Assembly (NCBI GenBank): GCA_963761645.1
Contig: CAVXIG010000010.1
Span: 81,266-145,265, forward strand
Length of the DNA stretch: 64,000 nucleotides
Origin: an uncultured Acidobacteriota bacterium
GTDB lineage: Bacteria > Acidobacteriota > Thermoanaerobaculia > Multivoradales > UBA5704
Direction of reading: 5' to 3'
Shown here: positions 1 through 64,000 of the stretch, one piece after another
Layout of the letters: each line of letters begins with the position of its first letter
Numbering within the stretch: position 1 is the first letter of the stretch
Made by a program: the position numbers and the translations under genes
The notes under the pieces: generated by a model
Database searches by the model: none
What the model was told of the DNA's origin: nothing
Seen by the model: the letters and a program-made list of their open reading frames with translations, nothing else

Positions 1-252
1 CCGGCCGTGGCTCCCGCCTCGCACGCGCCGGTCGCCCGCACGGCTTCCAGGATGCGGACGCGGTCCGCGTCGGTCATGAGCTGACTGTCCTTGCTCATCA
101 GCTCGAAGACGCTGACCTCGGTCTCCTCGAGCCGCAGCTCGGAGAGCATCCGCCGCACCAGGGAGTGCCGGTTGGCGAGCTCCCCCGTGTGCTCGTCGTA
201 GGTCTTCTCGATCGTCCCGCCGGTGGTGATCAGTGTGATTTTGCGCACGGAG
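1..252 (-). CDS. L-asparaginase family protein, N-terminal fragment (gene continues beyond window start)
   Basis: Minus-strand translation gives VRKITLITTGGTIEKTYDEHTGELANRHSLVRRMLSELRLEETEV..., matching the asparaginase/GatD TGGTI threonine motif; probable GTG start near 252; no stop within window. Confidence 0.55.
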
Positions 253-297
253 GGGGACTCTATCGCCCTTCGTGGGTTTTGGGGGAGAGGGAGAGGA

Positions 298-684
298 TCA
301 GAGACCGCGCAGGCCGAGCGACCGGGCGATCTCGCCCTGCCTGTTGTCGAGTGTCAGAAAGGAGAGCTCGTCGACTCGGGGCCGTAGAAAGAGCGCACAG
401 GCCAGATGCCACAAGTCCGGTCCCCGCAAGAGTCCCGCTTCCAGGATCCGATCGATCTCCGGCGTCAGGCGTCGATGGGGAAAGACCCATCGCATCAAAG
501 CCAGAAAGTTCCCAAATCCGCTGCGGGTCCCCTCTCGGGACAAAGCCGATCTCAGCTCCGCCTCGAGGAGATTGGTTGAGAAAAGCCGATCATAGCGGGA
601 GATTCTTACCAGGAGAGCCTGAGAACCGGGCTCATTTAGAGCGATAGCAACGAGGCAGGAGCTGTCGACGTAGGCGCTCTTCAC
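298..684 (-). CDS. vapC: PIN-domain toxin VapC
   Basis: ORF track 298..741; PIN signature ...YVDSSCLVAIALNEP...; likely GTG start at 684 forming a GTGA overlap with the upstream antitoxin stop. Confidence 0.75.
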   Translation of the reverse strand: MKSAYVDSSCLVAIALNEPGSQALLVRISRYDRLFSTNLLEAELRSALSREGTRSGFGNFLALMRWVFPHRRLTPEIDRILEAGLLRGPDLWHLACALFLRPRVDELSFLTLDNRQGEIARSLGLRGL

Positions 685-986
685 CCACGCGATTCCAGGA
701 ACCGCGCCAAACCTCCAGGCTTCGGAGGGTTGATCTTCCACTCCTCCTGAAGCTCGCGGAAGATCTCCTCAACAGAAGGCCGTGGCTCGGAAGCGGGACT
801 GATAATCCCTTCCTCTTCGAGCTGGCGGAGCGACTCTTCCACGGAGACTGGTTCCCGGAGAGGCTCGACGGCCCGAATCTCCGCCACCTCCTGGCCCTCC
901 TCTGAGATCATGACCTTCTCGCCGGACCGCACCTTCTCCAGGATCTCTCCGAGATGTTTCCTGGCGTCTTGGACCGAATAGGTCAT
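681..986 (-). CDS. Phd/YefM-type antitoxin (VapB partner)
   Basis: MTYSVQDARKHLGEILEKVRSGEKVMISEEGQEVAEIRAV... typical Phd/YefM N-terminus; immediately upstream of and overlapping VapC. Confidence 0.7.
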   Translation of the reverse strand: MTYSVQDARKHLGEILEKVRSGEKVMISEEGQEVAEIRAVEPLREPVSVEESLRQLEEEGIISPASEPRPSVEEIFRELQEEWKINPPKPGGLARFLESRG

Positions 987-1648
987 GAGCGAACCTCCCA
1001 GACGAATAGTATACCAGGACGCGCAAAGAGGATCAATTTCGCGTCAGGGCGCGCCATGGGCGGTCCGAATCCCGCCCACGTCGCCCGCTCCCGACCGCGA
1101 GGTATCCTACGCGGCGCCATGCGAACCGAACGGAAGCGCGCGTTGCGCCGGACGATCCTGGGGCTCCTGCTCCTGGGGCTCGTCCTGGGCTTCTGGGCGT
1201 TTCTCGCTGAACCCTCGTCCCTGCGGGTGCGGGAGCACCGCCTGGCGATTCCCGGGTGGCCGGCGGGGCGGTCGCGGATGCGATCGCTGGACTCCCGACT
1301 TTCAGGCGACGAAACTCGCTTTTGATGGTCCCAGGGTGGTCGTGACTCTCTGTCCGAGACTGGTACTGAACTTCCGGCACCGAGAATGCCCGGTTTTCAG
1401 GGAGCGAATCTCGCGTCGTCGCTGTCCCAGAATGTGTGAATCTCGGTGCTCGATGATCTGGCGCACTTCTGTCCGGCGAATGGTAATGAATTCCGCGCGT
1501 CAAGATCTCGGGTCCTGCTGGTGGGAGAATGCGTCGGCTCCGTCGGTGGAAGATCTCAGGTTTCGTGTGGCAGAATCGGGAGCTTCGGAAGTCGATATCT
1601 CCGGTTTCCGGCGCGGAGTTCTCAGCTTCTTCGCGGGTCTTGGGGGAG

Positions 1649-3557
1649 TCAATTCCCCAGCGCGGCGAGCGCCCGGTGCGCCACCGCGGGCACCGGGTCG
1701 GCGGCGAGACGGGTGAGGGCGATCGTGTTCTCGGGACGTCCGAAGCGGCTGAGCACCTCGGCGGCGGCCAGCCGGACCTGCCAGTCCGGATGCGACGCGG
1801 CGGCGCGGAAAAAAGCGTCGTCCCCGGCTCCGGCGCAGACCGCGAGCGCCTTGTAGACGGCGCGCGCCTCGGCGCCGGCACCCAGGGAGAGGATGGAGGA
1901 TTGCAACACGGATCGCGCCTCGGGCCCGCCGATCCGGCCCAGGCTCTCCAGGGCGGGCGCGCGCAGCTCTTCCCGCTCCTTGAGACAGCGGGCGAGCAGC
2001 GGCACGGCCGCGCGGTCTCCCAGCTCTCCCAGCGCGCGGAGCAGCGGCGGCGAGGGCATCACGGCCGCGCGGGCCCGCAGGGCCGGCAGCAGCTCCTTCA
2101 TGCCGCAGCGCATCGCGGCCTCGGCGGCCGGAGCCGCGTAGAGCTCGGGTGCCTCCTCCAGCCAGTCGTCCCAGGGGAGCAGCGGCGCCATCCCGTCGAT
2201 CCGCATCAGCCGGGCGATCACGCCGGGGCGGAACGACGGATCGAGATCCAGAATGGCCTCGACCACCTCGTCGACCGGCCTGCCCGAGCAGGGCGGCGAG
2301 GACCAGGCGGTCGGCCGGATCCACGTCCGGCAGGATGTCGAGAGCGGCCTGCACCTCGGCGCGGTGAGCCTCGAGCGCCGGCCCCAGGGACTCGCGCGCG
2401 CCGGCGGGGAGCCAGAGATAGAGGTCGAGCAGGGCATCGCCGAGGCCGGGGACGCTCACCTTCTCCAGCGCCTGGAGAAGATGCGGGAGCAGCTCCGGGC
2501 GCTCCGCCGTCTCCTTCGTGGCGGTGAGGAACGCGGCGGCCGGGACATCCTGCGGAAAGCTCGCGGCGAGCTGAAACCCCCAGGCCCGCGGCTCCCCGGC
2601 GGCGGCGAGCAGCGGAGCGATCAGATCCCGCCGCCGCGCCAGGGCGGAGGGGCGCAGGGGCGCCGCCGGCCGCGAGCCGGCCAGCACCTCGACGGCCTCG
2701 GCGTCCCAGGGGCCTGCCCCCAGCGCCAGCAGGCAGCGGGCGGCGGCCGTGCGCACCTCCGGCAGGCGGTCATGGAGCCGCGCCGACAGGGCCTCGCGGA
2801 ACCCGCCCGGCAGGATGGTGATCTCCTCCGGCCGGGGCAGCCCTTCGATCACGTGGGCGAGCAGGCCGAGCATCGTCTCCTCGTCGATCTCGACCCCTCC
2901 GGCAGGCCAGTGCGCGGCCAGGGCGCGGAAGGAGAGCTCGCCGCCGATCCGCGCCAGGGCCTCGGCCGCGAGCGAGCCGACCAGCGGATCGGTCAGCCGC
3001 TCGGCCAGAAAGGGTACGGCCTCGGGCGTCCGCAGATCCCCGAGGGCCTGCACGGCGGCCATCTGCACCCACAGGTCGGCGCTCAGGAACGGCACCAGGT
3101 GCGGGATCGACCGCGCGTCCCCCAGGTGGCCGATGGCGAGGATCGCCTCCTGCTGGACGTTGGGATCGGCGTGGGCGAGGGTGGCGTGCAGCGGCTCGAG
3201 CGCCCGCGGATCGCGCAGCCGGTCGAGGATGAGGACCGCCTGCAGCACCACGTCCGGATCGGAATCGCGCAGCAGCCGCACGACCAGCGGCAGGCTGCGG
3301 CCGCCGCGCAGCCGCAGGATCTCGGAGCCGGCGTTGCGCAGCGCGGCGTCGGCCGGATCGCGCAGATACTCGGTCAGCCGGGAATCGGGGAGGACGGCGG
3401 CGCCGATACGCAGCGCCTGCTCGCGGATGCCCGGGCTCGGGTTGCGCACGAGCCGCTCGAGCGCCTCGACGCGGGTATCGAGCGGCATCGAGGGGAGCCG
3501 CTCGAGGATATCGACGCATTCGTCCCAACTGGGAGCCTGATTGCCGGCCGGTTCCAT
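1649..3557 (-). CDS. HEAT/PBS-lyase repeat protein (frameshifted around 2280)
   Basis: ORFs 1500..3557 and 1649..2437 both show repeated LRxxAxxALGxxGDxxAVPxL HEAT-like units; reading frame switches inside cagggcggcgaggaccagg. Confidence 0.55.
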
Positions 3558-3707
3558 GCAGAGCCGCCGAGGGACTGAAGCTCAAGCTGCAACCCTCGCG
3601 GGATACTCCTTTCCAAGGTGCGCCTTGGCGCCGGTTCCCGAGTCTCCACTCGGGAGGGCGCCAGGCAGGCTGTCCGGGCTCCGGAAAAGTATACCCGGGA
3701 TCGCGGG

Positions 3708-4790
3708 TCAGGGGCAGGTCTGGAACGCGTCGACGTCGGTGACCGCGGCGGCCGGCTTCCCCGCCGGGTTCTCGTAGCGCGCGACGCTGCCGGTCGCGGT
3801 ATCGGTCACCGTCAGGACGTAATGGACGTTGGTGGTGCCGGCGGCGAACACCCAGTGGCGGCCGTTGACCCCGCAGCCGTCGAGCACCTTGACCATCACT
3901 TCCCAGTTGTCGGGGGCGAAGAACCAGAAGAGCCCGGAGTCCGCCGAGGCCGCCGGCACGGTCCGCCCCGCTCCCGAGGAGCCGTTGGCGTCCCAGGCGA
4001 CCTCGACGCGGAAGCGCCCGCGGCCGAGACAGAGGCTCGTCGCCGTGGGGGTGCAGAGGGCCGCCGGATCGGGACGGCTCTTCTCCACCACGAAGCGGAA
4101 GCCGTCGGCCATCGAGGTGAGGGGCCAGGTGTTGTGGCCGAAACCCGCCTGCACGTCCTCTTCCCAGGGAACGCCGAGCCGCGCCCACTGCGCCTCCAGG
4201 CCCGGGCGGGCGCCGGTGTAGTTCTGATCGGTGGTGCCGTAATACATGCGGATCGGCGGCTTGTAGCCGGAATCGGCCAGCGAGGCCACCGGATAGAACG
4301 GCGCCGAGAGGGTGAAGACGGCGCTGTACGCCGAGCCGGCGTAGGCGACGAGATAGGCCCAGGCGCCGCCGGCCGAGTGTCCCGCCACGGCGACCCGCCG
4401 GTCGTCCACCGGCAGCTCCGCGCGGACCAGGCGGAGGGTTTCGGCGGTCGTCTGCTCGTCGTTCCCCACTCCCCAGCCGGCGTTGGAGAAGGATTTCGGC
4501 AGGGCCACCACGCAGCCGGCCTTCTCGGCGGCGGTGCCGATGAAGGCTTTGTAATCCTCCGGAGTGCCGTTGGAGCCGTGGAAAAAGAGGACGAGGGGGG
4601 CCGGCTTGGTGGCGTCGAGCGTCGCCGGGACGTAGCGCAGGAGATAGGAACCGGTCGCCGGGATCTCCACCTTCCGCCAGCCGGGCACGACGCCGGCGCC
4701 GAGGGCGGGCACCGCGACGAGAGCGAGGAGGAGGGCGGCCGGGAAAAACCTCGCGCCGCCCCCGCGGTCAGATTTCAACGGCAACTGCAT
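3708..4790 (-). CDS. secreted alpha/beta-hydrolase (esterase/depolymerase-like) with C-terminal beta-rich domain
   Basis: Signal peptide; FFHGSNGT oxyanion region and GHSAGG nucleophile elbow (GxSxG). Confidence 0.7.
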   Translation of the reverse strand: MQLPLKSDRGGGARFFPAALLLALVAVPALGAGVVPGWRKVEIPATGSYLLRYVPATLDATKPAPLVLFFHGSNGTPEDYKAFIGTAAEKAGCVVALPKSFSNAGWGVGNDEQTTAETLRLVRAELPVDDRRVAVAGHSAGGAWAYLVAYAGSAYSAVFTLSAPFYPVASLADSGYKPPIRMYYGTTDQNYTGARPGLEAQWARLGVPWEEDVQAGFGHNTWPLTSMADGFRFVVEKSRPDPAALCTPTATSLCLGRGRFRVEVAWDANGSSGAGRTVPAASADSGLFWFFAPDNWEVMVKVLDGCGVNGRHWVFAAGTTNVHYVLTVTDTATGSVARYENPAGKPAAAVTDVDAFQTCP

Positions 4791-4817
4791 CCGGGCATTC
4801 TACCAGCCCGGCTTGTC

Positions 4818-7800
4818 TTACCATCCCGGCGAAATCAAAAACCCCGTGACCCAACCCTGCTTCGGACGCTGGAAGGGCTTGGCGGTGTAGAACTCGAGCA
4901 CCGCGAAGCCGCCCAGCAGAACTCGCGCCGCGACGCCGGCGCTGACCACCGGCACCCGCTCGATCGAAGTGCGGTCGAAGCGCAGCGTCGGCGACTGCCC
5001 CTTCGACCAGGCGGTCCCGGCGTCGACGAAGAACGCCAGATCCGTCGGCAGGAACCGGGCCCGGATCAGGCCATACCCCTCGACCCCCAGGAGCGGCATC
5101 CGCAGCTCCAGGCTCGCCACCGCGAGGCGGCTCCCCACCAGGCGGTCGAACTCGGGGCAGGCGCTCGAGTTTCCCGGCACCGGGGTGCATTCCGACAGGT
5201 CGATGCTCCCCAGCTCGTAGCCGTGCACGAGCGAGGGATCGCCCAGGTAGAGCGTGGACAACTGGTTGTTCTCGGCATCCCTGCCATAGCGGCCGTAGTG
5301 GGTGCCGCGCACCGCCAGGGTCACCGGGCGGAAGAAGAAGTAGCGGCGGTAGTCGGCGGTCAGGGCCTGGAACTGGAGATCGCCGAAGGTGGGCTGCACT
5401 TCCAGGCGGTACCGGCGCCCGCGCACCGGGGAGGTGAAGCCGAAGTTGCTGCTGTCTCCCACGAAGCCGACCGAGGCCTGGTAGAGCTGGATCGACGGCG
5501 GGGCGGGCAGGCGCCGCCGCGCTTCGTCGACCGCCACGCCGCCGACCACGGTCAACTCCTCCAGATCGTATTTGTAGCTGATCCGGGTGACGCCGGCGGA
5601 GAGCTCGAAGCGCTGCGTGGTCGAGAACGGATAGCGGCTGATGAAGGCGGCCGAGTCCTCGGTCAGCGTCGACTGCACCTGCTGGATGAAGTTCGCGGGA
5701 ACCTCCCCCTGGTCGGTCTGGACCGTACCGGTCGACACCGAGGTGAAGGCCGAGATGTAGGGGACGTGGCCCGCCTGCCCCCCCCACTGCCAGCGGCTGG
5801 CTTGGTTGAGGTAGTAGCCCTGGGCGCCGAAGGCGTTGATCGTCTGCGCTCCGCTCACCCCGTAGAGGGCGAAGCCGAACTCGTGCTGGCCGAGCTCGTC
5901 GCTGAAGGCGCCGGAGAGGTCGCCGCCGAACGAGGTGCCGAAGGAGCTGAAGCCCACCCCGACGGACGGACCGAGGAAGTCGAGCCGGTAGCGGGGGCGG
6001 TAGCCCGTCACCTCGGCCGACCGTCCCTCCGGACCGGGCAGCGGCGGCAGAGTCTTGTTCTGAAGGTACTCGGAGACCAGCGACGTCCCCGTCGCCTGCT
6101 GCGGCGGCAGCAGGGCCGCGCGGGCCTCCGCCGCCTCGTCGCGAGCGGCGACCACCGCCTCGCCGCGGGCCGCCTCGGGGTCGAGGGCGTGGATCTCGTA
6201 ACGGTTGTCGGTGAAGATCGAGAACAGGACGAGGCCGTTGCGCTGCGACACCGTCAGGGCGGGCGACAGCCGCGTGATGCCGGTCACCCCGGTGGCGATC
6301 CGGGTGACGCGGAAAAGCTGGTTGTCGGCGAGCGCGAGCCGGTAGAGATCGCTCACCCCGGCGCGGTCGGAGAGGAAATAGAGATCCTTCCCTCCCGGTC
6401 CGAAGCGGGGGTTGATCTGGGTGGCGCCGGGCATCGGAGCGACGAGCTGGCGCTGGGCGCCGCTCGCCACGTCGAGGCTCCAGATGCCGACGTCGCCGTA
6501 GGCCGAGGCGGTCGAGGGGGGGCCGCCGCCGCTCTCCACGCCGCGGTCAGAGACGAAGACCAGCGTGCGGCCGTCCGGCGACCACTCGGGCTGGAGGTCG
6601 GCGTAGGGGTCGCTGGTCAGCCGGCGGGCGGTCCCGCCCGCCACGTCGATCAGGAAGAGATCGGTGAGGCCCCCGACCGAGCCGGAGACGGCGATCGAAC
6701 GGCCGTCCGGCGACCAGGCGGGATTCCAGAGCTGGCCGGCCTCCTGGACATCGATCTCCCGCTCGATCCGGCGCGAGCGCACGTCGACGATGGCGACGTG
6801 GTTGTCCCCCCGGGCGCCGACGACCAGGGCGATCTTGGCGCCGTCCGGCGACCAGGAGCCGGCCGAATCGAGGAAGCGCAGCGAATCGAGATGCGGATCG
6901 GCGTCCTCCGAGAGGATCTTGCCCCGGATCTCCCCCGTGCGGGCATCCGCCAGATAGAGGTCGAAGGTGAACAGGCTGCGGGTCGAGAAGACGGCGAACT
7001 GCGTGCCGTCCGGGCTGAGCGACGGCGAGACGTAGGTGTCGATCGTCTTGGCCTCGCGGGGGAGCACACGCCGGCCGGACGCGGCGGGCGTCTGCCGGGC
7101 CTCGATCACCGGCCCGTAGGAGTCGCGGATGGAAGCCTTCCAATCCTTGGAGAGCTGCTTGACCTCGGTCCCCAGCACCTCCTGCAGGGCGGCCTCGACG
7201 CCGATCTCGGAGCCGCGCGTGAACAGGCGGCCGACCGTCAGGTCCCCCCAGCGGCCGCCGATGTACCCCCAGAAGGCGTGCCCCCAGCGATAGGGGAAGA
7301 GCCGCGGATCGCGCGACAGCTTCTCGACGTCCGGCAGGGCGTCGCGGGCGAGGGCGTCGCGCAGGTACATCGCCGTCTGCGGCGCCTGGCGCCCGAGCGA
7401 CAGGTACTCGGCCAACCCCTCGACGAACCAGAGGGGAAGATTGATGCCGACCGAGCCGAACCGCCCCCCCGACGCCCGCTCGCCGCGCCGGGGCTCCTTC
7501 AGGATGTCGTACTGGAAGACGTGGGTCAGCTCGTGGCCGATGACGTGGTCGGTGTCCTCGAAGTCGCCGGTGAGCGGCAGGACGACCCGCTCCCGCAGCC
7601 CCTCGGTGACACCCCCCGTCCCCTCGCCGATCAGGCCGCCGACGACCGTGGTCTGCTGGAAGTCGCTCTGATCGGCATACAGGATGATCGACTTGCGCTC
7701 CCTGAACTCGCGGCCGAAGACCTGGGACAGCCGGCCGTACCAGCGCTCCGCCATCTGGGCGGCCTGGCGCACGCCCTGCTCCTCCTCAGGGTAGAAATGG

Positions 7801-7982
7801 ATGTCGAAATGCTCCGTCTTGAGCACCCGCCATTGAAATTTTTCGTACTGGACCTTGTTGCGCCCGAAATATTGGGCGGAGGCGGTTGCCGGCAGACAAG
7901 CGAGGACGGCAAAAGCGACGGCGAGCCGGAGCGCCGCCGGATGGCGAAAGGATGGACGCGACATCTGACCTCCTTTGAGCAT
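4818..7982 (-). CDS. large outer-membrane protein with N-terminal zincin-like HExxH domain, TolB-like beta-propeller repeats and C-terminal beta-barrel
   Basis: 1054 aa; signal peptide; HELTHV motif; repeated WSPDG(R/K) TolB-type blades; C-terminus ...GFLISPGW ends in aromatic residue typical of OM beta-barrels. Confidence 0.7.
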   Translation of the reverse strand: MLKGGQMSRPSFRHPAALRLAVAFAVLACLPATASAQYFGRNKVQYEKFQWRVLKTEHFDIHFYPEEEQGVRQAAQMAERWYGRLSQVFGREFRERKSIILYADQSDFQQTTVVGGLIGEGTGGVTEGLRERVVLPLTGDFEDTDHVIGHELTHVFQYDILKEPRRGERASGGRFGSVGINLPLWFVEGLAEYLSLGRQAPQTAMYLRDALARDALPDVEKLSRDPRLFPYRWGHAFWGYIGGRWGDLTVGRLFTRGSEIGVEAALQEVLGTEVKQLSKDWKASIRDSYGPVIEARQTPAASGRRVLPREAKTIDTYVSPSLSPDGTQFAVFSTRSLFTFDLYLADARTGEIRGKILSEDADPHLDSLRFLDSAGSWSPDGAKIALVVGARGDNHVAIVDVRSRRIEREIDVQEAGQLWNPAWSPDGRSIAVSGSVGGLTDLFLIDVAGGTARRLTSDPYADLQPEWSPDGRTLVFVSDRGVESGGGPPSTASAYGDVGIWSLDVASGAQRQLVAPMPGATQINPRFGPGGKDLYFLSDRAGVSDLYRLALADNQLFRVTRIATGVTGITRLSPALTVSQRNGLVLFSIFTDNRYEIHALDPEAARGEAVVAARDEAAEARAALLPPQQATGTSLVSEYLQNKTLPPLPGPEGRSAEVTGYRPRYRLDFLGPSVGVGFSSFGTSFGGDLSGAFSDELGQHEFGFALYGVSGAQTINAFGAQGYYLNQASRWQWGGQAGHVPYISAFTSVSTGTVQTDQGEVPANFIQQVQSTLTEDSAAFISRYPFSTTQRFELSAGVTRISYKYDLEELTVVGGVAVDEARRRLPAPPSIQLYQASVGFVGDSSNFGFTSPVRGRRYRLEVQPTFGDLQFQALTADYRRYFFFRPVTLAVRGTHYGRYGRDAENNQLSTLYLGDPSLVHGYELGSIDLSECTPVPGNSSACPEFDRLVGSRLAVASLELRMPLLGVEGYGLIRARFLPTDLAFFVDAGTAWSKGQSPTLRFDRTSIERVPVVSAGVAARVLLGGFAVLEFYTAKPFQRPKQGWVTGFLISPGW

Positions 7983-8090
7983 CTATGGGAGGTCGCGCTG
8001 AGGAAACTGCAACAGGGTGGCCGTGAAGCCGGAGACCTCCCACCCGTTTGGCATTCAAAATTGATGCCTCGATTCCGCTATGCTTGCCGG

Positions 8091-8627
8091 ATGCTAGCCC
8101 CTGTCGCCGAATACTCCCTGGTCCGCCGCGAGTGCCGGGCCGTCCGCATTCCAGAAGGAACGCCCGCCGTCCTCTCCTCCGGGACGCGGGTCCGCATCAC
8201 CCAGTCGCTCGGCGGCTCCTACACCGTCGCGACCGACCGCGGCTACCTGTTCCGGATCGAGGCCCGGGACGCGGACGCCCTCGGCAAAGAGCCCGGCGAA
8301 GCCCTCGCCGTGCCGGCCGAGGCCAGCCTCGAGGAGCGGATCTGGGCGGGCCTGCGCACCTGCTTCGACCCGGAGATCCCGATCAACATCGTCGATCTCG
8401 GCCTGATCTACAGTTGCGAGATCCAGGAGGAGGGGCGGCGGGTGGAGATCAAGATGACCCTCACCGCTCCCGGCTGCGGCATGGGTCCGATCCTGGCCCA
8501 GGACGTCCAGCAGCGGATCGAGAGCCTCCCCGAGGTGGAGCACGCCGAGGTCGAGGTGGTCTTCGATCCGCCCTGGGATCAGAACATGATGAGCGAGGCG
8601 GCGCGGCTGGAGCTGGGGATGTTCTGA
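8091..8627 (+). CDS. sufT: Fe-S cluster assembly protein SufT-like (DUF59/MIP18 family)
   Basis: Tail of giant artefactual ORF 3618..8627; C-terminal ...CFDPEIPINIVDLGLIY...VEIKMTLTAPGCGMGPI...VEVVFDPPWDQNMMSEAAR is the DUF59 signature; alternative ATG at 8064. Confidence 0.65.
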   Translation: MLAPVAEYSLVRRECRAVRIPEGTPAVLSSGTRVRITQSLGGSYTVATDRGYLFRIEARDADALGKEPGEALAVPAEASLEERIWAGLRTCFDPEIPINIVDLGLIYSCEIQEEGRRVEIKMTLTAPGCGMGPILAQDVQQRIESLPEVEHAEVEVVFDPPWDQNMMSEAARLELGMF

Positions 8628-8644
8628 GTCTGGATGGAGAAACC

Positions 8645-8860
8645 ATGAACGCGATGCGGGTGAAACGTGTAGCGGGAAGGCGGGAGCAGGAGGACGTCTT
8701 GCGGGACATCGACATCCTCCAGGACACTATGAACCAGTTGCGGGGCTGTGGTCTGATCCCCAAAGGCGTCTACCGGTTTCAGACTCACGAGGAGGCGGAT
8801 GAATGGATGATGCGCCAGATCGCGGCGAATCACGCGCGCCACGCCTCGAAGACCTCCTAG
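8645..8860 (+). CDS. small hypothetical protein (71 aa), possible partner of downstream nucleotidyltransferase
   Basis: ATG 8645 within tail of ORF 8048..8860: MNAMRVKRVAGRREQEDVLRDIDILQDTMNQLRGCGLIPKGVYRFQTHEEADEWMMRQIAANHARHASKTS; overlaps next gene by 58 nt. Confidence 0.35.
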   Translation: MNAMRVKRVAGRREQEDVLRDIDILQDTMNQLRGCGLIPKGVYRFQTHEEADEWMMRQIAANHARHASKTS

Positions 8861-9303
8861 ATCTCTGCAAAGCCCTCAACCGGGAGGGCGTCCGCTACGT
8901 CCTGATCGGCGGCTTCGCCGTGATCCTTCATGGGTTCGTCCGGTCGACCAAGGACGTGGATCTCCTGGTCGATGCCTCCGAATCCAACATACAGGCCGTC
9001 AAGAGGGCCATGGCAGGCTTGCCAGATAATGCGGCCGCCCTCATCGCCGATGATGAGATCCTCAAGTACCAGGTCGTCCGAGTCGCCGACGAAATCGTCG
9101 TCGATCTGTTGGGAGCGGCTTGTGGGATCGCCTACTCCGAAGCGCTGGCGGCAGGTCTCGATCACTTCAACATCCAGGGTGTCGAGATCCCGGTCGCGAG
9201 CAAAGAGCTGCTGATCCGCATGAAGGCGACCATCCGGGAAAGCGATGCCGTAGATGTTCGCTTTCTGCGTCTGCGGATCGAGGAAGAAAAAAAGCGGAAG
9301 TAG
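8803..9303 (+). CDS. nucleotidyltransferase-fold protein (AbiEii/DUF6036-like)
   Basis: ...GVRYVLIGGFAVILHGFVRSTKDVDLLVD... resembles the G-x-x-A/R-x-T-x-D-x-D minimal nucleotidyltransferase core. Confidence 0.55.
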   Translation: MDDAPDRGESRAPRLEDLLDLCKALNREGVRYVLIGGFAVILHGFVRSTKDVDLLVDASESNIQAVKRAMAGLPDNAAALIADDEILKYQVVRVADEIVVDLLGAACGIAYSEALAAGLDHFNIQGVEIPVASKELLIRMKATIRESDAVDVRFLRLRIEEEKKRK

Positions 9304-9307
9304 GCCG

Positions 9308-10873
9308 TCAGGAGTCCTCGACCGGCATCTCTTCCCCGACCGGCGCCGCCGCCGGCTTCCCCGCGAACAGCCGCTTCAGCGACAGCCGCACGTTGTCCAG
9401 CTCCGCGAACATCCAGAGCTTGATCCCCTTGGCGGCCATGCGGAACGGGGCGATCTTGAGGTCGAAGAGCGCCTTGACCCGCCGGCCGTCGTTGCGGCGC
9501 CCGGCCTCCCCGGCGGCGCGGCGCGCCAGGGCGATCGCCTTGAAGCGCCGGTTGTAGATCCGCATCATGTGGTAGCTGATGAAGGCCGGCTTCGGCCCCA
9601 GCACGGGCATCCAGTGGAACTTCCCGAACAGGCGGTAGGCGGGGATCACCACGAAGATGTAGTACTGCGCCGTGTCCATGAGGAACGACGCGGAGAGCAG
9701 GTCGTGCTCCCCCATGTAGAAGTACTTGTCCTGGTAGATCGCCTTGAAGAAGCGGTGGTACGAGCGGTCGAACGTCGCGTTGTGCTCGGCGATCCGGGCG
9801 GTGACGTCCTCCCCCGCCGTCTGCGCCTTGACCATCTCGACCGTGGCCTCGACGGAGAACGAGGCATGGTCCAGCCCCGGCGAGTAATAGGGGTCGAGGA
9901 AGGCCGCCGCGTCCCCCATCAGCGCCCAGCCGTTGCCCATGTACTGGCGGGTGTAGTAGGCGAGGTTCGAGTAGGTCTTCAGGTCGTCGGCCTTCAGGCT
10001 CGCCCCCTCGAGCAGCTCCGCCGCGGCCGGGATCGCCCGCAGGAACGCCTGGTAGTCGCTCGCCATGTTGCTGCCGCGGTCGAGGCTCACCAGGCGGGTG
10101 TCGAAGACGACGCCGATGCTGGTCTCGCCGTTGCCCAGGGGGATGAACCAGACCCAGTAGCCGAACCCCATGTAGTGGTTGGTGGCAAGGCGGCGGGAGG
10201 CGACGTTGCCGCGCGCGAGCTTGAGCGGCCCGCGGGCGGCGAAGTCGTCGATGTGGCGGACCCCCTCCCAGCGCCCCCAGACCGCGGCGGTGGGGTGCTC
10301 GCGGTTGCGCTCGATCAGCCCCAGCTTCTTGCCGAGGAAGTTGGCCCTGCCGGTGGCGTCGAGCACCCAGCGGCAGCCGACCGTCTCGGTCTCCCCCTCG
10401 TGCTCGAGGGTGACGCGGTGGTCGAAGTCGCCGACCTCGACGTCGCGCACCCGGGCCGGGCGGACGAGCTCCGCCCCCTCGGCCACGGCGGTCGCCAGCA
10501 GGTGCTCGTCGAGGGTGTCGCGCCGGAGCTGGAACGAGGGGACCGTGCTGCGCTGGAAGGCGCCGGACTCGCTGGCGTCGGCGTGGCCGCGCACCTTCTC
10601 GTTCTGGAACCAGTAGCGCAGCCCCTCCTTCGGCAGGTGCTCGTTCTCCAGGTGCTGCCACATCGCCAGCCGCCGGGTGAGGAACATCCCGGACATCTCC
10701 GTGGTCGCCTCCCCCACCTTGGCGTCGAACGCCTCCTGGCGCTCGATCACCAGCACCGACAGATCCGGCCGGTCCCGCCGGAGCAGGATCGCCGCCGCGG
10801 CGCCGCTGAAGGCGCCCCCCAGAATGACCACGTCGTAGTTCTTCAAGCCTCTCCTTCCCCTGCTGCCAGGCAT
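9308..10873 (-). CDS. flavin-dependent halogenase (tryptophan-halogenase family)
   Basis: 521 aa; N-terminal FAD fold YDVVILGGAFSGAAAA; diagnostic WxWxIP motif GYWVWFIPLGNG; GWALMGDAAAFLDP FAD-binding signature. Confidence 0.75.
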   Translation of the reverse strand: MPGSRGRRGLKNYDVVILGGAFSGAAAAILLRRDRPDLSVLVIERQEAFDAKVGEATTEMSGMFLTRRLAMWQHLENEHLPKEGLRYWFQNEKVRGHADASESGAFQRSTVPSFQLRRDTLDEHLLATAVAEGAELVRPARVRDVEVGDFDHRVTLEHEGETETVGCRWVLDATGRANFLGKKLGLIERNREHPTAAVWGRWEGVRHIDDFAARGPLKLARGNVASRRLATNHYMGFGYWVWFIPLGNGETSIGVVFDTRLVSLDRGSNMASDYQAFLRAIPAAAELLEGASLKADDLKTYSNLAYYTRQYMGNGWALMGDAAAFLDPYYSPGLDHASFSVEATVEMVKAQTAGEDVTARIAEHNATFDRSYHRFFKAIYQDKYFYMGEHDLLSASFLMDTAQYYIFVVIPAYRLFGKFHWMPVLGPKPAFISYHMMRIYNRRFKAIALARRAAGEAGRRNDGRRVKALFDLKIAPFRMAAKGIKLWMFAELDNVRLSLKRLFAGKPAAAPVGEEMPVEDS

Positions 10874-11017
10874 GCTGTCCGGGCAAGTTTAGCAGCCATG
10901 GAGGGGCCGGGGTTGCGGCTTTCTGCGATGTGGGTCAGAATATGCTCCCGCGAAAGATGCCGCCCCGCCTTCTACACCCCCGTCCTTTTCTCATGATCTA
11001 GCCAAAACGGAGACATC

Positions 11018-13006
11018 TTGACTCGTAGAATGCTGATCAACGCGCAGCGTCCGGAAGAGCTGCGCGTCGCCATCGTCCAGGGGAATGTCCTTGAAAACTA
11101 CAAGGTGGACGTCGCCGAAGCGGGCCTGACCCGCGGCAACATCTACCGCGGAGTCATCGCCAGCATCCAGCCCAGCCTGAACGCCGCCTTCATCGATTAC
11201 GGCGCCGAGCGGCACGGGTTCCTGGCGATCCAGGACGTGGTCCCCGACGCCTACTACCGGCGCCCCTCCAGCGGCCACCCTCGCATCGACGAGGTGCTGG
11301 AGAAGAACAAGCCCATCGTCGTCCAGGTCGAGAAGGATCCGATCGGAACGAAGGGCGCGGCGCTCACCACCAGCCTCTCCCTCGCCGGCCGCTATCTCGT
11401 GCTGACCCCCTTCGAGGACACGCGCGGCGTCTCGCGCAAAGTCGAGGACGAGGACACGCGCAAGAAGCTCAAGGGGCTGGCCAACGGTCTCGATCTGCCC
11501 GACGGGTGCGGCGTCATCCTGCGCACCAACGCCCTGGGCCAGACCAAAATCACGCTCAACCGCGACCTCTCGGCCCTGCTGCGCCTGTGGAAACGGGTGC
11601 AGACGGCGGCGATGCAGGGCAAGGGGACCCGCCTCCTCTACACCGACCAGGACCTGATCCTCCAGGCGCTCCGGGACTACCTGGACACCAGTATCGAGGA
11701 GGTCCTGGTCGACGACGACGAGGCGTTCCACAAGGCGAAGGCCTACATCGAGGCCTTCATGCCGCGCTCGAAGACGCGCCTGATCCGCTATGCCGAGCGC
11801 ATCCCCCTGTTCAGCCGCTACGACCTCGAGTCGCAGATCGACCGCATCTACGAACGCCGGGTGGAGCTGCCGAGCGGCGGCTCGATCGTCATCGACCCCA
11901 CCGAGGCGCTGACCGCGATCGACGTCAACTCCGGCCGCTCGACCCGCGCCGCCACCCAGGAGGAGACGGCCCTCAACACCAACGTCGAGGCGGCCGCCGA
12001 GGTGGCCCGCCAGCTCCGGCTGCGCGACATCGGCGGCATCGTGGTCGTCGACTTCATCGACATGCGCTCCTCGAAGGGTCAGCGCAAGGTCGAGAAGGTC
12101 CTCAAGGACGCCATGAAGGTGGACAAGGCGCGCTCGACGATCGGCCGCGTCTCGCCCAACGGCCTGCTCGAGATCAACCGCCAGCGCATCCAGCAGGCGC
12201 TGCAGCTCCGCACGCACCGCCCCTGCCCGACCTGCAACGGCGTCGGGCGTCTGGCGAGCGAGGAGATGGTCTGCCTGTCGCTGCTGCGCCGGGTCGAGGC
12301 CCGCGCCGCCACCGGCTCGATCCAGGGCGCCCGCATCGGTCTCCACCCGGAGCTCGCCGACGCGCTCCAGAACAACTACCGGCGCGAGCTCGCCGACCTC
12401 GAGACCGAGTTCGACATCGAGATCGAGGTCATCGCGACCGCCGGTCTCCACCGGCCGGACGAGAAGATCGATTGGCGGAAGCGGGAGAAGCCCGTGCCGC
12501 CGCCGAAGCCCAAGCAGGCCGCGATCACCTTCCAGCCCTGGGATCTCGCCTCGCTCGAAGACGAGGACGACGACGAGGACGAGGACTTCGCCGCGGAGGG
12601 CGAGGACCACGGCGAGGAGAACGGCCAGGCCGCGAGCGGGGAGAGCGCCGAGAGCGATGCCGCCGCCAGGAAACGCCGCCGGCGCCGTGGCGGGCGCAAG
12701 CGGAAGAAGAAGGGGGCCCCCGGCGAGAATGGCAACGGCGGCGTCCACGGTACTGGCGCCAGCGACCAGGCCGCCCTGGAAGCCGCGGGAGAAGGCGCGC
12801 CGGCCGACACCTACCTCGCGCCCGTCGTGGAGGGTCCCGCGTTCATCGACGAGCCCGCGGATCTCTTCGATGAGGACGATGACGAGGAGGACGAGGACGA
12901 CGATCTCGAAGAGGGGCAGGAGGCCGTCAACGCCGACGGCACGGTGGCTGCCCCTGGAGCGCCCGGAACGAAGAAGCGCCGGCGGCGTCGGCGGCGGCGG
13001 AAGTAG
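11018..13006 (+). CDS. rne: ribonuclease E/G family endoribonuclease
   Basis: 662 aa; S1 domain (VGNIYRGVI...), catalytic core (...ALTAIDVNSG...DIGGIVVVDFIDM...), CPxCxGxG zinc link, acidic/Arg-Lys-rich C-terminal tail; TTG start. Confidence 0.85.
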   Translation: MTRRMLINAQRPEELRVAIVQGNVLENYKVDVAEAGLTRGNIYRGVIASIQPSLNAAFIDYGAERHGFLAIQDVVPDAYYRRPSSGHPRIDEVLEKNKPIVVQVEKDPIGTKGAALTTSLSLAGRYLVLTPFEDTRGVSRKVEDEDTRKKLKGLANGLDLPDGCGVILRTNALGQTKITLNRDLSALLRLWKRVQTAAMQGKGTRLLYTDQDLILQALRDYLDTSIEEVLVDDDEAFHKAKAYIEAFMPRSKTRLIRYAERIPLFSRYDLESQIDRIYERRVELPSGGSIVIDPTEALTAIDVNSGRSTRAATQEETALNTNVEAAAEVARQLRLRDIGGIVVVDFIDMRSSKGQRKVEKVLKDAMKVDKARSTIGRVSPNGLLEINRQRIQQALQLRTHRPCPTCNGVGRLASEEMVCLSLLRRVEARAATGSIQGARIGLHPELADALQNNYRRELADLETEFDIEIEVIATAGLHRPDEKIDWRKREKPVPPPKPKQAAITFQPWDLASLEDEDDDEDEDFAAEGEDHGEENGQAASGESAESDAAARKRRRRRGGRKRKKKGAPGENGNGGVHGTGASDQAALEAAGEGAPADTYLAPVVEGPAFIDEPADLFDEDDDEEDEDDDLEEGQEAVNADGTVAAPGAPGTKKRRRRRRRRK

Positions 13007-13096
13007 AGCAAGGACGGGGTTAGGTACCGCTCGTCTCATGCGATCATGAATAGAGCGGGACCACCCCCGCCACTTCATCTCGGGAGGCGCGCCAGT

Positions 13097-13324
13097 ATGT
13101 TCGACCGGATCTCCTTCGACCCCAGGATCATGGGTGGCAGGGCTTGCATCCGTGGGATGCGATTGACGGTGAGCCTCCTCGTCAACCTCGTCGCGAACGG
13201 CATGACGACCGCGGAGATCCTGAGCGAGTATCCCGATCTCGAAGCGGAGGATATCCGGCAGGCGTTGCAGTACGCGTCCGCCCTCGCCAATGAAGAGGTC
13301 CATCCCCTGCCGATCGCGAGTTGA
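13097..13324 (+). CDS. DUF433 family protein (antitoxin-like)
   Basis: MFDRISFDPRIMGGRACIRGMRLTVSLLVNLVANGMTTAEILSEYPDLEAEDIRQALQYA is the DUF433 signature; ATG at 13097 within ORF 13046..13324. Confidence 0.7.
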   Translation: MFDRISFDPRIMGGRACIRGMRLTVSLLVNLVANGMTTAEILSEYPDLEAEDIRQALQYASALANEEVHPLPIAS

Positions 13325-13700
13325 TGCGGTTCCTGGCCGACATGGGCGTATCCCGCGCCTCGGCTGCGGAGCTACGCCACCGCGAGCACGACGTGCTTCA
13401 CCTCAGCGAGGAGGGGCTTCACCGTCTGCCGGACGATGAAATCCTGAGACTCGCGCAGAGTGAACGCCGGGTCATCCTGACCTTCGATCTGGACTTTGGA
13501 GATCTCCTCGCCGCCGGCGCCTTTTCTCTCCCCAGCGTCGTCATTTTCCGGCTCCTGGACCAGACCCCCGCCTCGGTAACCCCGAAATTGCTCCACCTGC
13601 TCTCCGAGAGGGCGCAGGAGATCGAAGAGGGCGCGATCGTCATCGTCGAGGATCGACGCTACCGATTGCGGCGTCTGCCGATTCAGAAGCCCGAAATAGG
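13321..13700 (+). CDS. DUF5615 family PIN-like protein (toxin-like partner of DUF433); 3-prime end uncertain
   Basis: MMRFLADMGVSRASAAELRHREHDVLHLSEEGLHRLPDDEILRLAQSERRVILTFDLDFGDLL...; TTGATG start overlaps DUF433 stop; the annotated frame lacks a stop until 14226 (likely indel), and a TAG lies in an adjacent frame near 13695. Confidence 0.6.
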
Positions 13701-13719
13701 CGGCCCGTTCAGGGCCGCC
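13697..13719. terminator. hairpin between convergent genes (aggcggccc-gttca-gggccgcct)
   Basis: 9-bp perfect inverted repeat with 5-nt loop located between the DUF5615 gene end and the E1 gene stop. Confidence 0.35.
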
Positions 13720-13722
13720 TCT

Positions 13723-16184
13723 CTACCGGTAAAAGATCGGGAACGACTTCGGGTCGGCCTCGTGCATCAGCTCGTAGACCGTCTCGAAGATCGACTCCCG
13801 GTTGGGCTTCGAGTAGTAGTCGCCGTCCGAGCCGTAGGAGGGGCGGTGCTCCTTGGCGGCGAGGGTGCGCGGCTCGGAGTCGAGCCAGTTGTACCCCCCC
13901 TGCTCCTCGAGCACCTTCTGCATCATGTAGGCGGTGCCGCCGCCGGGCACGTCCTCGTCCAGGAAGAGGACGCGGCTGGTCTTCCTGAGCGACTCGACGA
14001 TCCGGCCGTGGAGATCGAACGGCAGCAGGGTCTGGACGTCGATCACCTCCGCCTCGATCCCCACCTCGGCGAGCTTCTCGGCCGCCTCGAGCGCGATCCG
14101 GCAGCAGGCGCCGTAGGTGACGACCGTCACGTCGCTCCCCTCCCGCAGCACCTCCGGCACGCCCGAGCGGCACCCGGAGCTCGCCGATGTTGGCGGGCAG
14201 CTTCTCCTTCAGGCGATAGCCGTTGAGCACCTCGACGACCAGCGCCGGATCGTCGCTCGCGAGCAGCGTGTTGTAGAACCCCGCCGCCTGGGTCATGTTG
14301 CGCGGCACGCAGAGCCAGATGCCGCGGATCAGGTTCAGCAGCCCCCCCATCGGCGACCCCGAGTGCCAGATCCCCTCCAGCCGGTGGCCGCGCGTGCGCA
14401 CGATCACCGGCGCCTTCTGCCGCCCCTTGGTGCGCCAGCGCAGGGTGGCGAGATCGTCCGACAGGATCTGCAGACCGTAGAGGACGTAGTCGAGATACTG
14501 GATCTCCGCGATCGGCCGCAGGCCCCGCAGCGCCATGCCCGATCGCCTGCCCCATGATCGTGGCCTCGCGGATGCCGGTGTCCGCGACCCGCAGCGGCCC
14601 GTACTTGGCCTGCAGGCCGGCGAACCCCTGGTTGACGTCGCCGATCTGGCCGACGTCCTCGCCGAAGGCGATCAGGTTCGGCATCCGGGAGAGCGCCGCG
14701 TCGAAAGCGGCGTTGAGCACCTCGAAGCCGTTGAGCACCGGCGCGTCCGGCGCGTAGACCGCCGGCACGGGCGCGATCTTCAAGGCGGAAAGCTCCGTCG
14801 CGCTGTAGAGGTCCGAGCTGTAGCGGTCCTCGTTGGCGCGGTCCTGCTCCCGCTTCCAGGCCACGATCCGGCGCGCCGCGGGCGGCTCCTCCCCCGCCGT
14901 GGCGATCAGGGCGGAATGGAGGGCGGCCATGATGTCGCGGCGCGGGGTCATCGGCTGCCTCTCGAGCTCCTGCCGGAGCTTCCGGATCGCCGCGGGGTTC
15001 GCGGCCTGGCTCGCGATCTCGTCGAGCATCTCCAGGGCGGTCCGCTTCTCCGCGTCGATCGGGGCGCGGAACTCCTCCCAGGCCCGGCGCTGCGCCTCGC
15101 GGACGGTCCGGAGATCCTCCGCCTCGGCCGCCTCGAGCTCCTGGACGGTGGCGATCCCCTGCTCGATCATCCACTGGCGCATCTTGTGGATGGGATCGAA
15201 CTCGATCTCCCAGGCCAGCCGGTCCTTCGACTTGTAGCGCTCGTGGCTGCCGGAGGTGGAGTGCCCCTGCGGCTGGGTCATCTCGGCGACGTGGACGAGG
15301 GCCGGCACGTGCTCGGCGCGGACGATCTGCACGGCGGAGAGGTAGGTCTCGCAGAGGCCGGGGTAGTCCCACCCCTTGACGGTGTAGAGGTCGTACCCCT
15401 GGCGGCTCCCCGGCGCGCGGCGGAAGCCGGAGAGGACGGCCGAGAGGTCGTCCTTGGTGATCTGGTGCTCGTTGGCGACGGAGATGCCGTAGCCGTCGTC
15501 CCAGATCGAGATCATCGCCGGGCACCCGAGGACGCCGATGGCGTTGACCGCCTCCCAGAACAGACCCTCGGCGCAGCTCGCGTTGCCGATGGTGCCGAAG
15601 GCGACCTCGTCGCCGTGGTTCGAGAACGGCGCCCCGAGCTCCCGCAGCTCGGGCAGCTCGCGGTAGAGGCGCGAGGCGTAGGCGAGCCCGACCAGGCGCG
15701 GCATCTGCGACCCGGTGGGCGAGACGTCCGAGGAGGAGTTCAGCAGGTCCACCAGGTTGCGGAAGCCGCCGTCCGCCTCCAGCATGCAGGTCGAGAAGTG
15801 GGCGGTCATCGAGCGGCCCGCCGAGCAGGGCTCGCGCTCGATGTCGGGATCGGCGTAGAGCTGGGCGAAGAACTGCTCGAGGGTGAGCAGCCCGAGGGCC
15901 ATCATCAGCGTCTGGTCGCGGTAATAGCCGGAGCGGAAGTCGCCCGGACGGAAGGCGCGCGCGAGGGCGACCTGGGCCACCTCCTTGCCGTCGCCGAAGA
16001 TGCCGAACTTGGCCTTGCCGGTGAACACCTCCCTGCGGCCGATCAGGCTCGCCTGCCGGCTCTGGAAGGCGATCCGGTAGTCGCGAAGGATGCTCTCCCT
16101 CGTGAACTGCGAGCCCCCGGCTCCAGGCAGGGACGAGGTGTCCCGATCCGTAATGGGAAGTGACATGCTGAAGTCTCCAATCAA
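13723..16184 (-). CDS. 2-oxoacid dehydrogenase E1 component, fused alpha/beta TPP-dependent (frameshifted around 14160 and around 14520)
   Basis: ORF 14127..16184 carries the TPP-binding alpha module and start of beta (...[47 protein letters not shown]); continues in frames 13709..14536 and 13723..14160 (...transketolase C-terminal ...[31 protein letters not shown]...). Confidence 0.7.
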
Positions 16185-16271
16185 GGGTAGGACGGGCCGG
16201 TCTCCCGGCCGGACTCGGTCCAGAGGAGAAATGCTAGCACGTGCTACGATCCCGCCTCGAACTCAAACCCT

Positions 16272-17805
16272 TTGAGGGAGGCTATGACCGAAACGCTCCG
16301 ACGCACCGCTTTCGGCGCCCTCGCGCTCCTCCTCGGCTTCATTCCTCTCGCCTGCGCCAGCAGCTCCGCCGTCTCTCCCCAGACCGCCGCTCCCGAAGCG
16401 GCGAGGTCCGAGGAGATGAAAAAGGGGGAGAAGCCGTCGCATGCTCCCGCCACCGGGCCGGCGAGCGGAGTCGAATCGAGGCGAGCCGGCGAGTCCGCCT
16501 ACACCTCCATCTACCAGCCCCTCCCCTCGCAGCCGGTCCTGATCACCAACGCCACCGTGCTGACCGCCGCCGGCGAGCGCATCGAGCGCGGCTCGGTGCT
16601 GATGCAGCGACGGCAAGATCGCCGCCGTCGGCCCGACCGTCGCGGCTCCGGCCGGCGCCGCGGTCGTCGACGGCTCCGGCAAGTGGGTCACGCCGGGGAT
16701 CATCGACGCCCATTCCCATCTCGGCGTCTACGCCGCCCCCGGCGTCGAGGCCAACTCCGACGGCAACGAGGCGACCGCTCCCAACACCGCCGAGGTCTGG
16801 GCCGAGCACTCCGTCTGGCCGCAGGACCCGCAGTTCCCGCTGGCCCTCGCCACCGGCGGCGTGACCACGATGCAGATCCTCCCCGGCTCGGCCAACCTGT
16901 TCGGCGGCCGCAGCGTGACGGTGAAGAACCTCCCCGCCCGCGGCGTCTACGGGATGAAGTTCCCCGGCGCCCCCTACGGGCTCAAGATGGCCTGCGGCGA
17001 GAATCCCAAGCGGGTCTATGGCGGCAAGGGGCGCGCCCCCTCCACCCGCATGGGCAACGTCGCCGGCTACCGCGAGGCCTGGATCAAGGCCGCCAAGTAC
17101 CGCGCCGACTGGGCCGAGTACGAGCGCAAGCGCCAAGCCGGCGAGGACGCCGACGAACAGCCCGACCGCGACCTGCAGCTCGAGACCCTGGCCGGCGTGC
17201 TCAGCGGCGACATCCTGGTCCAGAACCACTGCTACAGGGCCGACGAGATGCTCACCATGATCGACATCGCCAAGGAGTTCGGCTACAAGGTCACCGCCTT
17301 CCACCACGCCGTCGAGGCCTACAAGATCGCCGACGTGCTGGCGGCCAACGGCATCTGCGCCGACATCTGGGCCGACTGGTGGGGGTTCAAGATGGAGGCC
17401 TTCGACGGCATCCGCGAGAACGCCGCCCTGCTCCAGAAGGCCGGCGCCTGCGTCGTCATCCACTCCGATTCGTCGGAGGGGATCCAGCGGCTCAACCAGG
17501 AGGCCGCCAAGTCGATGGCGGCGGGCAACCGCATGGGGATGAACCTCCGCGAGGAGGACGCCATCCGCTGGCTGACGATCAATCCGGCGAAGTCGATCGG
17601 GGTCGACCGGCAGACCGGCTCGCTCGAGCCGGGCAAGATGGCCGACGTGGTGCTCTGGAGCGGCAACCCGTTCAGCGTCTACAGCCGCCCCGACAAGGTC
17701 TACATCGACGGCGCCCTGGCCTTCGACCGCAACGATCCGTCCCGGCAACTGAAGACCGACTTCGAGCTCGGCATCCGGGACAGCCGGGAAGAGGTGCAGC
17801 CATGA
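16272..17805 (+). CDS. secreted/lipoprotein amidohydrolase family protein 1 (frameshift around 16610)
   Basis: Lipobox-like signal (FIPLACASS); LITNATVLTAAGERIERGSVLM then frame switch to (D)GKIAAVG...WVTPGIIDAHSHLGV (metal-binding HxH) ...HCYRADEM...AFHHA...VIHSDS...; ends TGA 17803-17805. Confidence 0.75.
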
Positions 17806-19099
17806 GATCGCGGACGGCTTTGACCCTTCATGGCCGGCCTCGCGCTGGCCGGCGCCACGGCCGCCAGGGCCGAGACCGTGGCGATCACCGGCGCCACCCT
17901 CCATACGATGGGACCGCAGGGGACGATCCAGAACGGCACCGTGGTGATCGAGAACGGCAAGATCCGGGCGGTCGGGGCCTCCGTGCCCCTGCCGGCCTCG
18001 GTCCGGCGGATCGACGCCCATGGCCAGGTGGTGACGCCGGGCCTGTTCGACTCGTACTCCCAGATCGGCCTCGTCGAGGTGAACGCCGTCGAGGACACCG
18101 AGGACGCGCACAGCCAGGACGACCGCATCACCGCCGCCTTCGACGTCGCCGACGCGATCAACCCGCGCTCGACGCTGATCCCGGTCAACCGCGTCGAGGG
18201 TCTGACCCGCGTCGTCGCGGCGCCCAACCCTGGCAAGAGCCTGATCGCCGGCCAGGGCGCCATCATCGATCTCGGAGGTCCTGGGAGATCATCCCGGGGA
18301 GTATCTGGTGCGCTCTCCGGCCGCCATGTTCGCGGTGCTCGGCGAGGCGGGAGCCGGCCTCTCGGGAGGGGCGCGGGAGAACTCGATCCTCCGCCTGCGC
18401 GAAGCCTTCCAGGACACCCTCGACTACATCGCCAACCGAAGGGCCTTCGAGCAGGGGGACCGGCGCCCCTACACCCTGTCGCGGCTCGACCTCGAGGCCC
18501 TGATCCCGGTGGTCAAGGGTGAGCTCCCGCTGGTGGTGGGGGTCAACCGGGCGAGCGACATCGAGTCCACGCTGCGGCTGGCGAAGGAGTTCCACCTCAA
18601 GCTGATCCTCGCCGGCGCCGCCGAGGGGTGGGTGGTCGCCCGCCAGATCGCCGAGGCCAAGGTGCCGGTGCTCCTCAACCCGCTGAACAATCTGCCGGGG
18701 AGCTTCGAGAGCCTCGGCGCCACGCTGGAGAACCCGGCGCGGCTCTACAAGGCCGGGGTGACCATCGCCTTCATGTCCGGCGACGCCCACAACAGCCGCA
18801 ACATCAGGCAGGAAGCCGGCAACGCCGTCGCCTACGGCCTCCCCTGGGACGCCGCCCTCGCCGCCATGACCGCCGTTCCCGCCCGCATCTGGGGGATCGC
18901 GAGCCCGCTACGGCACCCTCGAGCCGGGCAAGGACGCGGACGTGGTGATCTGGGACGGCGATCCGCTGGAGGTAACCAGCTTCCCCACCGCCGTCTTCAT
19001 CCGCGGCAAGGCGGTCCCGATGACCAGCCGCCAGCTCGAGCTGCGCGACCGCTACAAGGACGTCAAGGGCCCGCTGCCGCCGGTCTATAGAAAGCCGTA
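17804..19099 (+). CDS. secreted amidohydrolase family protein 2 (three frameshifts: around 17830, 18290 and 18905)
   Basis: ATG overlaps upstream stop (ccATGAgat); signal peptide; ...VAITGATLHTMGPQG...VENGKIRAVG...VTPGLFDSYSQIGLVEV... continues in ORF 18308..19090 and a third frame to ...GKDADVVIWDGDPLEVTSFPTAVFIRGKAV...PVYRKP*. Confidence 0.7.
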
Positions 19100-19157
19100 A
19101 ATTCTCGGGGCCCCGGAGACGGGGCCCCGACCTGCTCTGATCCCGACCTGGCCTGAT

Positions 19158-19730
19158 CTAAGCGTCCACGCAGGCCGCGGCCACCTTCGCGGTGTCCGCG
19201 TACTGCTCGAAGCGGACGACCCGGCCGTCGCACAGCCAGTAGACGTGGGCGAACGCCGCGGTCATCGACTTCCCGGTGGCCCTGTGGGTTCCCTCGTAGG
19301 CGCCGAGCGCGACGATCGATTCTCCCGCGACCAGCCAGCTGCCGACGACGGCCTTCCAGGATTCCCATTCCGCTGCCAGCCCGCCGAACGCCTGGTCCAG
19401 GACCTCCTCCGCCCCGACGTATCGGCCGCCGCCCGGAAAACCTTCATTCTGGATCCATTCGATGTCCGGATCGAGAATGACCAGGATCTCGTCCCGATCC
19501 TGGGTTGCGAAAGCTTCATAAAGATCCTGAACGATGGCCAGGTTGCTCGCCGCGAGCATCAGTCCGCAGCCCGGACATTCGACGGCGCCCGCGGGCAATC
19601 GCGAGTGACAGGACGGGCAGATGCCCGGCGCGGAGGATCTCCACCAGATCGTCCCCCTCCTCGCCGAGCCTCTGGCGCAGGAGCTCGCCGTCCAGCTCGA
19701 AAGCGCGGAGCCGCATTCTTCCTTCGCCAC
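19158..19730 (-). CDS. SnoaL-like/NTF2-fold protein, possibly with N-terminal zinc ribbon (start uncertain between 19730 and about 19558)
   Basis: C-terminal ...NLAIVQDLYEAFATQDRDEILVILDPDIEWIQNEGFPGGGRYVGAEEVLDQAF... SnoaL-like; N-terminal CPSCHSRLPAGAVECPGCG motif. Confidence 0.5.
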   Translation of the reverse strand: MAKEECGSALSSWTASSCARGSARRGTIWWRSSAPGICPSCHSRLPAGAVECPGCGLMLAASNLAIVQDLYEAFATQDRDEILVILDPDIEWIQNEGFPGGGRYVGAEEVLDQAFGGLAAEWESWKAVVGSWLVAGESIVALGAYEGTHRATGKSMTAAFAHVYWLCDGRVVRFEQYADTAKVAAACVDA

Positions 19731-20091
19731 CAGGATCTTGTATTTCTGCTGATTGTATCTCTGCGGCCGACCGGAAGATGCGACCGGATGGATCCAGCAG
19801 GAGATGCCGTGCCGCTCGAAAAGCGCCCGCAGGCTCCTCGATCCATTCGAGGTCTTCGGTGCGAATGTGAACCGCTCTTATCGTCCTTGCCGGGACGGTC
19901 GCCGCGGGCTCGTTGGATTCCTGCGCCCGGGCGGCCCCGGGTGATACGGTCGCGGCGCCGCAGTCGATGCAGACTTTGATATGCGGCTGGAACTCGGAGC
20001 CGCACTCGGGGCAGACCACGAAATCGGGATCACTCGCCGTCGGAACCGGGCCATATTTATCGAGGTCCAAGCCGCCTCCTCTCGAAGTCAC
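19516..20091 (-). CDS. zinc-ribbon domain protein (relationship to downstream SnoaL-like ORF unresolved)
   Basis: N-terminal CPECGSEFQPHIKVCIDCG double CxxC; overlaps the SnoaL-like ORF over about 215 nt in another frame. Confidence 0.35.
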   Translation of the reverse strand: MTSRGGGLDLDKYGPVPTASDPDFVVCPECGSEFQPHIKVCIDCGAATVSPGAARAQESNEPAATVPARTIRAVHIRTEDLEWIEEPAGAFRAARHLLLDPSGRIFRSAAEIQSAEIQDPGGEGRMRLRAFELDGELLRQRLGEEGDDLVEILRAGHLPVLSLAIARGRRRMSGLRTDARGEQPGHRSGSL

Positions 20092-20182
20092 AGGGGTCTA
20101 TGCCAAGTATCGCATCGATCTGGAGCCGGAGCCCCGCGATCGGCGATATACTTCGCGCCTTTCCGAAAAGGAGAGGGTGCGA

Positions 20183-20763
20183 TGGCCGACCTGACGATTT
20201 CAAACCCGCAGCCGTTCGTGGTGACCGTGGCGCTCGACCGCGGGGACGGCCTGGAGACCCGGAATCTCGCCTACAACGCGGTGTGGACCGTGCCGGCAGC
20301 CGCGGACCGCCAGATCTGGATCGCCTTCTTCCTCCTGGAGAGCGGCGAGCTCCTCGCCGAGGCCGAGCTGCCGGCCGGCACCGCCAGCGCCCAGCTCCTC
20401 CTCGAGCAGCCCTACGACATCCTGCTCCGCGCGGACGTCAACGCGCCGCTCACCATCGCCAACGAGCTCGACATCCCGATCCGCGTCGACGTCCTGCCGG
20501 TCGGCCAGGCGGAGGTTCAGAGCCGCGATCTGGCCGCCGCCGGCGACGTGGGCTCGACCTGGGCCATGCCGGCCTTCGAGCACGGCCAGTGGATCGGCTT
20601 CTACTCCGAGGACGACGAGTACATCGGCGCCAGCCTCGACGGCAGCACCGAGATCGAGACGATCACCCTGAAGCACCCGGGCGCCGCCTACGTGATCGGC
20701 GATCCGTACCCGACCGGAACGCCGATCGTGACCCGCAGCTTCGTCCGCGAGCCTCAAAAGTAG
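20183..20763 (+). CDS. hypothetical protein
   Basis: ATG 20183 preceded by AAAAGGAGAGGG Shine-Dalgarno; MADLTISNPQPFVVTVALDRGDG...; no recognisable motif. Confidence 0.5.
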
Positions 20764-20770
20764 GAATTTC

Positions 20771-21301
20771 TCAACGCGCCGGCTGGGGCTTGGACTCCGC
20801 CTCGCCCCAGATCGCCGTGCCGTCCACCGCGTCGCGGACCGAGAAGACCAGCCGCTGGCGAACGTCGTCGCGCACGCGGATCGTGGTCTGGAAGCGGGCA
20901 TAGGTTCTGGCGGGCGGCGACGTCTTGAGGCTCACCTTCAAGGGTGATTCCGGCAGGCCCATCGCCACGCTCGTCCGCCGGAAGACAGCGACGCAGCTAC
21001 CCCTGGAGAACGAATCTGGATCGTCAAAATCCCCACCCCCCGCCGGATTCAGGTAGACACTGAAATCCCCCTTCACGTCGAGGCCGATCGAGATGTTGCC
21101 GTTGGTGACCGTCTGAGCATCGAACGGCGCCGAACGGAAGGTGAGCCGGGCGGTCGCCTCCCCGATGGGGCCGTCGTTGAAAAGGGCGTCCCGGACCCCC
21201 TCCAGGTGAAGGAAGTAGCCCAGGTCCTGCAACTGGCCCTGCTCGTCCAGATAGAAGCGGCCGGTGACGTACCAGGCGACGCGGCCGGGGGTGATCGGCA
21301 T
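20771..21301 (-). CDS. hypothetical protein
   Basis: 176-aa ORF convergent with previous gene; MPITPGRVAWYVTGRFYLDEQGQ...; no recognisable motif. Confidence 0.45.
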   Translation of the reverse strand: MPITPGRVAWYVTGRFYLDEQGQLQDLGYFLHLEGVRDALFNDGPIGEATARLTFRSAPFDAQTVTNGNISIGLDVKGDFSVYLNPAGGGDFDDPDSFSRGSCVAVFRRTSVAMGLPESPLKVSLKTSPPARTYARFQTTIRVRDDVRQRLVFSVRDAVDGTAIWGEAESKPQPAR

Positions 21302-21398
21302 GGGGGGACCTCCCTTGAGAAATGGGCCGGAATTCTAACGCCTCCAGCATTGCAATGCCGGAGAGCGATGCGACATCATCTCTCGCGGAGGATCCCCA

Positions 21399-22235
21399 AT
21401 GATGAAAGATGCCCGTGTCCGGCTCTTTTCCCTGCCCGCCCTGGTGATCGCGCTGGCGCTCGCTTCCGGACCGGCCCGCGCGGATTCGCAGCCCGCCGAC
21501 GTCAAGGATGGGGACAAGGCCGTAGCGACCGCACGCCAGGCCCTCGCCGTCGCGGCGACCCCCGAGGAGCGGACCCAGGCCACCACCACCCTGGGGAGCG
21601 CCCTGCTCGAGCAGCCCGACGAGAAGTCCTGGACCGAGGCCGCCAACCTGTTCAAGGAACAGGTGGCAAGCTCGAATGGGGCCCACGGCGTCGATTCGCT
21701 GCTCTCCGCGCTGCTCGCCCTCCACCGCGACCCGGAGGTGGCGGAGCTTCTGCAGTCCCAGCGGAAGCAAGGCCAGAGCACGGACAATATCCAGCAGATC
21801 CTCTGCAATGTGAACATCGGCAGCCGGTCGAAGGACGCGCGGCGGATCGACGACCGCAACGCCCGCGTGCGGAAGCTCGATCCGGATGCGCCGATGCAGG
21901 TCGGCGGCAAAGTCGGCCGGCCGGAGATCCTCCATCAGACCAAGCCCGTGATGCCCGCCGAGGCGATCAAGCATCCTGCGAGGCTCAGAACGGTGATCGT
22001 CCAAACCGTTATCGATGCGCAGGGGCAGGTCCGGAACCTCAAGGTGCTCAAGGAGCAGCCCTACGGGCTCACCGAAAGCGCCGTGAACGCCGTAAAGGCC
22101 TGGACCTTCAAACCGTCGACCCTCGACGGCGAGCCGGTTCCGGCCTGCTACGTGCTGCAGGTCAGTTACGGATCAGATAGAGGCGGCCGCCGGGCCGGCC
22201 GATCGTTCCACCCCGTGCTAGCATCCGCCCGGTGA
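21399..22235 (+). CDS. TonB C-terminal domain protein with signal peptide
   Basis: C-terminal ...[75 protein letters not shown] matches the TonB_C fold pattern. Confidence 0.65.
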
Positions 22236-22251
22236 GCGCTCGGAGGACCCC

Positions 22252-24540
<2,289 letters not shown>

Positions 24541-24569
24541 CAGGCGGAGCTGTTGGACGAGCACGATTG

Positions 24570-25484
24570 ATGCACCGCGCGCCACGGGCGGGACGACTGC
24601 CGTTGGGGAACGAGGCCCGATCCCTCAGGAGAAGGCCGTTGAGCTACAACCGCGATCCCAGACCTCCGCATCCGTCCATCCAGCCCCAACACTTCGGCTG
24701 GAGCGTCGACGGCCGGGTCGCCACGGTGACGCTCAACCGGCCGGAGCGGAAGAATCCGCTCACGTTCGAGTCGTACCGGGAGCTGGCCGACACCTTTCGC
24801 GATCTTCAGCACGTCGAGGAGATCAAGGCGGTGGTGCTCACCGGCGCCGGCGAGAACTTCTGCTCGGGCGGGGACGTCCACGAGATCATCGGCCCCCTGG
24901 TCGAGATGCGCGAGTCGGGGCGGATGGACCGCCTGCTGGAGTTCACCCGCCTCACCGGCGAGCTGGTGCTCAACATGCGCCGCTGCCCGCAGCCGATCGT
25001 CGCCGCGGTCGACGGCATCTGCGCCGGCGCGGGGGCGATCCTCGCCATGGCCTCGGACCTGCGCCTCGGCACGCCGCGCAGCCGGGTGGCCTTCCTGTTC
25101 ACGCGCGTCGGCCTCTCGGGGGCGGACATGGGCGCGTGCGCGATCCTGCCGCGGATCATCGGCCAGGGGCGCGCCTCCGAGCTGCTCTACACCGGCCGCT
25201 TCATGGAAGCCGAGGAGGCCGAGCGCTGGGGGTTCTACAACCGCCTGATCCAGCCCGAGGCGCTGCACGAGGAGGCAGCCGCCCTCGCGCGGGCGATCGC
25301 CCACGGCCCCACCTTCGCGCACGCGATGACCAAGCGCCAGCTCCATCACGAGTGGGGCCTGGGAGTCGACGCGGCGATCGAGGCCGAGGCGCAGGCGCAG
25401 GCGATCTGCATGCAGACGGAGGACTTCGCCCGCGCCTACCGCGCCTTCGCCGCCAAGGAAAAGCCCTCTTTTGAAGGGAATTGA
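24570..25484 (+). CDS. enoyl-CoA hydratase/isomerase (crotonase fold)
   Basis: ...[16 protein letters not shown]...[19 protein letters not shown]...[26 protein letters not shown]...; start assignment uncertain because there is no stop codon between OYE and this domain. Confidence 0.7.
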
Positions 25485-25493
25485 AGGCAACTG

Positions 25494-26663
25494 ATGCCGG
25501 ATACCTCCTTTCTCACCTGGCCCTTCTTCGAGGACTCTCATCGGGAGATCGCCCGCGATCTCGACGCCTGGTGCGAACGCGAGATCGCTCCCCTGGAAGG
25601 CCAGGAGGATCAGGATCTCGACGGCACCTGCCGCGAGATCGTCCGCCGGCTCGGCGCGGGGGGTTGGCTGCGGCACGCCGTCTCCGGCGACGGCGGGCGG
25701 CTGGACGTGCGCTCGCTCTGCCTGATCCGCGAGACCCTGGGCCGCCATTCGGGGATCGCCGATTTCGCTTTTGCCTTGCAAGGTCTGGGGAGCGGTCCGC
25801 TCTCGCTCTTCGGCTCGGAAGCACAGCGCCGGGCGTGGCTGCCGCGGGTAGCCGCCGGAGAGGCGATCCCCGCCTTCGCGCTCTCCGAAGCCGACGCCGG
25901 CTCGGACGTCGCCGCCATGTCCACCACGGCGCGGCGGGACGGAGATGCCTGGGTGATCGACGGCGAGAAGACCTGGATCTCCAACGCCGGCCTGGCCGAT
26001 TTCTACGTCGTCTTCTGCCGGTTGCCGGAAGCCGGGGAAAAAGGTTTCGGAGCCTTCCTGGTCGAGGCGGACAACCCCGGGCTCCGGGTCTCCGCCCGCA
26101 TCGACGTCCTCGCTCCGCATCCGCTGGGAACGATCACGTTTCAGGATTGCCGCGTGCCGGCGGACGCCCTGATCGGCGCGCCGGGCAAGGGGCTCAAGGT
26201 GGCGCTGGCGACGCTCGACGTCTTCCGCTCCACCGTCGGCGCCGCCGCCCTCGGGTTCGCCCGCCGCGCGCTGGACGAGGCCCTGGCCTGGAGCGTCCAG
26301 CGCCGCGCCTTCGGAAAAAACCTTTCGGAGTTCCAGTTGACGCAAGGCCGGCTGGCCGACATGGCGCTCGACGTCGACGCCTCCGCCCTGCTCGTCTACC
26401 GCGCCGCCTGGACGCGGGACGCCGGGGCCGAGCGGGTCACCCGCGAGGCCGCCATGGCCAAGCTCTTCTCCACCGAGGCGGCGCAGCGGGTGATCGATCA
26501 GGCCGTGCAGCTCCTCGGCGGCCGCGGCGTGGTGGCCGGCGCGCCGGTCGAGCGGCTCTACCGCGAGGTGCGGGCGCTGCGCATCTACGAGGGGACCAGC
26601 GAAATTCAGCGGCTCGTCATCGCCGGCCAGCTCCTCGCCGGCGCGGCGAGCCAGGAGGGGTGA
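25494..26663 (+). CDS. acyl-CoA dehydrogenase
   Basis: 389 aa intact; ...[40 protein letters not shown]... and C-terminal ...[17 protein letters not shown]. Confidence 0.85.
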
Positions 26664-28296
26664 TCCTTGGAAGAACGTCCAACACGTCCAGCGCCCACGT
26701 GGACACCTTCTGCCGCGAGTCCCTGCCGCCGCCGGAGCTGATGCCGGACCTGCGCTATGACGCGCTGCCGGAGCTCGCCTATCCGGACCGGCTGAACTGC
26801 GCCGCCGAGCTGCTCGACCGGCGGATCGCGGAAGGCGACGGCGACCGCGTCGGTCTTCCACTCCGCCGGCGGCCACTGGACCTACCGCCAGCTCCTGGAG
26901 ACCGCCAACCGCATCGCTCACGTTCTGGTGGAGGACCTCGGGATCGTGCCCGGCAACCGCGTGCTGCTGCGCGGGCCGAACAACCCGATGATGGCGGCCT
27001 GCTGGTTCGCCGTGCTCAAGGCCGGCGGCGTGGTGGTCTGCACCATGCCGCTGCTGCGCGTGCGCGAGCTGACCTACATCGCCGACAAGGCGAAGATCCG
27101 CCTCGCGCTGACCGACGCGCGGATCGCCGCCGATTGCGAGCAGGCCGCCACCTCGCGCGGAACGTGATCCATTTCAACAGCGCCGAGCCCGGCTCGCTCG
27201 AATCCCTGATGGCAGGGCAAACCCGCGACGTTCGACAACTGCGACACCGCCGCGGACGACACCGCCCTGATCGCCTTCACCTCCGGCACCACCGGGCAGG
27301 CGAAGGGGACGATGCACTTCCACCGCGACGTGATCGCCTGCTGCGACTGCTTCCCGCCCTACGTCCTGAAGGCGGAGCGGGACGACATCTTCTGCGGCTC
27401 CCCGCCGCTCGCCTTCACCTTCGGGCTCGGCGGCCTGCTCCTCTTCCCGCTGCGCATCGGCGCCTCGGCGCTGCTCCTGGAGCAGGCCTCGCCGCCGAAC
27501 CTTTTGCAAGGGATTCAGGATCACCGCGCGACCATCGTCTTCACCGCTCCGACCGCCTACCGCGCCATGGCCGATCTGGTGCAGGGGTTCGACATCTCGA
27601 GCCTCAGGAAGTGCGTCTCGGCCGGCGAGACCCTGCCGAAGCCGACCTTCGAAAAGTGGAAGGAGGCGACCGGCCTCGAGATCATCGACGGCATCGGCTC
27701 GACCGAGATGCTCCACATCTTCATCAGCTCCTCCGGCGACGAGATCCGCCCCGGCTCCACCGGCCGGGTCGTCCCCGGCTACGAGGCGCGGGTGGTGGAC
27801 GAGGACGGCAACGAGGTGCCGCCCGGCACCATCGGACACCTCGCGGTGCGCGGGCCGACCGGCTGCCGCTACCTGGACAACCTGGAGCGGCAGCGGGTCT
27901 ACGTCCGAACGGCTGGAACCTCCCGGGCGACTCCTACGTCCAGGACGCGGACGGCTACTTCTGGTACCAGGCGCGCACCGACGACATGATCGTCTCGGCG
28001 GGGCACAACATCTCCGGCCCCGAGGTCGAGAGCGTGCTGCTCGATCATCCGGCGGTCGCGGAGTGCGGCGTGGTGGCGGCGCCGGACGAGGGTCGCGGCC
28101 AGATCGTCAAGGCCTACGTCGTGACTGCGCCCGGGCTTCGACACCCGGCCAGGAGCTGATCAAGGAGCTGCAGGACTTCGTCAAGGCGGAGATCGCGCCG
28201 TACAAATATCCGCGGGCGATCGAGTTCGTCGACAGCCTGCCGCGCACCGAGACCGGCAAGCTCCAGCGCTTCCGCCTGCGGGAGCGCGCAGGTTGA
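26660..28296 (+). CDS. aryl-CoA ligase (AMP-binding enzyme; benzoate/2-aminobenzoate-CoA ligase-like), at least 5 frameshifts
   Basis: GTG start in GTGA overlap with ACAD stop; pieces in ORFs 25481..28159, 26928..27167, 27312..27989, 28063..28296: ...[19 protein letters not shown] (AMP motif)...YGSTE...[43 protein letters not shown]...[16 protein letters not shown]. Confidence 0.75.
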
Positions 28297-28692
28297 GCGA
28301 CATCCTCCTGCCGGAAGGGTGGGCCAAGCCCATCGGCTACGCCAACGGCATCGCCGCCCGCGGCCGGCTGGTCTTCGTCGCCGGCCAGATCGGCTGGAAC
28401 CCGGCGACCTGCCGAGTTCGAGACCGACGACTTCGCGGCGCAGACCGAGCAGACCCTGCGCAACGTCGCCGCCGTGCTGCGCGAGGCGGGAGCCGGCCCC
28501 GAGCACATCGCGCGGATGACCTGGTACATCACCGACAAGCCCGCCTACCTCGCCGCCCGGCGCGACATCGGCCGCGCCTGGCGCGAGATCCTCGGCCGGG
28601 TTTATCCGGCGATGGCGGTGGTGGTGGTGAGCGCCCTGATCGAGGACCGCGCCAAGGTGGAGATCGAGGCGACGGCGGTGGTGCCCGAGTAG
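28293..28692 (+). CDS. ridA: RidA/YjgF family enamine-imine deaminase (frameshift around 28410)
   Basis: TTG start in TTGA overlap with ligase stop; [37 protein letters not shown]... then ...[41 protein letters not shown]...[27 protein letters not shown]. Confidence 0.75.
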
Positions 28693-28715
28693 CGACGACA
28701 CCGCCCCGGTAGCTC

Positions 28716-29453
28716 CTATTTTTGACAGATGATATGCATCGCCGACGGTGCGGCGATGTACTCGTCCCAGAAGCCCTCGCCACGCTCGTGTTCCGATTCC
28801 GCGGGGATCAGGAAAGGCTCGATCTTGCAGGAGTGGAATCCCACGGTTCGGCATGCCTCCTCGTAGACCTCCCAGGGCCACCAGTAGAAGTCGAACTCCA
28901 CCGTGTTCGCACCGAGGTACAGTGTGCCGCGGAGCCTCGCCCCCTCGTGAAGGGTCTCGTCCAGAAGCCGGTAGCCGAACCCGTATTTTCGCTGATCGAC
29001 TACGGGCCGCGGCGGCTGGAGCGGATTGGCGATACTCGCAACGAACGGCTGGCCCGGCTCGAGGTTGTCGTAGACCGTCCGCATCATCTGGAGCAGTTGC
29101 TCCCGGCTCTCGGCATAGTGCAGGAGGTACGCGGCGGAGACACGGTCGAACGAGCCGATTTTCCCCAGCGTCGCGGCGTCCGCGACACGGTACTCGATCT
29201 CCATGGGCTCCGCGTCTTCGCGCTGCTGGGCCAACGCGATCATCTGCGCCGAGATGTCGACGCCCACCACGCGCGCGGCCCCCCACCGCTTGAGCAGGCG
29301 GGTGCCCATCCCGTCGCCGCAGGCCAGGTCGAGGACGGAGAGACCCGCCAGGTCGCCAAGCCGCTGGTGGAGCGAGTACCACTCGGCGTCGCGGAGCGGC
29401 ACGGCGGCGGAGATCCTCTGATAGTCGAGGGCAATCGAGTCGTACTGTGTCAC
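28716..29453 (-). CDS. class I SAM-dependent methyltransferase
   Basis: 245 aa intact; motif I VLDLACGDGMGT; divergent from the RiPP-like precursor gene. Confidence 0.75.
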   Translation of the reverse strand: MTQYDSIALDYQRISAAVPLRDAEWYSLHQRLGDLAGLSVLDLACGDGMGTRLLKRWGAARVVGVDISAQMIALAQQREDAEPMEIEYRVADAATLGKIGSFDRVSAAYLLHYAESREQLLQMMRTVYDNLEPGQPFVASIANPLQPPRPVVDQRKYGFGYRLLDETLHEGARLRGTLYLGANTVEFDFYWWPWEVYEEACRTVGFHSCKIEPFLIPAESEHERGEGFWDEYIAAPSAMHIICQK

Positions 29454-29597
29454 GTGTCTTCCTTCCGTGGAGTGGGTCTGCCGCCGAGCCGCGTCCTCCG
29501 GCGCCTTGGACTCACAGCCTTCACGCGTAGTGCGCTCATGGCGGCATTCTGGATTGCGAAAGGCGTGCCGGAAAAAAGCCGCGGCTGCTCTACCATC

Positions 29598-29633
29598 TCC
29601 GCTACGAATCGCTTGGAACCTCGCCCCTTTGGG
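29598..29633. repeat. 31-bp direct repeat, copy A (ccgctacgaaTcgcTtggAacctcgcccc...)
   Basis: About 87 percent identical to copy B at 30529..30565; the two copies bracket the precursor-peptide segment. Confidence 0.5.
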
Positions 29634-29673
29634 CCAAGGTCGAGATCGAGGCCACGGCGGTTGTGCCCGAGTA
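29632..29673 (+). pseudogene. remnant 3-prime fragment of a second RidA gene (encodes [13 protein letters not shown])
   Basis: gccaaggtcgagatcgaggccacggcggttgtgcccgagtaa encodes the same C-terminal peptide as ridA at 28654..28692, with synonymous differences; no upstream ORF. Confidence 0.45.
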
Positions 29674-29711
29674 AGGGCGGATCATTCTCCAAGATTGGCG
29701 GAGAGCCACGA

Positions 29712-29741
29712 TTGACAGCCCAATGTCTCGGGGAGCAAAAT
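29712..29741 (+). promoter_or_regulatory. sigma70-like promoter: -35 TTGACA (29712-29717), 18-nt spacer, -10 CAAAAT (29736-29741)
   Basis: Perfect -35 hexamer about 70 nt upstream of the precursor ATG; followed by GGAGGG Shine-Dalgarno at 29776-29781. Confidence 0.4.
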
Positions 29742-29784
29742 TGCCCGCGCGCTTTTGCGCTACCTCTCACTAACCGGAGGGCTT

Positions 29785-29946
29785 ATGAAGAAAACGTTCA
29801 AGAAGCTCAACCTCGCCAAGGAGACGATCTGCGAGCTCGACACCCTGGGAAGCGTCGTCGGGGGAGCCACCACCACCTGCAATTCTACCTTCTGCACCAG
29901 GACCTGCACGACCAGCTACAACACCTGCACGACCTACCTCTGCTGA
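29785..29946 (+). CDS. RiPP-like precursor peptide (53 aa): Gly-Gly leader plus Cys/Ser/Thr-rich core
   Basis: MKKTFKKLNLAKETICELDTLGSVVGG | ATTTCNSTFCTRTCTTSYNTCTTYLC*; strong Shine-Dalgarno and promoter; core has 5 Cys and 13 Ser/Thr of 26 residues. Confidence 0.55.
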   Translation: MKKTFKKLNLAKETICELDTLGSVVGGATTTCNSTFCTRTCTTSYNTCTTYLC

Positions 29947-30046
29947 TGGATCTCGACCGGCTGAATTGAGCGACGTCGGGGACCCGGTCGCCACAGCCGG
30001 CACGCCGTCGACGACCGGAGCGAGAAGGTCGTCGCCACTCTGCTCC

Positions 30047-30085
30047 CCGAAGTGCGGCCTTTTTGCACGGGCCCTGGTGCAAAAG
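30047..30085. terminator. hairpin gcggcctttttgcac-gggccctg-gtgcaaaaggccgc downstream of precursor gene
   Basis: 14-bp near-perfect inverted repeat about 100 nt after the precursor stop; no U-tract, so terminator function is uncertain. Confidence 0.3.
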
Positions 30086-30528
30086 GCCGCGCTTGGGTGA
30101 GCCCCTGGCGCTTGGCGGGCTCATTAACGCTCGGCCGCCGTCACGCTCCGATACACCGATTGGGGCACGTTTCCGGCCCACTAAAACCGTGGGTGGTCGC
30201 TCGTGGTGAAGCGCGTATCCTGGTTCTCGTGGTGCCCGGAGTCGAGGTCTGTTGCGAAGCCCCAGCGGGGCGGCAGCGGGCGAAGATCCGCCCGTCGGCA
30301 GCCGCCGAAACGGCTGCCACCTCGCTGGGGCACCTCGTTGGTTGACGAAGGGCGCTAGCCGTTGGACCGGTCGTCGCGCGGCTGGGTAGGATCCTCCGTG
30401 AGGGTCCCAGGGATGGTCAGGTGGCTGCTTTTCAGGAGGGACAAGAAGAGGAATAGGATTCGCATCCCCCGATTTTCCCCCAAGTGGCCGGCGTTTGTAT
30501 AGACGGGCGAGCAGTCGGCCTCATCGGA

Positions 30529-30565
30529 CCCGCTACGAAGCGCCTGGCACCTCGCCCCCTGCGAG
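30529..30565. repeat. 31-bp direct repeat, copy B
   Basis: cccgctacgaaGcgcCtggCacctcgccccc matches copy A. Confidence 0.5.
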
Positions 30566-30688
30566 ACGAAAGCGGTAGAAAAAAGACGGGGCCCTGTGTC
30601 CAGACGCAGGAGCCCCGTCAACCCGCACGGGTTTCCTTCGATTCAGTTGTCAAAGAGCGTTTTGCTCGCCAAAAGTGCTCCGCGAGCC

Positions 30689-31041
30689 TCATTCCCCGCG
30701 CCTCGAGAGGCGTTCCCCGCCTCTCGAGGCCAATCCGCTCCCTCTCGCGCCCCATTCCCTACCGCCGCAACCCGTTCCCTCCAGGGAATCAGGGATGAAG
30801 TCCAAACTTTGCCCCATTCCCCACCCTTCACGCTCCATGGGGACTCCGGAACGCGGCATTCCCCGTGGGGAACGCCGCCCGGGATCCAGGGAACGGGCCG
30901 CCAGACGTCTTCATATCATGCAAGCTCAAGTCAACGTCTCATTCCCTCTGGGGAATGCCCCGCCAGCAGCGGGGAACGCCTCATTCCCCCTTCGCCGCAA
31001 CTCATTCCCCCGAGGGAGCATCAATCACTCTATAGGGAATC
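30689..31041. repeat. dense array (about 12 copies, both orientations) of an 8-mer CATTCCCC / GGGGAATG-like motif, including palindromes
   Basis: cattccccgcg CCTCGAGAGG cgttccccg CCTCTCGAGG ... cattccct ... cgttccct ... cattcccc ... cattccccgtggggaacg ... cattccctctggggaatg ... ggggaacgcctcattccccc ... tagggaatcc; non-coding, lower G+C. Confidence 0.6.
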
Positions 31042-31293
31042 CACCGCAAAGCGAGCCTCTGAAGCGCTGAACGCTCCCGAGTCTCCGCCGCAGGGTCTTG
31101 ACGACATCCTTAACGCGGTGAATACTATTCATATAGCGCTTGTCTGTCCAGGGGCTTCGAGAAGAGGCACTCAGCAGCCCGGCGAAGGGCCTGGGGCGGC
31201 CCTGCGGATCGCCGGGCTCCGCCGTCGAGCCCGCGCTCCGTCGCCGTCCCCGAGGAACGGCCCGAGCTCTTTGACAATCGATGGACCTGCCAG

Positions 31294-31318
31294 GGGAACG
31301 GTAGCGGGGCCGTTCCCC
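31294..31318. other. hairpin ggggaacgg-tagcgggg-ccgttcccc in the 5-prime flank of IS110 transposase (same GGGGAAC/GTTCCCC motif as the array)
   Basis: 9-bp perfect inverted repeat about 170 nt upstream of the transposase start. Confidence 0.4.
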
Positions 31319-31482
31319 TTGGCTCCTACCTTTCCGCGAATGACTCGCGCCACCCTGCCCGAACCGCGTTCACCCACCGGCGAAGGCGGTAGAGATGGGA
31401 TGAGAAGGCCAACCTCCTGAGACGCAGTGCCATACTTTGGCCTGCAAACAGGAGAAAAAGCGCTGGTAGGCGCGAAAGGAGG

Positions 31483-32550
31483 TTGGCCGTGGTTCACTCT
31501 AGCAGAGTCGAGGTGCAGGAGGTGGTGGGGTTGGATGTCGGGGATCGTTCGAGCCAGATCTGTCGGTTGGATCGTCAGACCGGGACCGTCCTTGAGGAGA
31601 GGCGGTTGTCGACGACGACGGCGAGCGTCCAGTGTTATTTCGGAGCTCTGGCGCCTCAGTTGATCGCGCTGGAGAGCGGGACCCACAGCCTGTGGCTGAC
31701 GCGGTTGCTGAAATCTTTGGGTCACGAGGTGATTGTGGCCAATCCGAGCAAGGTCCGGGCGATCTCGTCGAGCCTGCAGAAGACCGACGAGCGCGACGCA
31801 CGGTGCCTGGCGCAATTGGTCCGGGTGGACCCGCAGTTGCTGTCGCCGGTGCATCCGCGCAGCGAGGAATCTCAGCAAGCGATCGCGGTCGTACGGGCTC
31901 GGGAGGGCCTGGTCAAGGCACGGACGATGTTGATCAATCAGATCCGCGGGATGGTGAAGTCGTTCGGCTTCCGTCTGCCGGCGGTCTCCTCGGCGGGGTT
32001 TGCCCGCAAAATTCAGAAAGAAGAGACCCTGCCCTGCTCGCTGAAGACGACGCTGGAGCCGTTACTGCGGGTGATCGCCGAAGTGAGTCAGGAGATCGCC
32101 CGCTTCGACAAAGAGGTCGAGGCCTTGGCCCGACGCTGGCCGGTGACCCAGCGGCTGCGCCAGATCAAGGGGGTGGGAGCGCTGACAGCTCTGGTGTTCG
32201 TGCTGACGTTGGGGGATCCCTACCGCTTCGCCTGCTCACGGGCCGTGGGAGCGTATCTGGGCTTGGTCCCGGGCAATCGCAGCTCGGGCCAGTCGACTCC
32301 GCAAATGCCGATTACCCGACAAGGGGACCGCATGTTAAGACGGCTGCTGGTGCAAGCCTCTCACTACGTCTTGGGACCGTTTGGGCAAGACAGCGACCTG
32401 CGACGATTTGGGCTACGACTGGCTGAGCGCGGGGGCAAGAGCGGTAAGAAACGAGCCGTGGTGGCCGTGGCTCGCAAGCTGGCGGTGGTGCTGCACTGTC
32501 TCTGGGTCAGCGAAACGGACTACCTGCCTCTGCGCGCAACGGCAGCCTAG
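31483..32550 (+). CDS. IS110 family transposase/recombinase
   Basis: 355 aa intact; N-terminal VVGLDVGDRSS (RuvC-like DEDD) and C-terminal ...KGVGALTALVFVLTLGDPYRF...YLGLVPGNRSSGQS... Tnp domain; AAAGGAGG Shine-Dalgarno. Confidence 0.9.
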   Translation: MAVVHSSRVEVQEVVGLDVGDRSSQICRLDRQTGTVLEERRLSTTTASVQCYFGALAPQLIALESGTHSLWLTRLLKSLGHEVIVANPSKVRAISSSLQKTDERDARCLAQLVRVDPQLLSPVHPRSEESQQAIAVVRAREGLVKARTMLINQIRGMVKSFGFRLPAVSSAGFARKIQKEETLPCSLKTTLEPLLRVIAEVSQEIARFDKEVEALARRWPVTQRLRQIKGVGALTALVFVLTLGDPYRFACSRAVGAYLGLVPGNRSSGQSTPQMPITRQGDRMLRRLLVQASHYVLGPFGQDSDLRRFGLRLAERGGKSGKKRAVVAVARKLAVVLHCLWVSETDYLPLRATAA

Positions 32551-32993
32551 AAGAACCAGGCAGGGACGAAAGACAACGAGCAGGTAGGAGAAACGTCCGA
32601 AGAATCGGAGTTGGAGTCTCAACCCCCGTTGTCGGCGACTGCGTTGTGACGTCTTGGCCTTCGAGGCCGACGTAGAGAGTGCAGCGCCGCGGCGGTGGAA
32701 CCCCATAATGCACCGAGCCCAATGGCGGCTCCTTGAGAGTGCGGATGGAAGACTCGGGGACTGATCCAACTCTGGTCTATAAGGAAGGCCGCCATGGCGG
32801 CCTTGCAATTTGGGGCCTTCTCATGGAAGACGTCCCAGACGATGTGCGCTGATCTTTCAAGGCCAACGCCGGCGGGTCGTCTCCGCGGCGGCGATGCCGG
32901 CCTGATCCTCACCGACCCTGGACGTCGCGAATTCCGACGAGGCCCCCCCTCCCCTACGCAGCGGCAGGCACGCCGTGAAGTAAGATCCAGACG

Positions 32994-34412
32994 ATGACCG
33001 GCACGGAATCACTGTGGGGACTGATTCTCCTCATCTGCCATGCCGCCGGCTTCCTCTGCGCCGTCCACGCCCTGATGTCGGTGCGGACCCCCCAGGGCAC
33101 CATGGCCTGGGGGGTCGCCCTGCTCGCGTTCCCCTACTTCGCGGTGCCCGCCTACTTCGTGCTCGGACGGTCGAAGTTCCACGGCTACAAGGTCGCCCGG
33201 CAGGTTCTGGAGGCGAGCTCGGAGGAGAGAGCCGCCAGGGCCGTGCGGCCGTTCGTCGTTCAGCCGGAGGATCACGGCCCCCTGCTCGCCGCCGTCGCGC
33301 TGGCCACGATCCCCTTTCTGAAAGGCAACGAGGTCGAGCTGCTGGTGGACGGCCGGGCCACCTTCGACGACATTTTCGCCGGCATCGAAGAGGCTCAGGG
33401 CTATGTGCTCGTGCAGTTCTTCATCGTGCATGACGACGAGCTCGGGCGGGAGCTGAAATCGCTCCTGCTCCGCAAGGCCGCCGCCGGAGTCAGGGTCTAC
33501 TTCCTGTTCGACGAGTTCGGCAGCCACGCCCTGCCGCGGGCCTATCTGCGCGAGCTTCGCGACGGCGGGGTCGCGGCCCGTCCGTTCCACACCACCCGCG
33601 GCCCCGGCAACCGGTTCCAGCTCAACTTCCGCAACCATCGCAAGGTGGTCGTCGTCGACGGCCGCACCGGCTGGATCGGCGGGCACAACGTGGGGAACGA
33701 GTACCTGGGCCTGAGCCCGCGCCTCGGCCCCTGGCGGGACACGCACGTCCGCGTCACCGGCCCCGCGGTGCTCGGCATGCAGAAGTCCTTCTATGACGAC
33801 TGGCGCTGGGCGACGGGTGAAAAGCTGCAGCTCGACTGGCTCGCCCAGCCTTCCGCCCGGGGGGACGTGCCGGCGCTGATCCTGGCCTCGGGGCCGGCCG
33901 ACCCGCTCGAGACCGCGAGCCTGATGTTCCAGGACGTGATCCACTCGGCGCGCCGGAGGCTCTGGATCACCAGCCCCTACTTCGTCCCCGACCCGGCCGT
34001 GGTCGGCGCGCTCCACCTGGCGGCGCTGCGCGGGGTCGAGGTGCGTATCCTGATTCCCAACGATCCCGACCACCTGCTGGTCTATCTGTCGGCGTTCGCC
34101 TTCGTCGGCGAGATGATCGACGCCGGCATCGAGATCTACCGCTACCAGGCGGGCTTTCTGCACCAGAAAGTCTTTCTGATCGACGACGCGGTGGCCGGCG
34201 TCGGCACCGCGAACCTCGACAACCGCTCCTTCCGGCTCAATTTCGAGATCACCGCGATCTTCGCCGACCGCGACGTCGCCGCGCGGGTGGAGCGCATGCT
34301 CGCGGCGGACTTCGCCCGGGCGCGCCGGATGACCCGCGAGGAGCTGCGGAAGAAGCCGTTCTGGTTCAAGGCGGCCGCCCGCGCCGCCACTCTCGCCGCG
34401 CCGATCCAGTAA
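32994..34412 (+). CDS. cls: cardiolipin synthase (PLD superfamily, two HKD motifs)
   Basis: 472 aa intact; two N-terminal TM helices; HRKVVVVDG and HQKVFLIDD HKD motifs. Confidence 0.85.
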   Translation: MTGTESLWGLILLICHAAGFLCAVHALMSVRTPQGTMAWGVALLAFPYFAVPAYFVLGRSKFHGYKVARQVLEASSEERAARAVRPFVVQPEDHGPLLAAVALATIPFLKGNEVELLVDGRATFDDIFAGIEEAQGYVLVQFFIVHDDELGRELKSLLLRKAAAGVRVYFLFDEFGSHALPRAYLRELRDGGVAARPFHTTRGPGNRFQLNFRNHRKVVVVDGRTGWIGGHNVGNEYLGLSPRLGPWRDTHVRVTGPAVLGMQKSFYDDWRWATGEKLQLDWLAQPSARGDVPALILASGPADPLETASLMFQDVIHSARRRLWITSPYFVPDPAVVGALHLAALRGVEVRILIPNDPDHLLVYLSAFAFVGEMIDAGIEIYRYQAGFLHQKVFLIDDAVAGVGTANLDNRSFRLNFEITAIFADRDVAARVERMLAADFARARRMTREELRKKPFWFKAAARAATLAAPIQ

Positions 34413-34434
34413 ACGAAGCGACTGGACGGAGCCG

Positions 34435-34700
34435 GTGGGCAGCCGCCGCCCAGTGCGGGGGGAGGAGCCTTGCCGTGATGGGCAGCCGTCGCCCAGTGCG
34501 GGGGAAGGATCGTGCCGTGGTGGGCAGCCGTCGCCCAGCGGGGGGAAAGGGTCGGGCCGTGGTGGGCGGCGGCTGCCCAGCTGGGGGAGAAGGTTTCCCC
34601 CTGGTGGGCGGCGGCTGCCCACCGGGGCAAGGGACGTCCCCCGCGTTGGGCGGCGATCGCCCACCGGCGCGAGGGCCTTGCCGGGACCGGGGGGCTCGGC
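34435..34700. repeat. 42-bp tandem repeat array (about 6 units) with 15-bp GC-rich core gggcagccgccgccc, present in both orientations
   Basis: Units 1-3 carry gggcagccg(c/t)cgcccag; units 4-6 carry the reverse complement gggcggcggctgccca; inter-core segments are mutually similar, so this is not CRISPR. Confidence 0.65.
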
Positions 34701-34705
34701 CCCCT

Positions 34706-35050
34706 CTACTCCGCCGGTCTCCTCTTCAGGGGGCGGGGCACGCCCCGGCGGGGCTTGAGGCCGAACTCGGTCAGCTTCTCGCCGGAGTCTCCGTAACGGC
34801 TCCGGATTCCGATCCGCACCAGGACGGCGATCTCGCGCCCTCTCTCCTTGGCGGTATCCAGGTCCCGGGTCACCTGCTGCTTTCTGGCGTTGAGGGCATC
34901 CTGCTCGCCGCCGAGCGCCTTGATCCTGTCGACGAGCTCCTGGAGCTCCACCCGGTCCTCCTCGAGATGGCTGAGATCCCCCGGGTTGGCCTCCCACGCG
35001 GCGAGGAGCTGCTCCCACCGGGCCAGGGTCATGGCGACGGATTCCTTGGA
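34706..35050 (-). CDS. hypothetical protein (coiled-coil-like)
   Basis: ORF 34706..35107; probable start MSKESVAMTLARWEQLLAAWEANPGDLSHLEEDRVELQELVDRIKALGGEQDAL... Confidence 0.35.
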   Translation of the reverse strand, partial: SKESVAMTLARWEQLLAAWEANPGDLSHLEEDRVELQELVDRIKALGGEQDALNARKQQVTRDLDTAKERGREIAVLVRIGIRSRYGDSGEKLTEFGLKPRRGVPRPLKRRPAE

Positions 35051-35359
35051 CATGAAGACCTCCGGAAAGTTGCCCGAATCATGGCCGCGCGCCCCGGAGG
35101 CTGTCAACGGGAGGACGATCCGCCGCCTTGCTCTACTGGGTCAAATTGCCTTGGCTGAGGCGCTGAGCCCTCATCACCCCGGCCCTCTTCTCCCGTCCCC
35201 TCCCCCCTCCCTCCCCGGGAGAAGAGGGAGAAAGCAAACCCGTCTCCTGAAGCCCCCTCTCTCCCGGCGGTTGGGGGGGAGGCTGGGAGAGAGGGGTTGG
35301 GGAGTGAGGGATAGCCCCGAAGGGCGATACTCTCCGAGCCGGTGCTGTAGGCTGGTGGC

Positions 35360-36712
35360 ATGAGCCCCGAAGCCCTGGGAGTCGATCCGCCGGGCGAGAG
35401 CCGCCCCTGGTCGACGATCCTCGCCTTGCGCCGGGATCCGCTGCGCTACCTGGAGCGGATCGCCGCCCGCTACGGCGACATCGCGCATCTGCGGGTCGGC
35501 CCCTACCGGCTGGTCTACGTCAATCACCCCGACCTCGTCCACGAGGTGCTGGTCGCCAAGGACGCGAGCTTCATCAAGGGGCGGGCGCTCGACCAGGCGA
35601 AGGAAGTCTTCGGCAAGGGGCTGCTGACCAGCGAGGGGGAGCTCCACAAGCGGCAGCGGCGGCTGATCCAGCCGGCGTTCCACCGGCGGCGGGTGGAGGC
35701 CTACGCCGAGGCCATGGCCGCCGATGCCGCTGCGGCGGCGGCGCGGTGGCGGGACGGCGAAACCCTGGACATCGCGCGGGAGATGATGAGCCTGACGCTG
35801 CGGATCGTGGCGCGATCCCTGTTCAGCGTCGACGTCGAGGAGGAGTCGGCGCGCGAGGTGGGGCGCGCGCTCGACGGGCTGATCGCCGCCTTCAGCCTGG
35901 TGGCCATTCCCTTCGGTGGACTCCTGCGGAAGATCCCGACCCCCTCGGAGCGGCGGGCCCGACAGGGGCGCGCGACTCTCGACGCCTTGATCTACGGCCT
36001 GATCGACGAGCGGCGGCAGGCCGGCGCGGAGAACGCCGGCGAGGATCTCCTCTCCCTGCTCCTCGCCGCCCGGGACGAGGACGGGGGCCTGATGGACGCC
36101 GCCCAGGTGCGCGACGAGGCCCTGACCCTCTTCCTCGCCGGCCACGAGACCACGGCGAACGCCCTGGCCTGGACGTGGTATCTCCTTGCCCTTCATCCCG
36201 AGGCCGAGGCGCGCTTCCACGCCGAGCTCGATACCGTCCTTGGGGACCGCCTCCCCGGCGCCCAGGACCTGCCGGACCTCCCGTATACACGCCAGATCTT
36301 CGCCGAATCGATGCGCCTCTATCCGCCGGCCTGGGCGGTCTCCCGGCGGTCGATCGAGCCGGTCACGATCGGTGGCTATCCGGTCTCCGCCGGCACCGGG
36401 GTCCTCGCCTCCCAGTGGGTCGCCCACCGCGATCCGCGCTTTTTTCCGGATCCTCTCGCCTTCCGCCCGGAGCGCTGGACGGAGGAGCTCGAGGCCGGGC
36501 TGCCGAAGCTCGCCTATTTCCCGTTCGGCGGCGGCCCCAGGCTCTGCATCGGCATGGGCTTCGCGAAGATGGAGGGGGTGCTGCTGCTGGCCACGATCGG
36601 CCGCCGGTGGCGGATGCGGCTCGTCCCCGGCCAACGGATCGAGCCCCACCCCCGCATCACCCTGCGGCCGAAGAATGGCGTGCGGGTGACGCTGAGCCAC
36701 CGGAACCCGTAG
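35360..36712 (+). CDS. cytochrome P450
   Basis: 450 aa intact; AGHETT I-helix motif, ExxR, FGGGPRLCIG heme-thiolate loop. Confidence 0.85.
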   Translation: MSPEALGVDPPGESRPWSTILALRRDPLRYLERIAARYGDIAHLRVGPYRLVYVNHPDLVHEVLVAKDASFIKGRALDQAKEVFGKGLLTSEGELHKRQRRLIQPAFHRRRVEAYAEAMAADAAAAAARWRDGETLDIAREMMSLTLRIVARSLFSVDVEEESAREVGRALDGLIAAFSLVAIPFGGLLRKIPTPSERRARQGRATLDALIYGLIDERRQAGAENAGEDLLSLLLAARDEDGGLMDAAQVRDEALTLFLAGHETTANALAWTWYLLALHPEAEARFHAELDTVLGDRLPGAQDLPDLPYTRQIFAESMRLYPPAWAVSRRSIEPVTIGGYPVSAGTGVLASQWVAHRDPRFFPDPLAFRPERWTEELEAGLPKLAYFPFGGGPRLCIGMGFAKMEGVLLLATIGRRWRMRLVPGQRIEPHPRITLRPKNGVRVTLSHRNP

Positions 36713-36716
36713 GGGC

Positions 36717-37459
36717 CTACGACCGCGGAAGATCCATCGGCGAGTACCGGATCACCGACCTCGCCGTCGGCCGCAAGAGCATCGTCTCCACGTCCGTGGC
36801 CGGGAGCGCGGCATTCAGGGCGGCATGGTGCTCGCGATCGCGATAGGCCGAGAAGACCACGAGGAGGTCGGCCTCCTGATAGACCGGCAGCCTCGGATAG
36901 TCGTTGGGCGCCAGCTCCGCGACAAAGTGGCCGAGGACCTGGGCCCCCTGCTCGACGAGCGCCGGCCGCAGGCGCCGCTCGAAGTCTCGACCCGACGATC
37001 CAGTCCGCCCGGCCGGCTCCGGTGGAAATCGACGGCGACGAGCCCGGTGTGCGGCGGCAGGGCACCGGCCGGTTCCGCCGCCCGATCCTCCAGCGAGAGG
37101 CCGCCGGTCAGGTCCGCGATGGGCGCGAGGGGCCGGAGCAGGTGCACGTTGTGGAATTCGAGCATCATGCCATTGGCCGTGGGACCGTGGGCTTTCCAGG
37201 CCGGCCCGCCGTAGAAGCCGCCGAGCCCGCGCCGGCGGGTCTCCATGCTCTCGAAGGCGCGGATCCAGACGAAGCGGTCCGGCTCCCCCACCACCGCGAA
37301 CTGCCCGAGAACGGACATCCCTTCTTCCCTTTGCGAGAAGAGGAAGTTTTCCTCGAAGAACCGGATGAAGTCGCCGGTGGCCCCTTCCTCGAGAAGATAG
37401 TTCCGCAGCTCGATGATTCGCATCGCCAGGAGTCTGGCCCCGGGCGGGGGGGCCCGCAA
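36717..37459 (-). CDS. NIPSNAP family protein, two-domain (frameshift around 37000)
   Basis: MRIIELRNYLLEEGATGDFIRFFEENFLFSQREEGMSVLGQFAVVGEPDRFVWIRAFESMETRRRG... then second domain in another frame ...PVYQEADLLVVFSAYRDREHHAALNAALPATDVETMLLRPTARSV... Confidence 0.6.
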
Positions 37460-37466
37460 TGACCAG

Positions 37467-37898
37467 TCAAGCCGATTCCGGTATGACCACTCCGCGGGAA
37501 GGCGGCGGCTCGGGCCGCGTATACACGCAGGCCCAGGCGATAAGGACCGCCTGCAGGGGGAGCCGGGCCCACAACGCCGCGGCGGGGATCTCCGGGTAGA
37601 GCTCCGGATGGACCGCCATGTGGAGGTTGGCGGGAAACACCGCGACCAGCAGCGCGATCAATCCCCACGCCGCCCACCGCGTGCAGAGCGGCACCAACAG
37701 CAGCAGCCCCAGCGCGATCTCGCAGACGCCGCTCACTTCAACCAGGAAGAGGTGCCATGGGAGATACGGCGGCATGATCTTCGAGATACGGTGCCGGGTT
37801 CAGAAAGTGATTCACGCCGGCCAGCACGTAGAACGCCGCCATCAGGTATTTCAACCCTCGCCTGAGCCTTCGCATCAGCTCCCCGGCAGCACGCATCT
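37467..37898 (-). CDS. DoxX-like family membrane protein (frameshift around 37785)
   Basis: N-terminal MRAAGELMRRLRRGLKYLMAAFYVLAGVNHFLNPAPYL in one frame, continuing ...IMPPYLPWHLFLVEVSGVCEIALGLLLLVP...LIALLVAVFPANLHMAV... in ORF 37467..37775. Confidence 0.55.
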
Positions 37899-38084
37899 CA
37901 CCTCCGCGCAGGGATCACCCAGAACCGGGCATGAAGTTTTCTAAACCTCTGAATGGTCTCCATAGCCCCCCTTGCAAACTCAAGCCGTTCTAGGGCGAAG
38001 AAGTTTCGGGACCGATTTTACGTCTTATCCAGGTAGGAATCGAAGACTCCGGAGGAGCTCGAGGAGATCGTCGGAGAAAAACGT

Positions 38085-38427
38085 ATTGTCGACGTATATA
38101 CGCCATGGTAGACTCTCAGCCGGTGATGTCGTCCATGAACGGAACGGCATCCGCTTCACCTGGGACCGGGAAAAGGGGGAGTCCAATCTCCGGAAGCATG
38201 GGGTCTCGATCGAGACGGCCTGCGAGGTCTTCTCGGACCCGCTCATCCGCCTGCACCGCTCCGAGATGCTGGGCGGCGAGGAGCGCGAGACGGCGATGGG
38301 ACTGACGGAGGGCTGGCGCCTGCTGGTGGTCGTCTACACCTTCCGGAAGGAAGCGATCCGGATCATTTCGGCCCGCCCGGCCACCTGGGGAGAAAGGAAC
38401 GCCTATGAAGGCTCAGCAACTCCGTGA
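38085..38427 (+). CDS. brnT: BrnT toxin (DUF497 RNase)
   Basis: ...NGIRFTWDREKGESNLRKHGVSIETACEVFSDPLIRLHRSEMLGGEERETAMGLTEGWRLLVVVYTFRKEAIRIISARPAT...; start uncertain (a possible ATG at 38122 lies in an adjacent frame, suggesting an N-terminal indel). Confidence 0.65.
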
Positions 38428-38692
38428 GCGGCTCCAGAAGGACCGCCCCATGTCGACGATCAGCATCCGGATGCCCGAGGATGTGGTGGAGGATCTCAAG
38501 CGCGTCGCCCCCGTCCTGGGCTTCATGGGATATCAGCCTCTCATCCGCGCCTACATCGGGCAGGGATTGCGGCAGGATCTCGAGCGGCTGGACCGGAATC
38601 CCGGGCTGGAACGGCTGGTCGAGAGCCTGCGGCGCCAAGGGGTCGACGAGGAGGTCATCAGCTCGGCGATGGCGGAGATGAAGTCCACCTGA
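38405..38692 (+). CDS. brnA: BrnA antitoxin (RHH/CopG-like)
   Basis: MKAQQLRERLQKDRPMSTISIRMPEDVVEDLKRVAPVLGFMGYQPLIRAYIGQGLRQDLERL...; overlaps BrnT 3-prime end by 23 nt. Confidence 0.7.
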   Translation: MKAQQLRERLQKDRPMSTISIRMPEDVVEDLKRVAPVLGFMGYQPLIRAYIGQGLRQDLERLDRNPGLERLVESLRRQGVDEEVISSAMAEMKST

Positions 38693-38711
38693 AGCCCACC
38701 TGAAGAGAGAG

Positions 38712-39759
38712 TCAGCCCACTTTCACCGCCGACTGCTGGCCATTCCCCGGGGCGGTCATGAACTTGATCGGCTTCCGCGGCTTGAGGCCGGCTTCGCGCT
38801 GCCAGCCGGCCATCTCCTCGAAGGACCAGGTGCCGGCCTCGCTGGTGAGGGCGAAGTAGAGGTCGAGGAGGGCGCCGATCTGGCCGGCTTCGTGGGGTGA
38901 GCTCGCGCGGTAGAGCTCCTGGATGACGAAGACCCCGCCGGGGCGCAGGGCTCTCGCGATCCGCTTCGCCAGGGCGCGGTTGGTGGCGTCGTCGAAGTGG
39001 TGGACGAGGTTGGCGACCAGGATCACGTCCCAGGCTTCGGTGCCGAGATCCGTCGGTGAGGGCGTCGCCGGCGCGGTAGGTGATCCGGTCCCCCATCCCC
39101 TCGCTGGCGAGGAGAGGAGCGGCGTGCTCCACCGCCGCGGGCAGGTCGAGGATCACCGAGCGCAGGCCGGGGTGCCGGCGGCAGAGGGCCACCGACAGGA
39201 GGCCGTGCGAGCCGCCGATGTCCAGCATGTCCTTCGCCCGCTTCGGCACCGGGGTCCGCCGCGCCAGCTCCGGCACCCAGGTCACGGCCGTGGCGCGCAT
39301 CCCCCGCTGGTAGATCCCCCACTCTTCCGGGGTGAGCGTGCCGTGGAGATCCAGGGGCTTGCCGGTGCGCACGAAGTCCCCGATGTGCTCGAGGAAGTTC
39401 CACTCGAGGAACTGCAGGAGCATCTTGTCGCCGAGCGGCTGCGCGGCGTCCCCGAGCATCCACTTGCGGGCCACCGGCGCCAGGGAGTAGCGGCCCGCGT
39501 CGTAGCGCAGGTACTCGCAGCCGGCCAGCGCGCCGAGGAGCTTGCCCATGGACCGCGGCTGGCCGCCGCAGCGCGCCGCGACCTCCGCGGCGGTGAGGGG
39601 CCCGTCCTTCAAGGTCTCGAAGACGCCGAGGCGCGCCCCTTCCATCACCGTCCGCGCCAGCAGCATGGCGATGTGCGTGTCGAGCAGCGGCTGCGGCAGC
39701 AGGCCGAGCAGGCCTGCGATGTGCTCGATGGGGTTCTGCCCGATCCCTCCCAGCTTCAT
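38712..39759 (-). CDS. SAM-dependent O-methyltransferase (family 2, with N-terminal dimerisation domain; frameshift around 39050)
   Basis: ...LGVFETLKDGPLTAAEVAARCG... (winged-helix dimerisation), LDIGGSHGLLSVALCRRHPGLRSVILDLP (motif I); C-terminal part in ORF 38712..39026 ...VILVANLVHHFDDATNRALAKRIARALRPGGVFVIQE... Confidence 0.75.
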
Positions 39760-39848
39760 AGGAATCCCTCCCGGCGAGGAGGGATCGTATCAGCCGCGGA
39801 TCAGCCGGGACATCCCAAGTCCGGCGTTTCTGCTACGCTCCCGCGGCC

Positions 39849-40892
39849 ATGAAAATCCTGGTCACCGGACACACTGGATACATCGGCAGCGTCATGGTGC
39901 CGCTGCTGCAGGCGGCGGGGCATGAGGTGGTGGGGCTCGACAGCGACTGGTTCGAGCCCTGCCTGCTGGAAGGGCGGCCCGTGGACCGGGCGGTCCCCTC
40001 GCTGCGGAAGGACCTGCGCGACGTCGAGCGCGAGGACCTCGAAGGGTTCGCGGCGGTGATCCATCTCGCCGGGCTCTCCAACGATCCGCTGGGGAACGTC
40101 GACTCCTCGCTGACCTACGAGATCAACGACGCCGCCTCGATCCGCTTCGCCCGGCTCGCCAAGGAGGCCGGGGTCGAGCGCTTCCTCTTCTCCTCCTCGT
40201 GCAGCACCTATGGCGCCGCCGGCGACGACTTCCTGGACGAGAACGCCGCGTTCAATCCCGTCACCCCGTACGGCGTCTCCAAGGTGCGGCTCGAGCAGCA
40301 GCTCAGCGGACTGGCGGACGACCGCTTCACCCCCACCTATCTGAGAAACGCCACCGCCTACGGCGTCTCCCCCCGCCTGCGGGTGGACCTGGTGCTCAAC
40401 AACCTGGTGGGCTACGCGGTGACGACCGGGCGCATCCACCTGATGAGCGACGGCACCCCCTGGCGGCCGATCGTCCATATCGAGGACATCAGCCGCGCCT
40501 TCCTCGCCGTGCTGGACGCCCCCCGCGAGCTGGTGCACGACCAGGCGTTCAACGTCGGCCGCACGGCGGAGAACTACCGCATCCGCGAGCTGGCGGAGAT
40601 CGTGGCCGAGACGGTGCCCGGCTGCGCGATCACCTACGCCGACGACGCCGGCCCGGACAAGCGCTGCTACCGCGTGGACTGCGAGAAGATCCAGCGCGTC
40701 CTCCCCGCCTTCCAGCCCCGCTGGGACGCCCGCCTGGGAGCTCGCGAGCTCTATGACGCCTACCGCGAGGCGGGCCTCACCGCCGGGGAGTTCCTCGGCT
40801 CCCGCTTCATCCGCCTGAAGCGGATCCAGGAGCTCCAGAGCGAGGGGCGGCTGGACGAGGCGCTGCGGTGGCGGGCGCCGGTCACTGTTTAG
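39849..40892 (+). CDS. NAD-dependent epimerase/dehydratase (SDR family)
   Basis: 347 aa intact; MKILVTGHTGYIGS Rossmann motif; YGVSK catalytic YxxxK. Confidence 0.85.
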   Translation: MKILVTGHTGYIGSVMVPLLQAAGHEVVGLDSDWFEPCLLEGRPVDRAVPSLRKDLRDVEREDLEGFAAVIHLAGLSNDPLGNVDSSLTYEINDAASIRFARLAKEAGVERFLFSSSCSTYGAAGDDFLDENAAFNPVTPYGVSKVRLEQQLSGLADDRFTPTYLRNATAYGVSPRLRVDLVLNNLVGYAVTTGRIHLMSDGTPWRPIVHIEDISRAFLAVLDAPRELVHDQAFNVGRTAENYRIRELAEIVAETVPGCAITYADDAGPDKRCYRVDCEKIQRVLPAFQPRWDARLGARELYDAYREAGLTAGEFLGSRFIRLKRIQELQSEGRLDEALRWRAPVTV

Positions 40893-41575
40893 ACCGCAGG
40901 CTCCAGCACCCGCACCACCCAGGTCCCCTTGCGGTTGGTGATCGCGGTCTCCTCCAGGAGCCGGCAGGTCTCCAGCAGGCGCCGGACGATGACGTCCGCC
41001 CGGCGCGAGCGGAAGGTCGAGACGATGAAGACGCCCCCGGCTTCCAGGAACCGCTCGTAGCGGCGGACCGTCCCCACGGGATCGTTGAAGTAGTAGACGC
41101 ACTCGTTGAAGACGATGGCGTCCCAGCGCCCTGGCGGGGTGTAGGACTCGGCGTCGGCGGCGGCGAAGGCGGTCTTCGCGTCCGCCCGGCCGGCGGCCTG
41201 GCGGATGGCGGCCTCGGAGAGGTCGACGCCGAGGTAGCGGGAGCAGCCGAGGGGGCGGAGATGGTCGGCGAGCAGTCCCTCGCCGCTCCCCACGTCGAGC
41301 ACGGAGCCGCCGGCCCTGAGGTGGTGGAGATAGCCGGCGATCACGCTGTAGCGGGCGAGCTCGTCGAGCCCCCGCATGAACTCCCACCCCCCCTCGCGGT
41401 ACTGCTCCTCCCAGACCGCCTTGGACGCCGGCGCGTCCCCCCGGCCGGTGGCCGCCTCGAAGGCATGGACCCGCGCCGCGAGCCGCTCCGCGAACGGGAA
41501 CCGGCGCCCGAAAAGGAACTTGTAATAAACAATGTAGACCGGCTTGAAGGCCCGGCGGCCGAAACGTCCCATCAT
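40889..41575 (-). CDS. class I SAM-dependent methyltransferase
   Basis: ORF 40889..41656; VLDVGSGEGLLADHL motif I; probable start MMGRFGRR... Confidence 0.7.
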   Translation of the reverse strand: MMGRFGRRAFKPVYIVYYKFLFGRRFPFAERLAARVHAFEAATGRGDAPASKAVWEEQYREGGWEFMRGLDELARYSVIAGYLHHLRAGGSVLDVGSGEGLLADHLRPLGCSRYLGVDLSEAAIRQAAGRADAKTAFAAADAESYTPPGRWDAIVFNECVYYFNDPVGTVRRYERFLEAGGVFIVSTFRSRRADVIVRRLLETCRLLEETAITNRKGTWVVRVLEPAV

Positions 41576-41747
41576 CGGGCGCCATCCTAACGCGAGACCG
41601 GGATCTCCATGGCTCTGGCATGTTTTACAGAGAAAGTTGCACATTCCATGTTGCAATCCCAGCTTGATGCTCGTAGCATCGATCCGTTCAAGGGAAGTCC
41701 TGGTTCAACAGAATTTGCGTAGAAGGTCGTAGAAGGAGGCCCGCCGC

Positions 41748-43078
41748 ATGAAGAAGTCGCTCGCCTGTGCCCTCGCTCTCTCCGCGCTGGGGCTCGCCGC
41801 CCCGATGAGAGCCGACACCGTGTTCATCCCCGTCATCGAGCCCGTGAACGCCGCCGGAGCCCCGCTCGCCACCCAGCTCTGGATCTCCAACTTCGACGGT
41901 GTGGAGCGCCCCTACGCCACCGCCTTCCTCCAGGCGGACCGCGCGGGGGCCGCGTCCAAGGCGGCCAGCTCGACCGTACCGGCCGAACGCGCGGTCTATC
42001 TGGAGAAGGTCGCCGCGGCGGGAGAGACCGGCCTGCTGGCGGTCGACGCTTCACCGGAGCTGGCGATCAGCGCCTGGATCAAGAGCACCCATGGCAAGCG
42101 CGTCTTCTATGCCGGCGTGCCGGTGATCACCGCGGAGAACCAGATCGCGGCGGGGACCGCCACCTACCTCAACGGCGTCGGGCGTGACGGCAGCCGCGAC
42201 GTCACCCAGCTCGCCCTGGTCAACCTCGGCGAGACCGCCGCGCAGTGCCAGGTGGACGTCGTGGCCCTCGACGGCTCCCTGGTCCGCAACGCCGGATCGG
42301 TGGAGGTTCCGGCGGGGTCGATGAGCCGGTTCGAGGACGCCCTCGGGCTGCGCGGCGAGGCCGCGGCGACCGCCAGGGTCGCGTGCGACCAGCCGTTCTA
42401 CGCGCTGGCCGCGATGGTCGACAGCAAGACCTCCGAGGTCTCCTTCGTCAACCCGGCGGATACGATCGAGAAGGTCAAGGCGCGAAGGGCGGCGGCGGCC
42501 GCCGCACGGTGATCACCTTCACCCAGAGCGGCAGCTTCCATCTCGCCACCAAGGTGACCCCCAAGAAGATCCTCCGCGTCCCGGTGCCGAAGCAGTTGAA
42601 CGCGTCGCGCGTCAGCGCCGAGTTCGACGTCGTGGCCGGCCCCTGGAACCCGCGGCTGAAGAAGGGCGCGCACAACCTGATCTTCTTCCACCGCGGCCGG
42701 TTCCGCAGCAACACCCTGGCCAACGTCAACGCCTTCGGGCCGAACAACAACAACTTCAAGTCCGCCCAGAACCTCGATCTGCCGGCAAAGTACAGCACCA
42801 GCGCCAAGGTCGGGTTCGCGTTCCAGCAGGGGCAGACCTATCACGTCAGCCTCCTCTACAGCGCGCTGGACAACAAGGTCACCTACGGCATCTACCAGGG
42901 CGGCAAGCTGGTGAAGGGCGGGCAGTATGACGGCAGCGCCCGCAACCATATGATCATGGTGCCGGGGACCGGCCTGGTGGCCGAGTTCGGGAACTACAAC
43001 AATCAGGAGCTCCCCGAGGTGTCGAGCCTGGGCTGGAGGTTCGCCAACTTCCACGTCGAGATCACGCCGGCGATCTGA
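41748..43078 (+). CDS. secreted protein of unknown function, paralog A (frameshift around 42490)
   Basis: Signal peptide MKKSLACALALSALGLAAPMRA; N-domain in ORF 41748..42512 and C-domain in ORF 42245..43078; about 35-40 percent identity to paralog B along full length. Confidence 0.6.
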
Positions 43079-43257
43079 CCGGTCTCTTTCCGGCCGGTAT
43101 CTATTTCCGGCCGGTTATTTCCGGTCATATCCGAGCCCGCCTCTCGTGCGCGAAACGCGCGCGGTGGCGGGCTCGCTGCTTTTGGGGTTGCGTTCCGTCC
43201 CTTGCGGCGATACCATACGGATGTTTCAATATATTGCAGTACGCCGCCTGAAGGAGG

Positions 43258-44664
43258 ATGGATCCGATGAGGAAGCCGCTCGCCGCTCGTCTCGGCGCTG
43301 CTCGTGCCGCCGTTTCGGTCGGAATCTTGCTGCTGGGAACGGCCGGAGCCGCTTTCGCCGGCGCGGTCTATGTTCCGGTCCCCGATCCGATCAGCTCGAC
43401 CGGGAGCACGCACGCGATTCAGATCTGGATCACCAACGGCGGCTCCGACCAGCGCCCGTATACGACGGCGTTCCTGAACGCCGAGAGCGACGGCACGCAG
43501 CGCCCCTCGACTCCGCCGGCGCAGACTCCCCTCGCCGCGGGACGCACCTCGGTCCTCGGCGGCGTCAGCAGCCCCGGCAAATCCGGCCTCCTGGAGATCA
43601 ACGCCAGCGCCGCGATGTCGGTCGACGCCCGCCTGTTCAACACCTCGGCCGACGCGCTGAGCTCTTCGGTGAGCCCGGTCCCGCTGATCTCCTCGGACAA
43701 TATGTTCGACGCCGGCAAGACGGCGGTGGTCCTGGGGCTGCGCCGCGACCCTGCCCGCGGCGACATCACCAGCCTGGGGGTGGTCAACCTCGGCAAGCAG
43801 GCGGCGCAATGCGTCATCAAGTTCGTCCGCGCCGACGGCTCGCCGATCGGCGGCCCGGCGACGTTGACGTTCAAGGCGCTCTCGCTGCGCTCTTTCAACG
43901 ACGCCTTCAGCCTGCTCGGCGAGCAGCAGGCGGCCGACGCGCGCGCGGAGGTGAGCTGCAACCAGCCGTTCTACACCTACGCGACGCTGTTCAGCCAGGC
44001 CAACTCGCAGATCCTCTTCATCACCCCCTCCGCCTCGGGCGCCTCGACGCTGAGCGGACCGGGCGGCACCAATGAGCCGCCGCCGTCCACCACCGGCTCG
44101 GTCGTCTACTCCGTTTCCGGCCTGTTCCACACCGTCACGACCGGCAATGAGAAGAAGACGTACAAGATCGAGCTCGCGAAGGCGATGCCGGCCCGGCGCA
44201 TGGTCCTCGACATGGACTTCGTCCCCGGCCCCTGGAACCGGTCGAAGAGCCCGGGCAACCACGCGATCGTCTGGCTCTATCGCGCCAAGTTCCGCAGCAA
44301 CACGTTCGCCAACGTGAACGCCTTCAGCCCGCCCAAGATGTCGCTCAAGGCGGCGCAGAACGTCGACCTGCCGCCGGCCAACACCACCCAGGACGATCAG
44401 GGGGTCGCCTGGGTGCAGGGGCAGCGCTACCACCTGAAGTACACCTACGACGCCGAGCACGGGTCGGTCACGGCGGTGCTCTCCTCCAACGGAGCGACGG
44501 TCAAGACGCTGCAGTTCCCCAGCACGGCCCCGAACGGGGTGCTCGACATCCCGACGACGGGCATGACGGTGGAGTTCGGCCACTATCCCGGCCAGGAAGG
44601 CCCCGAGGTGCCGAGCTACGGCTGGCAGTACTCGAACCTGCGGATCGAGTTCGTGCCCTACTGA
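43258..44664 (+). CDS. secreted protein of unknown function, paralog B (intact)
   Basis: 468 aa; signal peptide; shared blocks with paralog A: VY/FxPV...QxWIxN...RPYxTAFL, VNLGxxAAQCxx, CxQPFYxxA, GPWNxxxK.GxHxxxxxxRxxFRSNTxANVNAF, EFGxYxxQExPEVxSxGW. Confidence 0.65.
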   Translation: MDPMRKPLAARLGAARAAVSVGILLLGTAGAAFAGAVYVPVPDPISSTGSTHAIQIWITNGGSDQRPYTTAFLNAESDGTQRPSTPPAQTPLAAGRTSVLGGVSSPGKSGLLEINASAAMSVDARLFNTSADALSSSVSPVPLISSDNMFDAGKTAVVLGLRRDPARGDITSLGVVNLGKQAAQCVIKFVRADGSPIGGPATLTFKALSLRSFNDAFSLLGEQQAADARAEVSCNQPFYTYATLFSQANSQILFITPSASGASTLSGPGGTNEPPPSTTGSVVYSVSGLFHTVTTGNEKKTYKIELAKAMPARRMVLDMDFVPGPWNRSKSPGNHAIVWLYRAKFRSNTFANVNAFSPPKMSLKAAQNVDLPPANTTQDDQGVAWVQGQRYHLKYTYDAEHGSVTAVLSSNGATVKTLQFPSTAPNGVLDIPTTGMTVEFGHYPGQEGPEVPSYGWQYSNLRIEFVPY

Positions 44665-46329
44665 TTCGCCGCGTCGTCCGGGTCGCCGTCGGCGGGAGCC
44701 GGCGGCGGCACCCGGACGCCCTTGAGGATGTAGGGGGAATCCGCCCGCACCCAGAAGCCCGACACCTTCCGGTAGCCATAGCTCGGCAGGACGTCCGCCA
44801 CCCTCCCCATGCCGCGGCGGATCCCCCAGATCTGAAAGAAGGCGTCGGGCCGCTGCTCGTTGAGCAGCCGCAGCTCGTTCCATTTCGTGTGGCCGGGCCG
44901 GAAGGTGTCGAAATGGTCCTCGTCGAGCGGCACGATCGGCCGCATGTGCGCGATGGTGCGGTCGTTGTAGCCGAGGATGTCGATCATCTTGTAATCGGAA
45001 AAATAGGCGGGAATGCCGGCCCACGCGGTGGCCACCACGGCGCCGGGCTGAACGAGCCGCCGGAAGCCCAGGATCCCGGCGACCACCCCCTGGTGCCGGC
45101 TGGTCACCGGCGGGCGGTCGGTCAGAGTCAGCAGGCGCCAGAAATCGTCCGTCCGCGGAGAGAGCCAGAGCCCGTCGACGAGCAGCAGGGCGGCGGCGGT
45201 CGCGGCGGCGAGGACGAAGCGCCCGGCCGGATCGTCCTCGACCGCTCCCCTCCGGCTCCGCCAGGCCGCGAGCGCCTCGTTGAGCGTGGCGTTGAACAGC
45301 ACGAAGAGGAGCGGCACGACGAAGGCGATGAAGCGGTTGGCGCGGATCGGCAGGTCGCCATCCCAGGCATCTCCCCCGACATAGACGCTGTAGGCGCAGT
45401 AAAGAACGAAGATCACGGCCGGCAGGATCAGCCGGCGGTTCCGCCGCAGGAAGACGCCGAGCCCGATCCCCGCGACCAGCAGGACGGCCAGGTGGTCGCG
45501 TACGAACTGCGTCAGAACCGTCATCCCGCGCAGCAGGCGCACCGCGAGCGGCACGCCGGTGAGCTTGAGGTAGTACGTGTTCGGCAGCAGATCGTGGAAA
45601 TAGACCCAGCGGAAGACTGCCGTACGCGAGGGTCATGGCGCAGAAGATCCCGAAGCCGGCGAGCCAGCTCCGCTTTCTCACCTGCCAGAACCCTCCCTGC
45701 AGAAGCACGTAGAGCTGGACCGCGGCGACCAGCAGCAGCATGTCCATCCGCAGCAGGAAGGACGCCGCGCAGACGATCCACAGGGCGAGGTTGTGGTCGC
45801 GTCCGGAGTGAGCCGTCGACAGGGCGAGCTGGACGGCGAGCACCGTGAGCAGCGCCTGCAGGCCGGTTTCCATCCCCATCAGCGCCCAGTAGGCGAGCGG
45901 ATAGTAGAAGGCCGTGAGCACGGCGGCGGGCATCCAGTGGCGCGCTCCCGGGGGAGAAAAGTGATCGATCATCAGGCGGCGGGCGGCGATCACGGTGCCG
46001 GCGAGGGTCAGCAGCGAGAGGAGCTGGATCGGCAGACTGCGCTCGCGCAGCGGGATCGGCAGCGCGTTGACCGGAACCATCAGGAAGGTCCAGAGCGGAT
46101 GGGTGAACCCCTCGACCGGCTCTCCCCACCGCGCCCATTCGAGCCCGTGCCCCTCGACCAGGTTGCGGGCGTAGGTCATCGAGATCATCGCGTCGTCGAA
46201 CAGGGAGTAATAGCGCTGCCCCTCGACCTCGAACGAGGAGCGATGGATGAACCATCCCGCCCAGAGCCCGAAGACGAGCAGCAGGACGGCCAGACCGAAA
46301 GAGAATTTCCGGGAAGACGGTTGATCCAT
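44658..46329 (-). CDS. polytopic membrane protein, GT-C-fold glycosyltransferase-like (frameshift around 45625)
   Basis: N-terminal MDQPSSRKFSFGLAVLLLVFGLWAGWFIHRSSFEVEGQRYYSLFDDAMISMTYARNL... multiple TM segments; continues ...YFHDLLPNTYYLKLTGVPLAVRLLRGM... in ORF 44658..45554; the remainder of giant ORF 43003..46329 is antisense artefact. Confidence 0.5.
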
Positions 46330-46332
46330 TCT

Positions 46333-47730
46333 CTATCCTTGCGAAGGAGCCTGCGTGAAGAAGGTCCGGAACGGCCGCCAGTACCGCGCCGCGAGCCCGC
46401 CGGCGGCGAGGGCGGCGGCGATCAGGGAGACGAGGAACCGCTCCCAGCTCCCCGGCGCGAAGAGCCAGGCGGCGAGTGCGAAAAATGGCAACGGAATGAG
46501 ATACAGCAGGGCGAGGTCGCCCAGGAGCGTGCGGAAGCGCGGGCCGAACACGCGGGCGACCTCCCAGGCCATCACGAGATTCCCGATCAGCAGATAGTTC
46601 GCCGCCCCCATCCCCGCGGCGCCCCAGAGCTGGGTGAACCAGATCCCGAAACCCAACAGGGAGACCAGGTTGAGCAGCTCGATCCCGAACCAGGAGCGGT
46701 CCCGGTGTTGTGCCTTGAGCATCTCGCCGCCGAGAATGGTGAACTGATCGAAGAATGGAATGAACGCGATCACCCGCAGGATCGGCACCGCGGCCAGCCA
46801 GTTCTCCCCCATCAGGATCAGGATCACCTTCTCCGCGTTGAAGAACAGAAAATAGCTCGCCACGACCTGGCAGCCCAGGAGCTGGATCGTGCTCAGCCGG
46901 AAGAACTCCAGGAACCGGGGGCGGTCCTCGAGATACTCGACCAGCGTCGGAAAGAGCGCGCGGGGATAGACGATCGTCGCCACCAGGAAGGCGTAACCGT
47001 AGACGCGGGCGTAGAGCCCGACCGTGGCGGTGTCCTGGAACCAGCCGATGATGTAGATGTCGATGTAGTTGACGAGCTGCAGGGTGAGCCAGATGAGGAA
47101 GAGGAACCGGCTGCGGCGGACGAGATCGGAGATCAGGTCCGGCTCGAATCGCAAGGGAATCCTGCCCCAGGCCTTCGCCCAGGAGTAGCCGGCGAGCAGC
47201 GCGGCGCCCAGGAGGTCGGCGATCACCAGGCTCCAGACTCCCCACCCCCGCCAGGCGAGCCCCACCGCGACGGCGGCGATCACGATGCCGCGCCAGATCT
47301 CCGGAGCGATCAGGTTGCCGATCTTCAGCTCCCGTTCGAAGAAGGCGCGAGGCACCACCGCGAGACCGTCCAGCAGGACCCAGACGGCGAAGACCCGCAG
47401 CACCAGCGGCAGCTCGGGGTTGAAGCGGCCGGCGGCCGGCGCCACCGCGATCAGCAGGAGAGTGATCACGACGCCGAGCGTCGCGGTGACGGCGAGGACC
47501 GTGCCGTAGGGGCGGCGCTTGTCGCGCACCAGGTGGTACGGCAGGCCGAGGTCGCGGACGGCGGAGGCGACGGTCACGATCCGCAGGGCGAGCTCGTAAA
47601 GGCCATGCCCTTCGGGGAGGATCAGCCGCGCGAGGGCGATCTTCGCCCCGAAGTTGATCCCCAGGCGGGCGAGCTGGATGGCGTAGGAGGCGAACGTCGA
47701 GCGCAGGATGCGCTGCTCGGTGGTGCCGCC
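46333..47730 (-). CDS. wzx: Wzx-type polysaccharide flippase (MOP superfamily); N-terminus extends upstream of the annotated GTG, true start unresolved
   Basis: ORF 46333..47577 plus in-frame upstream ...RILRSTFASYAIQLARLGINFGAKIALARLILPEGHGLYELALRI... (P-x-x-F/H-G-x-Y-x-LAL signature of MOP N-termini); about 12 TM segments. Confidence 0.65.
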   Translation of the reverse strand, partial: GGTTEQRILRSTFASYAIQLARLGINFGAKIALARLILPEGHGLYELALRIVTVASAVRDLGLPYHLVRDKRRPYGTVLAVTATLGVVITLLLIAVAPAAGRFNPELPLVLRVFAVWVLLDGLAVVPRAFFERELKIGNLIAPEIWRGIVIAAVAVGLAWRGWGVWSLVIADLLGAALLAGYSWAKAWGRIPLRFEPDLISDLVRRSRFLFLIWLTLQLVNYIDIYIIGWFQDTATVGLYARVYGYAFLVATIVYPRALFPTLVEYLEDRPRFLEFFRLSTIQLLGCQVVASYFLFFNAEKVILILMGENWLAAVPILRVIAFIPFFDQFTILGGEMLKAQHRDRSWFGIELLNLVSLLGFGIWFTQLWGAAGMGAANYLLIGNLVMAWEVARVFGPRFRTLLGDLALLYLIPLPFFALAAWLFAPGSWERFLVSLIAAALAAGGLAARYWRPFRTFFTQAPSQG

Positions 47731-47752
47731 GAGGCTCTCCCGCCCGGCACGT

Positions 47753-48892
47753 CTAGAGGAGGTTCGCCCAGCGCGCCCATTTTTCGGTGAGATCCATGCC
47801 GGTCTCGAAATCGAAGGCCGGCCGGTAGCCCAGGAGCCGCTTCGCCTTGTCGATGCGGACGTGGGTCCGGGGGCGGAAGAAGCCGATCATCTCGGGACTC
47901 AGCGGGTGGATCGGCAGCTCGGCGGCGGCGCGGGACGGCCGGCCGCCGCTCCCCAGGCCGGCCTTGATCCGCTGCTGCACGCTCTCCGGCAGCACCGTGC
48001 TCGCCATCTCGCGCAGCCAGACCCCTTCGCGGGTGCGCTCGATCCGCTCGCGGATCGGCTGCTCCGACTTGAGGATGCGGAGCGCCTCCCCCACCGCGTG
48101 CGGCTGCGCCCGCTTCCACTGGCGCCAGAAGGCGAGCGCCTCGGCCTCGGTCATGTCCACCGTCCGCCGCTCCATCCCGAGCATCCGCTCGAAACGGCCG
48201 TAGAGCTCCCGCCAGGTCACCGGCTCCTCGCCGGAGATCAGGAACGCCTCCCCCACCGCCGCGTCCTCGACCGCCGCGAGGAGCATGGCGCTCACCAGGT
48301 CGTCCACATAGACGGCGTTGCCCAGGCCGTCGCCGCCGTTGATCAGGATCTGCCGGCCGGCCTTGAGCGCCCGGATCACCGACTCGGTCCAGACCCCGCC
48401 GTAGGGTCCGTAGACCGCCGTCGGCTGCAGCACGGCGACCGGCAGCCCCGAGGTGAGGGCGATCTGCTCGGCCTCCAGCTTGCTGTCCGAGTAGGCGTTG
48501 CCGAAGCGGCGCCGGGGAGCGGTCTCGTCGAGGTCGCCGTCGGTGGTCTGGCCGTAGACCATCAGCGTGCTCAGGTAGACGATGCGTCCGACGTTGGCGG
48601 CCCGGGACGCCTCCAGCACCCGCCGCGTCCCCTCGCGGTTGATGTAGGCGCGGTGCTTCTGGCTGCCGGAGGTGCCGTAGGCGCAGTGGAAGACGATGTC
48701 GCACCCCTGGATGGCCACCGCGAGATCGGGGGAGCTGGTGATGTCGCCGCGCAGCACGGTCACCGGGAAGCGGGCGAGACGGGCCGCCGCCGCCAGGTTG
48801 CGCACCAGGACGCGCACCTCGGCGCCATGCTCGACGATCAGGCGCTCGACCAGCCGGCCGCCGATGAAGCCGGTGGCGCCGGTGACCAGCAC
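47753..48892 (-). CDS. NAD-dependent epimerase/dehydratase (SDR family) with C-terminal extension
   Basis: 379 aa intact; MLVTGATGFIGGRLVERL; YxxxK. Confidence 0.8.
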   Translation of the reverse strand: MLVTGATGFIGGRLVERLIVEHGAEVRVLVRNLAAAARLARFPVTVLRGDITSSPDLAVAIQGCDIVFHCAYGTSGSQKHRAYINREGTRRVLEASRAANVGRIVYLSTLMVYGQTTDGDLDETAPRRRFGNAYSDSKLEAEQIALTSGLPVAVLQPTAVYGPYGGVWTESVIRALKAGRQILINGGDGLGNAVYVDDLVSAMLLAAVEDAAVGEAFLISGEEPVTWRELYGRFERMLGMERRTVDMTEAEALAFWRQWKRAQPHAVGEALRILKSEQPIRERIERTREGVWLREMASTVLPESVQQRIKAGLGSGGRPSRAAAELPIHPLSPEMIGFFRPRTHVRIDKAKRLLGYRPAFDFETGMDLTEKWARWANLL

Positions 48893-48920
48893 CCGGCGGC
48901 CGGCAGGCGCCCGCAGAGGC

Positions 48921-49961
48921 TCACGAGACCCGCTCCCGAGCGGGGAGGACCGACCAGGGGAGCTCCAGGAGCTGGCGCTGCGCGTAGCAGGCCTCGATCA
49001 GCGCCAGCGACCGGCGCCCCTCGGCTCCCGGGATGAACGGCTCGCGCCGCAGGCGGATCGCGCGCGCGAAGTCGTCGATCTGCCGCACGAAGACGTCGGT
49101 GAAGTTGAGCGCCGAGCCGCGGTCTCCACGAGCGTGGCCGGCCAGCGAGACCTCGCTGCCGGCGATCGACAGGCGGATCTCGGGATCGGGATCCCAGACG
49201 CCGACCTCGAGCCTGGCCCGCTCCCCTTCGAAGACGCAGGTGTTGCGGAGGGTGCGCGTGCGGCTGACCTCGACCTCCCCCTGGATGCCGGCGGCGGTGG
49301 CGAGGGTCATCTCGCAGTCCGACTCGACGCCGCCCATGGCGTCGTCCCGGTACCCGGTCACCGTCAGGTCCCCCAGCCACCAGAGCAGCAGGTCGAGCAC
49401 GTGGACGCCGAAGTCGGCCAGCACGCCGCCGCCCGCCATCTCCTTCTTGAGCAGGAAGTCGGTGGCGAACGGCCAGCGGGGGATCACCCCCTGGCGCAGG
49501 TCGAAGCCGCGGATCTCGCCGATCAGGCCGTCGCGCAGCAGGTTGCGGACGAACAGCGAGGCGTCGAAGAAGCGGAAATCGAGCCCCACGGCCAGCACGG
49601 CGCGGCCGGTGCGGGCGGCGTCGATCATCTCGTCGCACTCGCGCACGTTCATCGCCATCGGCTTCTCGACCAGCACGTGGACGCCCCGCCGCAGCAGGTC
49701 GATCGAGACCGGCGCGTGCAGGCTGTTCGGCAGGGCGACGACGGCGGCCTCGACCTTCCCCGGCAGACCCTTGAAATCGGTCGCCACCTCGGGCACGCCG
49801 AAACGCTCGGCGAGGGCGCGGGCGCGCTTCTCGTCCGCGTCCACGAGCACGGCGGCCTCGACCCGGTCGGAAGCCGCGATGGCGGGCAGATGGTGGATCT
49901 GCGCCACGGCGCCGCAGCCGACGACGGCGAGGCGGACCTTGGATGTGTTCGGTTTCGTCAT
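48921..49961 (-). CDS. Gfo/Idh/MocA family oxidoreductase (sugar-nucleotide dehydrogenase-like)
   Basis: 346 aa intact; VRLAVVGCGAVAQIHHLPA Rossmann; EKPMA motif. Confidence 0.85.
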   Translation of the reverse strand: MTKPNTSKVRLAVVGCGAVAQIHHLPAIAASDRVEAAVLVDADEKRARALAERFGVPEVATDFKGLPGKVEAAVVALPNSLHAPVSIDLLRRGVHVLVEKPMAMNVRECDEMIDAARTGRAVLAVGLDFRFFDASLFVRNLLRDGLIGEIRGFDLRQGVIPRWPFATDFLLKKEMAGGGVLADFGVHVLDLLLWWLGDLTVTGYRDDAMGGVESDCEMTLATAAGIQGEVEVSRTRTLRNTCVFEGERARLEVGVWDPDPEIRLSIAGSEVSLAGHARGDRGSALNFTDVFVRQIDDFARAIRLRREPFIPGAEGRRSLALIEACYAQRQLLELPWSVLPARERVS

Positions 49962-50002
49962 GGGGAGAGGCTCGGAACGCCGGAGCGGCGGCGTATCTTA
50001 CC

Positions 50003-50791
50003 TCAGGCGAGATCAAGGATCGTGGGGAGCCGCGCGTGCTCGCGGATGGCCGCCGCCAGCTCCTCGGGAGTCCCGACGTCGCGGTACCGCCCCGCCGGGA
50101 ACTCGACCCCCTCGACGTGGAGCCCGGCCTCGACGGCGGACCGCACCACGGCGCCGATCTGGAATTCCCCTCTCTCCGACGGGTGCGTTCCTCACGGCCT
50201 CATGGAGGAATCGGGTGAAGACCGGGCTCCAGACCGCGATCAGCCAGTTGTAGCGCAGCTCCGTGCTCTCCGGCCGCACCTCGACGCGGACCACCCGGCC
50301 GTCGTCTCCAAGCTCGACCATGTCGGTGGAGCGGAACCGCTCGGTCGGGAAGAGCCCGAGGACGAGGTCGGCCCCCGTCGCCGCCTGCCGCGCGATCAGG
50401 GGAGCGTAGGCGTCGGCCGGCTCGAAGATCACGTCCGGAAAGCCAAGGGCCACGATCGACTCCTCGACGAACGGAAACGCCCGGTCGAGCGTCTCCGGCA
50501 CGCTCCGCGATCCCGGGATGGAGAGATAGGCGAGCGCCACGTCCGCGATCTCCCCCGTCCCGAAATAGCGGGGAACGTCCTGCTTGGATTCATGGAGCAC
50601 CATGAAGACCCGCCGCACCCCGGCCGTCCGGAACCGCTCCAGCAGATAATGCCCTGCCACCTTGGGAGCCGGCCCGCGAGGAGTCTCCCGGAAGCCGATC
50701 GGCAGCAGCTCCTTGCTGCACGGCAGCGGCCCCAGCCGCTCGGCCCGGCCGGCGGCGGGGATGAGGCCGACGAGGGGGAGAAGTTCCACAG
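50003..50791 (-). CDS. sugar-phosphate nucleotidyltransferase (frameshift around 50175)
   Basis: GTG start; ...LIPAAGRAERLGPLPCSKELLPIG... (G-x-G-T-R-L-like loop) ...FMVLHESKQD...; C-terminus recovered in alternate frame ...EFQIGAVVRSAVEAGLHVEGVEFPAGRYRDVGTPEELAAAIREHARL. Confidence 0.6.
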
Positions 50792-51377
50792 CCCGGAGAC
50801 GCGGCGGAAATGGTCGAGATTGCGCTAGAGTCCGTGGACAAGCAGTGCCGCTATCAGAATGTCGATCGCCGTTCGCACCCTGCTTTTTGAGAAGCCATAG
50901 ATCTCGGCGGCTTCGTCGATCATCTCCCGGATGTCTGGGGCATTCCTCTCGAACGCGAGGCGCCAAAGGCATCTTTCGCCTTAGCCGGAGGATTCGTAGC
51001 GATAATGCTGGAATTGCCTGTCAGCCGGTCTGCGCACCTTTGCACGTTGAAATCACGTTTTAAATCTCCGAGAGGATGTCGATATCGAAGATAGCCATCA
51101 TCCGGCGTTTGCGGGAGAATCGGCTTCGTCCATGGGATCGTCTCCACCTCGGCGATCTCAATCGGCCCTAGACTTCATCCAAGCGGCGAGCTCGGCTCAG
51201 CGTCTCTGCCGCCGAGCTCCTGCCTGAACGGAAAACTGATGTCGGACAAGAGGTCTTGTAGCGGTTCGAGGACACCGTCCTCGAGCAGCTCAAATACGCA
51301 AGTACCGTTCGGTTCATTCTTGACCTTGGCCTTCTCATATCCCCTCAAAGCTAGCACCCGGAGTAAGATCCCGCCCC

Positions 51378-52233
51378 ATGGCCGAGCCCGCCGCCTACGA
51401 GTACCTCACCCGCAAGGAGGCCGACATGGCCTTCAAGCGGCGGGCGTGGACGATCTTCGAGTGGCTGGGACCGACGGACGGCCAGACGATCCTCGACTGC
51501 GGGTGCGGCCGCGGGTTCTACCTCAAGATGCTGCGCCACCTGGGGTCCGCCCGGCTCTTCGGGGTCGACCTGGAGCTCCCCTATCTCCGCAAGGCGCGCC
51601 GCAACACGGCCCACCTGCCTGCGATCCTGGTGGGCAACGCCTCGATCTACGATCTCCCCTTCCCGGACGAGACCTTCGACGCCGTCATCCTCTCCGAGAT
51701 CCTGGAGCACGTCGACCGCGACGTGGACGCCCTCCGCGAGATCCGCCGCGTGCTCAAGCCGGGCGGGCTGGCCCTCCTCACCGTGCCCCACGCGAACTAC
51801 CCCTTCTGGTGGGACCCGATCAACAAGACCCTGGAGACGCTCTTCCATACCCACATCGGCCGGGGACCGCTCGCCGGCATCTGGGCCTTCCACGTCCGCC
51901 TCTACACGCCGGAGAAGTTGCGGCAGGCGGCGCTCGCGGCGGGCTTCGAGGTCGAGGAGGAGCGCTCCTTCACCCATCACGCCTTCCCGTTCGTCCACAA
52001 CCTGCTCTACGGGCTGGGCAAACCGCTCCTCGAATCCGGGCATCTTCGGCCGGGGCCTCGCCGACGTGGCGGACCGCGGCAGCTTCGATCAGGATGGCGG
52101 CAGCCCGCTCCACCCCGTCAACCTGGGGCTCAAGCTGCTGAACCGGATCGACCGCGGGAACCGGATGAACGAGCCGCCGGGGCGATCGACGGTGAATCTG
52201 TGTTTGAAGGCGCGGAAGCCCGCTATAAGATAG
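51378..52233 (+). CDS. class I SAM-dependent methyltransferase (frameshift around 52035)
   Basis: ILDCGCGRGFYLKML motif I; LKPGGLALLTVP; C-terminus ...IFGRGLADVADRGSFDQDGGSPLHPVNLGLKLLNRIDRGN... recovered in alternate frame ending TAG 52231-52233. Confidence 0.65.
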
Positions 52234-52241
52234 AGATCGCC

Positions 52242-52640
52242 ATGGCATCTACCGCACTTAATCTACCGCCCCATCTCAAGGACGAAGCCGAGGAATGGGC
52301 GAACCGGCAGGGTATCTCTCTGGACCAGTTCATCGTCTGGGCCGTCGCCGAAAAGGTAGGAGGGCTGAAGCAGGCGATCGACGATCCGCGATTCCCTCGT
52401 GTCACCTACCGGCGGGGGGCCGCGGGTTGGCCTGAACCCCTCCTCCGCGGCACCGGGATTCGAGTCCAGACGATCGTCGTGGCTCACCAGCTCTGGAAAA
52501 TGTCCCCCTCGGAGATCGCGGCCGACTATGACCTGACAACAGAACAGGTTACGGACGCCCTCGCTTTCTATGAGGCCCATCGAGGCGAGATCGAGGCCTC
52601 GCTCGCCGACGAGCAACAGAGCGAACCCGCGAATGCCTGA
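52242..52640 (+). CDS. antitoxin-like protein: HicB/RHH-like N-terminus fused to DUF433 domain
   Basis: MASTALNLPPHLKDEAEEWANRQGISLDQFIVWAVAEKVGG... (HicB-family antitoxin-like) followed by ...RVTYRRGAAGWPEPLLRGTGIRVQTIVVAHQLWKMSPSEIAADYDLTTEQVTDALAFYEAH (DUF433). Confidence 0.6.
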   Translation: MASTALNLPPHLKDEAEEWANRQGISLDQFIVWAVAEKVGGLKQAIDDPRFPRVTYRRGAAGWPEPLLRGTGIRVQTIVVAHQLWKMSPSEIAADYDLTTEQVTDALAFYEAHRGEIEASLADEQQSEPANA

Positions 52641-52986
52641 GGTTCGGCTCCACCTCGACGCCGACACGTCGAGGAAGGCTCTTCATCAGGCACTGATCGA
52701 TCGAGGACACGACGTCACACGGACGTCCTCAGACTGGGTCCAGAAGGACGCCAGTGACGAGATTCAGCTACTTTCCGCCACAGCGCAAGGACGCTGCATC
52801 TTCACCTTCAACATCCGGGACTTCACGGTTCTGTCGAGATCGCATCCACAGCACCGGGGGATCGTGCTGGCGGCGCAAAAGAGCTGGACGCTCTCTGGAT
52901 TGATTGCCGCCTTAGACCGATTTCTCTCGGAAAGCGATACCCGAGACGTGGAAGGCCGCCTGCTCTGGCTGAACTCCTGGCGCTGA
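52633..52986 (+). CDS. DUF5615 family PIN-like protein (toxin-like), second copy
   Basis: MPEVRLHLDADTSRKALHQALIDRGHDVTRTSSDWVQKDASDEIQLLSATAQGRCIFTFNIRDF...; ATGCCTGA start/stop overlap with upstream antitoxin. Confidence 0.6.
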   Translation: MPEVRLHLDADTSRKALHQALIDRGHDVTRTSSDWVQKDASDEIQLLSATAQGRCIFTFNIRDFTVLSRSHPQHRGIVLAAQKSWTLSGLIAALDRFLSESDTRDVEGRLLWLNSWR

Positions 52987-53001
52987 CTCCCCAACTTCCG
53001 A

Positions 53002-54212
53002 CTACTCCACCAGAGCTAATGGAGTCGCGGCCCTCTCCTCCGCCGGCACCGCATACATCCGGAACAGCTCCTCGTACCGGCCAATCGTCACCTCGGCCGA
53101 AAAGTGCCGCTCGATCTCCTCGACCGGCCGGACGAACCGGACGCGGTCGCTCAGGACCTCGACGATCCCCTCGCCCAGGGCCCGCCAGTCGTCGCGCGGC
53201 ACGATCTTTCCCATGCCGGTGAGTTGCACGGGGACCCGGCCGCCCGGGAGTGTCGGTCATCACGACCGGGGTGCCGCAGAGCATGGCCTCGACCTGCACG
53301 AGGGCGAAGCACTCGGTGTCGCTCGGCAGGGCGAGGACGTCGCAGGCGGCATAGAAGTTCGCCATCTCCTGGGTCGAGGGAACAATTCCTAAGGAAGACG
53401 AGCTGATCCCGGAAGCGGTCCACCAGCGGCTGGTGGCGCGGCCAGTAGGACTCATAGGGGATCTCGTGCTGGCCGGCGAAGACGATCCGCGCGCCGGGGA
53501 AGGTGCGGTTGACCACCTCCAGCGAGCGGATCAGCAGGTCCGGCCGCTTCTCCTCGACGAAACGGCCGGCGAAACGATGATCGGGCCGCCGCCGGGGGCC
53601 CAGGCCTGGCGAAGCTCGCGCACTTTCTCGCATCCGGCACCGGCACGTCCACGAACGGCGGGATGACCACCACCTTCTCCAGGTAGGGGCTCAGGTACTC
53701 CGAATGCCGGGCGTAGTCCAGCGTGTGGCAGACGAGCGCCGGAGCCACGTTCGCCAGGGTGCGGTAGAAGGCGAACATCACCGTCGTGATGATCCGGTTG
53801 AGCGCCCCCGCGGGCAGCACCAGGTCGCCGTGATGGGTGACGACGACCCGCTTGCCCGCCGCCCGGGCGGCGAGACCGATCAGGGCCGTCTCCAGCATCG
53901 GCGTGTGGACGCTCACCACGTCGTGCTCCCGGATCAGCCGGGCGAGCGCCCTGGGATACCCGGGCAGGATCATGCCGCGGCTGATGCCGAAGGGGAGCGG
54001 CCAGAGGCGGATCACCCGGACGCCGTTCTCGATCGACTCGCCGAGCGGCGTGTCCGCGGAGTGGCGGGCGCAGAGGACAGTGACCCGGTGGCCGCGCGCC
54101 GCCAGCCCCTCGGCAAGCTGCCGCACGTAGAGCGTCAGGCCCGTCCGGTGCGGCACGTAATAGAGCAGGCAGATCAGGATGCTCGGGCTGACGTCTCGAT
54201 CGTGCTGGGCAT
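53002..54212 (-). CDS. family 4 (GT-B) glycosyltransferase (about 4 frameshifts)
   Basis: Pieces in ORFs 53452..54339 (...ILICLLYYVPHRTGLTLYVRQLAEGLAARGHRVTVL...), 53151..53633 (...FAGRFVEEKRPDLLIRSLEVV...), 52823..53455 (...EMANFYAACDVLALPSDTECFALVQVEAMLCGTPVVMTDTPG... E-x7-E region) and 53002..53229. Confidence 0.65.
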
Positions 54213-54339
54213 GATAAAAGTTATTGCAAGAAACCCGAGGAGCCCGCGGAGGGGGGGGAGCGCTTGAAGAGGAACGCGGCATGCTACCATCCGCCGCGAA
54301 TTCCGGGCAATCGCCGCCAACCGCACCCCTACCCGACAC

Positions 54340-56292
54340 CCATGGTCCACCCCGACTCCCAAGCCGAGCCGAAGCGCTGGATCGGGATCGCCCTCCTCGG
54401 GCTGCTCCTCGTCAGCTTCGCCCTGCGGACCTGGGACGCCAGCCAGGGGCTCAACGCCAGCCGGTACTATGACGAGCGCTTCCCGCTGAAGAACGTCTCC
54501 GGGCTGCTCCTGCACGGCGAGCTCCGCCCCCGGCACGCCTTTTATCTGAGCCTCTCCTACCTGCCCCAGACGGCCGTGCTGGCCGCCAGCCAGTGGCTCT
54601 TCGAAGTCACCCGCTACGAGCCGTTCTCGATCTACAGCGCGACGAGCGACGGCTACTCCCCCACCGCCTACTGGCTCTGCCGGATGATCAACGTGATCTA
54701 CGGGACGCTGAGCCTCTGGCTCCTCTTCCTGATCGGCAGGCGCATCTACTCATCCGGAGTGGGGCTGCTCGCGGCGGCCATCCTGGCGGCGTTCGGCCGC
54801 CACGTGCTGAGCTCGTCGGAGTTCAAGCCGGACATCCTCGTCATCTTCCTGGTGACGCTGACCTTCCTCTGGACCCTCGGCGCCGCCTTCCGCCCCTCGC
54901 TCCGCCGCTTCCTGCTGGTGGGCGTCGGGGTCGGGCTCGGCGTCTCGGCCAAGTACACGGGGATCGCGGGGGCGATCCCGATCACCGCCGCGGTCCTCGC
55001 GGAAGGGCGCCGCGACCGCCGGCAGTGGCTCTGGCTGCTGCTCGCGGGCGTCGCCTCGGTGGTCACCTTCGTGGCGCTCAACCCGTTCCTCGACGTGGTG
55101 TTCGAGTTCATCCCCAAGCTGGTCAACGGCTACGCGGCCAAGGGGGTCGAGGAGCGGAGCAATCACTGGGTGGTGTTCGAGCGGCAGGTGCGGTTCCTGA
55201 TCGAGCAACACGGCCCGATCGTCACCGCGTTCGTGGCCCTCGGCGTTATCTGGCTCGCCGGCGGGCTCCTGTGGAGGATCTTCCGTCCAGCTCTCCGGGG
55301 TTTCTCATGAAGACGGCCGGGAGCGGCGCCTCGGCTCGATCCTCGTCCTCAGCCTGCTCCTCGGCTACTCCGCCCTGCACGCGCTGGGGATGACGCTGTT
55401 CCGCGGCCAGAACTACCTGCCGGTCGTCCCCTTCTCCTCGCTGGTGGCCGCCTGGGCGATGGTGGAGCTCTGGCGAGTCCTGGCGGCCCGCCTCCCCTGG
55501 CTGGCGTGGCGGCCGGTCGCGGCGCTGGCCGGGCTGGCGGTGGGCGCCGCCCTCCTCGCGCAGCAGGGGACGATCGTCTACACCCGCGTGGTGCCCACCA
55601 CGTTCGAGCGGACGAACGACGCGCTGCTCGCCGAGCTCGATCCGGTCGGCCTGCGCCACGTGGTCTACGAGCGGGGGATGGGCGCCTTCGACGCCGGCGG
55701 CAAGCCCCGCCGGCCGCTGCTGACCCCGGTGCCCCGGCTCACCGCTCTCGCGCCGGACTTCCTCGACCGGGCGGACATCGAGATCTTCCCGCAGCGGCGG
55801 CTCCAGGGACCGGACGCCGATTTCTACCGCGCCCGCGTCGCCCGCCTGCGCAAGAAACAGGTCGAGATCGTCGGCGACCTCTGGTTCCGCAGGCGCGGCG
55901 AGCCGCTGGTGATCCTCCGCCACCCCTGGACGCTCGCCCGGGACCCCGTCGATCTCCTGGTCAGGCGTCCGGAGGGGGACCCGCCTTATCTGGTGGGCCG
56001 CCTGCCCGCCGGGATCGCCCGGCCGGGAGAGGCCGTCTCGCTGCTGCTCTGGATCCCCCGCGACTCGGGGGACCGCGAAGCGTACGAGCTGCGGCTCGAT
56101 CCGGGCGGCCAGCCGGTGGCGGTGTTCGACACCGGCCGCCGCCTCAACCGCCTGTTCCGGACCAGCCCGCGCTTCGCGCTGACCGGGACCGAGCTGCGGG
56201 TGCGGGTCCCCTCGACCCCGGTCGACCGCCCGCGGGGCTTCGGCCTGGAGATCTACCCGTGGCGGCCGGGGCCGGCTCCGGCACGGCCTTGA
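54340..56292 (+). CDS. GT-C-fold membrane glycosyltransferase (family 39/ArnT/PMT-like) with C-terminal soluble domain (frameshift around 55300)
   Basis: ORF 54264..55310 (about 10 TM helices; ...RYYDERFPL... first-loop acidic motif) continues in ORF 55390..56292 (...LGMTLFRGQNYLPVVPFSSLVAAWAM...). Confidence 0.6.
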
Positions 56293-57566
56293 AGGCGTCG
56301 AAGCCGCGCCGGCTCTCCGCCGCCGGCCTGCTCGGGGGGAGCGCCCTCCTCCTCGTCACGCTCAATCTGGCGAGCGCCCTCCACTTCGCCTTCCATGTCG
56401 CCATGGCGCGCCTCCTCGGCCCCGCCGGCTATGGGGCGATCGCGGCGCTGCTCGCCATTCTCTACGTGCTGAACGTCTTCGCCGAGTCGGTGGCTACCGT
56501 GCTCGCCCGCTACACCGCGCACGAGCCCGATCCGGGACGGCTGCACGACCTCCTCCGCCGGGGGCTGCGCAAGGGGGGCCGGGCGACGCTGGCGCTGGCC
56601 GCGCTCTACCTGACGGCGGCGGTGCCGCTCGGGCGCTGGCTGCGCATCCCCTATCCGCTGATGGCCCTGTTCGGCCTGTCGCTGGCCGGCGTCGGGCTGC
56701 TGCCGGTGCACCGCGGGGCGCTCCAGGGGTGGAAGCGCTTCGGCGGTCTCGGGCTCAACATGATCTGGGAGGTGCTGGCCAAGCTCGCGATCGGCATCGG
56801 GCTGGTCTGGATCGGTTTCGGAGAGTACGGCGCGGTGGCCGGAATCGCCCTCAGCCTCTGCTTCGCCTTCGCCGTCTCCTATCTCCCGTTGCGCGACGTC
56901 TACCGCACTCCCGCGACGCCGGCCGAGGCGCCGGACATCTACCGCTACAGCCTGCCGGTGTTCGCGGTGACGGCCACGGTGATGGGCTTCTACAGCCTCG
57001 ACGTCCTGCTCGCGCGGGCGTTCTTCCCCGATGCGGTGGCGGGTGGGTACGCGGTGGCCTCGTTCCTCGGCAAGTCGATCCTGCTCGGCACGGCGGCGGT
57101 CACCAAGGCGGCGTTCCCGCACTCGGCGGCAGCGGCGCGGAGCGGCCGGTCGCGGCACGTCCTCGCCGGCACCCTGGGGCTGCTCGCCCTCTGCGTGACG
57201 CCGGTGATCGCCGTTTTCGGACTCTTTCCGGAGCCGCTGATGCGGGCGGTGGGCGGCCGGGGCTACCAGGGGGCGGCGGAGCTCGTGCTGCCGCTGGGGA
57301 TCGCGATGGCGCTGATGTCGTTCAGCAACGCCTTCCTGCTCTACCGGCTCTCCACCGGCCGGCTGCGCTTCTGGGGGGTGCTTTCCTTGCTGATTCCCAT
57401 CGAGGCGGCGGCTTTGACGCTGTTTCGTGGCTCGACGGTGGAATTCGCCTGGACGGTGGCGGCGATGAACGGGGTGTTCCTGCTGGTCGCTGCGGGGGTC
57501 GCCGTCCTCAGTTCCCCCCCGCCACATACCCCAGCGCCTTCAGATCTTCCTCTTCCTTCGGCGTGA
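56289..57566 (+). CDS. second MOP-superfamily flippase-like membrane protein
   Basis: TTG start in TTGA overlap with previous stop; ...FHVAMARLLGPAGYGAIAALLAILYVL... N-terminal MOP signature; about 12 TM helices; real part of ORF 55506..57566. Confidence 0.55.
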   Translation: MKASKPRRLSAAGLLGGSALLLVTLNLASALHFAFHVAMARLLGPAGYGAIAALLAILYVLNVFAESVATVLARYTAHEPDPGRLHDLLRRGLRKGGRATLALAALYLTAAVPLGRWLRIPYPLMALFGLSLAGVGLLPVHRGALQGWKRFGGLGLNMIWEVLAKLAIGIGLVWIGFGEYGAVAGIALSLCFAFAVSYLPLRDVYRTPATPAEAPDIYRYSLPVFAVTATVMGFYSLDVLLARAFFPDAVAGGYAVASFLGKSILLGTAAVTKAAFPHSAAAARSGRSRHVLAGTLGLLALCVTPVIAVFGLFPEPLMRAVGGRGYQGAAELVLPLGIAMALMSFSNAFLLYRLSTGRLRFWGVLSLLIPIEAAALTLFRGSTVEFAWTVAAMNGVFLLVAAGVAVLSSPPPHTPAPSDLPLPSA

Positions 57567-58962
57567 GCTTGGGCTGGTGGCCCGTGGAACGGCCCGGCGG
57601 CACCTCGGAGCCGTTGGCGGCCAGCCAGGCGTTCTTGAGCCGCCGGGCCATGCGGTTGACCTCGCGCGGATCGTTCACCGGCTGGACGCTCCCTCCACTC
57701 CAGCGCACCAGGGTGAGCCGCGGCGGATCGCCGCGCCGGCCGGAGAGCGGCAGAACGCTCCCGAACGCCTTCTCCAGCCGGCCGAAGATCGCCTGCACCG
57801 GCTCGGCCAGCGGCGGCTCGGGGGTGCCGCCGATCCCCGCGTAGCGCGCCCGGTAGTAGTCCGGCTCGGGAGGCGCGAAACGGCTCTCCCAGAGGAGCTG
57901 GAGGTCGCCGTCGACCAGCGAGAAGCGGTTGACGCCGTCGCCCAGGTAGAGCTCGGAGAGCGCTCCCTTGTCGAACGGCTGGAAGAGGCTGGGCGCCACG
58001 CCGGGCTCCGGCTTGCCGCCGGCGGCCTCGATCAGCGTCGGCGCCACCCGCACGTTGGCGACGTGGCTGGCCGGCATCGCGAGCTTGCGCTGGAAGCCCG
58101 CCGGCAGCTTGACCACCAGCGGCACCTCGACCAGCACGTGCCCGAGATTGCCGCCGTGGGCGATCTGGCCGTTCTCGCCGAACTCCTCGCCATGGTCGGA
58201 GGTGACGACGAGGAGGGTCTTGTCCCACTGGCCGCTCTTTTTCAGCGCGGCCAGCAGCCGGGAGAGCACCTGGTCGGCGTAGGCGGCGTTGAGCCGGTAC
58301 ATGGCCCGGAAGACCCGCTCCTGATCGGCCGGCAGCTTCACCGCCGGGTCGTAGTAGGGCTCGAGGTCGAGCGGGCGCACCTGCTTCGGGAGATCGGGCG
58401 GGATCTCGTCGAGCCGGTCGAGGAGAAAGTCGCGGCGGACGTACGGCGCGTGCGGCGCCAGGATGTGGATCCAGACGAAGTCCCGCCCCCCTTTGAGCTC
58501 CTCCAGGTAGCGCTCGGCCCGCTTCCCTTCTTTCAGATAGCGGAAGTCGTCGAACCCCTGGGAGTAGCCGAACTGCGACTCCAGCCAGTGGTTGGAGCGG
58601 AAGGCGGCGGTGCGGTACCCCGCGTGCTTCAGCGCCTCCGGGAGGGTGACGAAGCGGTCGTCGAGCACCGAGCGGTCGCTCGCCCAGCTCCGCGACCGCC
58701 AGGGCTGGAAGCCGGTGAAGATCGAGGCCATCGACGGCACCGTCCAGCTCGACGGCGAGATCGCCCGGCCGGCCCAGGTCGCCTCCCGGGCGAAACCGGA
58801 GAGCGCTGGCATCACTTTGGCAGGTCCGCCGAGGGCGCCGACGGTGTCCGCCCGCAGGGCGTCGATGGTGATCAGCACGATCGGGCCGCGATGGACCGGC
58901 ACCTCGGGAGCCCGGGAGCAGCCGAGAGCCAGGGCGCAGAGCGCGATCGTAGAGAGTAGGCG
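57508..58962 (-). CDS. sulfatase-like hydrolase/transferase lipoprotein (alkaline-phosphatase superfamily; no CxPxR)
   Basis: Lipobox ...ALALGCS; ...IVLITIDALRADTVG...; site corresponding to sulfatase CSPSRASLLTG reads WTVPSMASIFTG; ...VVTSDHGEEFGENGQIAHGGNLGHVLVEVPLVVKLP. Confidence 0.65.
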   Translation of the reverse strand, partial: RLLSTIALCALALGCSRAPEVPVHRGPIVLITIDALRADTVGALGGPAKVMPALSGFAREATWAGRAISPSSWTVPSMASIFTGFQPWRSRSWASDRSVLDDRFVTLPEALKHAGYRTAAFRSNHWLESQFGYSQGFDDFRYLKEGKRAERYLEELKGGRDFVWIHILAPHAPYVRRDFLLDRLDEIPPDLPKQVRPLDLEPYYDPAVKLPADQERVFRAMYRLNAAYADQVLSRLLAALKKSGQWDKTLLVVTSDHGEEFGENGQIAHGGNLGHVLVEVPLVVKLPAGFQRKLAMPASHVANVRVAPTLIEAAGGKPEPGVAPSLFQPFDKGALSELYLGDGVNRFSLVDGDLQLLWESRFAPPEPDYYRARYAGIGGTPEPPLAEPVQAIFGRLEKAFGSVLPLSGRRGDPPRLTLVRWSGGSVQPVNDPREVNRMARRLKNAWLAANGSEVPPGRSTGHQPKLTPKEEEDLKALGYVAGGN

Positions 58963-59037
58963 GTAGCAGTTTCTTGAGGACAAGACGAAATTTCTCCACT
59001 CCGGCGAGGGTTCCGGAACTGCGGTAGGATACCTTAC

Positions 59038-60077
59038 GTGCGTACACCACCCGTCCGCTTGTTCAGGGGGATCTTCACCGGCTTCCTCCTTTGCTCCGCC
59101 GTCGCCGCCTTCGGCCAGGACGAGCCTGTCCAGGCGTTTCGTACCCTCAGCGGTCGATGAGGCCCTGACGCTGCTCGCCGCGGCGGGCGGCGCCCGGATC
59201 GAGCTGCCGGGAGGGCGCGCGGTGCAGGTGGCCCTGCCGGAGCGCGCCGAGCTCACCGCCCTGGCGGCGATCGACGGCGGCTGGGTGGCCGCCGGAACCG
59301 TGCGGGACGCGAGCGGCCGCCAGCGTCTGTTCCTGCTGCGCGGCAACGACCGCGCCTCCCGGCCGCTGGCCGAGCCCCCCGGGCAGGAGGGGCGGCAGCG
59401 GCGCGGACGCGGTGTTCCTGGTGGACGGCGGCCGGCTCGCCGGCCTCGCCTGGCTCGAAGGGGAGGACGACCGCTCCCTCTCCGTGCGCTCCGCCCTCTG
59501 GAATGGCCAGCGCTGGCAGGCCCCCGAGCGCGTCTCCTTCCCGGGTCCGGGGAGCCAGGTCGCGCTCGCCGGCGCCGTGCTGACCGACGGCTCCTGGCTG
59601 CTCGCCTGGAGCGCCTTCGACGGCGAGGACGACGAGATCGTCTGGGCCCGCCGCGCGGGCAACGCCTGGCAGCCGGTGAAGCGCCTCTCGCCCGGCAACT
59701 CCGTGCCCGACATCACCCCCGCTCTCACCGCCACCGCGGACGGCGGCGCCCTGATCGCCTGGAACCACTTCGACGGCAAGAGCTACGAGCTGCGGATGGC
59801 CCGCTTCAAGGGCGAAGGCTGGCGCGACGAGCGCGCGGCCGCTCCCGCCGGCTCGCTCTTCCCGAAGTTCCTCGGCGGCTCGCGCCTGCTCTACGTCAAC
59901 GCCGTGCCCCACGGCTGGACGGTGCTCGACCTCGACGCCGCGGGGCGCGTGAAGGCGCGGGCGACGGTCGCCTCCCCGCTGGACCGCCCCGTGGTCAGCT
60001 TCGAGGGGAGCACGGTCCGGATGCGCTGGCCCGCCGAGAAGCGGCAGGCTTCGGCTTCCCTGGAAAGAATGCCGTGA
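59038..60077 (+). CDS. secreted hypothetical protein with repeated LxAW..FDG units (frameshifts around 59145 and 59400)
   Basis: GTG start; signal peptide MRTPPVRLFRGIFTGFLLCSAVAAFGQ; ...LLAWSAFDGEDDEIVWARRAGNAWQ...LIAWNHFDGKSYELRMARFKGEGW... Confidence 0.45.
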
Positions 60078-61257
60078 GATTGCACCGCCTCGCGTCCGCC
60101 GCCGCCGTCCTCCTGGGCTCCGTGGTGGGGTTGCCCCTCGCCGCGCAGACGACCGGGAAGACCTATATCGCCTTCGGCGACAGCATCACCGCCGGGATCG
60201 GGGACGATACGACGCGGACCGAAACCGGCTATCCGCCGCGCCTGCAGGTCGCTCCTCCAGGCGGCCGGCGTGAACGCCACGGTCAAGAACTTCGGAGTCC
60301 CCGGCGAGAAGACCCCGATGGGGATCGCCCGCATCGACTGCGGTCCTCGCCACGGGCAAGCTCGGCGACGTGCTGATCCTGATGGAGGGGACGAACAACA
60401 TCAACCGGGACATCTCCCTCGAGACCACCATCGGCGATCTCGATACGATGGCCGGCAAAGCCGAAGCGCTCGGCATGGGCGTGATCCACGCCACGGTCAT
60501 CCCCCGCCCGCCCGATGCCAAGGTCGACGGCGACAACCTGCTGACCGAGCAGCTCAACGGGCGCATCCGCAACCTCGCGGGCTTCCGCGGACGGCGCGAG
60601 GCCGACCCCAACGAGGTCTTCCGCAACCTGCCGAACCTCTTCGGCAGCTTCTACAGCAAGGACCCGGACGACCACGTGGGCCACCCCAACGCCGCGGGGT
60701 ACGACATCCTCGCGCGGCTCTTCTTCAACGTCATCCAGGGGATCGACACCGTCTCCCCCGTCCCCGGCACCCTCAGCCCGGTGAACGGCGCCACCAAGGT
60801 CAAGCCCGACGAGACGATCCTGGTGAACGTCTGGGACTTCGGCCTCGGCATCGACCTCGCGAACACCTTCCTGCTGGTCAACGGCCAGCAGGTCGCGGCC
60901 GTTCCGCAGGGGACGGCGATGCATGCCACGCTCACCTATCAGTCCCCGGCTCCCCTCAGCGGCACCGTGAACGTATCGCTCCGGTCGCGCGACCTCGCCA
61001 CGCCGCCCAACACGATCGATCGCGTGATCTCCCGCTTCACGATCCAGGGGGCGGCCAACGCTCTCCAGGGGGACATCAATCAGGATGGCCGGGTGGACGG
61101 CGCCGACCTCATCACCTTCGGCCTCCACTTCGGCTCCCTGCGCGGCGACACCCACTACAACGCCACGGCCGATTTCAACGACGACGGCCGGATCGACGGC
61201 CTCGACCTCGCGATCCTGTCGGCGAACTTCGGGCAGTCGAAGCCGGCGGGGACGTAA
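60075..61257 (+). CDS. SGNH/GDSL hydrolase with C-terminal dockerin-like repeats (frameshifts around 60245 and 60365)
   Basis: GTG start in GTGA overlap; signal peptide; block I YIAFGDSITAG; ...ILMEGTNNI... (block III); ...HPNAAGY... (block V His); C-terminal DINQDGRVDGADLITF...DFNDDGRIDGLDLAILSANFG Ca-binding dockerin repeats. Confidence 0.65.
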
Positions 61258-61269
61258 TCCTGCCCGCCC

Positions 61270-62737
61270 CTAGTTCACGTACCCGAGCGCCTTCAGAGCG
61301 CGCTCCGTCTCCCCGTTCACCTCTTCCTCCTCGCCGCTGGCGCGGGCCTTCCGCATCCATTCGACCAGGACGCGCTTCAGCCGGCGCACCTCGTCGGTAT
61401 GGGTGGCGGCGAGGTTGTTCGTCTCCAGGGGGTCCGCCTTCAGATCGTAGAGCTCGAAGCCGCCGGTGGGCGAGTCGGCGGCGCGGGAGTGCTTGCCGCC
61501 CGAGTTGAAGACCAGCTTCCAGGTGCCCTCCTGGACGCTGTGGTAGAGGTTCGGATGGTGCCCGGCCTCCGAGAACGCCTGGCGGAAGGGATCGGCCCCC
61601 GTCGCCGGGTCCGATCCCTCGTCCCTGATCAGCGGCCAGAGGCTGTGCCCCTCGATGCCGGGGATCTGGCGGTCCGGCGCGATGGCGTCCCGCAGGGTCG
61701 GATAGAGGTCGACCAGCTCCACCGGCCGGTCGATCCGTTTCCGCCGGCCGTCACAGGCCGTTCATCACGAAGAACAGCGGCACGTGGGCCGTGGTGTTGT
61801 ACGGCAGCGGCCCGTGCTCGAACCAGGAGTTGTGCTCCCCCAGCTCCTCGCCATGGTCGGCGGCGAAGACGATCAGGCTGTCCTCGAGCAGCCCGAGCGA
61901 GCGCATCTCGTCGAGCAGCTTCTGGATGTGCTGATCGGCCACCAGGACGTTGGCGTCGTACTGGGCCACGTAGTACTTGAGATCGGTGTGCCCCTCGAGG
62001 GTGTACCCCTTGGCGACGATCCGCGCCGGGATCGGACGGTCGCCGGGGCCCTGGAAGACGGCGTCGCCCAGGAACGGGTTCTTCTCCCCCTCCGGCAGGA
62101 TGTAGGGCGCGTGCGGGTCCGAGTAGTGGATCCAGGCGAAGAGGCGGTCCGCCTTGGCGTACTTGCGGAGCAGCGGCAGGGCGAGCTCGTTCACCTTGGG
62201 AGCGCTCGCCAGCGGCCGGAACCGCTTGGGCTCGTCCGGAAACTCGCCGCCCCCCCAGGTCTCCTGGAACTCGTCGAAGCCGGTGTTCCAGCCGAGATTG
62301 GCCCCGAGCACGGCGTTCGAGACCACGCCGAAGGTCTGGTAGCCCTGCTCCTTGAAGAGCTCCGGCAGCGTCAGGTACGGGTCCGGGATGCGCAGGGCCG
62401 CCCGGTGGGTGAGGCCGGTGGTGTGCGGATAGAGCCCGGTGAACATCGCCGCGAACGAGCTCCCCGTCTTCGGCCACTGGGTGATCGCGTGATCGAAGGT
62501 CACCCCGGTCGCCGCCAGCTTCTGGAGATTCGGCGTGGTGGCGCGCGGATACCCGTACAGGCTCATGTGATCGGCCCGCAGGGTATCCACCGTGATGAAG
62601 AACACCCGCCGGGGCGCGTGAAAGCCGGCGGCCGGCGCGGCGGCGGCGCTCTCCGCCCCCTCCTTGCCACGGCAGCCGGCGAGCGCGAAAGAAGGACGAG
62701 GAGAATCCAGAGAGTTTTCGTGGACTTGAAGGGCAAG
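61270..62737 (-). CDS. sulfatase-like hydrolase/transferase lipoprotein 2 (no CxPxR; frameshifts around 61740 and 62690)
   Basis: ATG about 62737 MTLPFKSTKTLWILLVLL...FALAGC lipobox (after frame switch) ...VFFITVDTLRADHMSLYGY...KTGSSFAAMFTG...; C-terminal part in ORF 61270..61722. Confidence 0.65.
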
Positions 62738-62813
62738 GTCATCTCCAGCGGACGGGAGATGCTACTACAGGGCCGAGCCGTCCGCCTCAACGTGCCACAA
62801 TGTCCCGCTCGCC

Positions 62814-63794
62814 ATGCCCCCCCTCCGCCTCCACCCCACCGATCCCCGCTACTTCGCGGACGCCGAAGGCCGCCGCGTCGTCCTCGCCGGCTCCCATCAC
62901 TGGGACAGCCTGATCGACAACGCCGAGCGCCCCGGCGGCTTCGACTTCGAGCGCTACCTGGACCGTCTCGCCGGCTGGGGGCACAACTTCATCCGCCTCT
63001 GGACCCACGAGGCCTGGACGCATGACCTCCACCCCCGCGTCTACGAACGGACCGGCCCCGGCCGCGCCCTCGACGGCCGCCCGCGCTTCGACCTCACCCG
63101 CTTCGATCCCGAGTACTTCGACCGCCTCCGCGGCCGGGTGGTCCGCGCCGGCGAACGGGGCTTCCATGTCTCGGTGATGCTCTTCAACGGCTGGTCGATC
63201 CACAACAAGGGCGAAGGCAACCCCTGGGACCGCCACCCCTTCAACCGCGAGAACAACATCCACCGCATCGACGGCGATCCCGACGCCCGCGGCGAGGGCT
63301 CGGACGTCCACACCCTGCGAGTCCCGGAGATCACCCGCCTCCAGGAGGCTTACGTCGAAAAGGTTGTGGAGACCGTGGGAGACCTCGATCACGTTCTCTG
63401 GGAGATCTCGAACGAGAGCCCGAGGGAGTCGGTCCCCTGGCAATATCATCTGATCGATTCTCTGAAAGTGATCGATTCCAACCGTCACCCCATCGGCATG
63501 ACGGCCACCTTCCCCGGCAACCGCAACGAAGACCTCTTCAAGAGCCCCGCCGACTGGATCTCCCCCGGCAACAAGGGGGGCTGGCGCCGCAATCCTCCCC
63601 CGGCGGATGGGAGGAAAGTGGTGATCGTGGATACCGATCACCTCTGGGGGATCGGAGGGGACGCGGACTGGGTGCGGCGGATGTTCCGGCTCGGGTATCA
63701 GGTGCTTTACATGGACCCGCTGGATGAGGATCCGGTGCGGGAGGGGGCGCGGCGGGCCATGGGAGAGGCCTTGCGAAGCCTAAGCGCGGTTTGA
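62814..63794 (+). CDS. glycoside hydrolase, GH5-like (DUF4038/GH140-like) family
   Basis: 326 aa intact; ...HNFIRLWTHEAW...VMLFNGWS...LWEISNES (NE acid/base-like motif)...VVIVDTDHLWG... Confidence 0.55.
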   Translation: MPPLRLHPTDPRYFADAEGRRVVLAGSHHWDSLIDNAERPGGFDFERYLDRLAGWGHNFIRLWTHEAWTHDLHPRVYERTGPGRALDGRPRFDLTRFDPEYFDRLRGRVVRAGERGFHVSVMLFNGWSIHNKGEGNPWDRHPFNRENNIHRIDGDPDARGEGSDVHTLRVPEITRLQEAYVEKVVETVGDLDHVLWEISNESPRESVPWQYHLIDSLKVIDSNRHPIGMTATFPGNRNEDLFKSPADWISPGNKGGWRRNPPPADGRKVVIVDTDHLWGIGGDADWVRRMFRLGYQVLYMDPLDEDPVREGARRAMGEALRSLSAV

Positions 63795-64000
63795 CCTTTC
63801 CATCGCGGCCCGGATCGCCCGTCCGAGACGCCGGATGCCCTCTTCGATCCGCTCCGGGGGGAGACTCGTGAAGTTCAGGCGCATCGAGCGGTCGCCGCCC
63901 GGGTCTCCGGCGCAGAAGACCACGCCCGGGCTGAAGGCGACGCTCTCCGTCTCCACGGCGGCGCGCAGCAGCTCGGCCGCGTCGAGGCCGGGCGGCAGCT
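63780..64000 (-). CDS. PLP-dependent aminotransferase (class I/II, MocR-like), C-terminal fragment; gene continues beyond window end
   Basis: Minus-strand translation ...LPPGLDAAELLRAAVETESVAFSPGVVFCAGDPGGDRSMRLNFTSLPPERIEEGIRRLGRAIRAAMERSNRA* matches aminotransferase C-terminal small domain; overlaps GH gene stop convergently. Confidence 0.5.
   Translation of the reverse strand, partial: LPPGLDAAELLRAAVETESVAFSPGVVFCAGDPGGDRSMRLNFTSLPPERIEEGIRRLGRAIRAAMERSNRA

Follow-up and report, generated by a model that had tools for sequence, protein, structure and literature searches.

In a 64,000-nt stretch of an uncultured Acidobacteriota contig (hereafter the window), a segment of about 1 kb with a putative peptide precursor gene lies between two near-identical direct repeats, and the question is whether this segment is a mobile cassette and how it came to stand there. 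A sequence-only reading of the locus had proposed that the cassette displaced or truncated a second copy of ridA. The reading favoured here, to which we give a probability of roughly 0.55, is that positions 29599-30558 are a single exchangeable module in an array of accessory genes that is punctuated by the repeat and varies between strains, and that the module was moved by recombination at this repeat. The array site is best read as the interval from ridA to cls in a species-level population of uncultured soil Thermoanaerobaculia (Acidobacteriota). The features concerned are listed in Table 1.

Table 1. Features of the repeat-bracketed interval and its surroundings (window coordinates; DR, junction repeat; MT, methyltransferase gene).
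Feature	Position	Strand	Basis
Resident ridA, Ribonuc_L-PSP family	28293..28692	+	Pfam; alignment to the intact 132-aa ridA of L001
MT, class I SAM methyltransferase, single-gene accessory unit	28716..29453	-	Pfam
U, MT upstream region, ending at the left edge of DR-A	29454..29598		Alignment
DR-A, 29-nt junction repeat	29599..29627	+	Window search, copy alignment
Travelling block: relic, promoter (29712-29741), precursor and ~35 nt	29631..29984	+	95.5% identical to L001 1331-1684
42-nt relic of ridA 3' end	29633..29674	+	Repeat search; identical copy at L001 1333-1374
Precursor-like peptide, 53 aa, GG leader, Cys/Thr-rich core	29785..29946	+	Codon-position GC signal; weak sub-threshold NF038153 match
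Filler Q, 545 bp, unique to the window, no coding signal	29985..30529		Sequence comparison, coding analysis
DR-B, 29-nt junction repeat	30530..30558	+	Window search, copy alignment
T, right flank	30563..30619	-	Sequence read directly; shared with the end of L001
CRTTCCCY/RGGGAAYG 8-mer array, ~21 nt spacing; neighbour, outside the module	30691..31040		Motif inspection
IS110-family element, 1448 bp, transposase 31483-32550	31389..32836	+	Pfam, NCBIfam; ends set against three relatives

The bracketing direct repeats are real. DR-A (CCGCTACGAATCGCTTGGAACCTCGCCCC) and DR-B (CCGCTACGAAGCGCCTGGCACCTCGCCCC) are identical at 26 of 29 positions and are spaced 931 bp from start to start; their length, previously given as 31 bp, is 29 nt. 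They are the sole matches with up to 3 mismatches in the 64-kb window (0 expected, 100 shuffles), and a third copy inside the interval, at about 30306-30340, is degenerate and consists of a right-half doublet only. Counts per contig are 2 in the window, 4 in L005, 5 in L023 and 1 in L025; L024 and L026 are duplicates of L005, each with 4. All copies have the same orientation and match 25-29 of the 29 positions with knife-sharp edges, and comparison of their flanks showed no conservation beyond 29-30 nt. The intervals between them range from 54 to 943 bp (710, 725 and 943 bp in L005) and contain genes. As the scan of 241 million metagenome records returned the repeat in 4 contigs only, all at the ridA-cls locus, it is not a genome-wide element; its core was absent from the viral contigs scanned. 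The DR is a locus-specific junction repeat of one orientation and sharp edges, which separates unrelated gene-sized segments. Neither dyad symmetry nor a hairpin was found in it, folding being no better than that of shuffled sequences with or without 20-nt flanks (z -0.9 to +1.6), and for this reason it resembles no known recombination site. A sigma-54 promoter (TGGCAC-N5-TTGC) was rejected on inspection of the sequence. A CRISPR array, with repeats of 28-37 nt and spacers of 30-40 nt, was rejected on the spacing and the genes in the intervals, and REP/REPIN sequences with RAYT on the missing hairpin and on the small number of copies, confined to one locus.

Related Thermoanaerobaculia contigs, metagenome-assembled like all sequences compared here, share flanks of 93-96% identity, with ridA on one side and cls and a P450 gene on the other. 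At least five architectures were found between those flanks (the window, L001, L005, L023 and L025), and the only content common to the variable regions across strains is the DRs and a TMEM175 gene. On the left, homology to L001 ends no more than 2-3 nt from the outer edge of DR-A; on the right, it restarts no more than about 4 nt from the outer edge of DR-B. Judged by this alignment, the flagged interval is exactly an indel relative to L001, in agreement with the earlier proposal of an insertion. L001 itself has no recognisable DR at either position, and a 118-bp run of degenerate repeats containing CTCGCC precedes its relic. The simple empty site, U-DR-T with copy A joined to copy B, was absent from every contig compared, and no contig carried two full ridA genes. 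U is common to L001, L023 and L029 and in part to L005.

The modules between the repeats are varied in content and in gene orientation, and some have promoters. They include genes for GG-leader peptides, a LuxI-like protein, a methyltransferase and a secreted protein; in L005, two DRs enclose a low-GC LuxI-like ORF exactly, and two others enclose the MT gene. No recombinase gene was detected in the tested ORFs of the window or in ORFs flanking the arrays of L005, L023 and L025, a search that covered part of the small ORFs and, in L005, a contig that stops at the array.

The fragment beside DR-A encodes the last 13 residues and the stop of RidA, as previously described, and is identical to the resident ridA end (28651-28692) at 38 of 42 positions. 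Its four differences are all at third codon positions and all silent, including a change of TAG to TAA. Because chance would make all four substitutions silent only rarely (P = 0.0024), the relic is, on its codon pattern, derived from a functional ridA allele different from the resident one. The resident gene, formerly called intact, is frameshifted as sequenced by one extra base near 28414 relative to L001, and the CoA-ligase gene preceding it shows several single-base indels relative to the same contig. In L001, the relic is identical over 50 nt, has the same left boundary to within 2 nt and is joined to the same promoter and precursor, between ridA and MT and so on the opposite side of the MT gene relative to the window. 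Since the three stand together at this other position, the relic belongs to the travelling block, and the claim that a second ridA was truncated in place loses its footing. The RidA fragment is best read as a scar carried from an earlier position, not as a broken second gene. Two further ridA 3' ends lie beside the block in L001. The ACCGCCCCGG after the ridA stop was considered as a degenerate DR half-site and rejected; given that the third of the ridA ends in L001 has CCTCACGCCCCGGTAG, it is more simply sequence that ancestrally lay downstream of ridA.

The promoter (sigma-70-like), precursor gene and hairpins (30042-30102 and 30259-30331, both within Q) named by the sequence-only reading are all present, and its suggestion that the precursor gene is accessory was borne out. 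L023 and L025 have the same flanks without the precursor, L005 has other GG-leader peptides in its place, and the sub-block 29732-29979 recurs at 82-84% identity in L002-L004, where the gene stands in unrelated contexts. A class I lanthipeptide precursor was rejected: the match to NF038153 (lant_leader_L1a) reached 17.3 bits against a cutoff of 22, and neither LanB/LanC nor any other lanthipeptide enzyme domain was found in the window ORFs scanned or beside the homologues. Exact-protein look-ups of the precursor and MT returned nothing on record. No ORF with coding signal was found in 29985-31388 and no credible Rfam match in 27000-34000; on the minus strand, T contains a stem (30585-30619) followed by T6, that is, an intrinsic-terminator-like hairpin.

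The MT gene is 91-97% identical among Thermoanaerobaculia MAGs, yet its contexts are unrelated, and conservation extends no further than about 30 nt upstream of the start and about 8 nt past the stop. In L016 the order is intact MT, a 1.9-kb insert, a diverged DR and an 89-nt MT 3' relic. By this order L016 is an independent occurrence of the anatomy seen with ridA, namely intact gene end, insert, DR and relic. Two further MT contexts (L033 and L034) hold neither DR nor Y1 remnant; therefore MT mobility across phyla is a separate phenomenon.

As to the origin of the repeat, a Y1 (HUH, IS200-like) transposase-like gene contains, within its 3' coding region, an internal piece that the DR matches when read on the reverse strand. 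In L005, the copy at 12196-12224 continues directly into ...AYREAAEKLRAGNRDAGFPAGSFPPALPFV; this is the C-terminal end of a Y1_Tnp protein whose intact form is encoded at L006:5573-6490. Contig L030, which is unrelated, has the middle part of a Y1_Tnp-like gene followed by an exact DR core of 18 nt, so that the 3' half of the gene lies beside the leftmost L005 copy and the 5'/middle part beside the L030 core. The reverse-strand consensus ends in FVA(A), and the L006 counterpart reads WFVAAYREA. From these two junctions and the 4-residue match, the DR probably derives from an internal 29-30-nt piece of this 3' coding region. The two gene halves were never seen in one array, and no uninterrupted Y1 gene containing a DR was found; a plasmid search did not return the Y1 protein. 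L005, L006 and L021 each contain both MT and remnants of Y1 genes.

Module exchange by recombination at the DR would account for this arrangement as follows. The DR would act like a shared attachment-site core that is duplicated with every insertion, and in the simplest route a circle with a single DR would integrate at a DR already resident. Another route, driven by homology, would duplicate gene 3' ends in part: a circle bearing a gene 3' fragment would integrate into that gene and place intact 3' end, insert, DR and displaced relic in a row. The 42-nt ridA relic may be such a footprint, gained while the peptide gene sat directly behind a ridA allele, and would have moved along as the block re-inserted at the DR upstream of MT. 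Neither a recombinase nor a clean empty site was found, so this recombination mechanism is an inference. That the window module arose from the arrangement in L001, with a circle excised between ridA repeats and re-entering at a DR, was refuted, as Q resembles neither ridA nor the L001 spacer.

Several other explanations were weighed against exchange at the DR. Insertion of the cassette in place into a second, tandem ridA, with its last 42 nt left behind, fits a real relic immediately 3' of DR-A whose silent-only divergence shows a former functional gene. It is nevertheless very unlikely, given the same fused block elsewhere in L001, the order ridA-MT-U-DR in L023 with neither relic nor second ridA, and the lack of two full ridA genes in any contig. 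An equally improbable cause is an artefact, namely a chimeric assembly of co-existing strains joined at a short repeat. The locus is hypervariable inside one population, single-base indels are clustered just upstream in the window, and three joints (DR-A to relic, precursor block to Q, and Q to DR-B) occur in the window alone; however, final assembly k-mers usually exceed the 29 nt of the repeat, the L005 architecture recurs in three assemblies, and the ridA-MT, U-DR, relic-precursor, DR-B-T and IS110-cls joints were each seen in an independent contig. That the RNA-guided recombinase of the neighbouring IS110 targeted the DR and made the arrangement is scarcely credible. The element is indeed present, 830 bp to the right of DR-B, and a relative in L030 has the DR core 305 bp past its right end, but in three independent insertions (window, L031 and L032) the flanks of the mapped ends bear no relation to the DR, and the arrays of L005, L023 and L025 have no IS110. 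By the mapping of its ends, it is an independent insertion unrelated to the module.

The DR might also be a cis-regulatory site, an operator or promoter element of co-regulated accessory genes, that ordinary homologous or illegitimate recombination uses incidentally. Hypervariable bacteriocin loci do shuffle at conserved regulatory repeats, a same-strand gene starts within 40-200 nt downstream of most copies, and doublets occur in L023. Even so we regard this as unlikely: the close match and sharp edges of the copies are unlike degenerate binding sites, several copies face no gene (DR-B; in L005, one flanked by two convergent genes), L001 has the same promoter and precursor without a DR, the apparent origin of the repeat is transposase-like coding sequence, and truncated genes abut copies (a DUF4403 gene fragment in L023). 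Quite improbable, in turn, is that an HUH (Y1) enzyme of the DR-containing gene family builds the array by nicking at or near the DR and capturing or transducing adjacent DNA. Such capture or transduction is known from rolling-circle ISCR/IS91 elements and Helitrons, and in complex class 1 integrons ISCR1-type capture gives gene 3' fragments and partial duplications, which those at the present locus resemble; the position of the DR within the 3' part of a Y1_Tnp-like gene and the co-occurrence of Y1 remnants with MT point the same way. Against it, neither the window nor any DR array has an intact Y1 gene, a subterminal hairpin of the type that Y1 enzymes recognise is missing from the DR, and the repeat is bounded on two sides, not one. 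The family has no known activity, and some TnpA-Y1 subclasses with large C-terminal domains are linked to no repeats (PMC6006769).

If the DR is a true recombination site, the locus represents a system for exchanging cassettes in an uncultured soil phylum about which little is known. Its site would differ from attC, from dif and from any att of the tRNA type, an HUH enzyme may be involved, and it would widen the known ways in which bacteria assemble accessory-gene arrays. If it is not, a well-documented recombination hotspot remains, whose footprints, nested gene 3'-end relics, are datable. Orphan RiPP-like or bacteriocin-like peptide genes can move as units of 250-900 bp without modification or export genes, which matters for genome mining that depends on gene neighbourhood. 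A bolder version, which we consider distinctly unlikely, is a previously undescribed gene-capture platform with an integron-like outcome: its site would be a 29-nt non-palindromic repeat from an HUH (Y1) gene, and small modules with or without promoters, orphan GG-leader peptide genes included, would be inserted and excised by that HUH enzyme or by an unknown recombinase working in trans.

No description of such DR arrays was found in the literature, and the closest likenesses are partial. Integron cassette arrays and CALINs (attC clusters without integrase) are likewise arrays of gene-sized modules (0.7-1.9 kb here) at one locus. As in sedentary chromosomal integron arrays, the repeat is near-identical, lineage-specific and of one orientation, the content varies between close strains, and a module often carries one ORF, which begins immediately behind the repeat. 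However, attC sites are imperfect hairpins with R''/L''-L'/R' cores (RYYYAAC ... GTTRRRY), and the 29-nt DR has neither dyad symmetry nor R''/R' (GTTRRRY) cores, so an attC site was rejected. Neither an IntI tyrosine recombinase with attI at the array end nor any other recombinase domain was present in the scanned ORFs flanking the arrays of the window, L005, L023 and L025, and genes here lie in both orientations, some with their own promoter. The pdif modules of Acinetobacter plasmids, which are Xer-dependent, share sites of 28-29 nt that bracket small exchangeable modules without a recombinase of their own, whereas dif-like sites have an 11-6-11 layout, partial dyad symmetry and alternating orientation. 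A Xer/dif-like site was rejected, as the arms CCGCTACGAAT and CACCTCGCCCC are non-complementary and all copies are direct. The hypervariable blp/pln bacteriocin loci also shuffle accessory GG-leader peptide genes between strains at conserved short sequences, but there the conserved sequences consist of regulator boxes and leader-coding regions, and transporter and regulator genes lie close by; none of these was found here.

Tandem accretion of integrative elements, with the att site in a gene 3' end, differs in its target, which here would be a transposase-like gene and not a tRNA or housekeeping gene, and in scale, the modules being far too small for an integrase and none lying nearby in the sequence examined, although one encoded elsewhere in the genome might act in trans. 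The two are alike in that one short identity block stands at every joint with differing flanks on both sides and that displaced gene 3' ends remain as relics. A further, possible likeness is that the 3' part of the target gene lies beside a copy at one array end (L005) and the 5' part beside a copy in a different contig, L030. In ISCR1 and complex class 1 integrons, circular intermediates with part of the resident sequence integrate by homologous recombination and leave the partial duplication 3'-CS1 and 3'-CS2 around the captured genes. ISCR encodes a Y2 enzyme with oriIS at one end only, whereas the DR is two-edged, appears to lie inside a Y1-like gene and is accompanied by no active element. 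In both, an HUH-family gene is implicated, and both show the pattern of intact gene end, insert and relic, here with ridA (42 and 148 nt) and MT (89 nt).

As listed in the table, the precursor gene lies between two direct repeats, DR-A and DR-B, which agree at 26 of 29 positions and start 931 bp apart. Within the 64 kb of the window (68.6% G+C) they were the only DR matches with up to three mismatches, where chance predicts none. The bracketing repeats claimed by the sequence-only reading are thus real and significant, with a length of 29 nt rather than 31. The relic behind DR-A matches the upstream ridA end (28651-28692) at 38 of 42 positions. As that reading had noticed, the differences are synonymous: all four are silent third-position changes, TAG to TAA included. 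Because four random substitutions would be silent throughout with P = 0.0024, the relic therefore diverged as part of a working ridA allele, not by decay in place.

Features around the repeat-bounded interval, in gene order
Feature	Position	Length	Remark
Fused OYE/enoyl-CoA hydratase gene			
Acyl-CoA dehydrogenase gene			
AMP-dependent ligase gene			frameshifted
ridA			
Class I SAM methyltransferase gene (MT)	28716-29453		minus strand
DR-A	29599-29627	29 nt	CCGCTACGAATCGCTTGGAACCTCGCCCC
Relic of ridA 3' end	29633-29674	42 nt	five bases after DR-A; encodes 13 residues of the RidA end
Sigma-70-like promoter	29712-29741		inside DR-A/DR-B interval
Precursor gene	29785-29946	53 aa	GG-leader, Cys/Thr-rich peptide
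Filler Q	29985-30529		window-unique, between precursor block and DR-B
Hairpins	30042-30102 and 30259-30331		inside DR-A/DR-B interval
Degenerate DR right-half copy	~30306-30340		inside DR-A/DR-B interval
DR-B	30530-30558	29 nt	CCGCTACGAAGCGCCTGGCACCTCGCCCC
Non-coding DNA		about 830 bp	between DR-B and IS110
IS110-family element	31389-32836	1448 bp	ends defined from three relatives
IS110 left end		94 nt	
IS110 transposase gene	31483-32550		
IS110 right end		286 nt	
Cardiolipin synthase gene (cls)			
P450 gene			

Coding periodicity was absent throughout 29985-31388, no lanthipeptide or export gene was found among the window ORFs scanned, and Rfam gave no credible match around the interval. Beyond DR-B, 17 of the 39 CRTTCCCY/RGGGAAYG 8-mers in the window cluster at 30691-31040, spaced by multiples of about 21 nt, and two more lie at 31293-31312. 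On the minus strand these 8-mers are preceded by a promoter-like site (31150->31122) and followed by a stem and T6 terminator (30619->30579), which recurs where L001, a 2.9-kb JGI contig, ends. The putative 540-nt minus-strand RNA has a folding z of -6.3, and the region 30579-31150 encodes a structured non-coding RNA or else is a protein-binding array of iteron/centromere-like type.

Homologues of the precursor (72-91% identity) were found in metagenomes only, and L001 provided the key comparison. Its positions 1-1216 correspond to window 27477-28694 (ligase and ridA, 95%), 1331-1684 to 29631-29984 (relic, promoter and precursor, 95.5%) and 1682-2722 to 28547-29597 (93.7%), the last comprising a third, degenerate ridA 3' end (~148 nt) and then MT with its upstream region. 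Hence, L001 has its relic-precursor block between ridA and MT, whereas in the window the block follows MT. The relic region is the same in both over 50 nt without difference, and the relic thus travels together with the precursor. After the MT upstream region, L001 carries ~120-140 bp of unrelated DNA and then the terminator-like sequence found after DR-B in the window. Homology of the window to L001 breaks off within 2-3 nt of the left edge of DR-A and restarts within ~4 nt of the right edge of DR-B, and the interval 29599-30558 is thus exactly an indel relative to L001. The alignment clearly indicates a strain-level indel polymorphism with breakpoints at the repeat edges. One specific route, by which the window arrangement would have arisen from one like that of L001, was refuted, as filler Q shows similarity to neither ridA nor the spacer of L001. 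In three further contigs (L002-L004) the part shared with the window is confined to 29732-29979 (the promoter -10 side and the gene, 82-84%), in unrelated neighbourhoods. Two of them, the Logan contigs L002 (3985-5331) and L003 (197-1540), carry behind the homologue a gene of the Leu/Phe-tRNA-protein transferase family and a small CxxCxxCC protein, which may reflect a functional partnership or coincidence.

The upstream ridA, called intact by the sequence-only reading, has one extra base near 28414 as sequenced in the window. Compared with L001, ridA and the AMP-dependent CoA ligase (~26700-28420) show at least five single-base indels inside about 530 nt, and the ligase is broken into several ORFs beside intact genes. 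This is either pseudogenisation beside a hotspot or local consensus error from mixed strains.

A genome scan with MT found it 91-97% identical in three MAGs, which placed the window in Thermoanaerobaculia. Of the MAG contigs, L005 is the closest: its cls and P450 are 93.5-95.5% and its MT 96% identical to those of the window, and it differs wholly between these genes. In window orientation it reads Y1-gene remnant, DR; two other GG-leader peptide genes, DR; one LuxI-like ORF, DR; minus-strand MT, DR; and then a 7-kb low-GC island, a TMEM175 gene and cls, with all four DR copies in one orientation. On the reverse strand, the peptides lie at 12017-11860 and 11768-11610 (MKKKTVRKLVLAKETV..., MKKQVKKLVLTKETL...) and the LuxI-like (Autoind_synth) ORF of 46% G+C at 11497-10805, exactly between two DRs; no modification or export genes occur near this array. 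A 21-nt periodic GGTTCCCC array, similar to the window 8-mers, lies just past the Y1 remnant (12700-12520). L024 and L026 have the same architecture. L023 runs ridA, MT, MT upstream region, DR; 21-nt minisatellite, one gene, two DRs; secreted-protein gene, truncated DUF4403 fragment, two DRs; low-GC genes, TMEM175 and cls. In L025, a single DR is followed by two genes, TMEM175 and cls. L023, L025, L005, L001 and the window differ inside flanks that are 93-96% identical, and therefore represent five architectures. Between strains, the DRs and TMEM175 are the sole sequences common to the variable regions, and conservation at the DR copies is confined to 29-30 nt. When 241 million metagenome records were scanned for the DR pattern, four contigs alone matched, every one at this locus. 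DR is locus-specific, which excludes the common genome-wide element named by the sequence-only reading as a refutation.

The precursor is accessory: L023 and L025 lack it, and L005 has other peptides in its place. The sequence-only reading was thus right in its observation and in proposing a mobile or accessory block. Its second ridA truncated by the cassette is not borne out; the block carrying the relic is itself mobile. As side observations, the L023 minisatellite (GGCGAGTCATCCGCCGGRGCC, 21 nt, about 12 copies; 9785-9540, reverse strand) starts directly after a DR copy, and in L001 the 118 bp ahead of the relic contain three degenerate repeats of CTCGATGCGGCTCGCC type. DR-adjacent sequences seem prone to tandem amplification.

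The sequence-only reading had also pointed to the adjacent IS110 element. The element is complete and matches NCBIfam 'IS110 family RNA-guided transposase'; given the defined ends and flanks of three insertions unrelated to DR, it is not targeted to DR, is independent of the module and is incidental. Across its left end, 31230-31500 has a folding z of -3.6, and a bridge RNA could include the long stem at ~31407-31488. Near the right end, at ~32826, homology to L005 restarts; this may point to an IS-associated rearrangement that removed TMEM175, which is kept in L005, L023 and L025.

Several identities of DR were rejected. It is neither attC-like nor REP-like, folding no better than shuffled sequence; dif-like dyad symmetry is absent; the spacing does not fit CRISPR; and a scan of viral contigs found no DR. 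On the reverse strand, the DR consensus (GGG CGA GGT GCC AGG CGA TTC GTA GCG G) encodes GRGARRFVA(A), and the outermost DR of L005 continues directly into ...AYREAAEKLRAGNRDAGFPAGSFPPALPFV, which is 73-77% identical to the C-terminal end of a 305-aa Y1_Tnp (PF01797) protein. An intact version of this protein lies at L006:5573-6490, at 1.2 kb from MT; its relationship to REP-associated tyrosine transposases is distant and sub-threshold. Where the DR consensus joined to the L005 flank predicts RRFVAAYREAAEKL, L006 reads WFVAAYREAAEKL. L030, an unrelated contig, has an exact 18-nt core of DR right after the middle part of a Y1 gene of this kind (...LPVLGVEAILAKDPLHRPSSLARSPAP followed by GRGARRF), and L021 carries Y1 fragments alongside MT fragments. 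The 5' part with DR in one contig, DR with the 3' part in another and DR alone elsewhere form the pattern expected of an insertion-site core inside a gene, duplicated at each insertion. DR thus probably derives from a Y1 transposase-like gene. That the DR array represents a cassette platform linked to an HUH enzyme is unlikely. Among TnpA-Y1 proteins, there are known but uncharacterised subclasses that have large C-terminal domains and lack associated repeats (PMC6006769).

MT itself (window 28716-29453; L007-L015, L017, L027-L029, L033, L034) has been transferred widely as a single-gene unit. Contigs whose neighbouring genes are unrelated carry it at 89-95% identity, and homology is confined to the ORF with ~30 nt upstream and ~8 nt downstream. 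It is listed as toxoflavin synthase in some sources. The MT scan also found copies of 76-86% nucleotide identity in Longimicrobium (Gemmatimonadota) and Jatrophihabitans (Actinomycetota) MAGs.

At a different locus, the more distant Thermoanaerobaculia MAG L016 shows intact MT, a 1.9-kb insert with three genes, a diverged DR and an 89-nt MT 3' relic (90% identity to the intact MT end). The window has the same anatomy: ridA end, insert (MT and its upstream region), DR-A and 42-nt relic; L001 contains nested copies of the ridA end, one of 42 nt and one of about 148 nt. A single crossover, by which a circle with a gene fragment enters the gene, would leave such partial duplications of variable length. 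This kind of crossover is the accepted origin of the duplicated 3'-CS of ISCR1-bearing complex class 1 integrons. The gene-end duplications and DR-bounded modules suggest two routes: modules would enter and leave arrays at DR, and a circle with a gene-end relic would integrate in the homologous gene elsewhere. We infer recombination at DR through circular intermediates and a homology-driven origin of the relics. Against this mechanism count the lack of a recombinase gene among the window ORFs scanned, L001 without recognisable DR, mixed gene orientations, three joints seen in the window alone, comparators that are assembled metagenome contigs throughout and the refuted derivation of the window from an L001-like order. 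Alignment to relatives in search of an empty site, as earlier proposed, yielded the indel against L001, but a clean empty site was not found among the contigs compared, which likewise counts against the mechanism.

The locus is a repeat-punctuated accessory-gene array. It differs from integrons, as the tests for attC structure and IntI failed, and the defining tests for REP/RAYT, pdif, CRISPR and IS110 targeting failed likewise. In outcome, it is comparable to the arrays of sedentary integrons or to elements accreted in tandem at an att site, and its relics resemble those of ISCR1-type capture.

Follow-up and report, generated by a model that had tools for sequence, protein, structure and literature searches.

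In the window, the whole stretch of 64,000 nucleotides from an uncultured Acidobacteriota bacterium that was analysed here, a short 8-mer recurs many times in both orientations close to an IS110-family insertion sequence (IS), and the question raised by this locus is what such a dense cluster represents. The possibilities considered in the earlier note on this DNA were a cluster of sites for a DNA-binding protein, REP-like palindromes serving as IS110 targets and an array generated by repeated IS excision. The cluster in the window is one of the copies of a non-coding repeat element of soil Acidobacteria that had not been described before, and it belongs to a cassette family that is dispersed through the chromosomes of soil Thermoanaerobaculia (Acidobacteriota). 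With a probability of about 0.5, the array within this element would be a platform on which proteins bind cooperatively along one helical face, and the dispersed cassette that carries it may be mobile.

Architecture of the box array and its bounding element

Matches to YRTTCCCY number 26 in the 64-kb window, as compared to 14.8 ± 3.8 expected, and comprise 13 strict boxes at 30690-31010, two further boxes in a hairpin (31293/31311) and 11 matches that correspond to the background level. At the rate observed in the rest of the window, 0.066 matches are expected in 321 bp (Poisson P = 6e-26). With the inclusion of three relaxed boxes, GGGAAT at 30784 and 31035 among them, the array contains 16 boxes and ends at 31041, which bears out the earlier count of at least 12 copies of the 8-mer in both orientations within about 350 bp. 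Three 18-bp palindromes are found in the array; two of them (30857-30874 and 30940-30957) had been quoted before and are both present, and the third, at 30773-30790, reads CGTTCCCTCCAGGGAATC. The nested perfect pair that had also been described is indeed a perfect 13-bp inverted repeat (30700-30712 / 30718-30730) with the loop TTCCC, and the arms of this hairpin, CCTCGAGAGG, resemble the box of a second array type found in L002 (see below). All boxes in the window fall on a 10.4-10.5-bp lattice (Rayleigh R = 0.98 vs ~0.25 for random positions), with spacings of 20, 21 or 42 bp between boxes on the same strand and of 10, 11 or 52 bp between boxes on opposite strands. The lattice was not part of the earlier description of the cluster.

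Since the reading frame of successive boxes drifts (0,0,0,2,2,2,1,1,1) and no ORF with coding-like GC3 overlaps the window array, the region is non-coding, as had been claimed, and a coding reading was dropped on the same grounds. The lower G+C content attributed to the region is present, but the drop is only modest (0.59-0.675 vs about 0.68-0.70). With conservation confined to the boxes, the window array went undetected by Tandem Repeats Finder. Two other candidates were set aside on the basis of box structure: an ECF-promoter reading of the GGGAAC boxes, as the logo contains no -10-like element at 16-18 nt, and a CRISPR array, for which repeats of at least 23 bp with unique spacers of at least 26 bp were taken as the criterion, as the conserved unit here is 8 bp (18-bp palindrome) on a 21-bp period and the spacers of the L149 array are near-identical.

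The array constitutes the core of a bounded non-coding element of ~740 bp, located at about 30585-31323 (Table 1), in which a terminator hairpin at the outer edge, the left 12-mer TTGTCAAAGAGC, the box array, an outward sigma-70-like promoter, the inverted 12-mer and a second outer hairpin follow one another. Only two perfect copies of TTGTCAAAGAGC are present in the 64 kb (30647 and 31266), inverted with respect to each other and bracketing the array. On the minus strand, the left outer hairpin is followed by T6 at 30579-30584, and the two together probably form an outward-facing, intrinsic-terminator-like element end. A hairpin at 31294-31318 had previously been placed inside the 5' flank of the IS110 element; it is real and extends over 31289-31323, but 70 bp separate it from the IS, and it forms the right-hand end of the array element and not a part of the IS. 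Between the array and the right 12-mer, a predicted plus-strand promoter, TTGACG-17-AATACT (31098-31126), points away from the array, and an overlapping minus-strand partner, TGGACA-17-TAGTAT (31150-31122), is predicted to point into it.

Table 1. Positions in the window of the array element, the adjacent IS110-family element and its target
Feature	Position	Strand	Basis or remark
Left outer hairpin, GACGGGGCC...GGAGCCCCGTC	30585..30619	-	sequence; homologous position/structure at 20+ element ends elsewhere
Left terminal 12-mer, TTGTCAAAGAGC (extended form ATTCAG-TTGTCAAAGAGC)	30647..30658	+	perfect copy
Array of CRTTCCCY / RGGGAAYG boxes, n = 16	30690..31041	.	10.4-bp lattice
Promoter-like site	31098..31150	.	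prediction; most A+T-rich 30 bp of the region (67% A+T)
Promoter-proximal segment, putatively transcribed, without ORF	31127..31265	+	fold z = -1.4, not notable
Right terminal 12-mer, plus-strand GCTCTTTGACAA	31266..31277	-	perfect inverted copy
Right outer hairpin, GCCAGGGGAACGG-tagcgggg-CCGTTCCCCTTGGC	31289..31323	+	homologous to right-end hairpins of L198, L191, L134, L142
Left half of REP-like palindromic target (…CACCGGCGAAGGCGGTAGAGA)	31360..31395	+	outside the array element
IS110-family insertion sequence	31396..32830	+	ends by alignment to three copies and empty sites
Transposase ORF	31489-32550	+	Pfam DEDD_Tnp_IS110 and Transposase_20
IS 3' non-coding region with guide-like segments	32551-32830	+	sequence match to target
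Right half of REP-like target (CGTCCCAGACGATGTGCGCTGATCTTTC…GGCGGGTCGTCTCCGCGG)	32831..32900	+	92% identical to uninterrupted L004 copy 5811-5880

A dispersed family of arrays in Thermoanaerobaculia

The cardiolipin synthase that flanks the locus is 96-97% identical to those of Thermoanaerobaculia/Acidobacteriota MAGs. As a ridA-like gene abuts the cardiolipin synthase gene cls in L007, L008 and L010, the segment 28694-32986 of the window is a variable insert, and no array is found at the equivalent locus of the closest relatives L004-L006. L008, a related Thermoanaerobaculia genome with a cls 86% identical, contains an array of the same boxes at a different locus, 2.4 kb downstream of cls, which has two extended palindromes in common with the window array, yet is not colinear with it.

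Using the 18-mer palindrome CRTTCCCCGTGGGGAAYG as a query, a metagenome scan matched at least 120 loci. Among the 120 matches listed, 28 (about 26 distinct contigs) are array loci with 9-18 boxes within 400 bp, and the box counts among these listed matches are bimodal, with 9-18 in arrays vs 2-3 elsewhere, the latter representing the palindrome itself. Viral contigs yielded four chance matches to the palindrome and no arrays. The lattice recurs in 27 of the 28 arrays with R = 0.91-0.99 at 10.3-10.5 bp and with R = 0.80 in L008, mean R at other periods in this set being ~0.2. Across the arrays, whose length is about 350 bp (typically 330-355 bp), only the spacings ++ 21/42/63/84, +- 10/31 and -+ 11/32/53 are seen. 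The orientation of the boxes is biased inward, with 125 plus to 61 minus in the left halves and 76 plus to 116 minus in the right halves, and a weaker second box, TTCRCG(AGG), is located 9-10 bp upstream of each CRTTCCCY, at half-steps of the 21-bp unit. The L149 array consists of eight near-identical 42-bp units, each with CATTCCCCnnGGGGAACG, and most other arrays, including that of the window, keep just the boxes and their register. This mode of conservation is also observed between the orthologous arrays of L115 and L131, which differ by an indel of exactly 21 bp and in which motif columns are 88% identical vs 65% for spacer columns.

Homology between copies of the element amounts to 70-88% and ends at the outer hairpins, and the genes beside the arrays are unrelated (MacB/FtsX, PriA, Usp, Ser/Thr kinase, S41 peptidase, radical-SAM enzyme and ABC-2 transporter), so that the cassette qualifies as a dispersed repeat, with a density of roughly one array per 100 kb of chromosomal sequence. 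Arrays are flanked by TTGTCAAAGAGC in 16 of 30 loci, always in the orientation left '>' and right '<', the background being 0.07 per kb. The inverted (ATTCAG)TTGTCAAAGAGC is present at both ends in five loci and at one end in 11 more, and perfect inverted 12-mers like those of the window occur also in L110, L117, L191 and L198. A G+C-rich hairpin, often with a U tract, is positioned 4-15 nt outward of each 12-mer copy, and across loci the structure of these outer hairpins is kept while their sequence varies. Also conserved in position is a gcTTGACR promoter, found in the same place in L117, L191, L198, L134, L142, L163, L110 and L148, which has the form gcTTGACR-16/18-nATAnT, lies between the array and one 12-mer and points outward. 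For the window and L198, an overlapping inward-facing partner is also predicted, for L148 and L191 none. The -35 hexamer has no consistent phase with respect to the lattice across families, and some arrays sit between convergent genes, leaving the promoter no room.

Downstream of the promoter, either an ORF-free stretch of 50-250 nt follows or, in the case of L148 and L198, a gene encoding a coiled-coil protein of 110-130 aa, a 45%-identical homologue of which is encoded in the window at 34706-35052, 3.4 kb away; homologues of this window type adjoin other repeats and not box arrays. The AlphaFold model of the cargo protein (pLDDT 85) predicts two helices and a basic tail, without a significant PDB fold match, and the protein was assigned to no Pfam, NCBIfam or PHROG family. 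Its candidacy as the binder of the boxes was dropped, since the model suggests plain helices and matches no DNA-binding fold.

The 21-bp pattern is also found with another box. Beside the IS copy of L002, at a distance of 32 bp, lies a 295-bp array of fourteen 21-bp units with the box CCTCGCGAR, in which ten plus-orientation units are followed by five in minus orientation. Since the same pattern is built there from a different box, the 21-bp grammar is common to arrays of different specificity. The box CCTCGCGAR is similar both to the box at the half-steps of the main family and to the CCTCGAGAGG/CCTCTCGAGG pair of the window.

Proposed protein binding and its alternatives

The favoured reading remains the cluster of protein-binding sites that had been proposed among the initial possibilities, and it is inferred from boxes that are conserved vs spacers that have diverged, from a strict one-turn lattice in ~28 independent arrays, from the palindromes and from hairpins that show no covariation. 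Its structural basis consists of 18-bp palindromes spaced 21 or 42 bp over about 350 bp, with boxes that alternate or point inward. An 18-bp palindrome followed by 3 bp is the geometry of the tandem ARG boxes bound by ArgR. The lattice alone is no proof of selection for one helical face, because a tandem 21-bp unit with an 18-bp palindrome yields a 10.5-bp lattice by construction. According to this reading, the boxes would be half-sites for a dimeric, sequence-specific DNA-binding protein, which would assemble cooperatively on one helical face, with contacts that alternate between head-to-head and tail-to-tail. The extended nucleoprotein complex formed in this way could regulate the cassette promoter, have an architectural or titrating role, or do both, with the terminators insulating it from read-through transcription, and the promoter would drive a short RNA or, in two loci, the gene of the small coiled-coil protein. 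An all-against-all BLASTP of the flanking ORFs in 30 loci, together with Pfam, revealed neither a regulator gene consistently adjacent to the arrays nor a shared flanking protein family that could be a candidate binder.

Known tandem operators of dimeric or hexameric repressors provide a geometric parallel, since the ARG boxes of ArgR (18-bp palindromes, 3 bp apart) and the box arrays of Fur and MetJ have the identical 21-bp geometry, place successive dimers on one face and are conserved at the level of the box. However, they contain 2-5 boxes before one regulated gene, whereas 10-18 boxes over 350 bp are contained here in a dispersed cassette, and their box sequence is unrelated to CRTTCCCY. 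A more far-reaching proposal, which may be entertained only tentatively and with the odds clearly against it, is that the cassettes form a new class of chromosomal cis-elements, namely dispersed, transcriptionally insulated 'landing pads' on which a dedicated protein would polymerise on one face of the helix over ~33 turns, the specificity of the boxes becoming diverse (CRTTCCCY vs CCTCGCGAR). These would be multi-copy chromosomal analogues of plasmid centromeres or enhancers, spreading as mobile promoter cassettes in an uncultured Acidobacteria lineage and carrying a REP-like module used by an RNA-guided IS110-family recombinase.

An explanation in terms of transposition is unlikely, even if it would be compatible with a regulatory role. 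It holds that the cassette is a MITE-like non-autonomous element, in which 12-18-bp terminal inverted repeats are transposase ends and the boxes are subterminal transposase sites, direct within an arm and inverted between arms as in Tn7/Mu ends. Consistent with it are the inverted 12-mers that bound the element at one or both ends, the homologous copies (element only) beside unrelated genes, the absence of the element at this locus from the closest relatives and the succession of a plus and then a minus block of boxes, which is clearest in L002. However, neither a target-site duplication nor any direct repeat is seen at the element ends, no transposase-bearing autonomous copy is seen among the 30 loci, about half of the arrays lack the 12-mers and the array layouts differ, so that they are not copies of one master. 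Ten to eighteen binding sites also far exceed what is known from bacterial transposon ends, and to our knowledge none of these has anywhere near that number. Tn7/Mu ends share with the present arrays the ~22-bp-period sites that are direct within an end and inverted between ends, but they contain 3-4 sites each and are accompanied by a transposase operon and a 5-bp target duplication, neither of which was found here. Invertons of the fimS type resemble the element in that short perfect inverted repeats bracket a 0.5-1.2-kb segment with a promoter and phased protein sites. In contrast to them, the element has terminators just outside the repeats, no adjacent recombinase and the same internal orientation in seven of seven comparable copies: family A (L134, L142, L191, L198 and L175) and family B (L110 and L163) keep the same promoter-side hairpin type, which is a weak test as it uses assembled copies alone.

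Distinctly improbable is a function of the array as RNA or single-stranded DNA, either as a long non-coding RNA with an imperfect hairpin, whose transcription would start at the inward-facing promoter and stop at the left 12-mer and terminator, or as stabilising or terminating hairpins like REP/BIME. The minus strand from 31118 to 30575 folds at -272 kcal/mol vs -231 ± 7 for shuffles (z = -5.65), L198 and the window have a predicted partner promoter that faces inward, both element ends carry 12-mer, hairpin and U-tract as if transcripts exit both ways, and the location is intergenic, like that of REP/BIME. Against this stands the variation within paired boxes, where the R positions (AA 27, AG 24, GA 11, GG 6) vary independently, so that hairpin pairing is not the conserved property. 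Accordingly, no compensatory variation is observed, and 35% of head-to-head pairs fall into the A.C mismatch class, which is the frequency predicted by independence. Moreover, many boxes are unpartnered, the exact box sequence is conserved across families beyond mere pairing, L148 and L191 are without a predicted inward promoter and no Rfam family matches. REP/BIME-like hairpins with conserved structure were dropped as a candidate, the palindromes being without compensatory change. REP/BIME of E. coli, BOX A-Bn-C of pneumococcus, MIRU and Correia elements are, like the present element, intergenic, dispersed and lineage-restricted, may carry promoters or terminators and have variable internal tandem units between conserved inverted end modules. 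They are conserved as whole sequences or hairpins, whereas here only the 8-bp boxes and their register are conserved, without sequence similarity to any of them.

The array has a very low likelihood of being the iteron-type origin or the sopC/parC-like partition centromere of a replicon that is integrated or has ceased to exist as such, a reading that is largely refuted by gene context. The resemblance is real in form, as phased palindromic boxes with a 21/42-bp period over ~350 bp, arranged in two orientation blocks by a promoter, recall sopC, R1 parC and P1 incA, and L149 has 8 x 42 bp. Plasmid centromere and iteron arrays (F sopC with 12 x 43 bp, R1 parC, pSK41 parC, P1 incA and RK2 oriV) likewise consist of tandem phased, often palindromic boxes over 0.2-0.5 kb in two orientation blocks, sometimes by a promoter, with a box sequence that is each system's own, to which the difference between the CRTTCCCY and CCTCGCGAR arrays may be compared. 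However, those are single-copy, are located on plasmids and lie beside the par or rep genes that encode their binding proteins, whereas the present arrays are multi-copy, chromosomal, at their density of roughly one per 100 kb, and beside housekeeping genes. No rep, par or relaxase gene lies beside any array, there are no DnaA boxes at up to one mismatch and no parS at up to three mismatches, an A+T-rich unwinding region is missing, the most A+T-rich 30 bp being the promoter, and a GC-skew switch is absent. A search of plasmid DNA with 30600-31480 gave zero homologues. A reading as oriC or replicon was dropped by the lack of a GC-skew switch, DnaA boxes and parS.

In kind, the element thus compares by analogy with interspersed intergenic repeats on the one hand and with tandem operator or centromere arrays on the other, both of which it appears to resemble. 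No published description was found for the combination of a dispersed, insulated and promoter-bearing element with 10-18 boxes one turn apart, and this grammar of 10-18 sites at one helical turn is undescribed for chromosomal repeats as far as the literature was searched. Full-text literature searches for the palindrome or the 12-mer yielded nothing beyond coincidental matches to primers, and Rfam 15 gave no relevant match for window positions 28000-34000 or for eight array loci, be it for the array, the promoter-side RNA or the ends, with only sub-threshold Acido-Lenti-1 hairpins outside the elements. If the boxes are protein-binding sites, the cassettes would mark a new DNA-binding system, be it regulatory, architectural or mobile, in Thermoanaerobaculia, an abundant and almost uncultured soil lineage. 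As the arrays can be found by their pattern, they offer a direct handle for the discovery of the binder by DAP-seq or pull-down.

The neighbouring IS110-family element

The array end lies 355 bp from the IS in the window. Three copies of this IS, 83% identical, are present in another MAG (L001-L003) and align with the window only from 31389 to 32838. In L001 (5594) an uninterrupted inverted copy of the flank, CGGCGAAGGCGGTAGAGACGTCCCAGGTCGTAACGA, is found, and the close relative L004 has the empty site GTAGAAACGACCCAGACGATGTGCGCTGATCTTTC at 5804-5840; for these two reasons, the IS proper is delimited to 31396-32830 with a 2-bp core GA. The target is GTAGA-GA-CGTCCCAG, with GTAGAGA preceding and CGTCCCAG following the IS at the junctions, and it sits in a REP-like palindrome with a GTAG head, which often occurs as inverted pairs. 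In the 3' region of the IS, a hairpin is bordered by two segments that correspond to the target, GACGTCT and GTAGAGA, and a further segment, ATGGAAGA, corresponds to the right IS end. Such a non-coding 3' part with target-matching segments is as expected for IS110/IS1111 elements guided by bridge or seek RNAs. The sequence CATTCCCC plays no part in the IS junctions, the target or the guide-like segments. Plasmid relatives of the IS110 element are at best 37% identical. For the IS110-family element ISPpu9, PMC12288879 describes insertion in REP sequences and an sRNA gene downstream of the transposase gene.

With this target, the supposition that REP-like palindromes of the array serve IS110 insertion is only partly upheld: the array is not the target, but the IS does sit in a different REP-like palindrome. 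Nor do the other IS110 copies share the motif, as had been suggested for checking, since no CRTTCCCY boxes occur at the flanks of the three other copies, where YRTTCCCY is found 0, 2 and 1 times in 9 kb each and never at a junction. An origin of the array as scars of repeated IS excision is not supported: dozens of array loci are without an IS, and IS110-type excision is precise. That the adjacent IS uses the boxes as targets, or left them behind on excision, is barely credible, for all the closeness of the array in the window, of the different-box 21-bp array to the L002 copy and of the REP-like IS-target palindromes to arrays in L131 and L115: these readings fail because the IS site, set by junctions and empty sites and matched by the guide-like segments, is unrelated to the boxes and the other IS copies are without CRTTCCCY arrays, and more than 25 arrays have no IS nearby. 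Direct targeting of the boxes by the IS is refuted, and an indirect link, by which the IS target module travels with the cassettes, is possible.

The IS110 element probably arrived independently of the array, by insertion into the REP-like palindrome, and its annotation is hereby corrected with respect to the ends, the 2-bp core, the REP-like target and a predicted 3' guide-RNA region. Of the four IS copies, two have a lattice array no more than 400 bp away, and the REP-like IS-target palindrome shows a weak tendency to accompany the array cassettes, by a link to the IS that would be at most indirect.

The variable insert between the ridA-like gene and cls

In three relatives (L007, L008 and L010), the segment 28694-32986 of the window is absent as a whole and ridA lies directly beside cls, the cardiolipin synthase gene. 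The 37-bp direct repeat on either side of the SAM-methyltransferase gene is a duplication of the 3' end of the ridA-like gene, and with this bracketing repeat the segment has the appearance of a hot spot for nested insertions. The first ~40 residues of the ridA-like ORF look like a good RidA N-terminus, beyond which the frame continues as Arg/Pro-rich nonsense, and this switch could be due to a frameshift or an assembly indel. The small Cys/Thr-rich ORF, preceded by a promoter-like site at 29712-29741, encodes a putative RiPP-like precursor (MKKTFKKLNLAKETICELDTLGSVVGG continuing as ATTTCNSTFCTRTCTTSYNTCTTYLC), whose weak NCBIfam match to a class I lanthipeptide leader (E = 0.004) is under the cut-off; its region is also present in the close relative L005 (1-398).

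Features in and around the insert and at compared loci
Feature	Location	Strand	Remarks
ridA-like ORF	window 28293-28712	+	
37-bp direct repeat	window 28651-28687, 29633-29669		flanks SAM-methyltransferase gene on both sides
SAM-methyltransferase gene	window 28716-29453	-	between the two 37-bp copies
29-nt direct repeat	window 29599-29627, 30530-30558		CCGCTACGAAkCGCyTGGmACCTCGCCCC; copies 90% identical
Putative RiPP-like precursor	window 29785-29946	+	53 aa, Cys/Thr-rich
13-nt repeat	window 30567-30579, 31381-31393		CGAARGCGGTAGA
GTAG-head REP-like palindromic family	window 31360-31395, 32831-32900; L004 5640-5880; L001 5365-5610; L131 850-1050		
IS110-family element	window 31396-32830		IS1111-like layout
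Tandem REP-like hairpins	window 34440-34690; L211 5385-5590; L213 5395-5590		TGGGCRGCSGCYGCCCA
Coiled-coil protein gene	window 34706-35052	-	115 aa
21-bp-unit array	L002 5394-5688		box CCTCGCGAR; fourteen units, plus block then minus block
Acido-Lenti-1 RNA motif, sub-threshold	L110 4745-4791, 4942-4988; L198 4999-5043; L001 6031-6075		

The IS110-family element and its target

The IS110-family element, relatives of which occur on numerous metagenome contigs with lengths of ~1.45 kb, has 93 non-coding nt at its 5' side and 280 nt at its 3' side, an 11-bp subterminal inverted repeat (ATGAGAAGGCC) and a GA core. Guide-like segments in the 3' region (GACGTCT at 32648, GTAGAGA at 32672 and ATGGAAGA at 32745) match target and donor. 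The insertion site is a REP-like repeat with a GTAG head (…CGAAGGCGGTAGAGACGTCCCAGGTCGTAACGATACCCTTTC…GGCGGGACGTCTCC), a family frequently arranged as inverted pairs with 120-230 bp between. The left arm of this target is the 13-nt repeat, one copy of which lies immediately outside the left end of the array cassette and the other ~60 bp past its right end.

Other repeats and the coiled-coil protein gene

At L002, which carries another copy of the element, an array 32 bp off the right end of that copy follows the grammar of the window array with another box sequence. Sub-threshold Acido-Lenti-1 matches, which score 29-34 bits where the gathering score is 37, form inverted pairs at distances of a few hundred bp from array cassettes, and this motif is a further interspersed hairpin repeat in these genomes. 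The 115-aa coiled-coil protein belongs to a family of 23 clusters, found only in Thermoanaerobaculia, and at the three loci whose sequence was inspected (the window, L211 and L213) its gene is followed by 5-6 tandem REP-like hairpins with a period of ~44 bp. The block 34412-35330 is missing from the closest relatives, L004-L006, and homologues of this protein are the cargo of the array cassettes in the metagenome loci L148 and L198.

Follow-up and report, generated by a model that had tools for sequence, protein, structure and literature searches.

The two-sheet jelly-roll is the common architecture of legume lectins, such as soybean agglutinin (2sba) and the Erythrina lectin 1ax0, of pentraxins and of galectins. 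Enzymes (GH16, GH7, PL7, PL14 and others) share the concanavalin A-like fold, as do modules that bind proteins (pentraxin, LamG and TSPN), and the fold is therefore by itself no proof of sugar binding. In modular enzymes, the C-terminal site after the catalytic domain is the usual place of a carbohydrate-binding module (CBM), and in AlyQ (5xnr) a CBM32 is combined with a PL7 domain. Enzymes are also encoded in exopolysaccharide loci, as exemplified by the glucanase ExoK (GH16) in succinoglycan loci and by AlgL in alginate operons. PL7 lyases carry conserved R(S/T)E(L/V)R, Q(I/V)H and YFKAG(V/I)YNQ blocks, and beta-elimination lyases use a His/Tyr/Arg/Asn set.

The present analysis concerns a tandem gene pair in the DNA of an uncultured bacterium of the Thermoanaerobaculia; the window is the whole stretch analysed, of 64,000 nucleotides. 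Thermoanaerobaculia and Holophagales are widespread Acidobacteriota of soil and sediment, and a literature search on Thermoanaerobaculia and exopolysaccharide returned community surveys only. The predicted C-terminal domain of the encoded proteins shares the two-sheet jelly-roll with legume lectins, pentraxins and galectins, but it has about 190 aa where legume lectins have about 235, and an unrelated beta region is fused to it on the N-terminal side; to our knowledge, its invariant motifs match those of no described lectin family. As in CBM-bearing hydrolases and lyases, a flexible Gly/Pro/Ser/Thr linker connects beta-sandwich domains, but the Acidobacteriota proteins have no recognisable catalytic module and match no Pfam or NCBIfam model. 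AlyQ aligns over 407 columns, though at an rmsd of 17.7 Å, so that the likeness is one of individual domains only. With ExoK and the PL7 and PL14 lyases the proteins would share, by analogy, secretion, a concanavalin A-like fold and a place inside a Wzx-dependent cluster; in contrast to these enzymes, they lack the GH16 and PL7 catalytic motifs, and no sequence-profile relationship was found.

Tandem paralogues with export signals

Gene 1 (41748-43078, span 1331 nt) and gene 2 (43258-44664) are adjacent on the plus strand, where the initial annotation had placed them (Table 1). The sizes that it proposed, about 440 and 468 aa, hold for gene 2 (468 aa), whereas gene 1 is a broken ORF in the window and reaches 443 aa only once one base is restored. 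The conserved blocks that it quoted were found in both proteins. In BLASTP comparisons, the reconstructed full-length gene 1 product exhibited 36% identity to gene 2 over 431 columns, i.e. the whole mature length (E 8e-92). The N-halves (gene 2 residues 37-258) were 35% identical (E 2e-40) and the C-halves (gene 2 residues 282-467) 40% identical (E 2e-48), in agreement with the paralogy at roughly 35-40% identity first proposed. Judged by this similarity, which is far above chance, the tandem paralogues are real, and gene 1 and gene 2 are ancient duplicates within an undescribed family of Sec-exported proteins.

Both N-termini read directly as Sec-type signal sequences, as had been claimed, with a positive n-region, a hydrophobic h-region and an AxA-type cleavage site (MKKSLACALALSALGLAAPMRA followed by D in gene 1, residues 1-22, and MRKPLAARLGAARAAVSVGILLLGTAGAAFA followed by G in gene 2). 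A Shine-Dalgarno sequence, AAGGAGG (43251-43257), directly abuts ATG 43258, and Met4 of gene 2 is nearly invariant across the family alignment; the true start of gene 2 is therefore probably ATG 43267. The RNA of the spacer between the two genes (43076-43260) is predicted to fold at -91.1 kcal/mol (z = -5.5 versus shuffles). A GC-rich hairpin in it, GAGCCCGCC...GGCGGGCUC, with a CUUUU tract behind it, is a possible intrinsic terminator, and gene 1 and gene 2 would in that case be transcribed separately; a simple terminator scan flagged just a weaker hairpin at 43078-43098.

Table 1 Coordinates of the gene pair, its parts and the neighbouring genes in the window
Feature	Position	Strand	Details
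NAD-dependent sugar epimerase/dehydratase	39849..40892	+	Pfam Epimerase, E 6e-41; in 34/39 related loci; 79-100% identity across loci
SAM-dependent methyltransferase, divergent	40889..41656	-	Pfam Methyltransf_23, E 1e-17; upstream in 34/39 related loci
Gene 1 N-terminal ORF	41748..42512	+	254 aa; signal peptide, all-beta N-domain and start of Ala/Lys-rich linker; premature TGA at 42510-42512
Gene 1 frame break	42480..42506	+	DNA alignments with L002 and L001; tblastn frame 3 to frame 2
Gene 1 C-terminal part, shifted frame	42506..43078	+	Predicted jelly-roll (concanavalin A-like) domain and stop codon
GC-rich hairpin, then CUUUU tract	43133..43183	+	Gene 1-gene 2 spacer; putative terminator
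Gene 2 signal peptide	43258..43359	+	Residues 1-34, by direct reading; residues 1-32 with pLDDT <50
Gene 2 N-terminal all-beta domain	43360..44031	+	Residues 35-258; 16 predicted strands; AF2 block pLDDT 73-95
Gene 2 inter-domain linker	44032..44094	+	Residues 259-279; pLDDT <50 for residues 260-279
Gene 2 C-terminal domain	44095..44664	+	Residues 280-468 and stop codon; predicted concanavalin A-like jelly-roll; pLDDT 94.8, pTM 0.91
GT-C-like polytopic membrane protein, convergent	44658..46329	-	556 aa in relatives; tblastn frames -2/-3; downstream in 22/33 loci
Wzx-type MOP flippase	46333..47730	-	Pfam Polysacc_synt_3, E 1e-31; NCBIfam MOP flippase; in 20/33 loci
SDR epimerase/3-beta-HSD-type enzyme	47753..48892	-	Pfam; in 23/33 loci
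Gfo/Idh/MocA sugar oxidoreductase	48921..49961	-	Pfam; in 21/33 loci

Frame break in gene 1

Gene 1 changes frame between about 42480 and 42506, inside the GC-rich linker (...GGCGGCGGCGGCCGCC-GCACGG...). DNA alignments with the related loci L002 and L001 showed one base absent at about 42504, where the window reads CGGCCGCC-GCACGG and the relatives read CGGCCACCGGCTCG. In tblastn comparisons with the L002 orthologue, which is intact, the N-terminal ORF matches residues 1-248 at 94% identity and the C-terminal part residues 258-447 at 93%. In relatives 98% and 83% identical, the intact gene 1 encodes 447 and 444 aa, respectively.

Single frame breaks of the same kind were found in 7 of 17 nearby genes, while the orthologues of close relatives are intact; the break in gene 1 is therefore, as far as the alignments tell, most likely an assembly indel and not biology. 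The six further genes with isolated breaks lie within 16 kb and include a transferase of the flippase locus and sugar enzymes; the GT-C-like gene is itself broken at about 45618, and the other breaks were located at 36984, 37780, 39052, about 50180 and about 52100. It is very unlikely that gene 1 is a true pseudogene in this organism, which would leave the pair functionally reduced to gene 2 alone. The premature stop with its frame change would fit such a loss, as would the about 10 related loci with one copy only, but apart from the break gene 1 is undamaged, with 93-94% identity to the intact orthologue in either half, the same isolated breaks recur in the six other genes, and the single-copy loci are mostly on truncated contigs. 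A programmed frameshift was rejected because the orthologues are in-frame, the site is not a slippery motif and six neighbouring genes are similarly broken. This assembly is to be handled as indel-prone.

Domain architecture

The models consist of two folded domains with a disordered linker between them, which is consistent with the two-domain build first suggested. The N-terminal domain gave no Pfam or PDB sequence match, and in gene 2 it contains a conserved Cys185-Cys234 pair. The N-terminal 'domain' is probably made up of two modules, since some paralogues are without profile positions 1 to ~130. A search for a CARDB or Ig-like adhesion domain in this region gave matches for 2 of the 62 members, sub-threshold with a best E of 0.022. 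A shared origin, or internal repeat, of the two N-terminal modules and the C-terminal domain was rejected at hhalign probabilities of 1.3% or less.

The gene 2 linker begins with a conserved SASGASTL, after which comes a low-complexity stretch of Gly, Pro, Ser and Thr whose length varies (50+ loci). A SASGASTL-type motif is conserved in gene 3-type linkers as well, and the gene 1-type linker is Ala/Glu/Lys-rich without it.

The AlphaFold2 model of the C-terminal domain is a jelly-roll of 13 strands in two sheets. Foldseek returned 296 PDB matches for it at E<=1e-3, the best being soybean agglutinin, Erythrina lectins, Limulus pentraxin and galectin-9. These lectin matches had E values from 1e-6 to 2e-5, a probability of 1.0, TM scores of 0.5-0.6, 7-16% identity and an rmsd of 5-9 Å (for the legume lectins, E 1.2e-6 and TMq 0.57-0.59). 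The domain is thus predicted to belong to the concanavalin A-like lectin/glucanase fold, a likeness at fold level only, and it is to this extent that the early suggestion of lectins holds. With the full-length model, the best match was the baseplate protein of mycobacteriophage Douge (8zdo_a; E 1.5e-6, 367 columns), and many tail proteins in BFVD matched too, but the superposition on 8zdo_a has an rmsd of 26.6 Å and a TM of 0.23-0.32, and, unlike phage tail proteins, the family has a signal peptide and a cellular, syntenic context with no phage genes nearby. In the full-length searches of both PDB and BFVD, matches to the C-terminal domain dominate; those in BFVD are annotated as concanavalin A-like, LamG or phage tail proteins.

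Family alignments showed invariant residues in the C-terminal domain (H291, W326, H335, R342, N352, N354, H392, Y397, H442, E450 and W456) and the motifs GPWN, NHxxxWxxR, FRSNTxANVNAF, YHxxYxYD and EFGHYxxQxGPEVxSYGW. The gene 1 type differs from gene 2 in having N for H442 and L for G448. The signatures specific to the paralogue types, EFGNYNNQxLPEV and EFGHYxxQxGPEV, are each preserved in distant lineages, which fits distinct retained roles.

Family distribution and the surrounding glycan locus

Gene 2 and both halves of gene 1 matched no family in Pfam and none in NCBIfam. Among 62 aligned members, Pfam gave sub-threshold noise only (RHS_repeat, CARDB and FNG, E>=0.01), and Lectin_legB, Gal-bind_lectin, Pentaxin and Laminin_G gave no match even at E<=1. 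The PDB sequence search with a single protein returned noise at E ~0.9, and with the 62-sequence family profile 0 matches at E<=10. When distant homologues of the C-terminal domain served as seed, a search brought back just 9 proteins, all unannotated and lacking Pfam domains. The initial statement that no known domain is recognisable is borne out by these searches, and the profile and structure searches that were run did not assign both halves to a well-characterised family.

The family counts 1271 cluster representatives; all matches come from MAGs or metagenomes and none from a cultured organism. Among reference genomes, it occurs almost exclusively in the Thermoanaerobaculia/Holophagales (Acidobacteriota), with 53 of the 55 loci in GTDB representative genomes belonging to Thermoanaerobaculia, Holophagales or Acidobacteriota MAGs, as expected from the lineage specificity that had been suspected. 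Each genome has one locus with one to four same-strand copies: two in 30 loci, three in 10, four in 5 and one in about 10.

The pair had been described as lying upstream of a polysaccharide locus. It actually lies inside, as the epimerase and methyltransferase genes on its other side are syntenic in 34/39 relatives, and the co-occurrence with the Wzx and GT-C-like genes, which had been proposed as a check, is strong, as is that with the sugar-modifying genes: at least one of the GT-C-like, Wzx, epimerase and Gfo genes is found downstream in 29/33 loci. The family is a component of a Wzx-dependent glycan locus, with conserved linkage. Its members are 45-68% identical across loci, versus roughly 62-91% for the flanking enzymes; such faster divergence is as expected for exposed binding proteins.

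The locus encodes two GT-C-type membrane proteins, a PMT_2 protein and the 556-aa GT-C-like protein. The latter had no Pfam, NCBIfam or PDB match, and the sole name found for it is the automatic JGI name of several homologues, 'arabinofuranosyltransferase'. These transferases raise the alternative that the paralogues are abundant subunits of an envelope or surface layer, which co-assemble and are glycosylated by them, for instance on the SASGASTL/Ser-Thr-Pro linker. Such a role would be consistent with the weak similarity of the Wzx flippase to O-glycosylation flippases, with the conserved Ser/Ala/Gly/Thr motif within the otherwise disordered gene 2- and gene 3-type linkers, with the co-retention of multiple paralogues that diverge faster than their neighbours, and with strong Shine-Dalgarno sites and the putative terminator behind gene 1. 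However, the motif is absent from the Ala/Glu/Lys-rich gene 1-type linker, the GT-C-like gene is missing in about a third of the loci with enough flank, and no anchoring motif (SLH, PEP-CTERM or lipobox) was found. We consider this alternative improbable.

Candidate function

The analysis directly supports the paralogy of the proteins, their export signals and predicted fold, the restriction by lineage, and a fixed, syntenic locus. As to function, we tentatively infer carbohydrate binding: the proteins could be accessory or envelope proteins, akin to lectins or CBMs, that bind the locus's own glycan. Among the readings considered this is the one that we favour, but we regard it as possible and no firmer than that. 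It is suggested by the best C-domain matches, which are sugar-binding jelly-rolls, and by a homologue of the domain at the CBM position of a Planctomycetota protein, i.e. at the C-terminus after a GH-A-type (apiosidase/GH5-like) catalytic domain and an Ig domain. It is also suggested by the Gly/Pro/Ser/Thr linker, of a kind seen in secreted carbohydrate-active proteins of modular build, by the absence of the GH16 motifs and the PL7 RSELR and YFKAG motifs in 62/62 members, and by the single locus per genome with its conserved glycan-gene neighbours. The proteins would then recognise the glycan made by the Wzx-dependent locus at the outer face of the cytoplasmic membrane, and could, for example, hold, organise or anchor the polymer in the envelope. 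The paralogues would offer different yet related binding sites or build a hetero-oligomer.

Several observations argue against carbohydrate binding. The structural match is at fold level only (7-16% identity, TM <=0.6, rmsd 5-9 Å in the predicted models), and in the alignments the N-terminal half appears conserved as strongly as the C-half. Stand-alone homologues of the C-terminal domain in other phyla sit outside glycan loci, no glycan genes being present around the three examined. Moreover, polar side chains prevail among the invariant residues (four His, two Arg, several Asn, Tyr and Glu), a composition that would be equally typical of a catalytic or metal site.

This last point bears on the alternative that the proteins are enzymes (lyase, hydrolase or transglycosylase) which cut or remodel the polymer of the locus outside the cytoplasm, with the jelly-roll or the N-domain as catalytic part. 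The polar invariants H335, R342, R346, N348, N354, Y391/Y397 and E450 are shared by the paralogues and by distant homologues, the Foldseek matches also include the PL7 enzyme AlyQ, the PL14 alginate lyase 5gmt and, in BFVD, a GH16 protein, and the relatives' loci encode Gfo/Idh/MocA, DegT and acetyltransferase genes typical of amino/uronic sugar routes. However, regex searches of the 62 family C-domains found the GH16 motif ExDxxE/ExDxE in 0/62 and, among the PL7 motifs, R(S/T)E(L/V)R in 0/62, Q(I/V)H in 2/62 and YFKAG(V/I)YNQ in 0/62, and Pfam Alginate_lyase2 had no match among family members. Lectins, not enzymes, are the best and most numerous structural matches, H442 and G448 are substituted in the gene 1 type, and the homologous module of the Planctomycetota protein is appended to a different catalytic domain. 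An enzymatic role is rather unlikely, and less probable than carbohydrate binding.

A bolder version of the binding proposal, to which we give little credence, is that the one to four co-retained paralogues form a hetero-oligomeric scaffold of lectin fold, possibly O-glycosylated on the SASGASTL linker, as an extracytoplasmic accessory part, of a kind not recognised before, of a Wzx-dependent glycan pathway. In Thermoanaerobaculia/Holophagales, this scaffold would serve to template, anchor or organise the polymer so that a glycoprotein surface layer results. We know of no counterpart of such a scaffold among the accessory proteins of the Wzx/Wzy, synthase or ABC pathways.

Significance of the family

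The family merits a domain-of-unknown-function entry, with separate N-terminal and C-terminal models. If the proteins bind the polymer, it could be probed with them; should they turn out to be enzymes, a new family of carbohydrate-active enzymes would have to be set up for them. As a family invisible to Pfam and NCBIfam, with a predicted lectin-type fold and a place in a glycan-assembly locus, it offers a handle on how these Acidobacteriota build or organise their surface polysaccharide.

Gene 1 and gene 2 are tandem secreted paralogues

Gene 2 is an intact open reading frame of 468 codons on the same strand as gene 1. Gene 1 is frame-broken in the window: translation from ATG 41748 ends at TGA 42510-42512 after 254 aa, the remainder lies in another frame through to the stop at 43076-43078, and the span of 1331 nt is indivisible by 3. 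Intact counterparts of 447 and 444 aa occupy the same position in two related loci, L002 (98% identical) and L001 (83%), and DNA alignment with relatives showed that one base is lost at about 42504, within the GC-rich sequence that encodes the linker. Insertion of one base gave a 443-aa protein; the single gene of about 440 aa described in the initial annotation thus stands once the frame break is corrected, and not for the sequence as it is. The restored protein aligned with gene 2 over residues 25-441 with 36% identity (E 8e-92), and its two halves, aligned separately, with 35% (E 2e-40) and 40% identity (E 2e-48). The tandem paralogy and the conserved blocks first quoted for the pair are therefore real.

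Both N-termini present a hydrophobic stretch between a basic n-region and an AxA-like site (MRA-D in gene 1, AFA-G in gene 2), and the AlphaFold2 model of gene 2 shows residues 1-32 as disordered. The motif GAAGGAGG is located eight bases upstream of the gene 1 ATG. For gene 2, a start at ATG 43267 seems more likely than at 43258, because AAGGAGG directly adjoins the latter and the former, nine bases downstream, matches Met4, which is almost invariant in the family. The 180 nt that separate the two genes form a strong fold (MFE −91 kcal/mol, z = −5.5) with a 42-nt GC hairpin followed by CUUUU, a short U tract, which may be a terminator; upstream in the spacer is a CCGGCCGG-containing repeat/hairpin with indel variation between strains.

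Features of the window and of the gene 2 protein (residue numbers are those of gene 2)
Feature	Position	Strand	Observation	Method
235-aa protein			single frame switch	tblastn
149-aa DoxX/MauE-like protein			single frame switch	tblastn
BrnT ribonuclease toxin and overlapping CopG-type antitoxin	38107-38692	+	E 2.4e-23 and E 1e-3	Pfam
O-methyltransferase			single frame switch	tblastn
Gene 1	41748-43078	+	single frame switch	tblastn
Folded spacer segment	43076-43260	+		
GC hairpin	43133-43174			
AAGGAGG	43251-43257			
Gene 2	43258-44664	+	intact	
N-terminal region	residues 35-258		all-beta, 16 strands	AlphaFold2
Linker	residues 260-279		disordered	AlphaFold2
C-terminal domain	residues 280-468		all-beta	AlphaFold2
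GT-C-like membrane protein	44658-46329	−	single frame switch	tblastn
Nucleotidyltransferase-like protein			single frame switch	tblastn
Second methyltransferase			single frame switch	tblastn
Methyltransferase-DUF433 ORF	51378-52640	+	DUF433 at residues 353-398	
GT4 glycosyltransferase	52823-53455 and 53452-54339		split in ORF list	
PMT_2-family GT-C	54264-55310		possibly continued in 55390-56292	
Sulfatase/alkaline-phosphatase superfamily	57508-59346	−		
Sulfatase/alkaline-phosphatase superfamily	61751-62605	−		

The frame breaks point to probable assembly error

When the intact L002 and L001 proteins were compared with the window by tblastn, a single frame switch was observed in 7 of 17 orthologues between 36.7 and 52.2 kb. 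The breaks in these seven genes (window 36700-52250) fall at about 36984, 37780, 39052, 42504, 45618, 50180 and 52100, with roughly 75-99% identity kept on either side in each gene, and the three that were placed exactly (39052, 42504 and 45618) are isolated single-base indels. Since so many separate inactivations are implausible in a conserved biosynthetic locus, assembly indel error is the economical explanation, and it is improbable that the broken frame marks gene 1 as a genuine pseudogene. Programmed frameshifting in gene 1 was rejected, since the orthologues read through in one frame and no slippery motif occurs at the site. The assembly of the window looks indel-prone, which makes its ORF-based reading unreliable.

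One ORF joins a class I methyltransferase to a C-terminal DUF433 match. This fusion is probably an artefact masking a separate small DUF433 gene, because the orthologue has only 288 aa and the frame breaks near 52100.

A sizeable unannotated family nearly confined to one lineage

Neither protein gave a match in Pfam, NCBIfam or PDB sequence searches. A 62-sequence family profile retrieved nothing from the PDB even at E<=10, and Pfam run on each of the 62 members returned sub-threshold noise only. A word-indexed protein search matched 183 clusters, all 'hypothetical', the named ones all being Thermoanaerobaculia or Acidobacteriota MAGs, and an exhaustive profile search of 1.84 billion representatives yielded 1271 proteins at E<=1e-3, of which 254 reach E<=1e-30. 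Nearly all of the top 150 matches are 435-480 aa long and aligned end to end. The family is sizeable, uniform in architecture and unannotated.

One genome per GTDB species was scanned, and 55 loci were recovered. Full-length members, with one locus per contig, are present at 53, all from Thermoanaerobaculia, Thermoanaerobaculaceae, Holophagales or unclassified Acidobacteriota MAGs; the other two loci hold homologues of the C-domain (the C-terminal jelly-roll) only, in a Pseudomonadota lipoprotein (30% identical) and a Planctomycetota protein of 780 aa (25%). The copy number is two at 30 loci, three at 10, four at 5 and one at 10 (mostly truncated contigs), and the copies share a strand at every locus but one. 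The four-copy loci (L025, L027, L036, L044 and L049, from some Thermoanaerobaculia and Holophagales) have among their copies a shorter type without the first module and with extra cysteines at the domain junction (for example FGPNGPCDFTV and CPAGAVCFD); the family comprises at least four diverged paralogue types. Type signatures are kept across loci (AEFGNYNNQxLPEVSSLGW for gene 1, EFGHYxxQxGPEVxSYGW for gene 2), and the family proteins diverge faster than the flanking enzymes (45-68% identity between loci for the gene 2 type, against roughly 62-91%).

The C-domain is predicted to adopt a concanavalin A-like fold

The full-length gene 2 protein, modelled with AlphaFold2 on the 62-sequence alignment, reached a mean pLDDT of 82.6; the C-domain alone was predicted with 13 strands (pLDDT 94.8, pTM 0.91). 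Foldseek returned 296 PDB matches for the C-domain at E<=1e-3, at 7-16% identity, headed by legume lectins (soybean agglutinin 2sba_A, E 1.2e-6, TMq 0.57; Erythrina lectins) and then by Limulus pentraxin and the galectin-9 N-CRD (TMt about 0.6), with the collagen IX NC4 (TSPN) domain and the botulinum toxin HCR/F receptor-binding domain (3rsj) also listed. The BFVD matches are annotated as concanavalin A-like, LamG, GH16 or phage tail proteins. Because of these matches, the modelled C-domain is placed at fold level in the concanavalin A-like lectin/glucanase superfamily, although it fits none of the described families. The full-length search retrieved the same families and, in addition, two-domain proteins, namely AlyQ (CBM32 + PL7 lyase), a phage baseplate protein and the lectin module of PilC.

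Neither an internal repeat nor a relation to the C-domain was detectable in the N-terminal region, which has a conserved Cys185-Cys234 pair. It probably comprises two modules, as profile positions 1 to about 130 are absent from some paralogues.

That the proteins act on the polymer as enzymes, the main rival to glycan binding, would be in keeping with the mostly polar invariant residues and with the lyases and glucanases that share the fold. However, all 62 members lack GH16 motifs as well as the RSELR and YFKAG motifs of PL7, a Q[IV]H string being present in 2 of them, and the Planctomycetota homologue has a CBM-like placement. In that protein a signal peptide and a Pro/Thr linker precede an apiosidase/GH5-like catalytic region (Pfam Apiosidase, DUF6298 and Cellulase), which is followed by a He_PIG Ig domain and, at the extreme C-terminus, where a carbohydrate-binding module would usually sit, by the C-domain homologue. 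We consider the enzymatic role unlikely. Residues W326, H335, R342, R346, N348, Y391 and Y397 and the GPEVPS(Y/F)GW motif are among the features common to the Planctomycetota, Pseudomonadota and Acidobacteriota proteins. As three homologues with a stand-alone C-domain have unrelated gene neighbourhoods, the link to glycan synthesis belongs to the multi-module Acidobacteriota family and not to the C-domain as such.

The pair lies inside a glycan locus

The conserved order is epimerase (+), methyltransferase (−), the paralogue array (+) and a convergent set of GT-C-like membrane protein, Wzx flippase, SDR epimerase and Gfo/Idh/MocA oxidoreductase. The upstream methyltransferase and epimerase were each found in 34 of the 39 loci with >5 kb upstream, so that the pair, initially placed upstream of the polysaccharide locus, is instead inside it. 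Co-occurrence with the downstream Wzx/GT-C genes, proposed as a check, proved positive: 29 of the 33 loci with >9 kb downstream have one or more of the four genes (GT-C-like 22, Wzx 20, epimerase 23, Gfo 21). Relatives additionally carry DegT aminotransferase, acetyltransferase, deacetylase, GT4 and PMT_2 genes, and L001 a GDSL esterase. In the window, GT4, PMT_2 and sulfatase/alkaline-phosphatase-superfamily genes lie further downstream in the locus (52823-56292 and 57508-62605). At its edge, the BrnT/CopG pair is an apparent strain-specific toxin-antitoxin insertion, 37880-38707 being without counterpart in L002 between aligned segments 92-96% identical.

The GT-C-like protein, polytopic and 556 aa long, drew no match in Pfam, NCBIfam or the PDB but has 1894 homologues at E<=1e-3, several of them named 'arabinofuranosyltransferase' by JGI; it is probably an undescribed GT-C-type transferase, or possibly the polymerase of the locus. 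In genes 2 and 3 the linkers open with a conserved SASGASTL and continue in variable Gly/Pro/Ser/Thr repeats, whereas those of gene 1 are rich in Ala/Glu/Lys. The paralogues might be envelope or surface-layer subunits glycosylated by the GT-C enzymes of the locus on the conserved Ser/Thr-rich linker, a reading that is compatible with lectin activity and that we regard as quite doubtful.

The best-supported reading, which we hold tentatively, is that of exported carbohydrate-binding proteins dedicated to the glycan of the locus and perhaps with a scaffolding role. The paralogues, which are ancient, would either form a hetero-oligomer or provide sites that differ but are related. The analysis shows the paralogy, the export signals, the predicted fold, the lineage restriction and the linkage to the locus, while binding, the nature of the ligand and scaffolding are inferences. 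The fold predicted for the C-terminal half is a well-known one, and nothing so far runs against what would be expected of secreted lectin-like proteins encoded in polysaccharide loci. What is new is an undescribed sequence family that combines its domains in a new way and holds a fixed position within a glycan locus specific to the lineage. Being conserved, abundant and unannotated in poorly known bacteria, this family is worth flagging and open to test.

Follow-up and report, generated by a model that had tools for sequence, protein, structure and literature searches.

The window analysed here is a stretch of 64,000 nucleotides from an uncultured Acidobacteriota bacterium. It carries two genes, A and B, for lipoproteins of the sulfatase fold, which stand in a five-gene module next to polysaccharide-assembly genes. 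The features are given below by their positions in the window.

54273 to 56262, plus strand: PMT_2 (GT-C) glycosyltransferase (Pfam, tblastn versus L001 proteins), with one frameshift.
56259 to 57560, plus strand: Wzx-like flippase (Pfam, tblastn versus L001 proteins).
57508 to 58983, minus strand: gene A, a sulfatase/alkaline-phosphatase-fold lipoprotein with a predicted Thr nucleophile; open reading frame and start give 491 aa, intact in this window.
58156 to 58197, minus strand: D263-H264-G-E266 ... H276 of A, predicted metal ligands with the second-site His and Glu.
58729 to 58746, minus strand: W80-T81-V82-P83-S84-M85 of A, replacing C/S-x-P-x-R; predicted nucleophile Thr81, codon 58741 to 58743.
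58846 to 58872, minus strand: ITIDALRAD block of A, residues 38-46; Asp41 (58861 to 58863) is a predicted metal ligand.
58918 to 58983, minus strand: signal peptide and lipobox LALGC of A, read directly; Cys22 at 58918 to 58920.
59038 to 60074, plus strand: secreted beta-propeller protein, located by tblastn (ortholog of 344 aa); split over three frames.
60074 to 61257, plus strand: SGNH/GDSL hydrolase with C-terminal dockerin (Pfam Lipase_GDSL_2 and Dockerin_1); split over three frames.
61270 to 62742, minus strand: gene B, the second lipoprotein of the putative Thr-type sulfatase fold, about 490 aa after repair of its frameshifts, of which the window shows at least two.
61844 to 61861, minus strand: A-D296-H297-G-E-E (ADHGEE) of B, predicted metal-ligand block; H310 lies farther downstream.
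62453 to 62470, minus strand: K92-T93-G94-S95-S96-F97 of B, replacing C/S-x-P-x-R; predicted nucleophile Thr93.
62570 to 62593, minus strand: TVDTLRAD of B, counterpart of the metal-binding block.
62672 to 62683, minus strand: lipobox LAGC of B, read directly; Cys24 is invariant among B orthologs.
62814 to 63794, plus strand: candidate GH140 (apiosidase)-like glycosidase, fifth member of the module; PF13204 at 28 bits, barely over the cut-off.

At least six genomes, with A orthologs of 58-90% identity, share the module order (GH140-like, B, SGNH-dockerin, beta-propeller, A), and the GH140-like gene is conserved beside B in six loci. A sequence-only reading of this DNA had described a glycan locus in which A and B flank an SGNH-dockerin gene, and both gene order and Pfam bear this out. 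That reading overlooked the propeller gene, which separates A from the SGNH gene. Its product has a family of orthologs and matches no Pfam family; the AlphaFold model (pLDDT 86.6) finds propeller lectins, GH145 and PL42 in Foldseek at TM 0.5-0.6. For the SGNH gene, an intact ortholog of 392 aa gives tblastn matches in frames 2, 3 and 1. Genes for polysaccharide assembly (flippase, GT-C, GT4) adjoin the module here and in loci L001, L005 and L009, and in one genome the module lies apart from most assembly genes.

Gene A starts with TTG, with GGAG upstream, and its product begins M/L-SSRNCYRLLSTIALCALALGC. In the Pfam scan, PF00884 (Sulfatase) matches A with an E-value of 3.4e-36 and repaired B with 4.1e-45. 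The lipobox consensus [LVI][ASTVI][GAS]C is satisfied by both proteins (A, A-L-G-C; B, L-A-G-C), and lipidation is predicted for each; Cys22 of A is kept in at least 90% of its orthologs. The lipoboxes and the ITIDALRAD/TVDTLRAD blocks were already reported in the sequence-only reading and are seen directly in both proteins. The A ortholog P0001 is 97% identical. The AlphaFold model of A reaches a pLDDT of 84.4 and a pTM of 0.88 and is weak in the H276-bearing loop (residues 276-284, pLDDT <50).

The two proteins lack the residues which define a formylglycine sulfatase. Residues 78-91 of A read SSWTVPSMASIFTG. In phmmer and hhalign alignments with solved or known sulfatases, the Thr of A and of B stands opposite the formylglycine-forming Cys/Ser, while the motif Pro is matched by Pro in A and the motif Arg by Met in A and Phe in B. 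The motif of A aligns onto that of 7oz8 and AslA; in 4upi, 5g2v and 4upl, the formylglycine position is matched by Thr93 of B. The C/S-x-P/A-x-R signature was not found at the aligned positions, which are T-V-P-S-M in A and T-G-S-S-F in B. Furthermore, compared with AslA and 7oz8, the sulfate-binding Lys of the G-K-x-H block is Ser in both proteins; the His of this block is retained in A (H132) and is Ala in B. The distal sulfate-binding Lys is absent as well, with H276 in A and H310 in B at its place in a distal-loop alignment that is approximate. The second N-terminal Asp of S1 sulfatases is Ala or Thr. FGE and anSME genes were absent among the window ORFs scanned, as was any AslB-like match in the window. 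Thr cannot be converted to formylglycine (PMC5066984). The earlier statement that W-T-V-P-S-M and K-T-G-S-S-F replace the formylglycine site, which excludes a formylglycine sulfatase, is upheld by these alignments and by the invariance of the change in orthologs.

Orthologs were collected from Thermoanaerobaculia, about 50 each for A and B, at 58-97% identity. T81 and M85 are present in 49/49 A orthologs. All 50 B orthologs keep K92, T93, G94, S96 and F97 as well as D296, H297, E299, H304 and H310, although the mean column identity of the two alignments is merely 60-68%. Since the Thr and the Met/Phe are invariant in about 50 orthologs each, the substitution has been selected and is not an error. 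In the N-terminal block, neither family shows any variation at D41, L43, R44 or A45.

A second line of evidence comes from the phosphoethanolamine transferases. The combined A+B profile matches E. coli EptA with an hhalign probability of 95.5% (E 1.6e-8), and the match is restricted to the catalytic domain of EptA (residues 238-499). Eight residues of A fall on EptA catalytic residues, namely D41, T81, H173, H178, D263, H264, E266 and H276, and all eight are invariant across the A and B families. D41, D263 and H264 occupy Zn1-ligand positions, D41 being equivalent to E244 in E. coli and E240 in Neisseria meningitidis. T81 corresponds to the catalytic Thr (T280 in N. meningitidis) and D263/H264 to D452/H453; the N. 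meningitidis counterparts of the aligned E. coli residues are E240, T280, D452, H453 and H465. H178 and H276 align with the second-site His pair and E266 with its Glu. In B, the metal ligands correspond to D53, D296 and H297, and H310 to H276 of A. The D-H-G-E...H block of A likewise corresponds to D465/H466/E468/H478 of MCR-1, in which the Zn1 site consists of E246/T285/D465/H466 and the second site of H395/H478/E468 (PMC5216409). The positions of this His pair and Glu are variable in sulfatases (PMC5216409). As far as can be read from the sequences, the Thr nucleophile proposed earlier, of the kind used by LtaS/EptA-like enzymes, is therefore supported.

The earlier prediction that the proteins would cluster with Thr phosphotransferases did not hold. 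Taken as a whole, their sequence and predicted fold lie closer to those of formylglycine sulfatases and phosphonate monoester hydrolases (PMH). The best matches to A and B are S1 sulfatases and PMH (7oz8 BT1918, 6fny choline sulfatase, 2vqr RlPMH, E. coli AslA), with phmmer E-values down to 1e-27, profile E-values down to 7e-38 and an hhalign probability of 98.2% to AslA, against the weaker 95.5% to EptA. The top 50 Foldseek matches are all sulfatases or PMH, with top TM values of 0.55-0.6. Like these enzymes, A and B are secreted or periplasmic, measure about 480-500 aa and share the N-terminal Asp, the D-H/N-G block and the C-terminal subdomain; the x-P-S-x after the nucleophile is shared by A only. 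Yet identity is only 16-20%, and A and B differ by the predicted Thr nucleophile, by Met/Phe for Arg, by Ala/Thr for the second Asp and by the absence of the sulfate-binding Lys. NPP, PafA and PhnA (PF01663) are also soluble or anchored hydrolases of the superfamily with a Thr nucleophile, and the D-x-x-R-x-D N-terminal block of A and B resembles the NPP block. PF01663 scores 39.6 and 39.2 bits (cut-off 23), but the matches span only 33-66 residues, with best stretches at profile positions 189-221 (A) and 2-64 (B) of 342, and the PF00884 scores are higher by a factor of three to four. The best 60 sequence matches and the top 50 fold matches listed include no NPP structure.

Judged by sequence, A and B are part of a large, separate Thr-type clade, since Thr dominates the nucleophile column of their nearest relatives, Cys does not occur there, and intact sites never have Arg at +4. 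Among the 150 nearest cluster representatives at 50% identity, this column holds Thr in 115 domains and Cys in none. The full D-T-H-H-D-H-E-H set is kept in 77 of the 150 domains, where F, M, H, V, I, L or T stands at +4. For this clade we found neither a characterised member nor a curated family.

We favour, with a probability of roughly 55%, a reading in which A and B are extracytoplasmic, lipid-anchored Thr-type phosphate-ester enzymes built on a formylglycine-sulfatase body, most likely hydrolases of phosphate decorations on a polysaccharide and not sulfatases. More broadly, the pair probably cuts or moves phosphate groups on a sugar polymer; the glycan substrate itself is a guess from the gene neighbours. 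The reaction would begin when a divalent metal, probably zinc, activates T81 (A) or T93 (B); the ligands of this metal would be D41, D263 and H264 in A and D53, D296 and H297 in B. The Thr would then attack the phosphate ester and form a covalent phospho-threonine intermediate, while H178, H276 and E266 (in A) may bind either a second metal or the phosphoryl group. Finally, the group would be released to water or to an acceptor hydroxyl. In their likeliest role the two enzymes would hydrolyse phosphodiester or phosphomonoester decorations together with their partners in the conserved module, the esterase, the glycosidase-like protein and the beta-propeller protein.

Transfer instead of hydrolysis is conceivable but rather unlikely. 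A and B would then be decorating transferases with a membrane lipid as donor, and phosphoethanolamine or phosphoglycerol would pass via the Thr to the polysaccharide of the adjacent Wzx, GT-C and GT4 genes, which also adjoin the module in L001, L005 and L009. BcsG acts in this way on cellulose, OpgB on periplasmic glucans and EptA on lipid A. The active-site set equals that of phosphoethanolamine transferases at each compared position. The Thr nucleophile, Zn1 ligands, second-site His pair and Glu are shared with EptA, MCR-1 and EptC (and with LtaS, OpgB and BcsG), A also has the 12-residue spacing of EptA from D-H to the distal His, and the lipid anchor would hold both proteins at the membrane surface. 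However, nothing but a lipobox-bearing signal peptide of about 22 residues precedes their catalytic domain. To our knowledge, a multi-pass membrane domain reaching the lipid donor is present in all characterised EptA, LtaS, OpgB and BcsG members. In addition, the first ligand is D and not E, the body and the additional sulfatase-like C-terminal subdomain are hydrolase-like, and the module partners are hydrolase-type proteins. The curated NCBIfam models for EptA, MCR and CptA score A and B at no more than 45 bits, against cut-offs of 400-1250.

The frameshifts in B, which the sequence-only reading did not mention, raise the question of whether this gene is decaying in the source organism, with A alone functional. 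One shift, near 62690, puts the ATG and the first 18 signal-peptide codons out of frame with the lipobox, so that the signal peptide is readable in the window only after a one-base frame repair. A second, near 61740-61760, is seen in the three-frame translation and the DNA reading, and the tblastn matches for B are split between frames -1 and -2. We nevertheless consider a pseudogene improbable. Frameshifts also occur in the SGNH, propeller, PMT_2, methyltransferase, E1 dehydrogenase and AMP-binding enzyme genes of the window; they are equally common in B's neighbours, which points to assembly errors and not to decay of a single gene. Shifts aside, the frames of B contain no premature stops, and its orthologs are intact, among them P0121 (495 aa, 90% identical).

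Quite improbable is a third explanation, in which A and B are true sulfatases with Thr in place of formylglycine, so that no maturation enzyme would be needed. By sequence and by fold, the solved proteins closest to them are indeed sulfatases, and B shows a weak SGSH_C match and retains both the sulfatase C-terminal subdomain and the D-L-x-x-D-P-x-E-x-x-N-L stretch. The module is also reminiscent of glycan-degrading loci which pair sulfatases with glycosidases and esterases. Against this, the sulfate-binding Arg and both Lys of S1 enzymes are gone, B also lacks the His, the substitutes for Arg are hydrophobic, and the extra His pair and Glu are typical of phosphoryl-transfer enzymes. We know of no natural Thr-based sulfatase. 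SulfAtlas does not allow PF00884 proteins with Thr to be assigned as sulfatases without experimental evidence (PMC5066984). Extended to the whole clade, the idea is a long shot: these proteins would be sulfatases with a metal-activated Thr and no formylglycine-generating enzyme or, in a milder form, a new class of glycan phosphodiesterases stripping phosphate-linked decorations from bacterial polysaccharides. Thr-based sulfatases, if real, would break the rule that sulfate esters are hydrolysed in this fold solely via formylglycine.

Least probable of all is that A and B are non-catalytic binding or regulatory proteins which keep only the fold. Such a role has been proposed for YejM/PbgA in the case of its periplasmic domain, and A and B are weakly similar to YejM. 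Pseudoenzymes do arise in the clade, since metal ligands and nucleophile are lost in about 50 of the A-like representatives nearest to A and B, but these degenerate relatives have the appearance of relaxed selection, whereas A and B keep all eight site residues across orthologs of 58-97% identity, the pattern of a working site.

The window (G+C ~69%) contains a pair of lipoprotein genes that public records annotate as "sulfatase" or "arylsulfatase A-like". A beta-propeller gene is among those between them:

57508-58983, minus strand: gene A, with a TTG start at 58983, GGAG upstream of it and a stop at 57508
59038-60074, plus strand: beta-propeller gene, between A and the SGNH-dockerin gene; its ortholog in the related locus L001 lies at 8912-9946, minus strand
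61270-62742, minus strand: gene B, with LAGC, ITVDTLRAD and WPKTGSSFAAMFTG

The 491-residue product of gene A carries an N-terminal lipoprotein signal peptide ending in LALGC, ITIDALRAD at residues 38-46 and SSWTVPSMASIFTG at residues 78-91. The last two motifs agree with those transcribed in a sequence-only reading of the same DNA, which had proposed that both proteins lack the formylglycine signature and more probably use a Thr or Ser nucleophile.

Gene B is not readable in a single frame: its ATG and first 18 codons are out of frame with the lipobox, the addition of one T to the T run in the signal peptide yields MTLPFKSTKTLWILLVLLFALAGC, and a second shift lies near 61740-61760. The repaired B shares 90% identity with an intact 495-residue ortholog (P0121) along its whole length. 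The frames were checked against the proteins of L001, an intact locus on a 7.05 Mb contig. In this comparison gene B, the PMT_2 glycosyltransferase, the methyltransferase and the 272-residue gene are split, the SGNH-dockerin gene and the gene between it and A each run over three frames, and gene A and the flippase gene are intact. Genes for an E1 dehydrogenase and an AMP-binding enzyme elsewhere in the window are also split, and a GT4 gene (53029-54210) contains four in-frame stops. So many unrelated split genes suggest that the assembly is rich in indels, not that genes are decaying, and with about 10 shifts scattered among unrelated genes in 14 kb, a pseudogene is an improbable reading of B. 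In the active sites of A and B, the substitutions are amino-acid replacements and not frame effects. Relative to intact orthologs, shifts or stops affect 13723-16262, 26796-27989, 50021-52224, 53029-56262 and 59038-63794, and near 63655 the apiosidase-like gene is disrupted at its C-terminal end. The repair within a T run would fit a homopolymer error in B, but other single-base indels lie outside homopolymers in the nucleotide alignment of the window with L001, which is noisy at 88% identity.

The protein body of A and B is closest to sulfatases. Both match Pfam Sulfatase PF00884 (E 3.4e-36 for A, 4.1e-45 for repaired B) and give short PF01663 matches; no curated NCBIfam model reached its cut-off, the best being an arylsulfatase model (82 and 147 bits versus 481). 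AlphaFold models A with confidence (pLDDT 84.4, pTM 0.88) outside residues 276-284. When this model was compared with the PDB by Foldseek, the 50 top-ranking structures belonged without exception to formylglycine sulfatases, choline sulfatases or phosphonate monoester hydrolases (TM 0.5-0.6, identity 14-20%). A profile search of PDB sequences found a Bacteroides S1 sulfatase at 7e-38 and no close Thr-type structure, and in hhalign comparisons the joint A+B profile matched AslA with higher probability (98.2%) than EptA (95.5%). The phylogenetic clustering with Thr-nucleophile phosphotransferases that the sequence-only reading expected was thus not borne out, sequence and fold both being nearer to sulfatases.

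Within this body, the formylglycine loop is replaced. Phmmer comparison with solved sulfatases aligned T-V-P-S-M of A on S-T-P-A-R of 7oz8, and T-G-S-S-F of B on x-G-P-S-R (4upi), S-G-P-S-R (5g2v) and C-G-S-S-R (4upl). The joint profile placed T81, P83 and M85 (gene A numbering) on the Ser, Pro and Arg of E. coli AslA. Since the two alignments agree, the substituted region is homologous to the formylglycine loop; the sequence-only reading had named non-homology as what would overturn it. Among the relatives listed, A and B have at least 120 each, at ~58-97% identity, and every one whose taxon is named belongs to Thermoanaerobaculia or Acidobacteriota. T81, P83 and M85 are invariant in 49 A orthologs, as are K92, T93, G94, S96 and F97 in 50 B orthologs, in alignments whose column identity averages 60% and 68%, respectively. 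In both proteins Ser replaces the sulfate-binding Lys of the G-K-x-H block; the His of that block is retained in A and is Ala in B, and alignments to sulfatases showed no distal-site Lys in either. Judged from these alignments, the sulfate-binding residues are lost. None of the window ORFs scanned has an FGE or radical-SAM maturase domain, and a search of the window gave no AslB-like match.

The residues that are kept point to another chemistry. Invariant columns of the joint alignment are D41, T81, N131, H173, H178, D263, H264, E266, E270 and H276. Alignment of the joint profile with EptA of E. coli K-12 (E 1.6e-8) placed D41 on the first Zn ligand (a Glu), T81 on the second Thr of C-G-T-A-T, H173 and H178 on H-x-x-x-x-H, D263, H264 and E266 on D-H-G-E, and H276 on the His that follows twelve residues later. 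Through PDB 5fgn, to which the numbering is tied, the matching E. coli residues correspond to E240, T280, D452, H453 and H465 of N. meningitidis EptA, whose functional assignment follows the EptA literature. In MCR-1, the Zn1 site comprises E246, T285, D465 and H466, while H395 and H478 form a second site in which E468 is bonded to H478 (PMC5216409); according to the same authors, the second-site positions vary in choline sulfatase. Because their residues align with the EptA and MCR-1 sites, A and B carry a transferase-type and not a sulfatase-type set. They resemble phosphoethanolamine transferases in the active site but lack the transferase membrane domain. Altogether, the comparisons support the prediction that A and B are not formylglycine sulfatases. 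The sequence-only observation is confirmed and its interpretation supported, with two corrections: the body is closest to sulfatases, and the proteins carry no transferase membrane domain. The clade of A and B joins a sulfatase body to an active site resembling that of phosphoethanolamine transferases, and so exemplifies natural nucleophile exchange inside the alkaline phosphatase superfamily. Textbook knowledge is unchanged unless the activity of A or B proves unexpected.

The joint profile was searched against 1.84 billion cluster representatives and returned 159,958 matches at E ≤1e-3. The clade is large; each of the best 150 scores above 270 bits, versus 134 bits for the best solved sulfatase. 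Among 150 complete domains from the best matches, Thr occupies the nucleophile column in 115 and Ser in 6, and Cys never occurs there. The full D-T-H-H-D-H-E-H set is retained in 77 of them; at +4 these have F (25), M (18), H (14) or one of V, I, L and T, but in no case Arg. The motif recurs as W-T-V-P-S-M (A-type), W-P-K-T-G-x-S-F (B-type), W-T-L-P-S-H and W-T-K-P-x-x. Orthologs of A at 49-76% identity are confined, among species-representative genomes, to Thermoanaerobaculia, Holophagales and Acidobacteria bins, and relatives with 26-36% identity come from phyla that include Myxococcota, Planctomycetota, Aminicenantes and Gemmatimonadota. The general point about Thr-type PF00884 proteins is already known, since the SulfAtlas authors reported Thr for Cys/Ser in 30 of 59 seed sequences and do not regard such proteins as sulfatases by default, calling for experimental evidence (PMC5066984). 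Literature searches for a characterised Thr-type relative gave this remark and otherwise only unrelated NPP papers, and found no description of a soluble, sulfatase-bodied Thr clade; no characterised member, close solved structure or curated family was found in the literature, the PDB or NCBIfam. For this clade, inferences on sulfur cycling or glycan degradation that rely on "sulfatase" labels, whether in Acidobacteriota or in other environmental phyla, would be wrong.

About 50 of the nearest A-like representatives (P0249-P0387) keep an A-P-S-S-x-x-x-P-x-x-A-S-L-x-T-G framework with the metal ligands gone and the Thr often gone; these are likely catalytically dead paralogs. Some 30 of the top 150 representatives (~800-1550 residues; for example P0248, P0252, P0264, P0283 and P0299) contain at least two tandem Thr-type sulfatase-like domains, and some hold a clearly B-like one. 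This arrangement hints at frequent pairing of Thr-type domains, which may also apply to A and B. The partner of the B-like domain is not clearly A-like, so an A-like/B-like fusion was discarded as evidence.

The gene order in L001 is GH140-like, a 588-residue unknown, B, SGNH-dockerin, a 344-residue unknown, A and a Wzx-like flippase, followed by PMT_2 (GT-C), GT4, a methyltransferase, a 272-residue unknown, a GFO/IDH/MocA oxidoreductase, an epimerase and a second flippase. The window has the same set minus the 588-residue gene. The core of GH140-like, B, SGNH-dockerin, 344-residue and A genes recurs in further related loci (L003/L007, L004, L005, L006, L008 in part, and L009; the 344-residue gene was not detected in L004 and L009), and its surroundings differ between loci. 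The 344-residue protein is conserved, secreted and modelled as a beta-propeller (pLDDT 86.6); it matches no Pfam family, and its weak fold matches are fucose lectins, GH145 and a PL42 lyase. As the module partners are hydrolase-type or glycan-binding-type proteins, trimming of a glycan is favoured over its decoration. The conserved five-gene module offers a concrete starting point for a substrate search.

On the 8.4 Mb Holophagales contig of L003, a DDE transposase (6227-7636) lies between B and the SGNH gene, and A is followed in tandem by another A paralog (11371-12753), whose active site is intact. Just past the GH140-like gene, L003 (2012-3214) and L004 (4490-5668) encode a further SGNH protein that carries an AlgX-like domain. 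AlgX is the family of the alginate O-acetylation protein, and these neighbours add to the polysaccharide-modification flavour of the region. The window locus has two Wzx-like flippase genes:

46333-47886, minus strand: Wzx-like flippase
56259-57560, plus strand: Wzx-like flippase

Three methyltransferases and two epimerase/dehydratases are encoded in the same locus, and the two flippases and the modification genes suggest more than one glycan, or one that is heavily modified.

An Rfam scan found no RNA families in the window. Two genes lie within a stretch of lower GC (28700-32900, GC 0.64-0.66), which is probably a mobile-element insertion:

28716-29453, minus strand: methyltransferase
31483-32550, plus strand: IS110-family transposase
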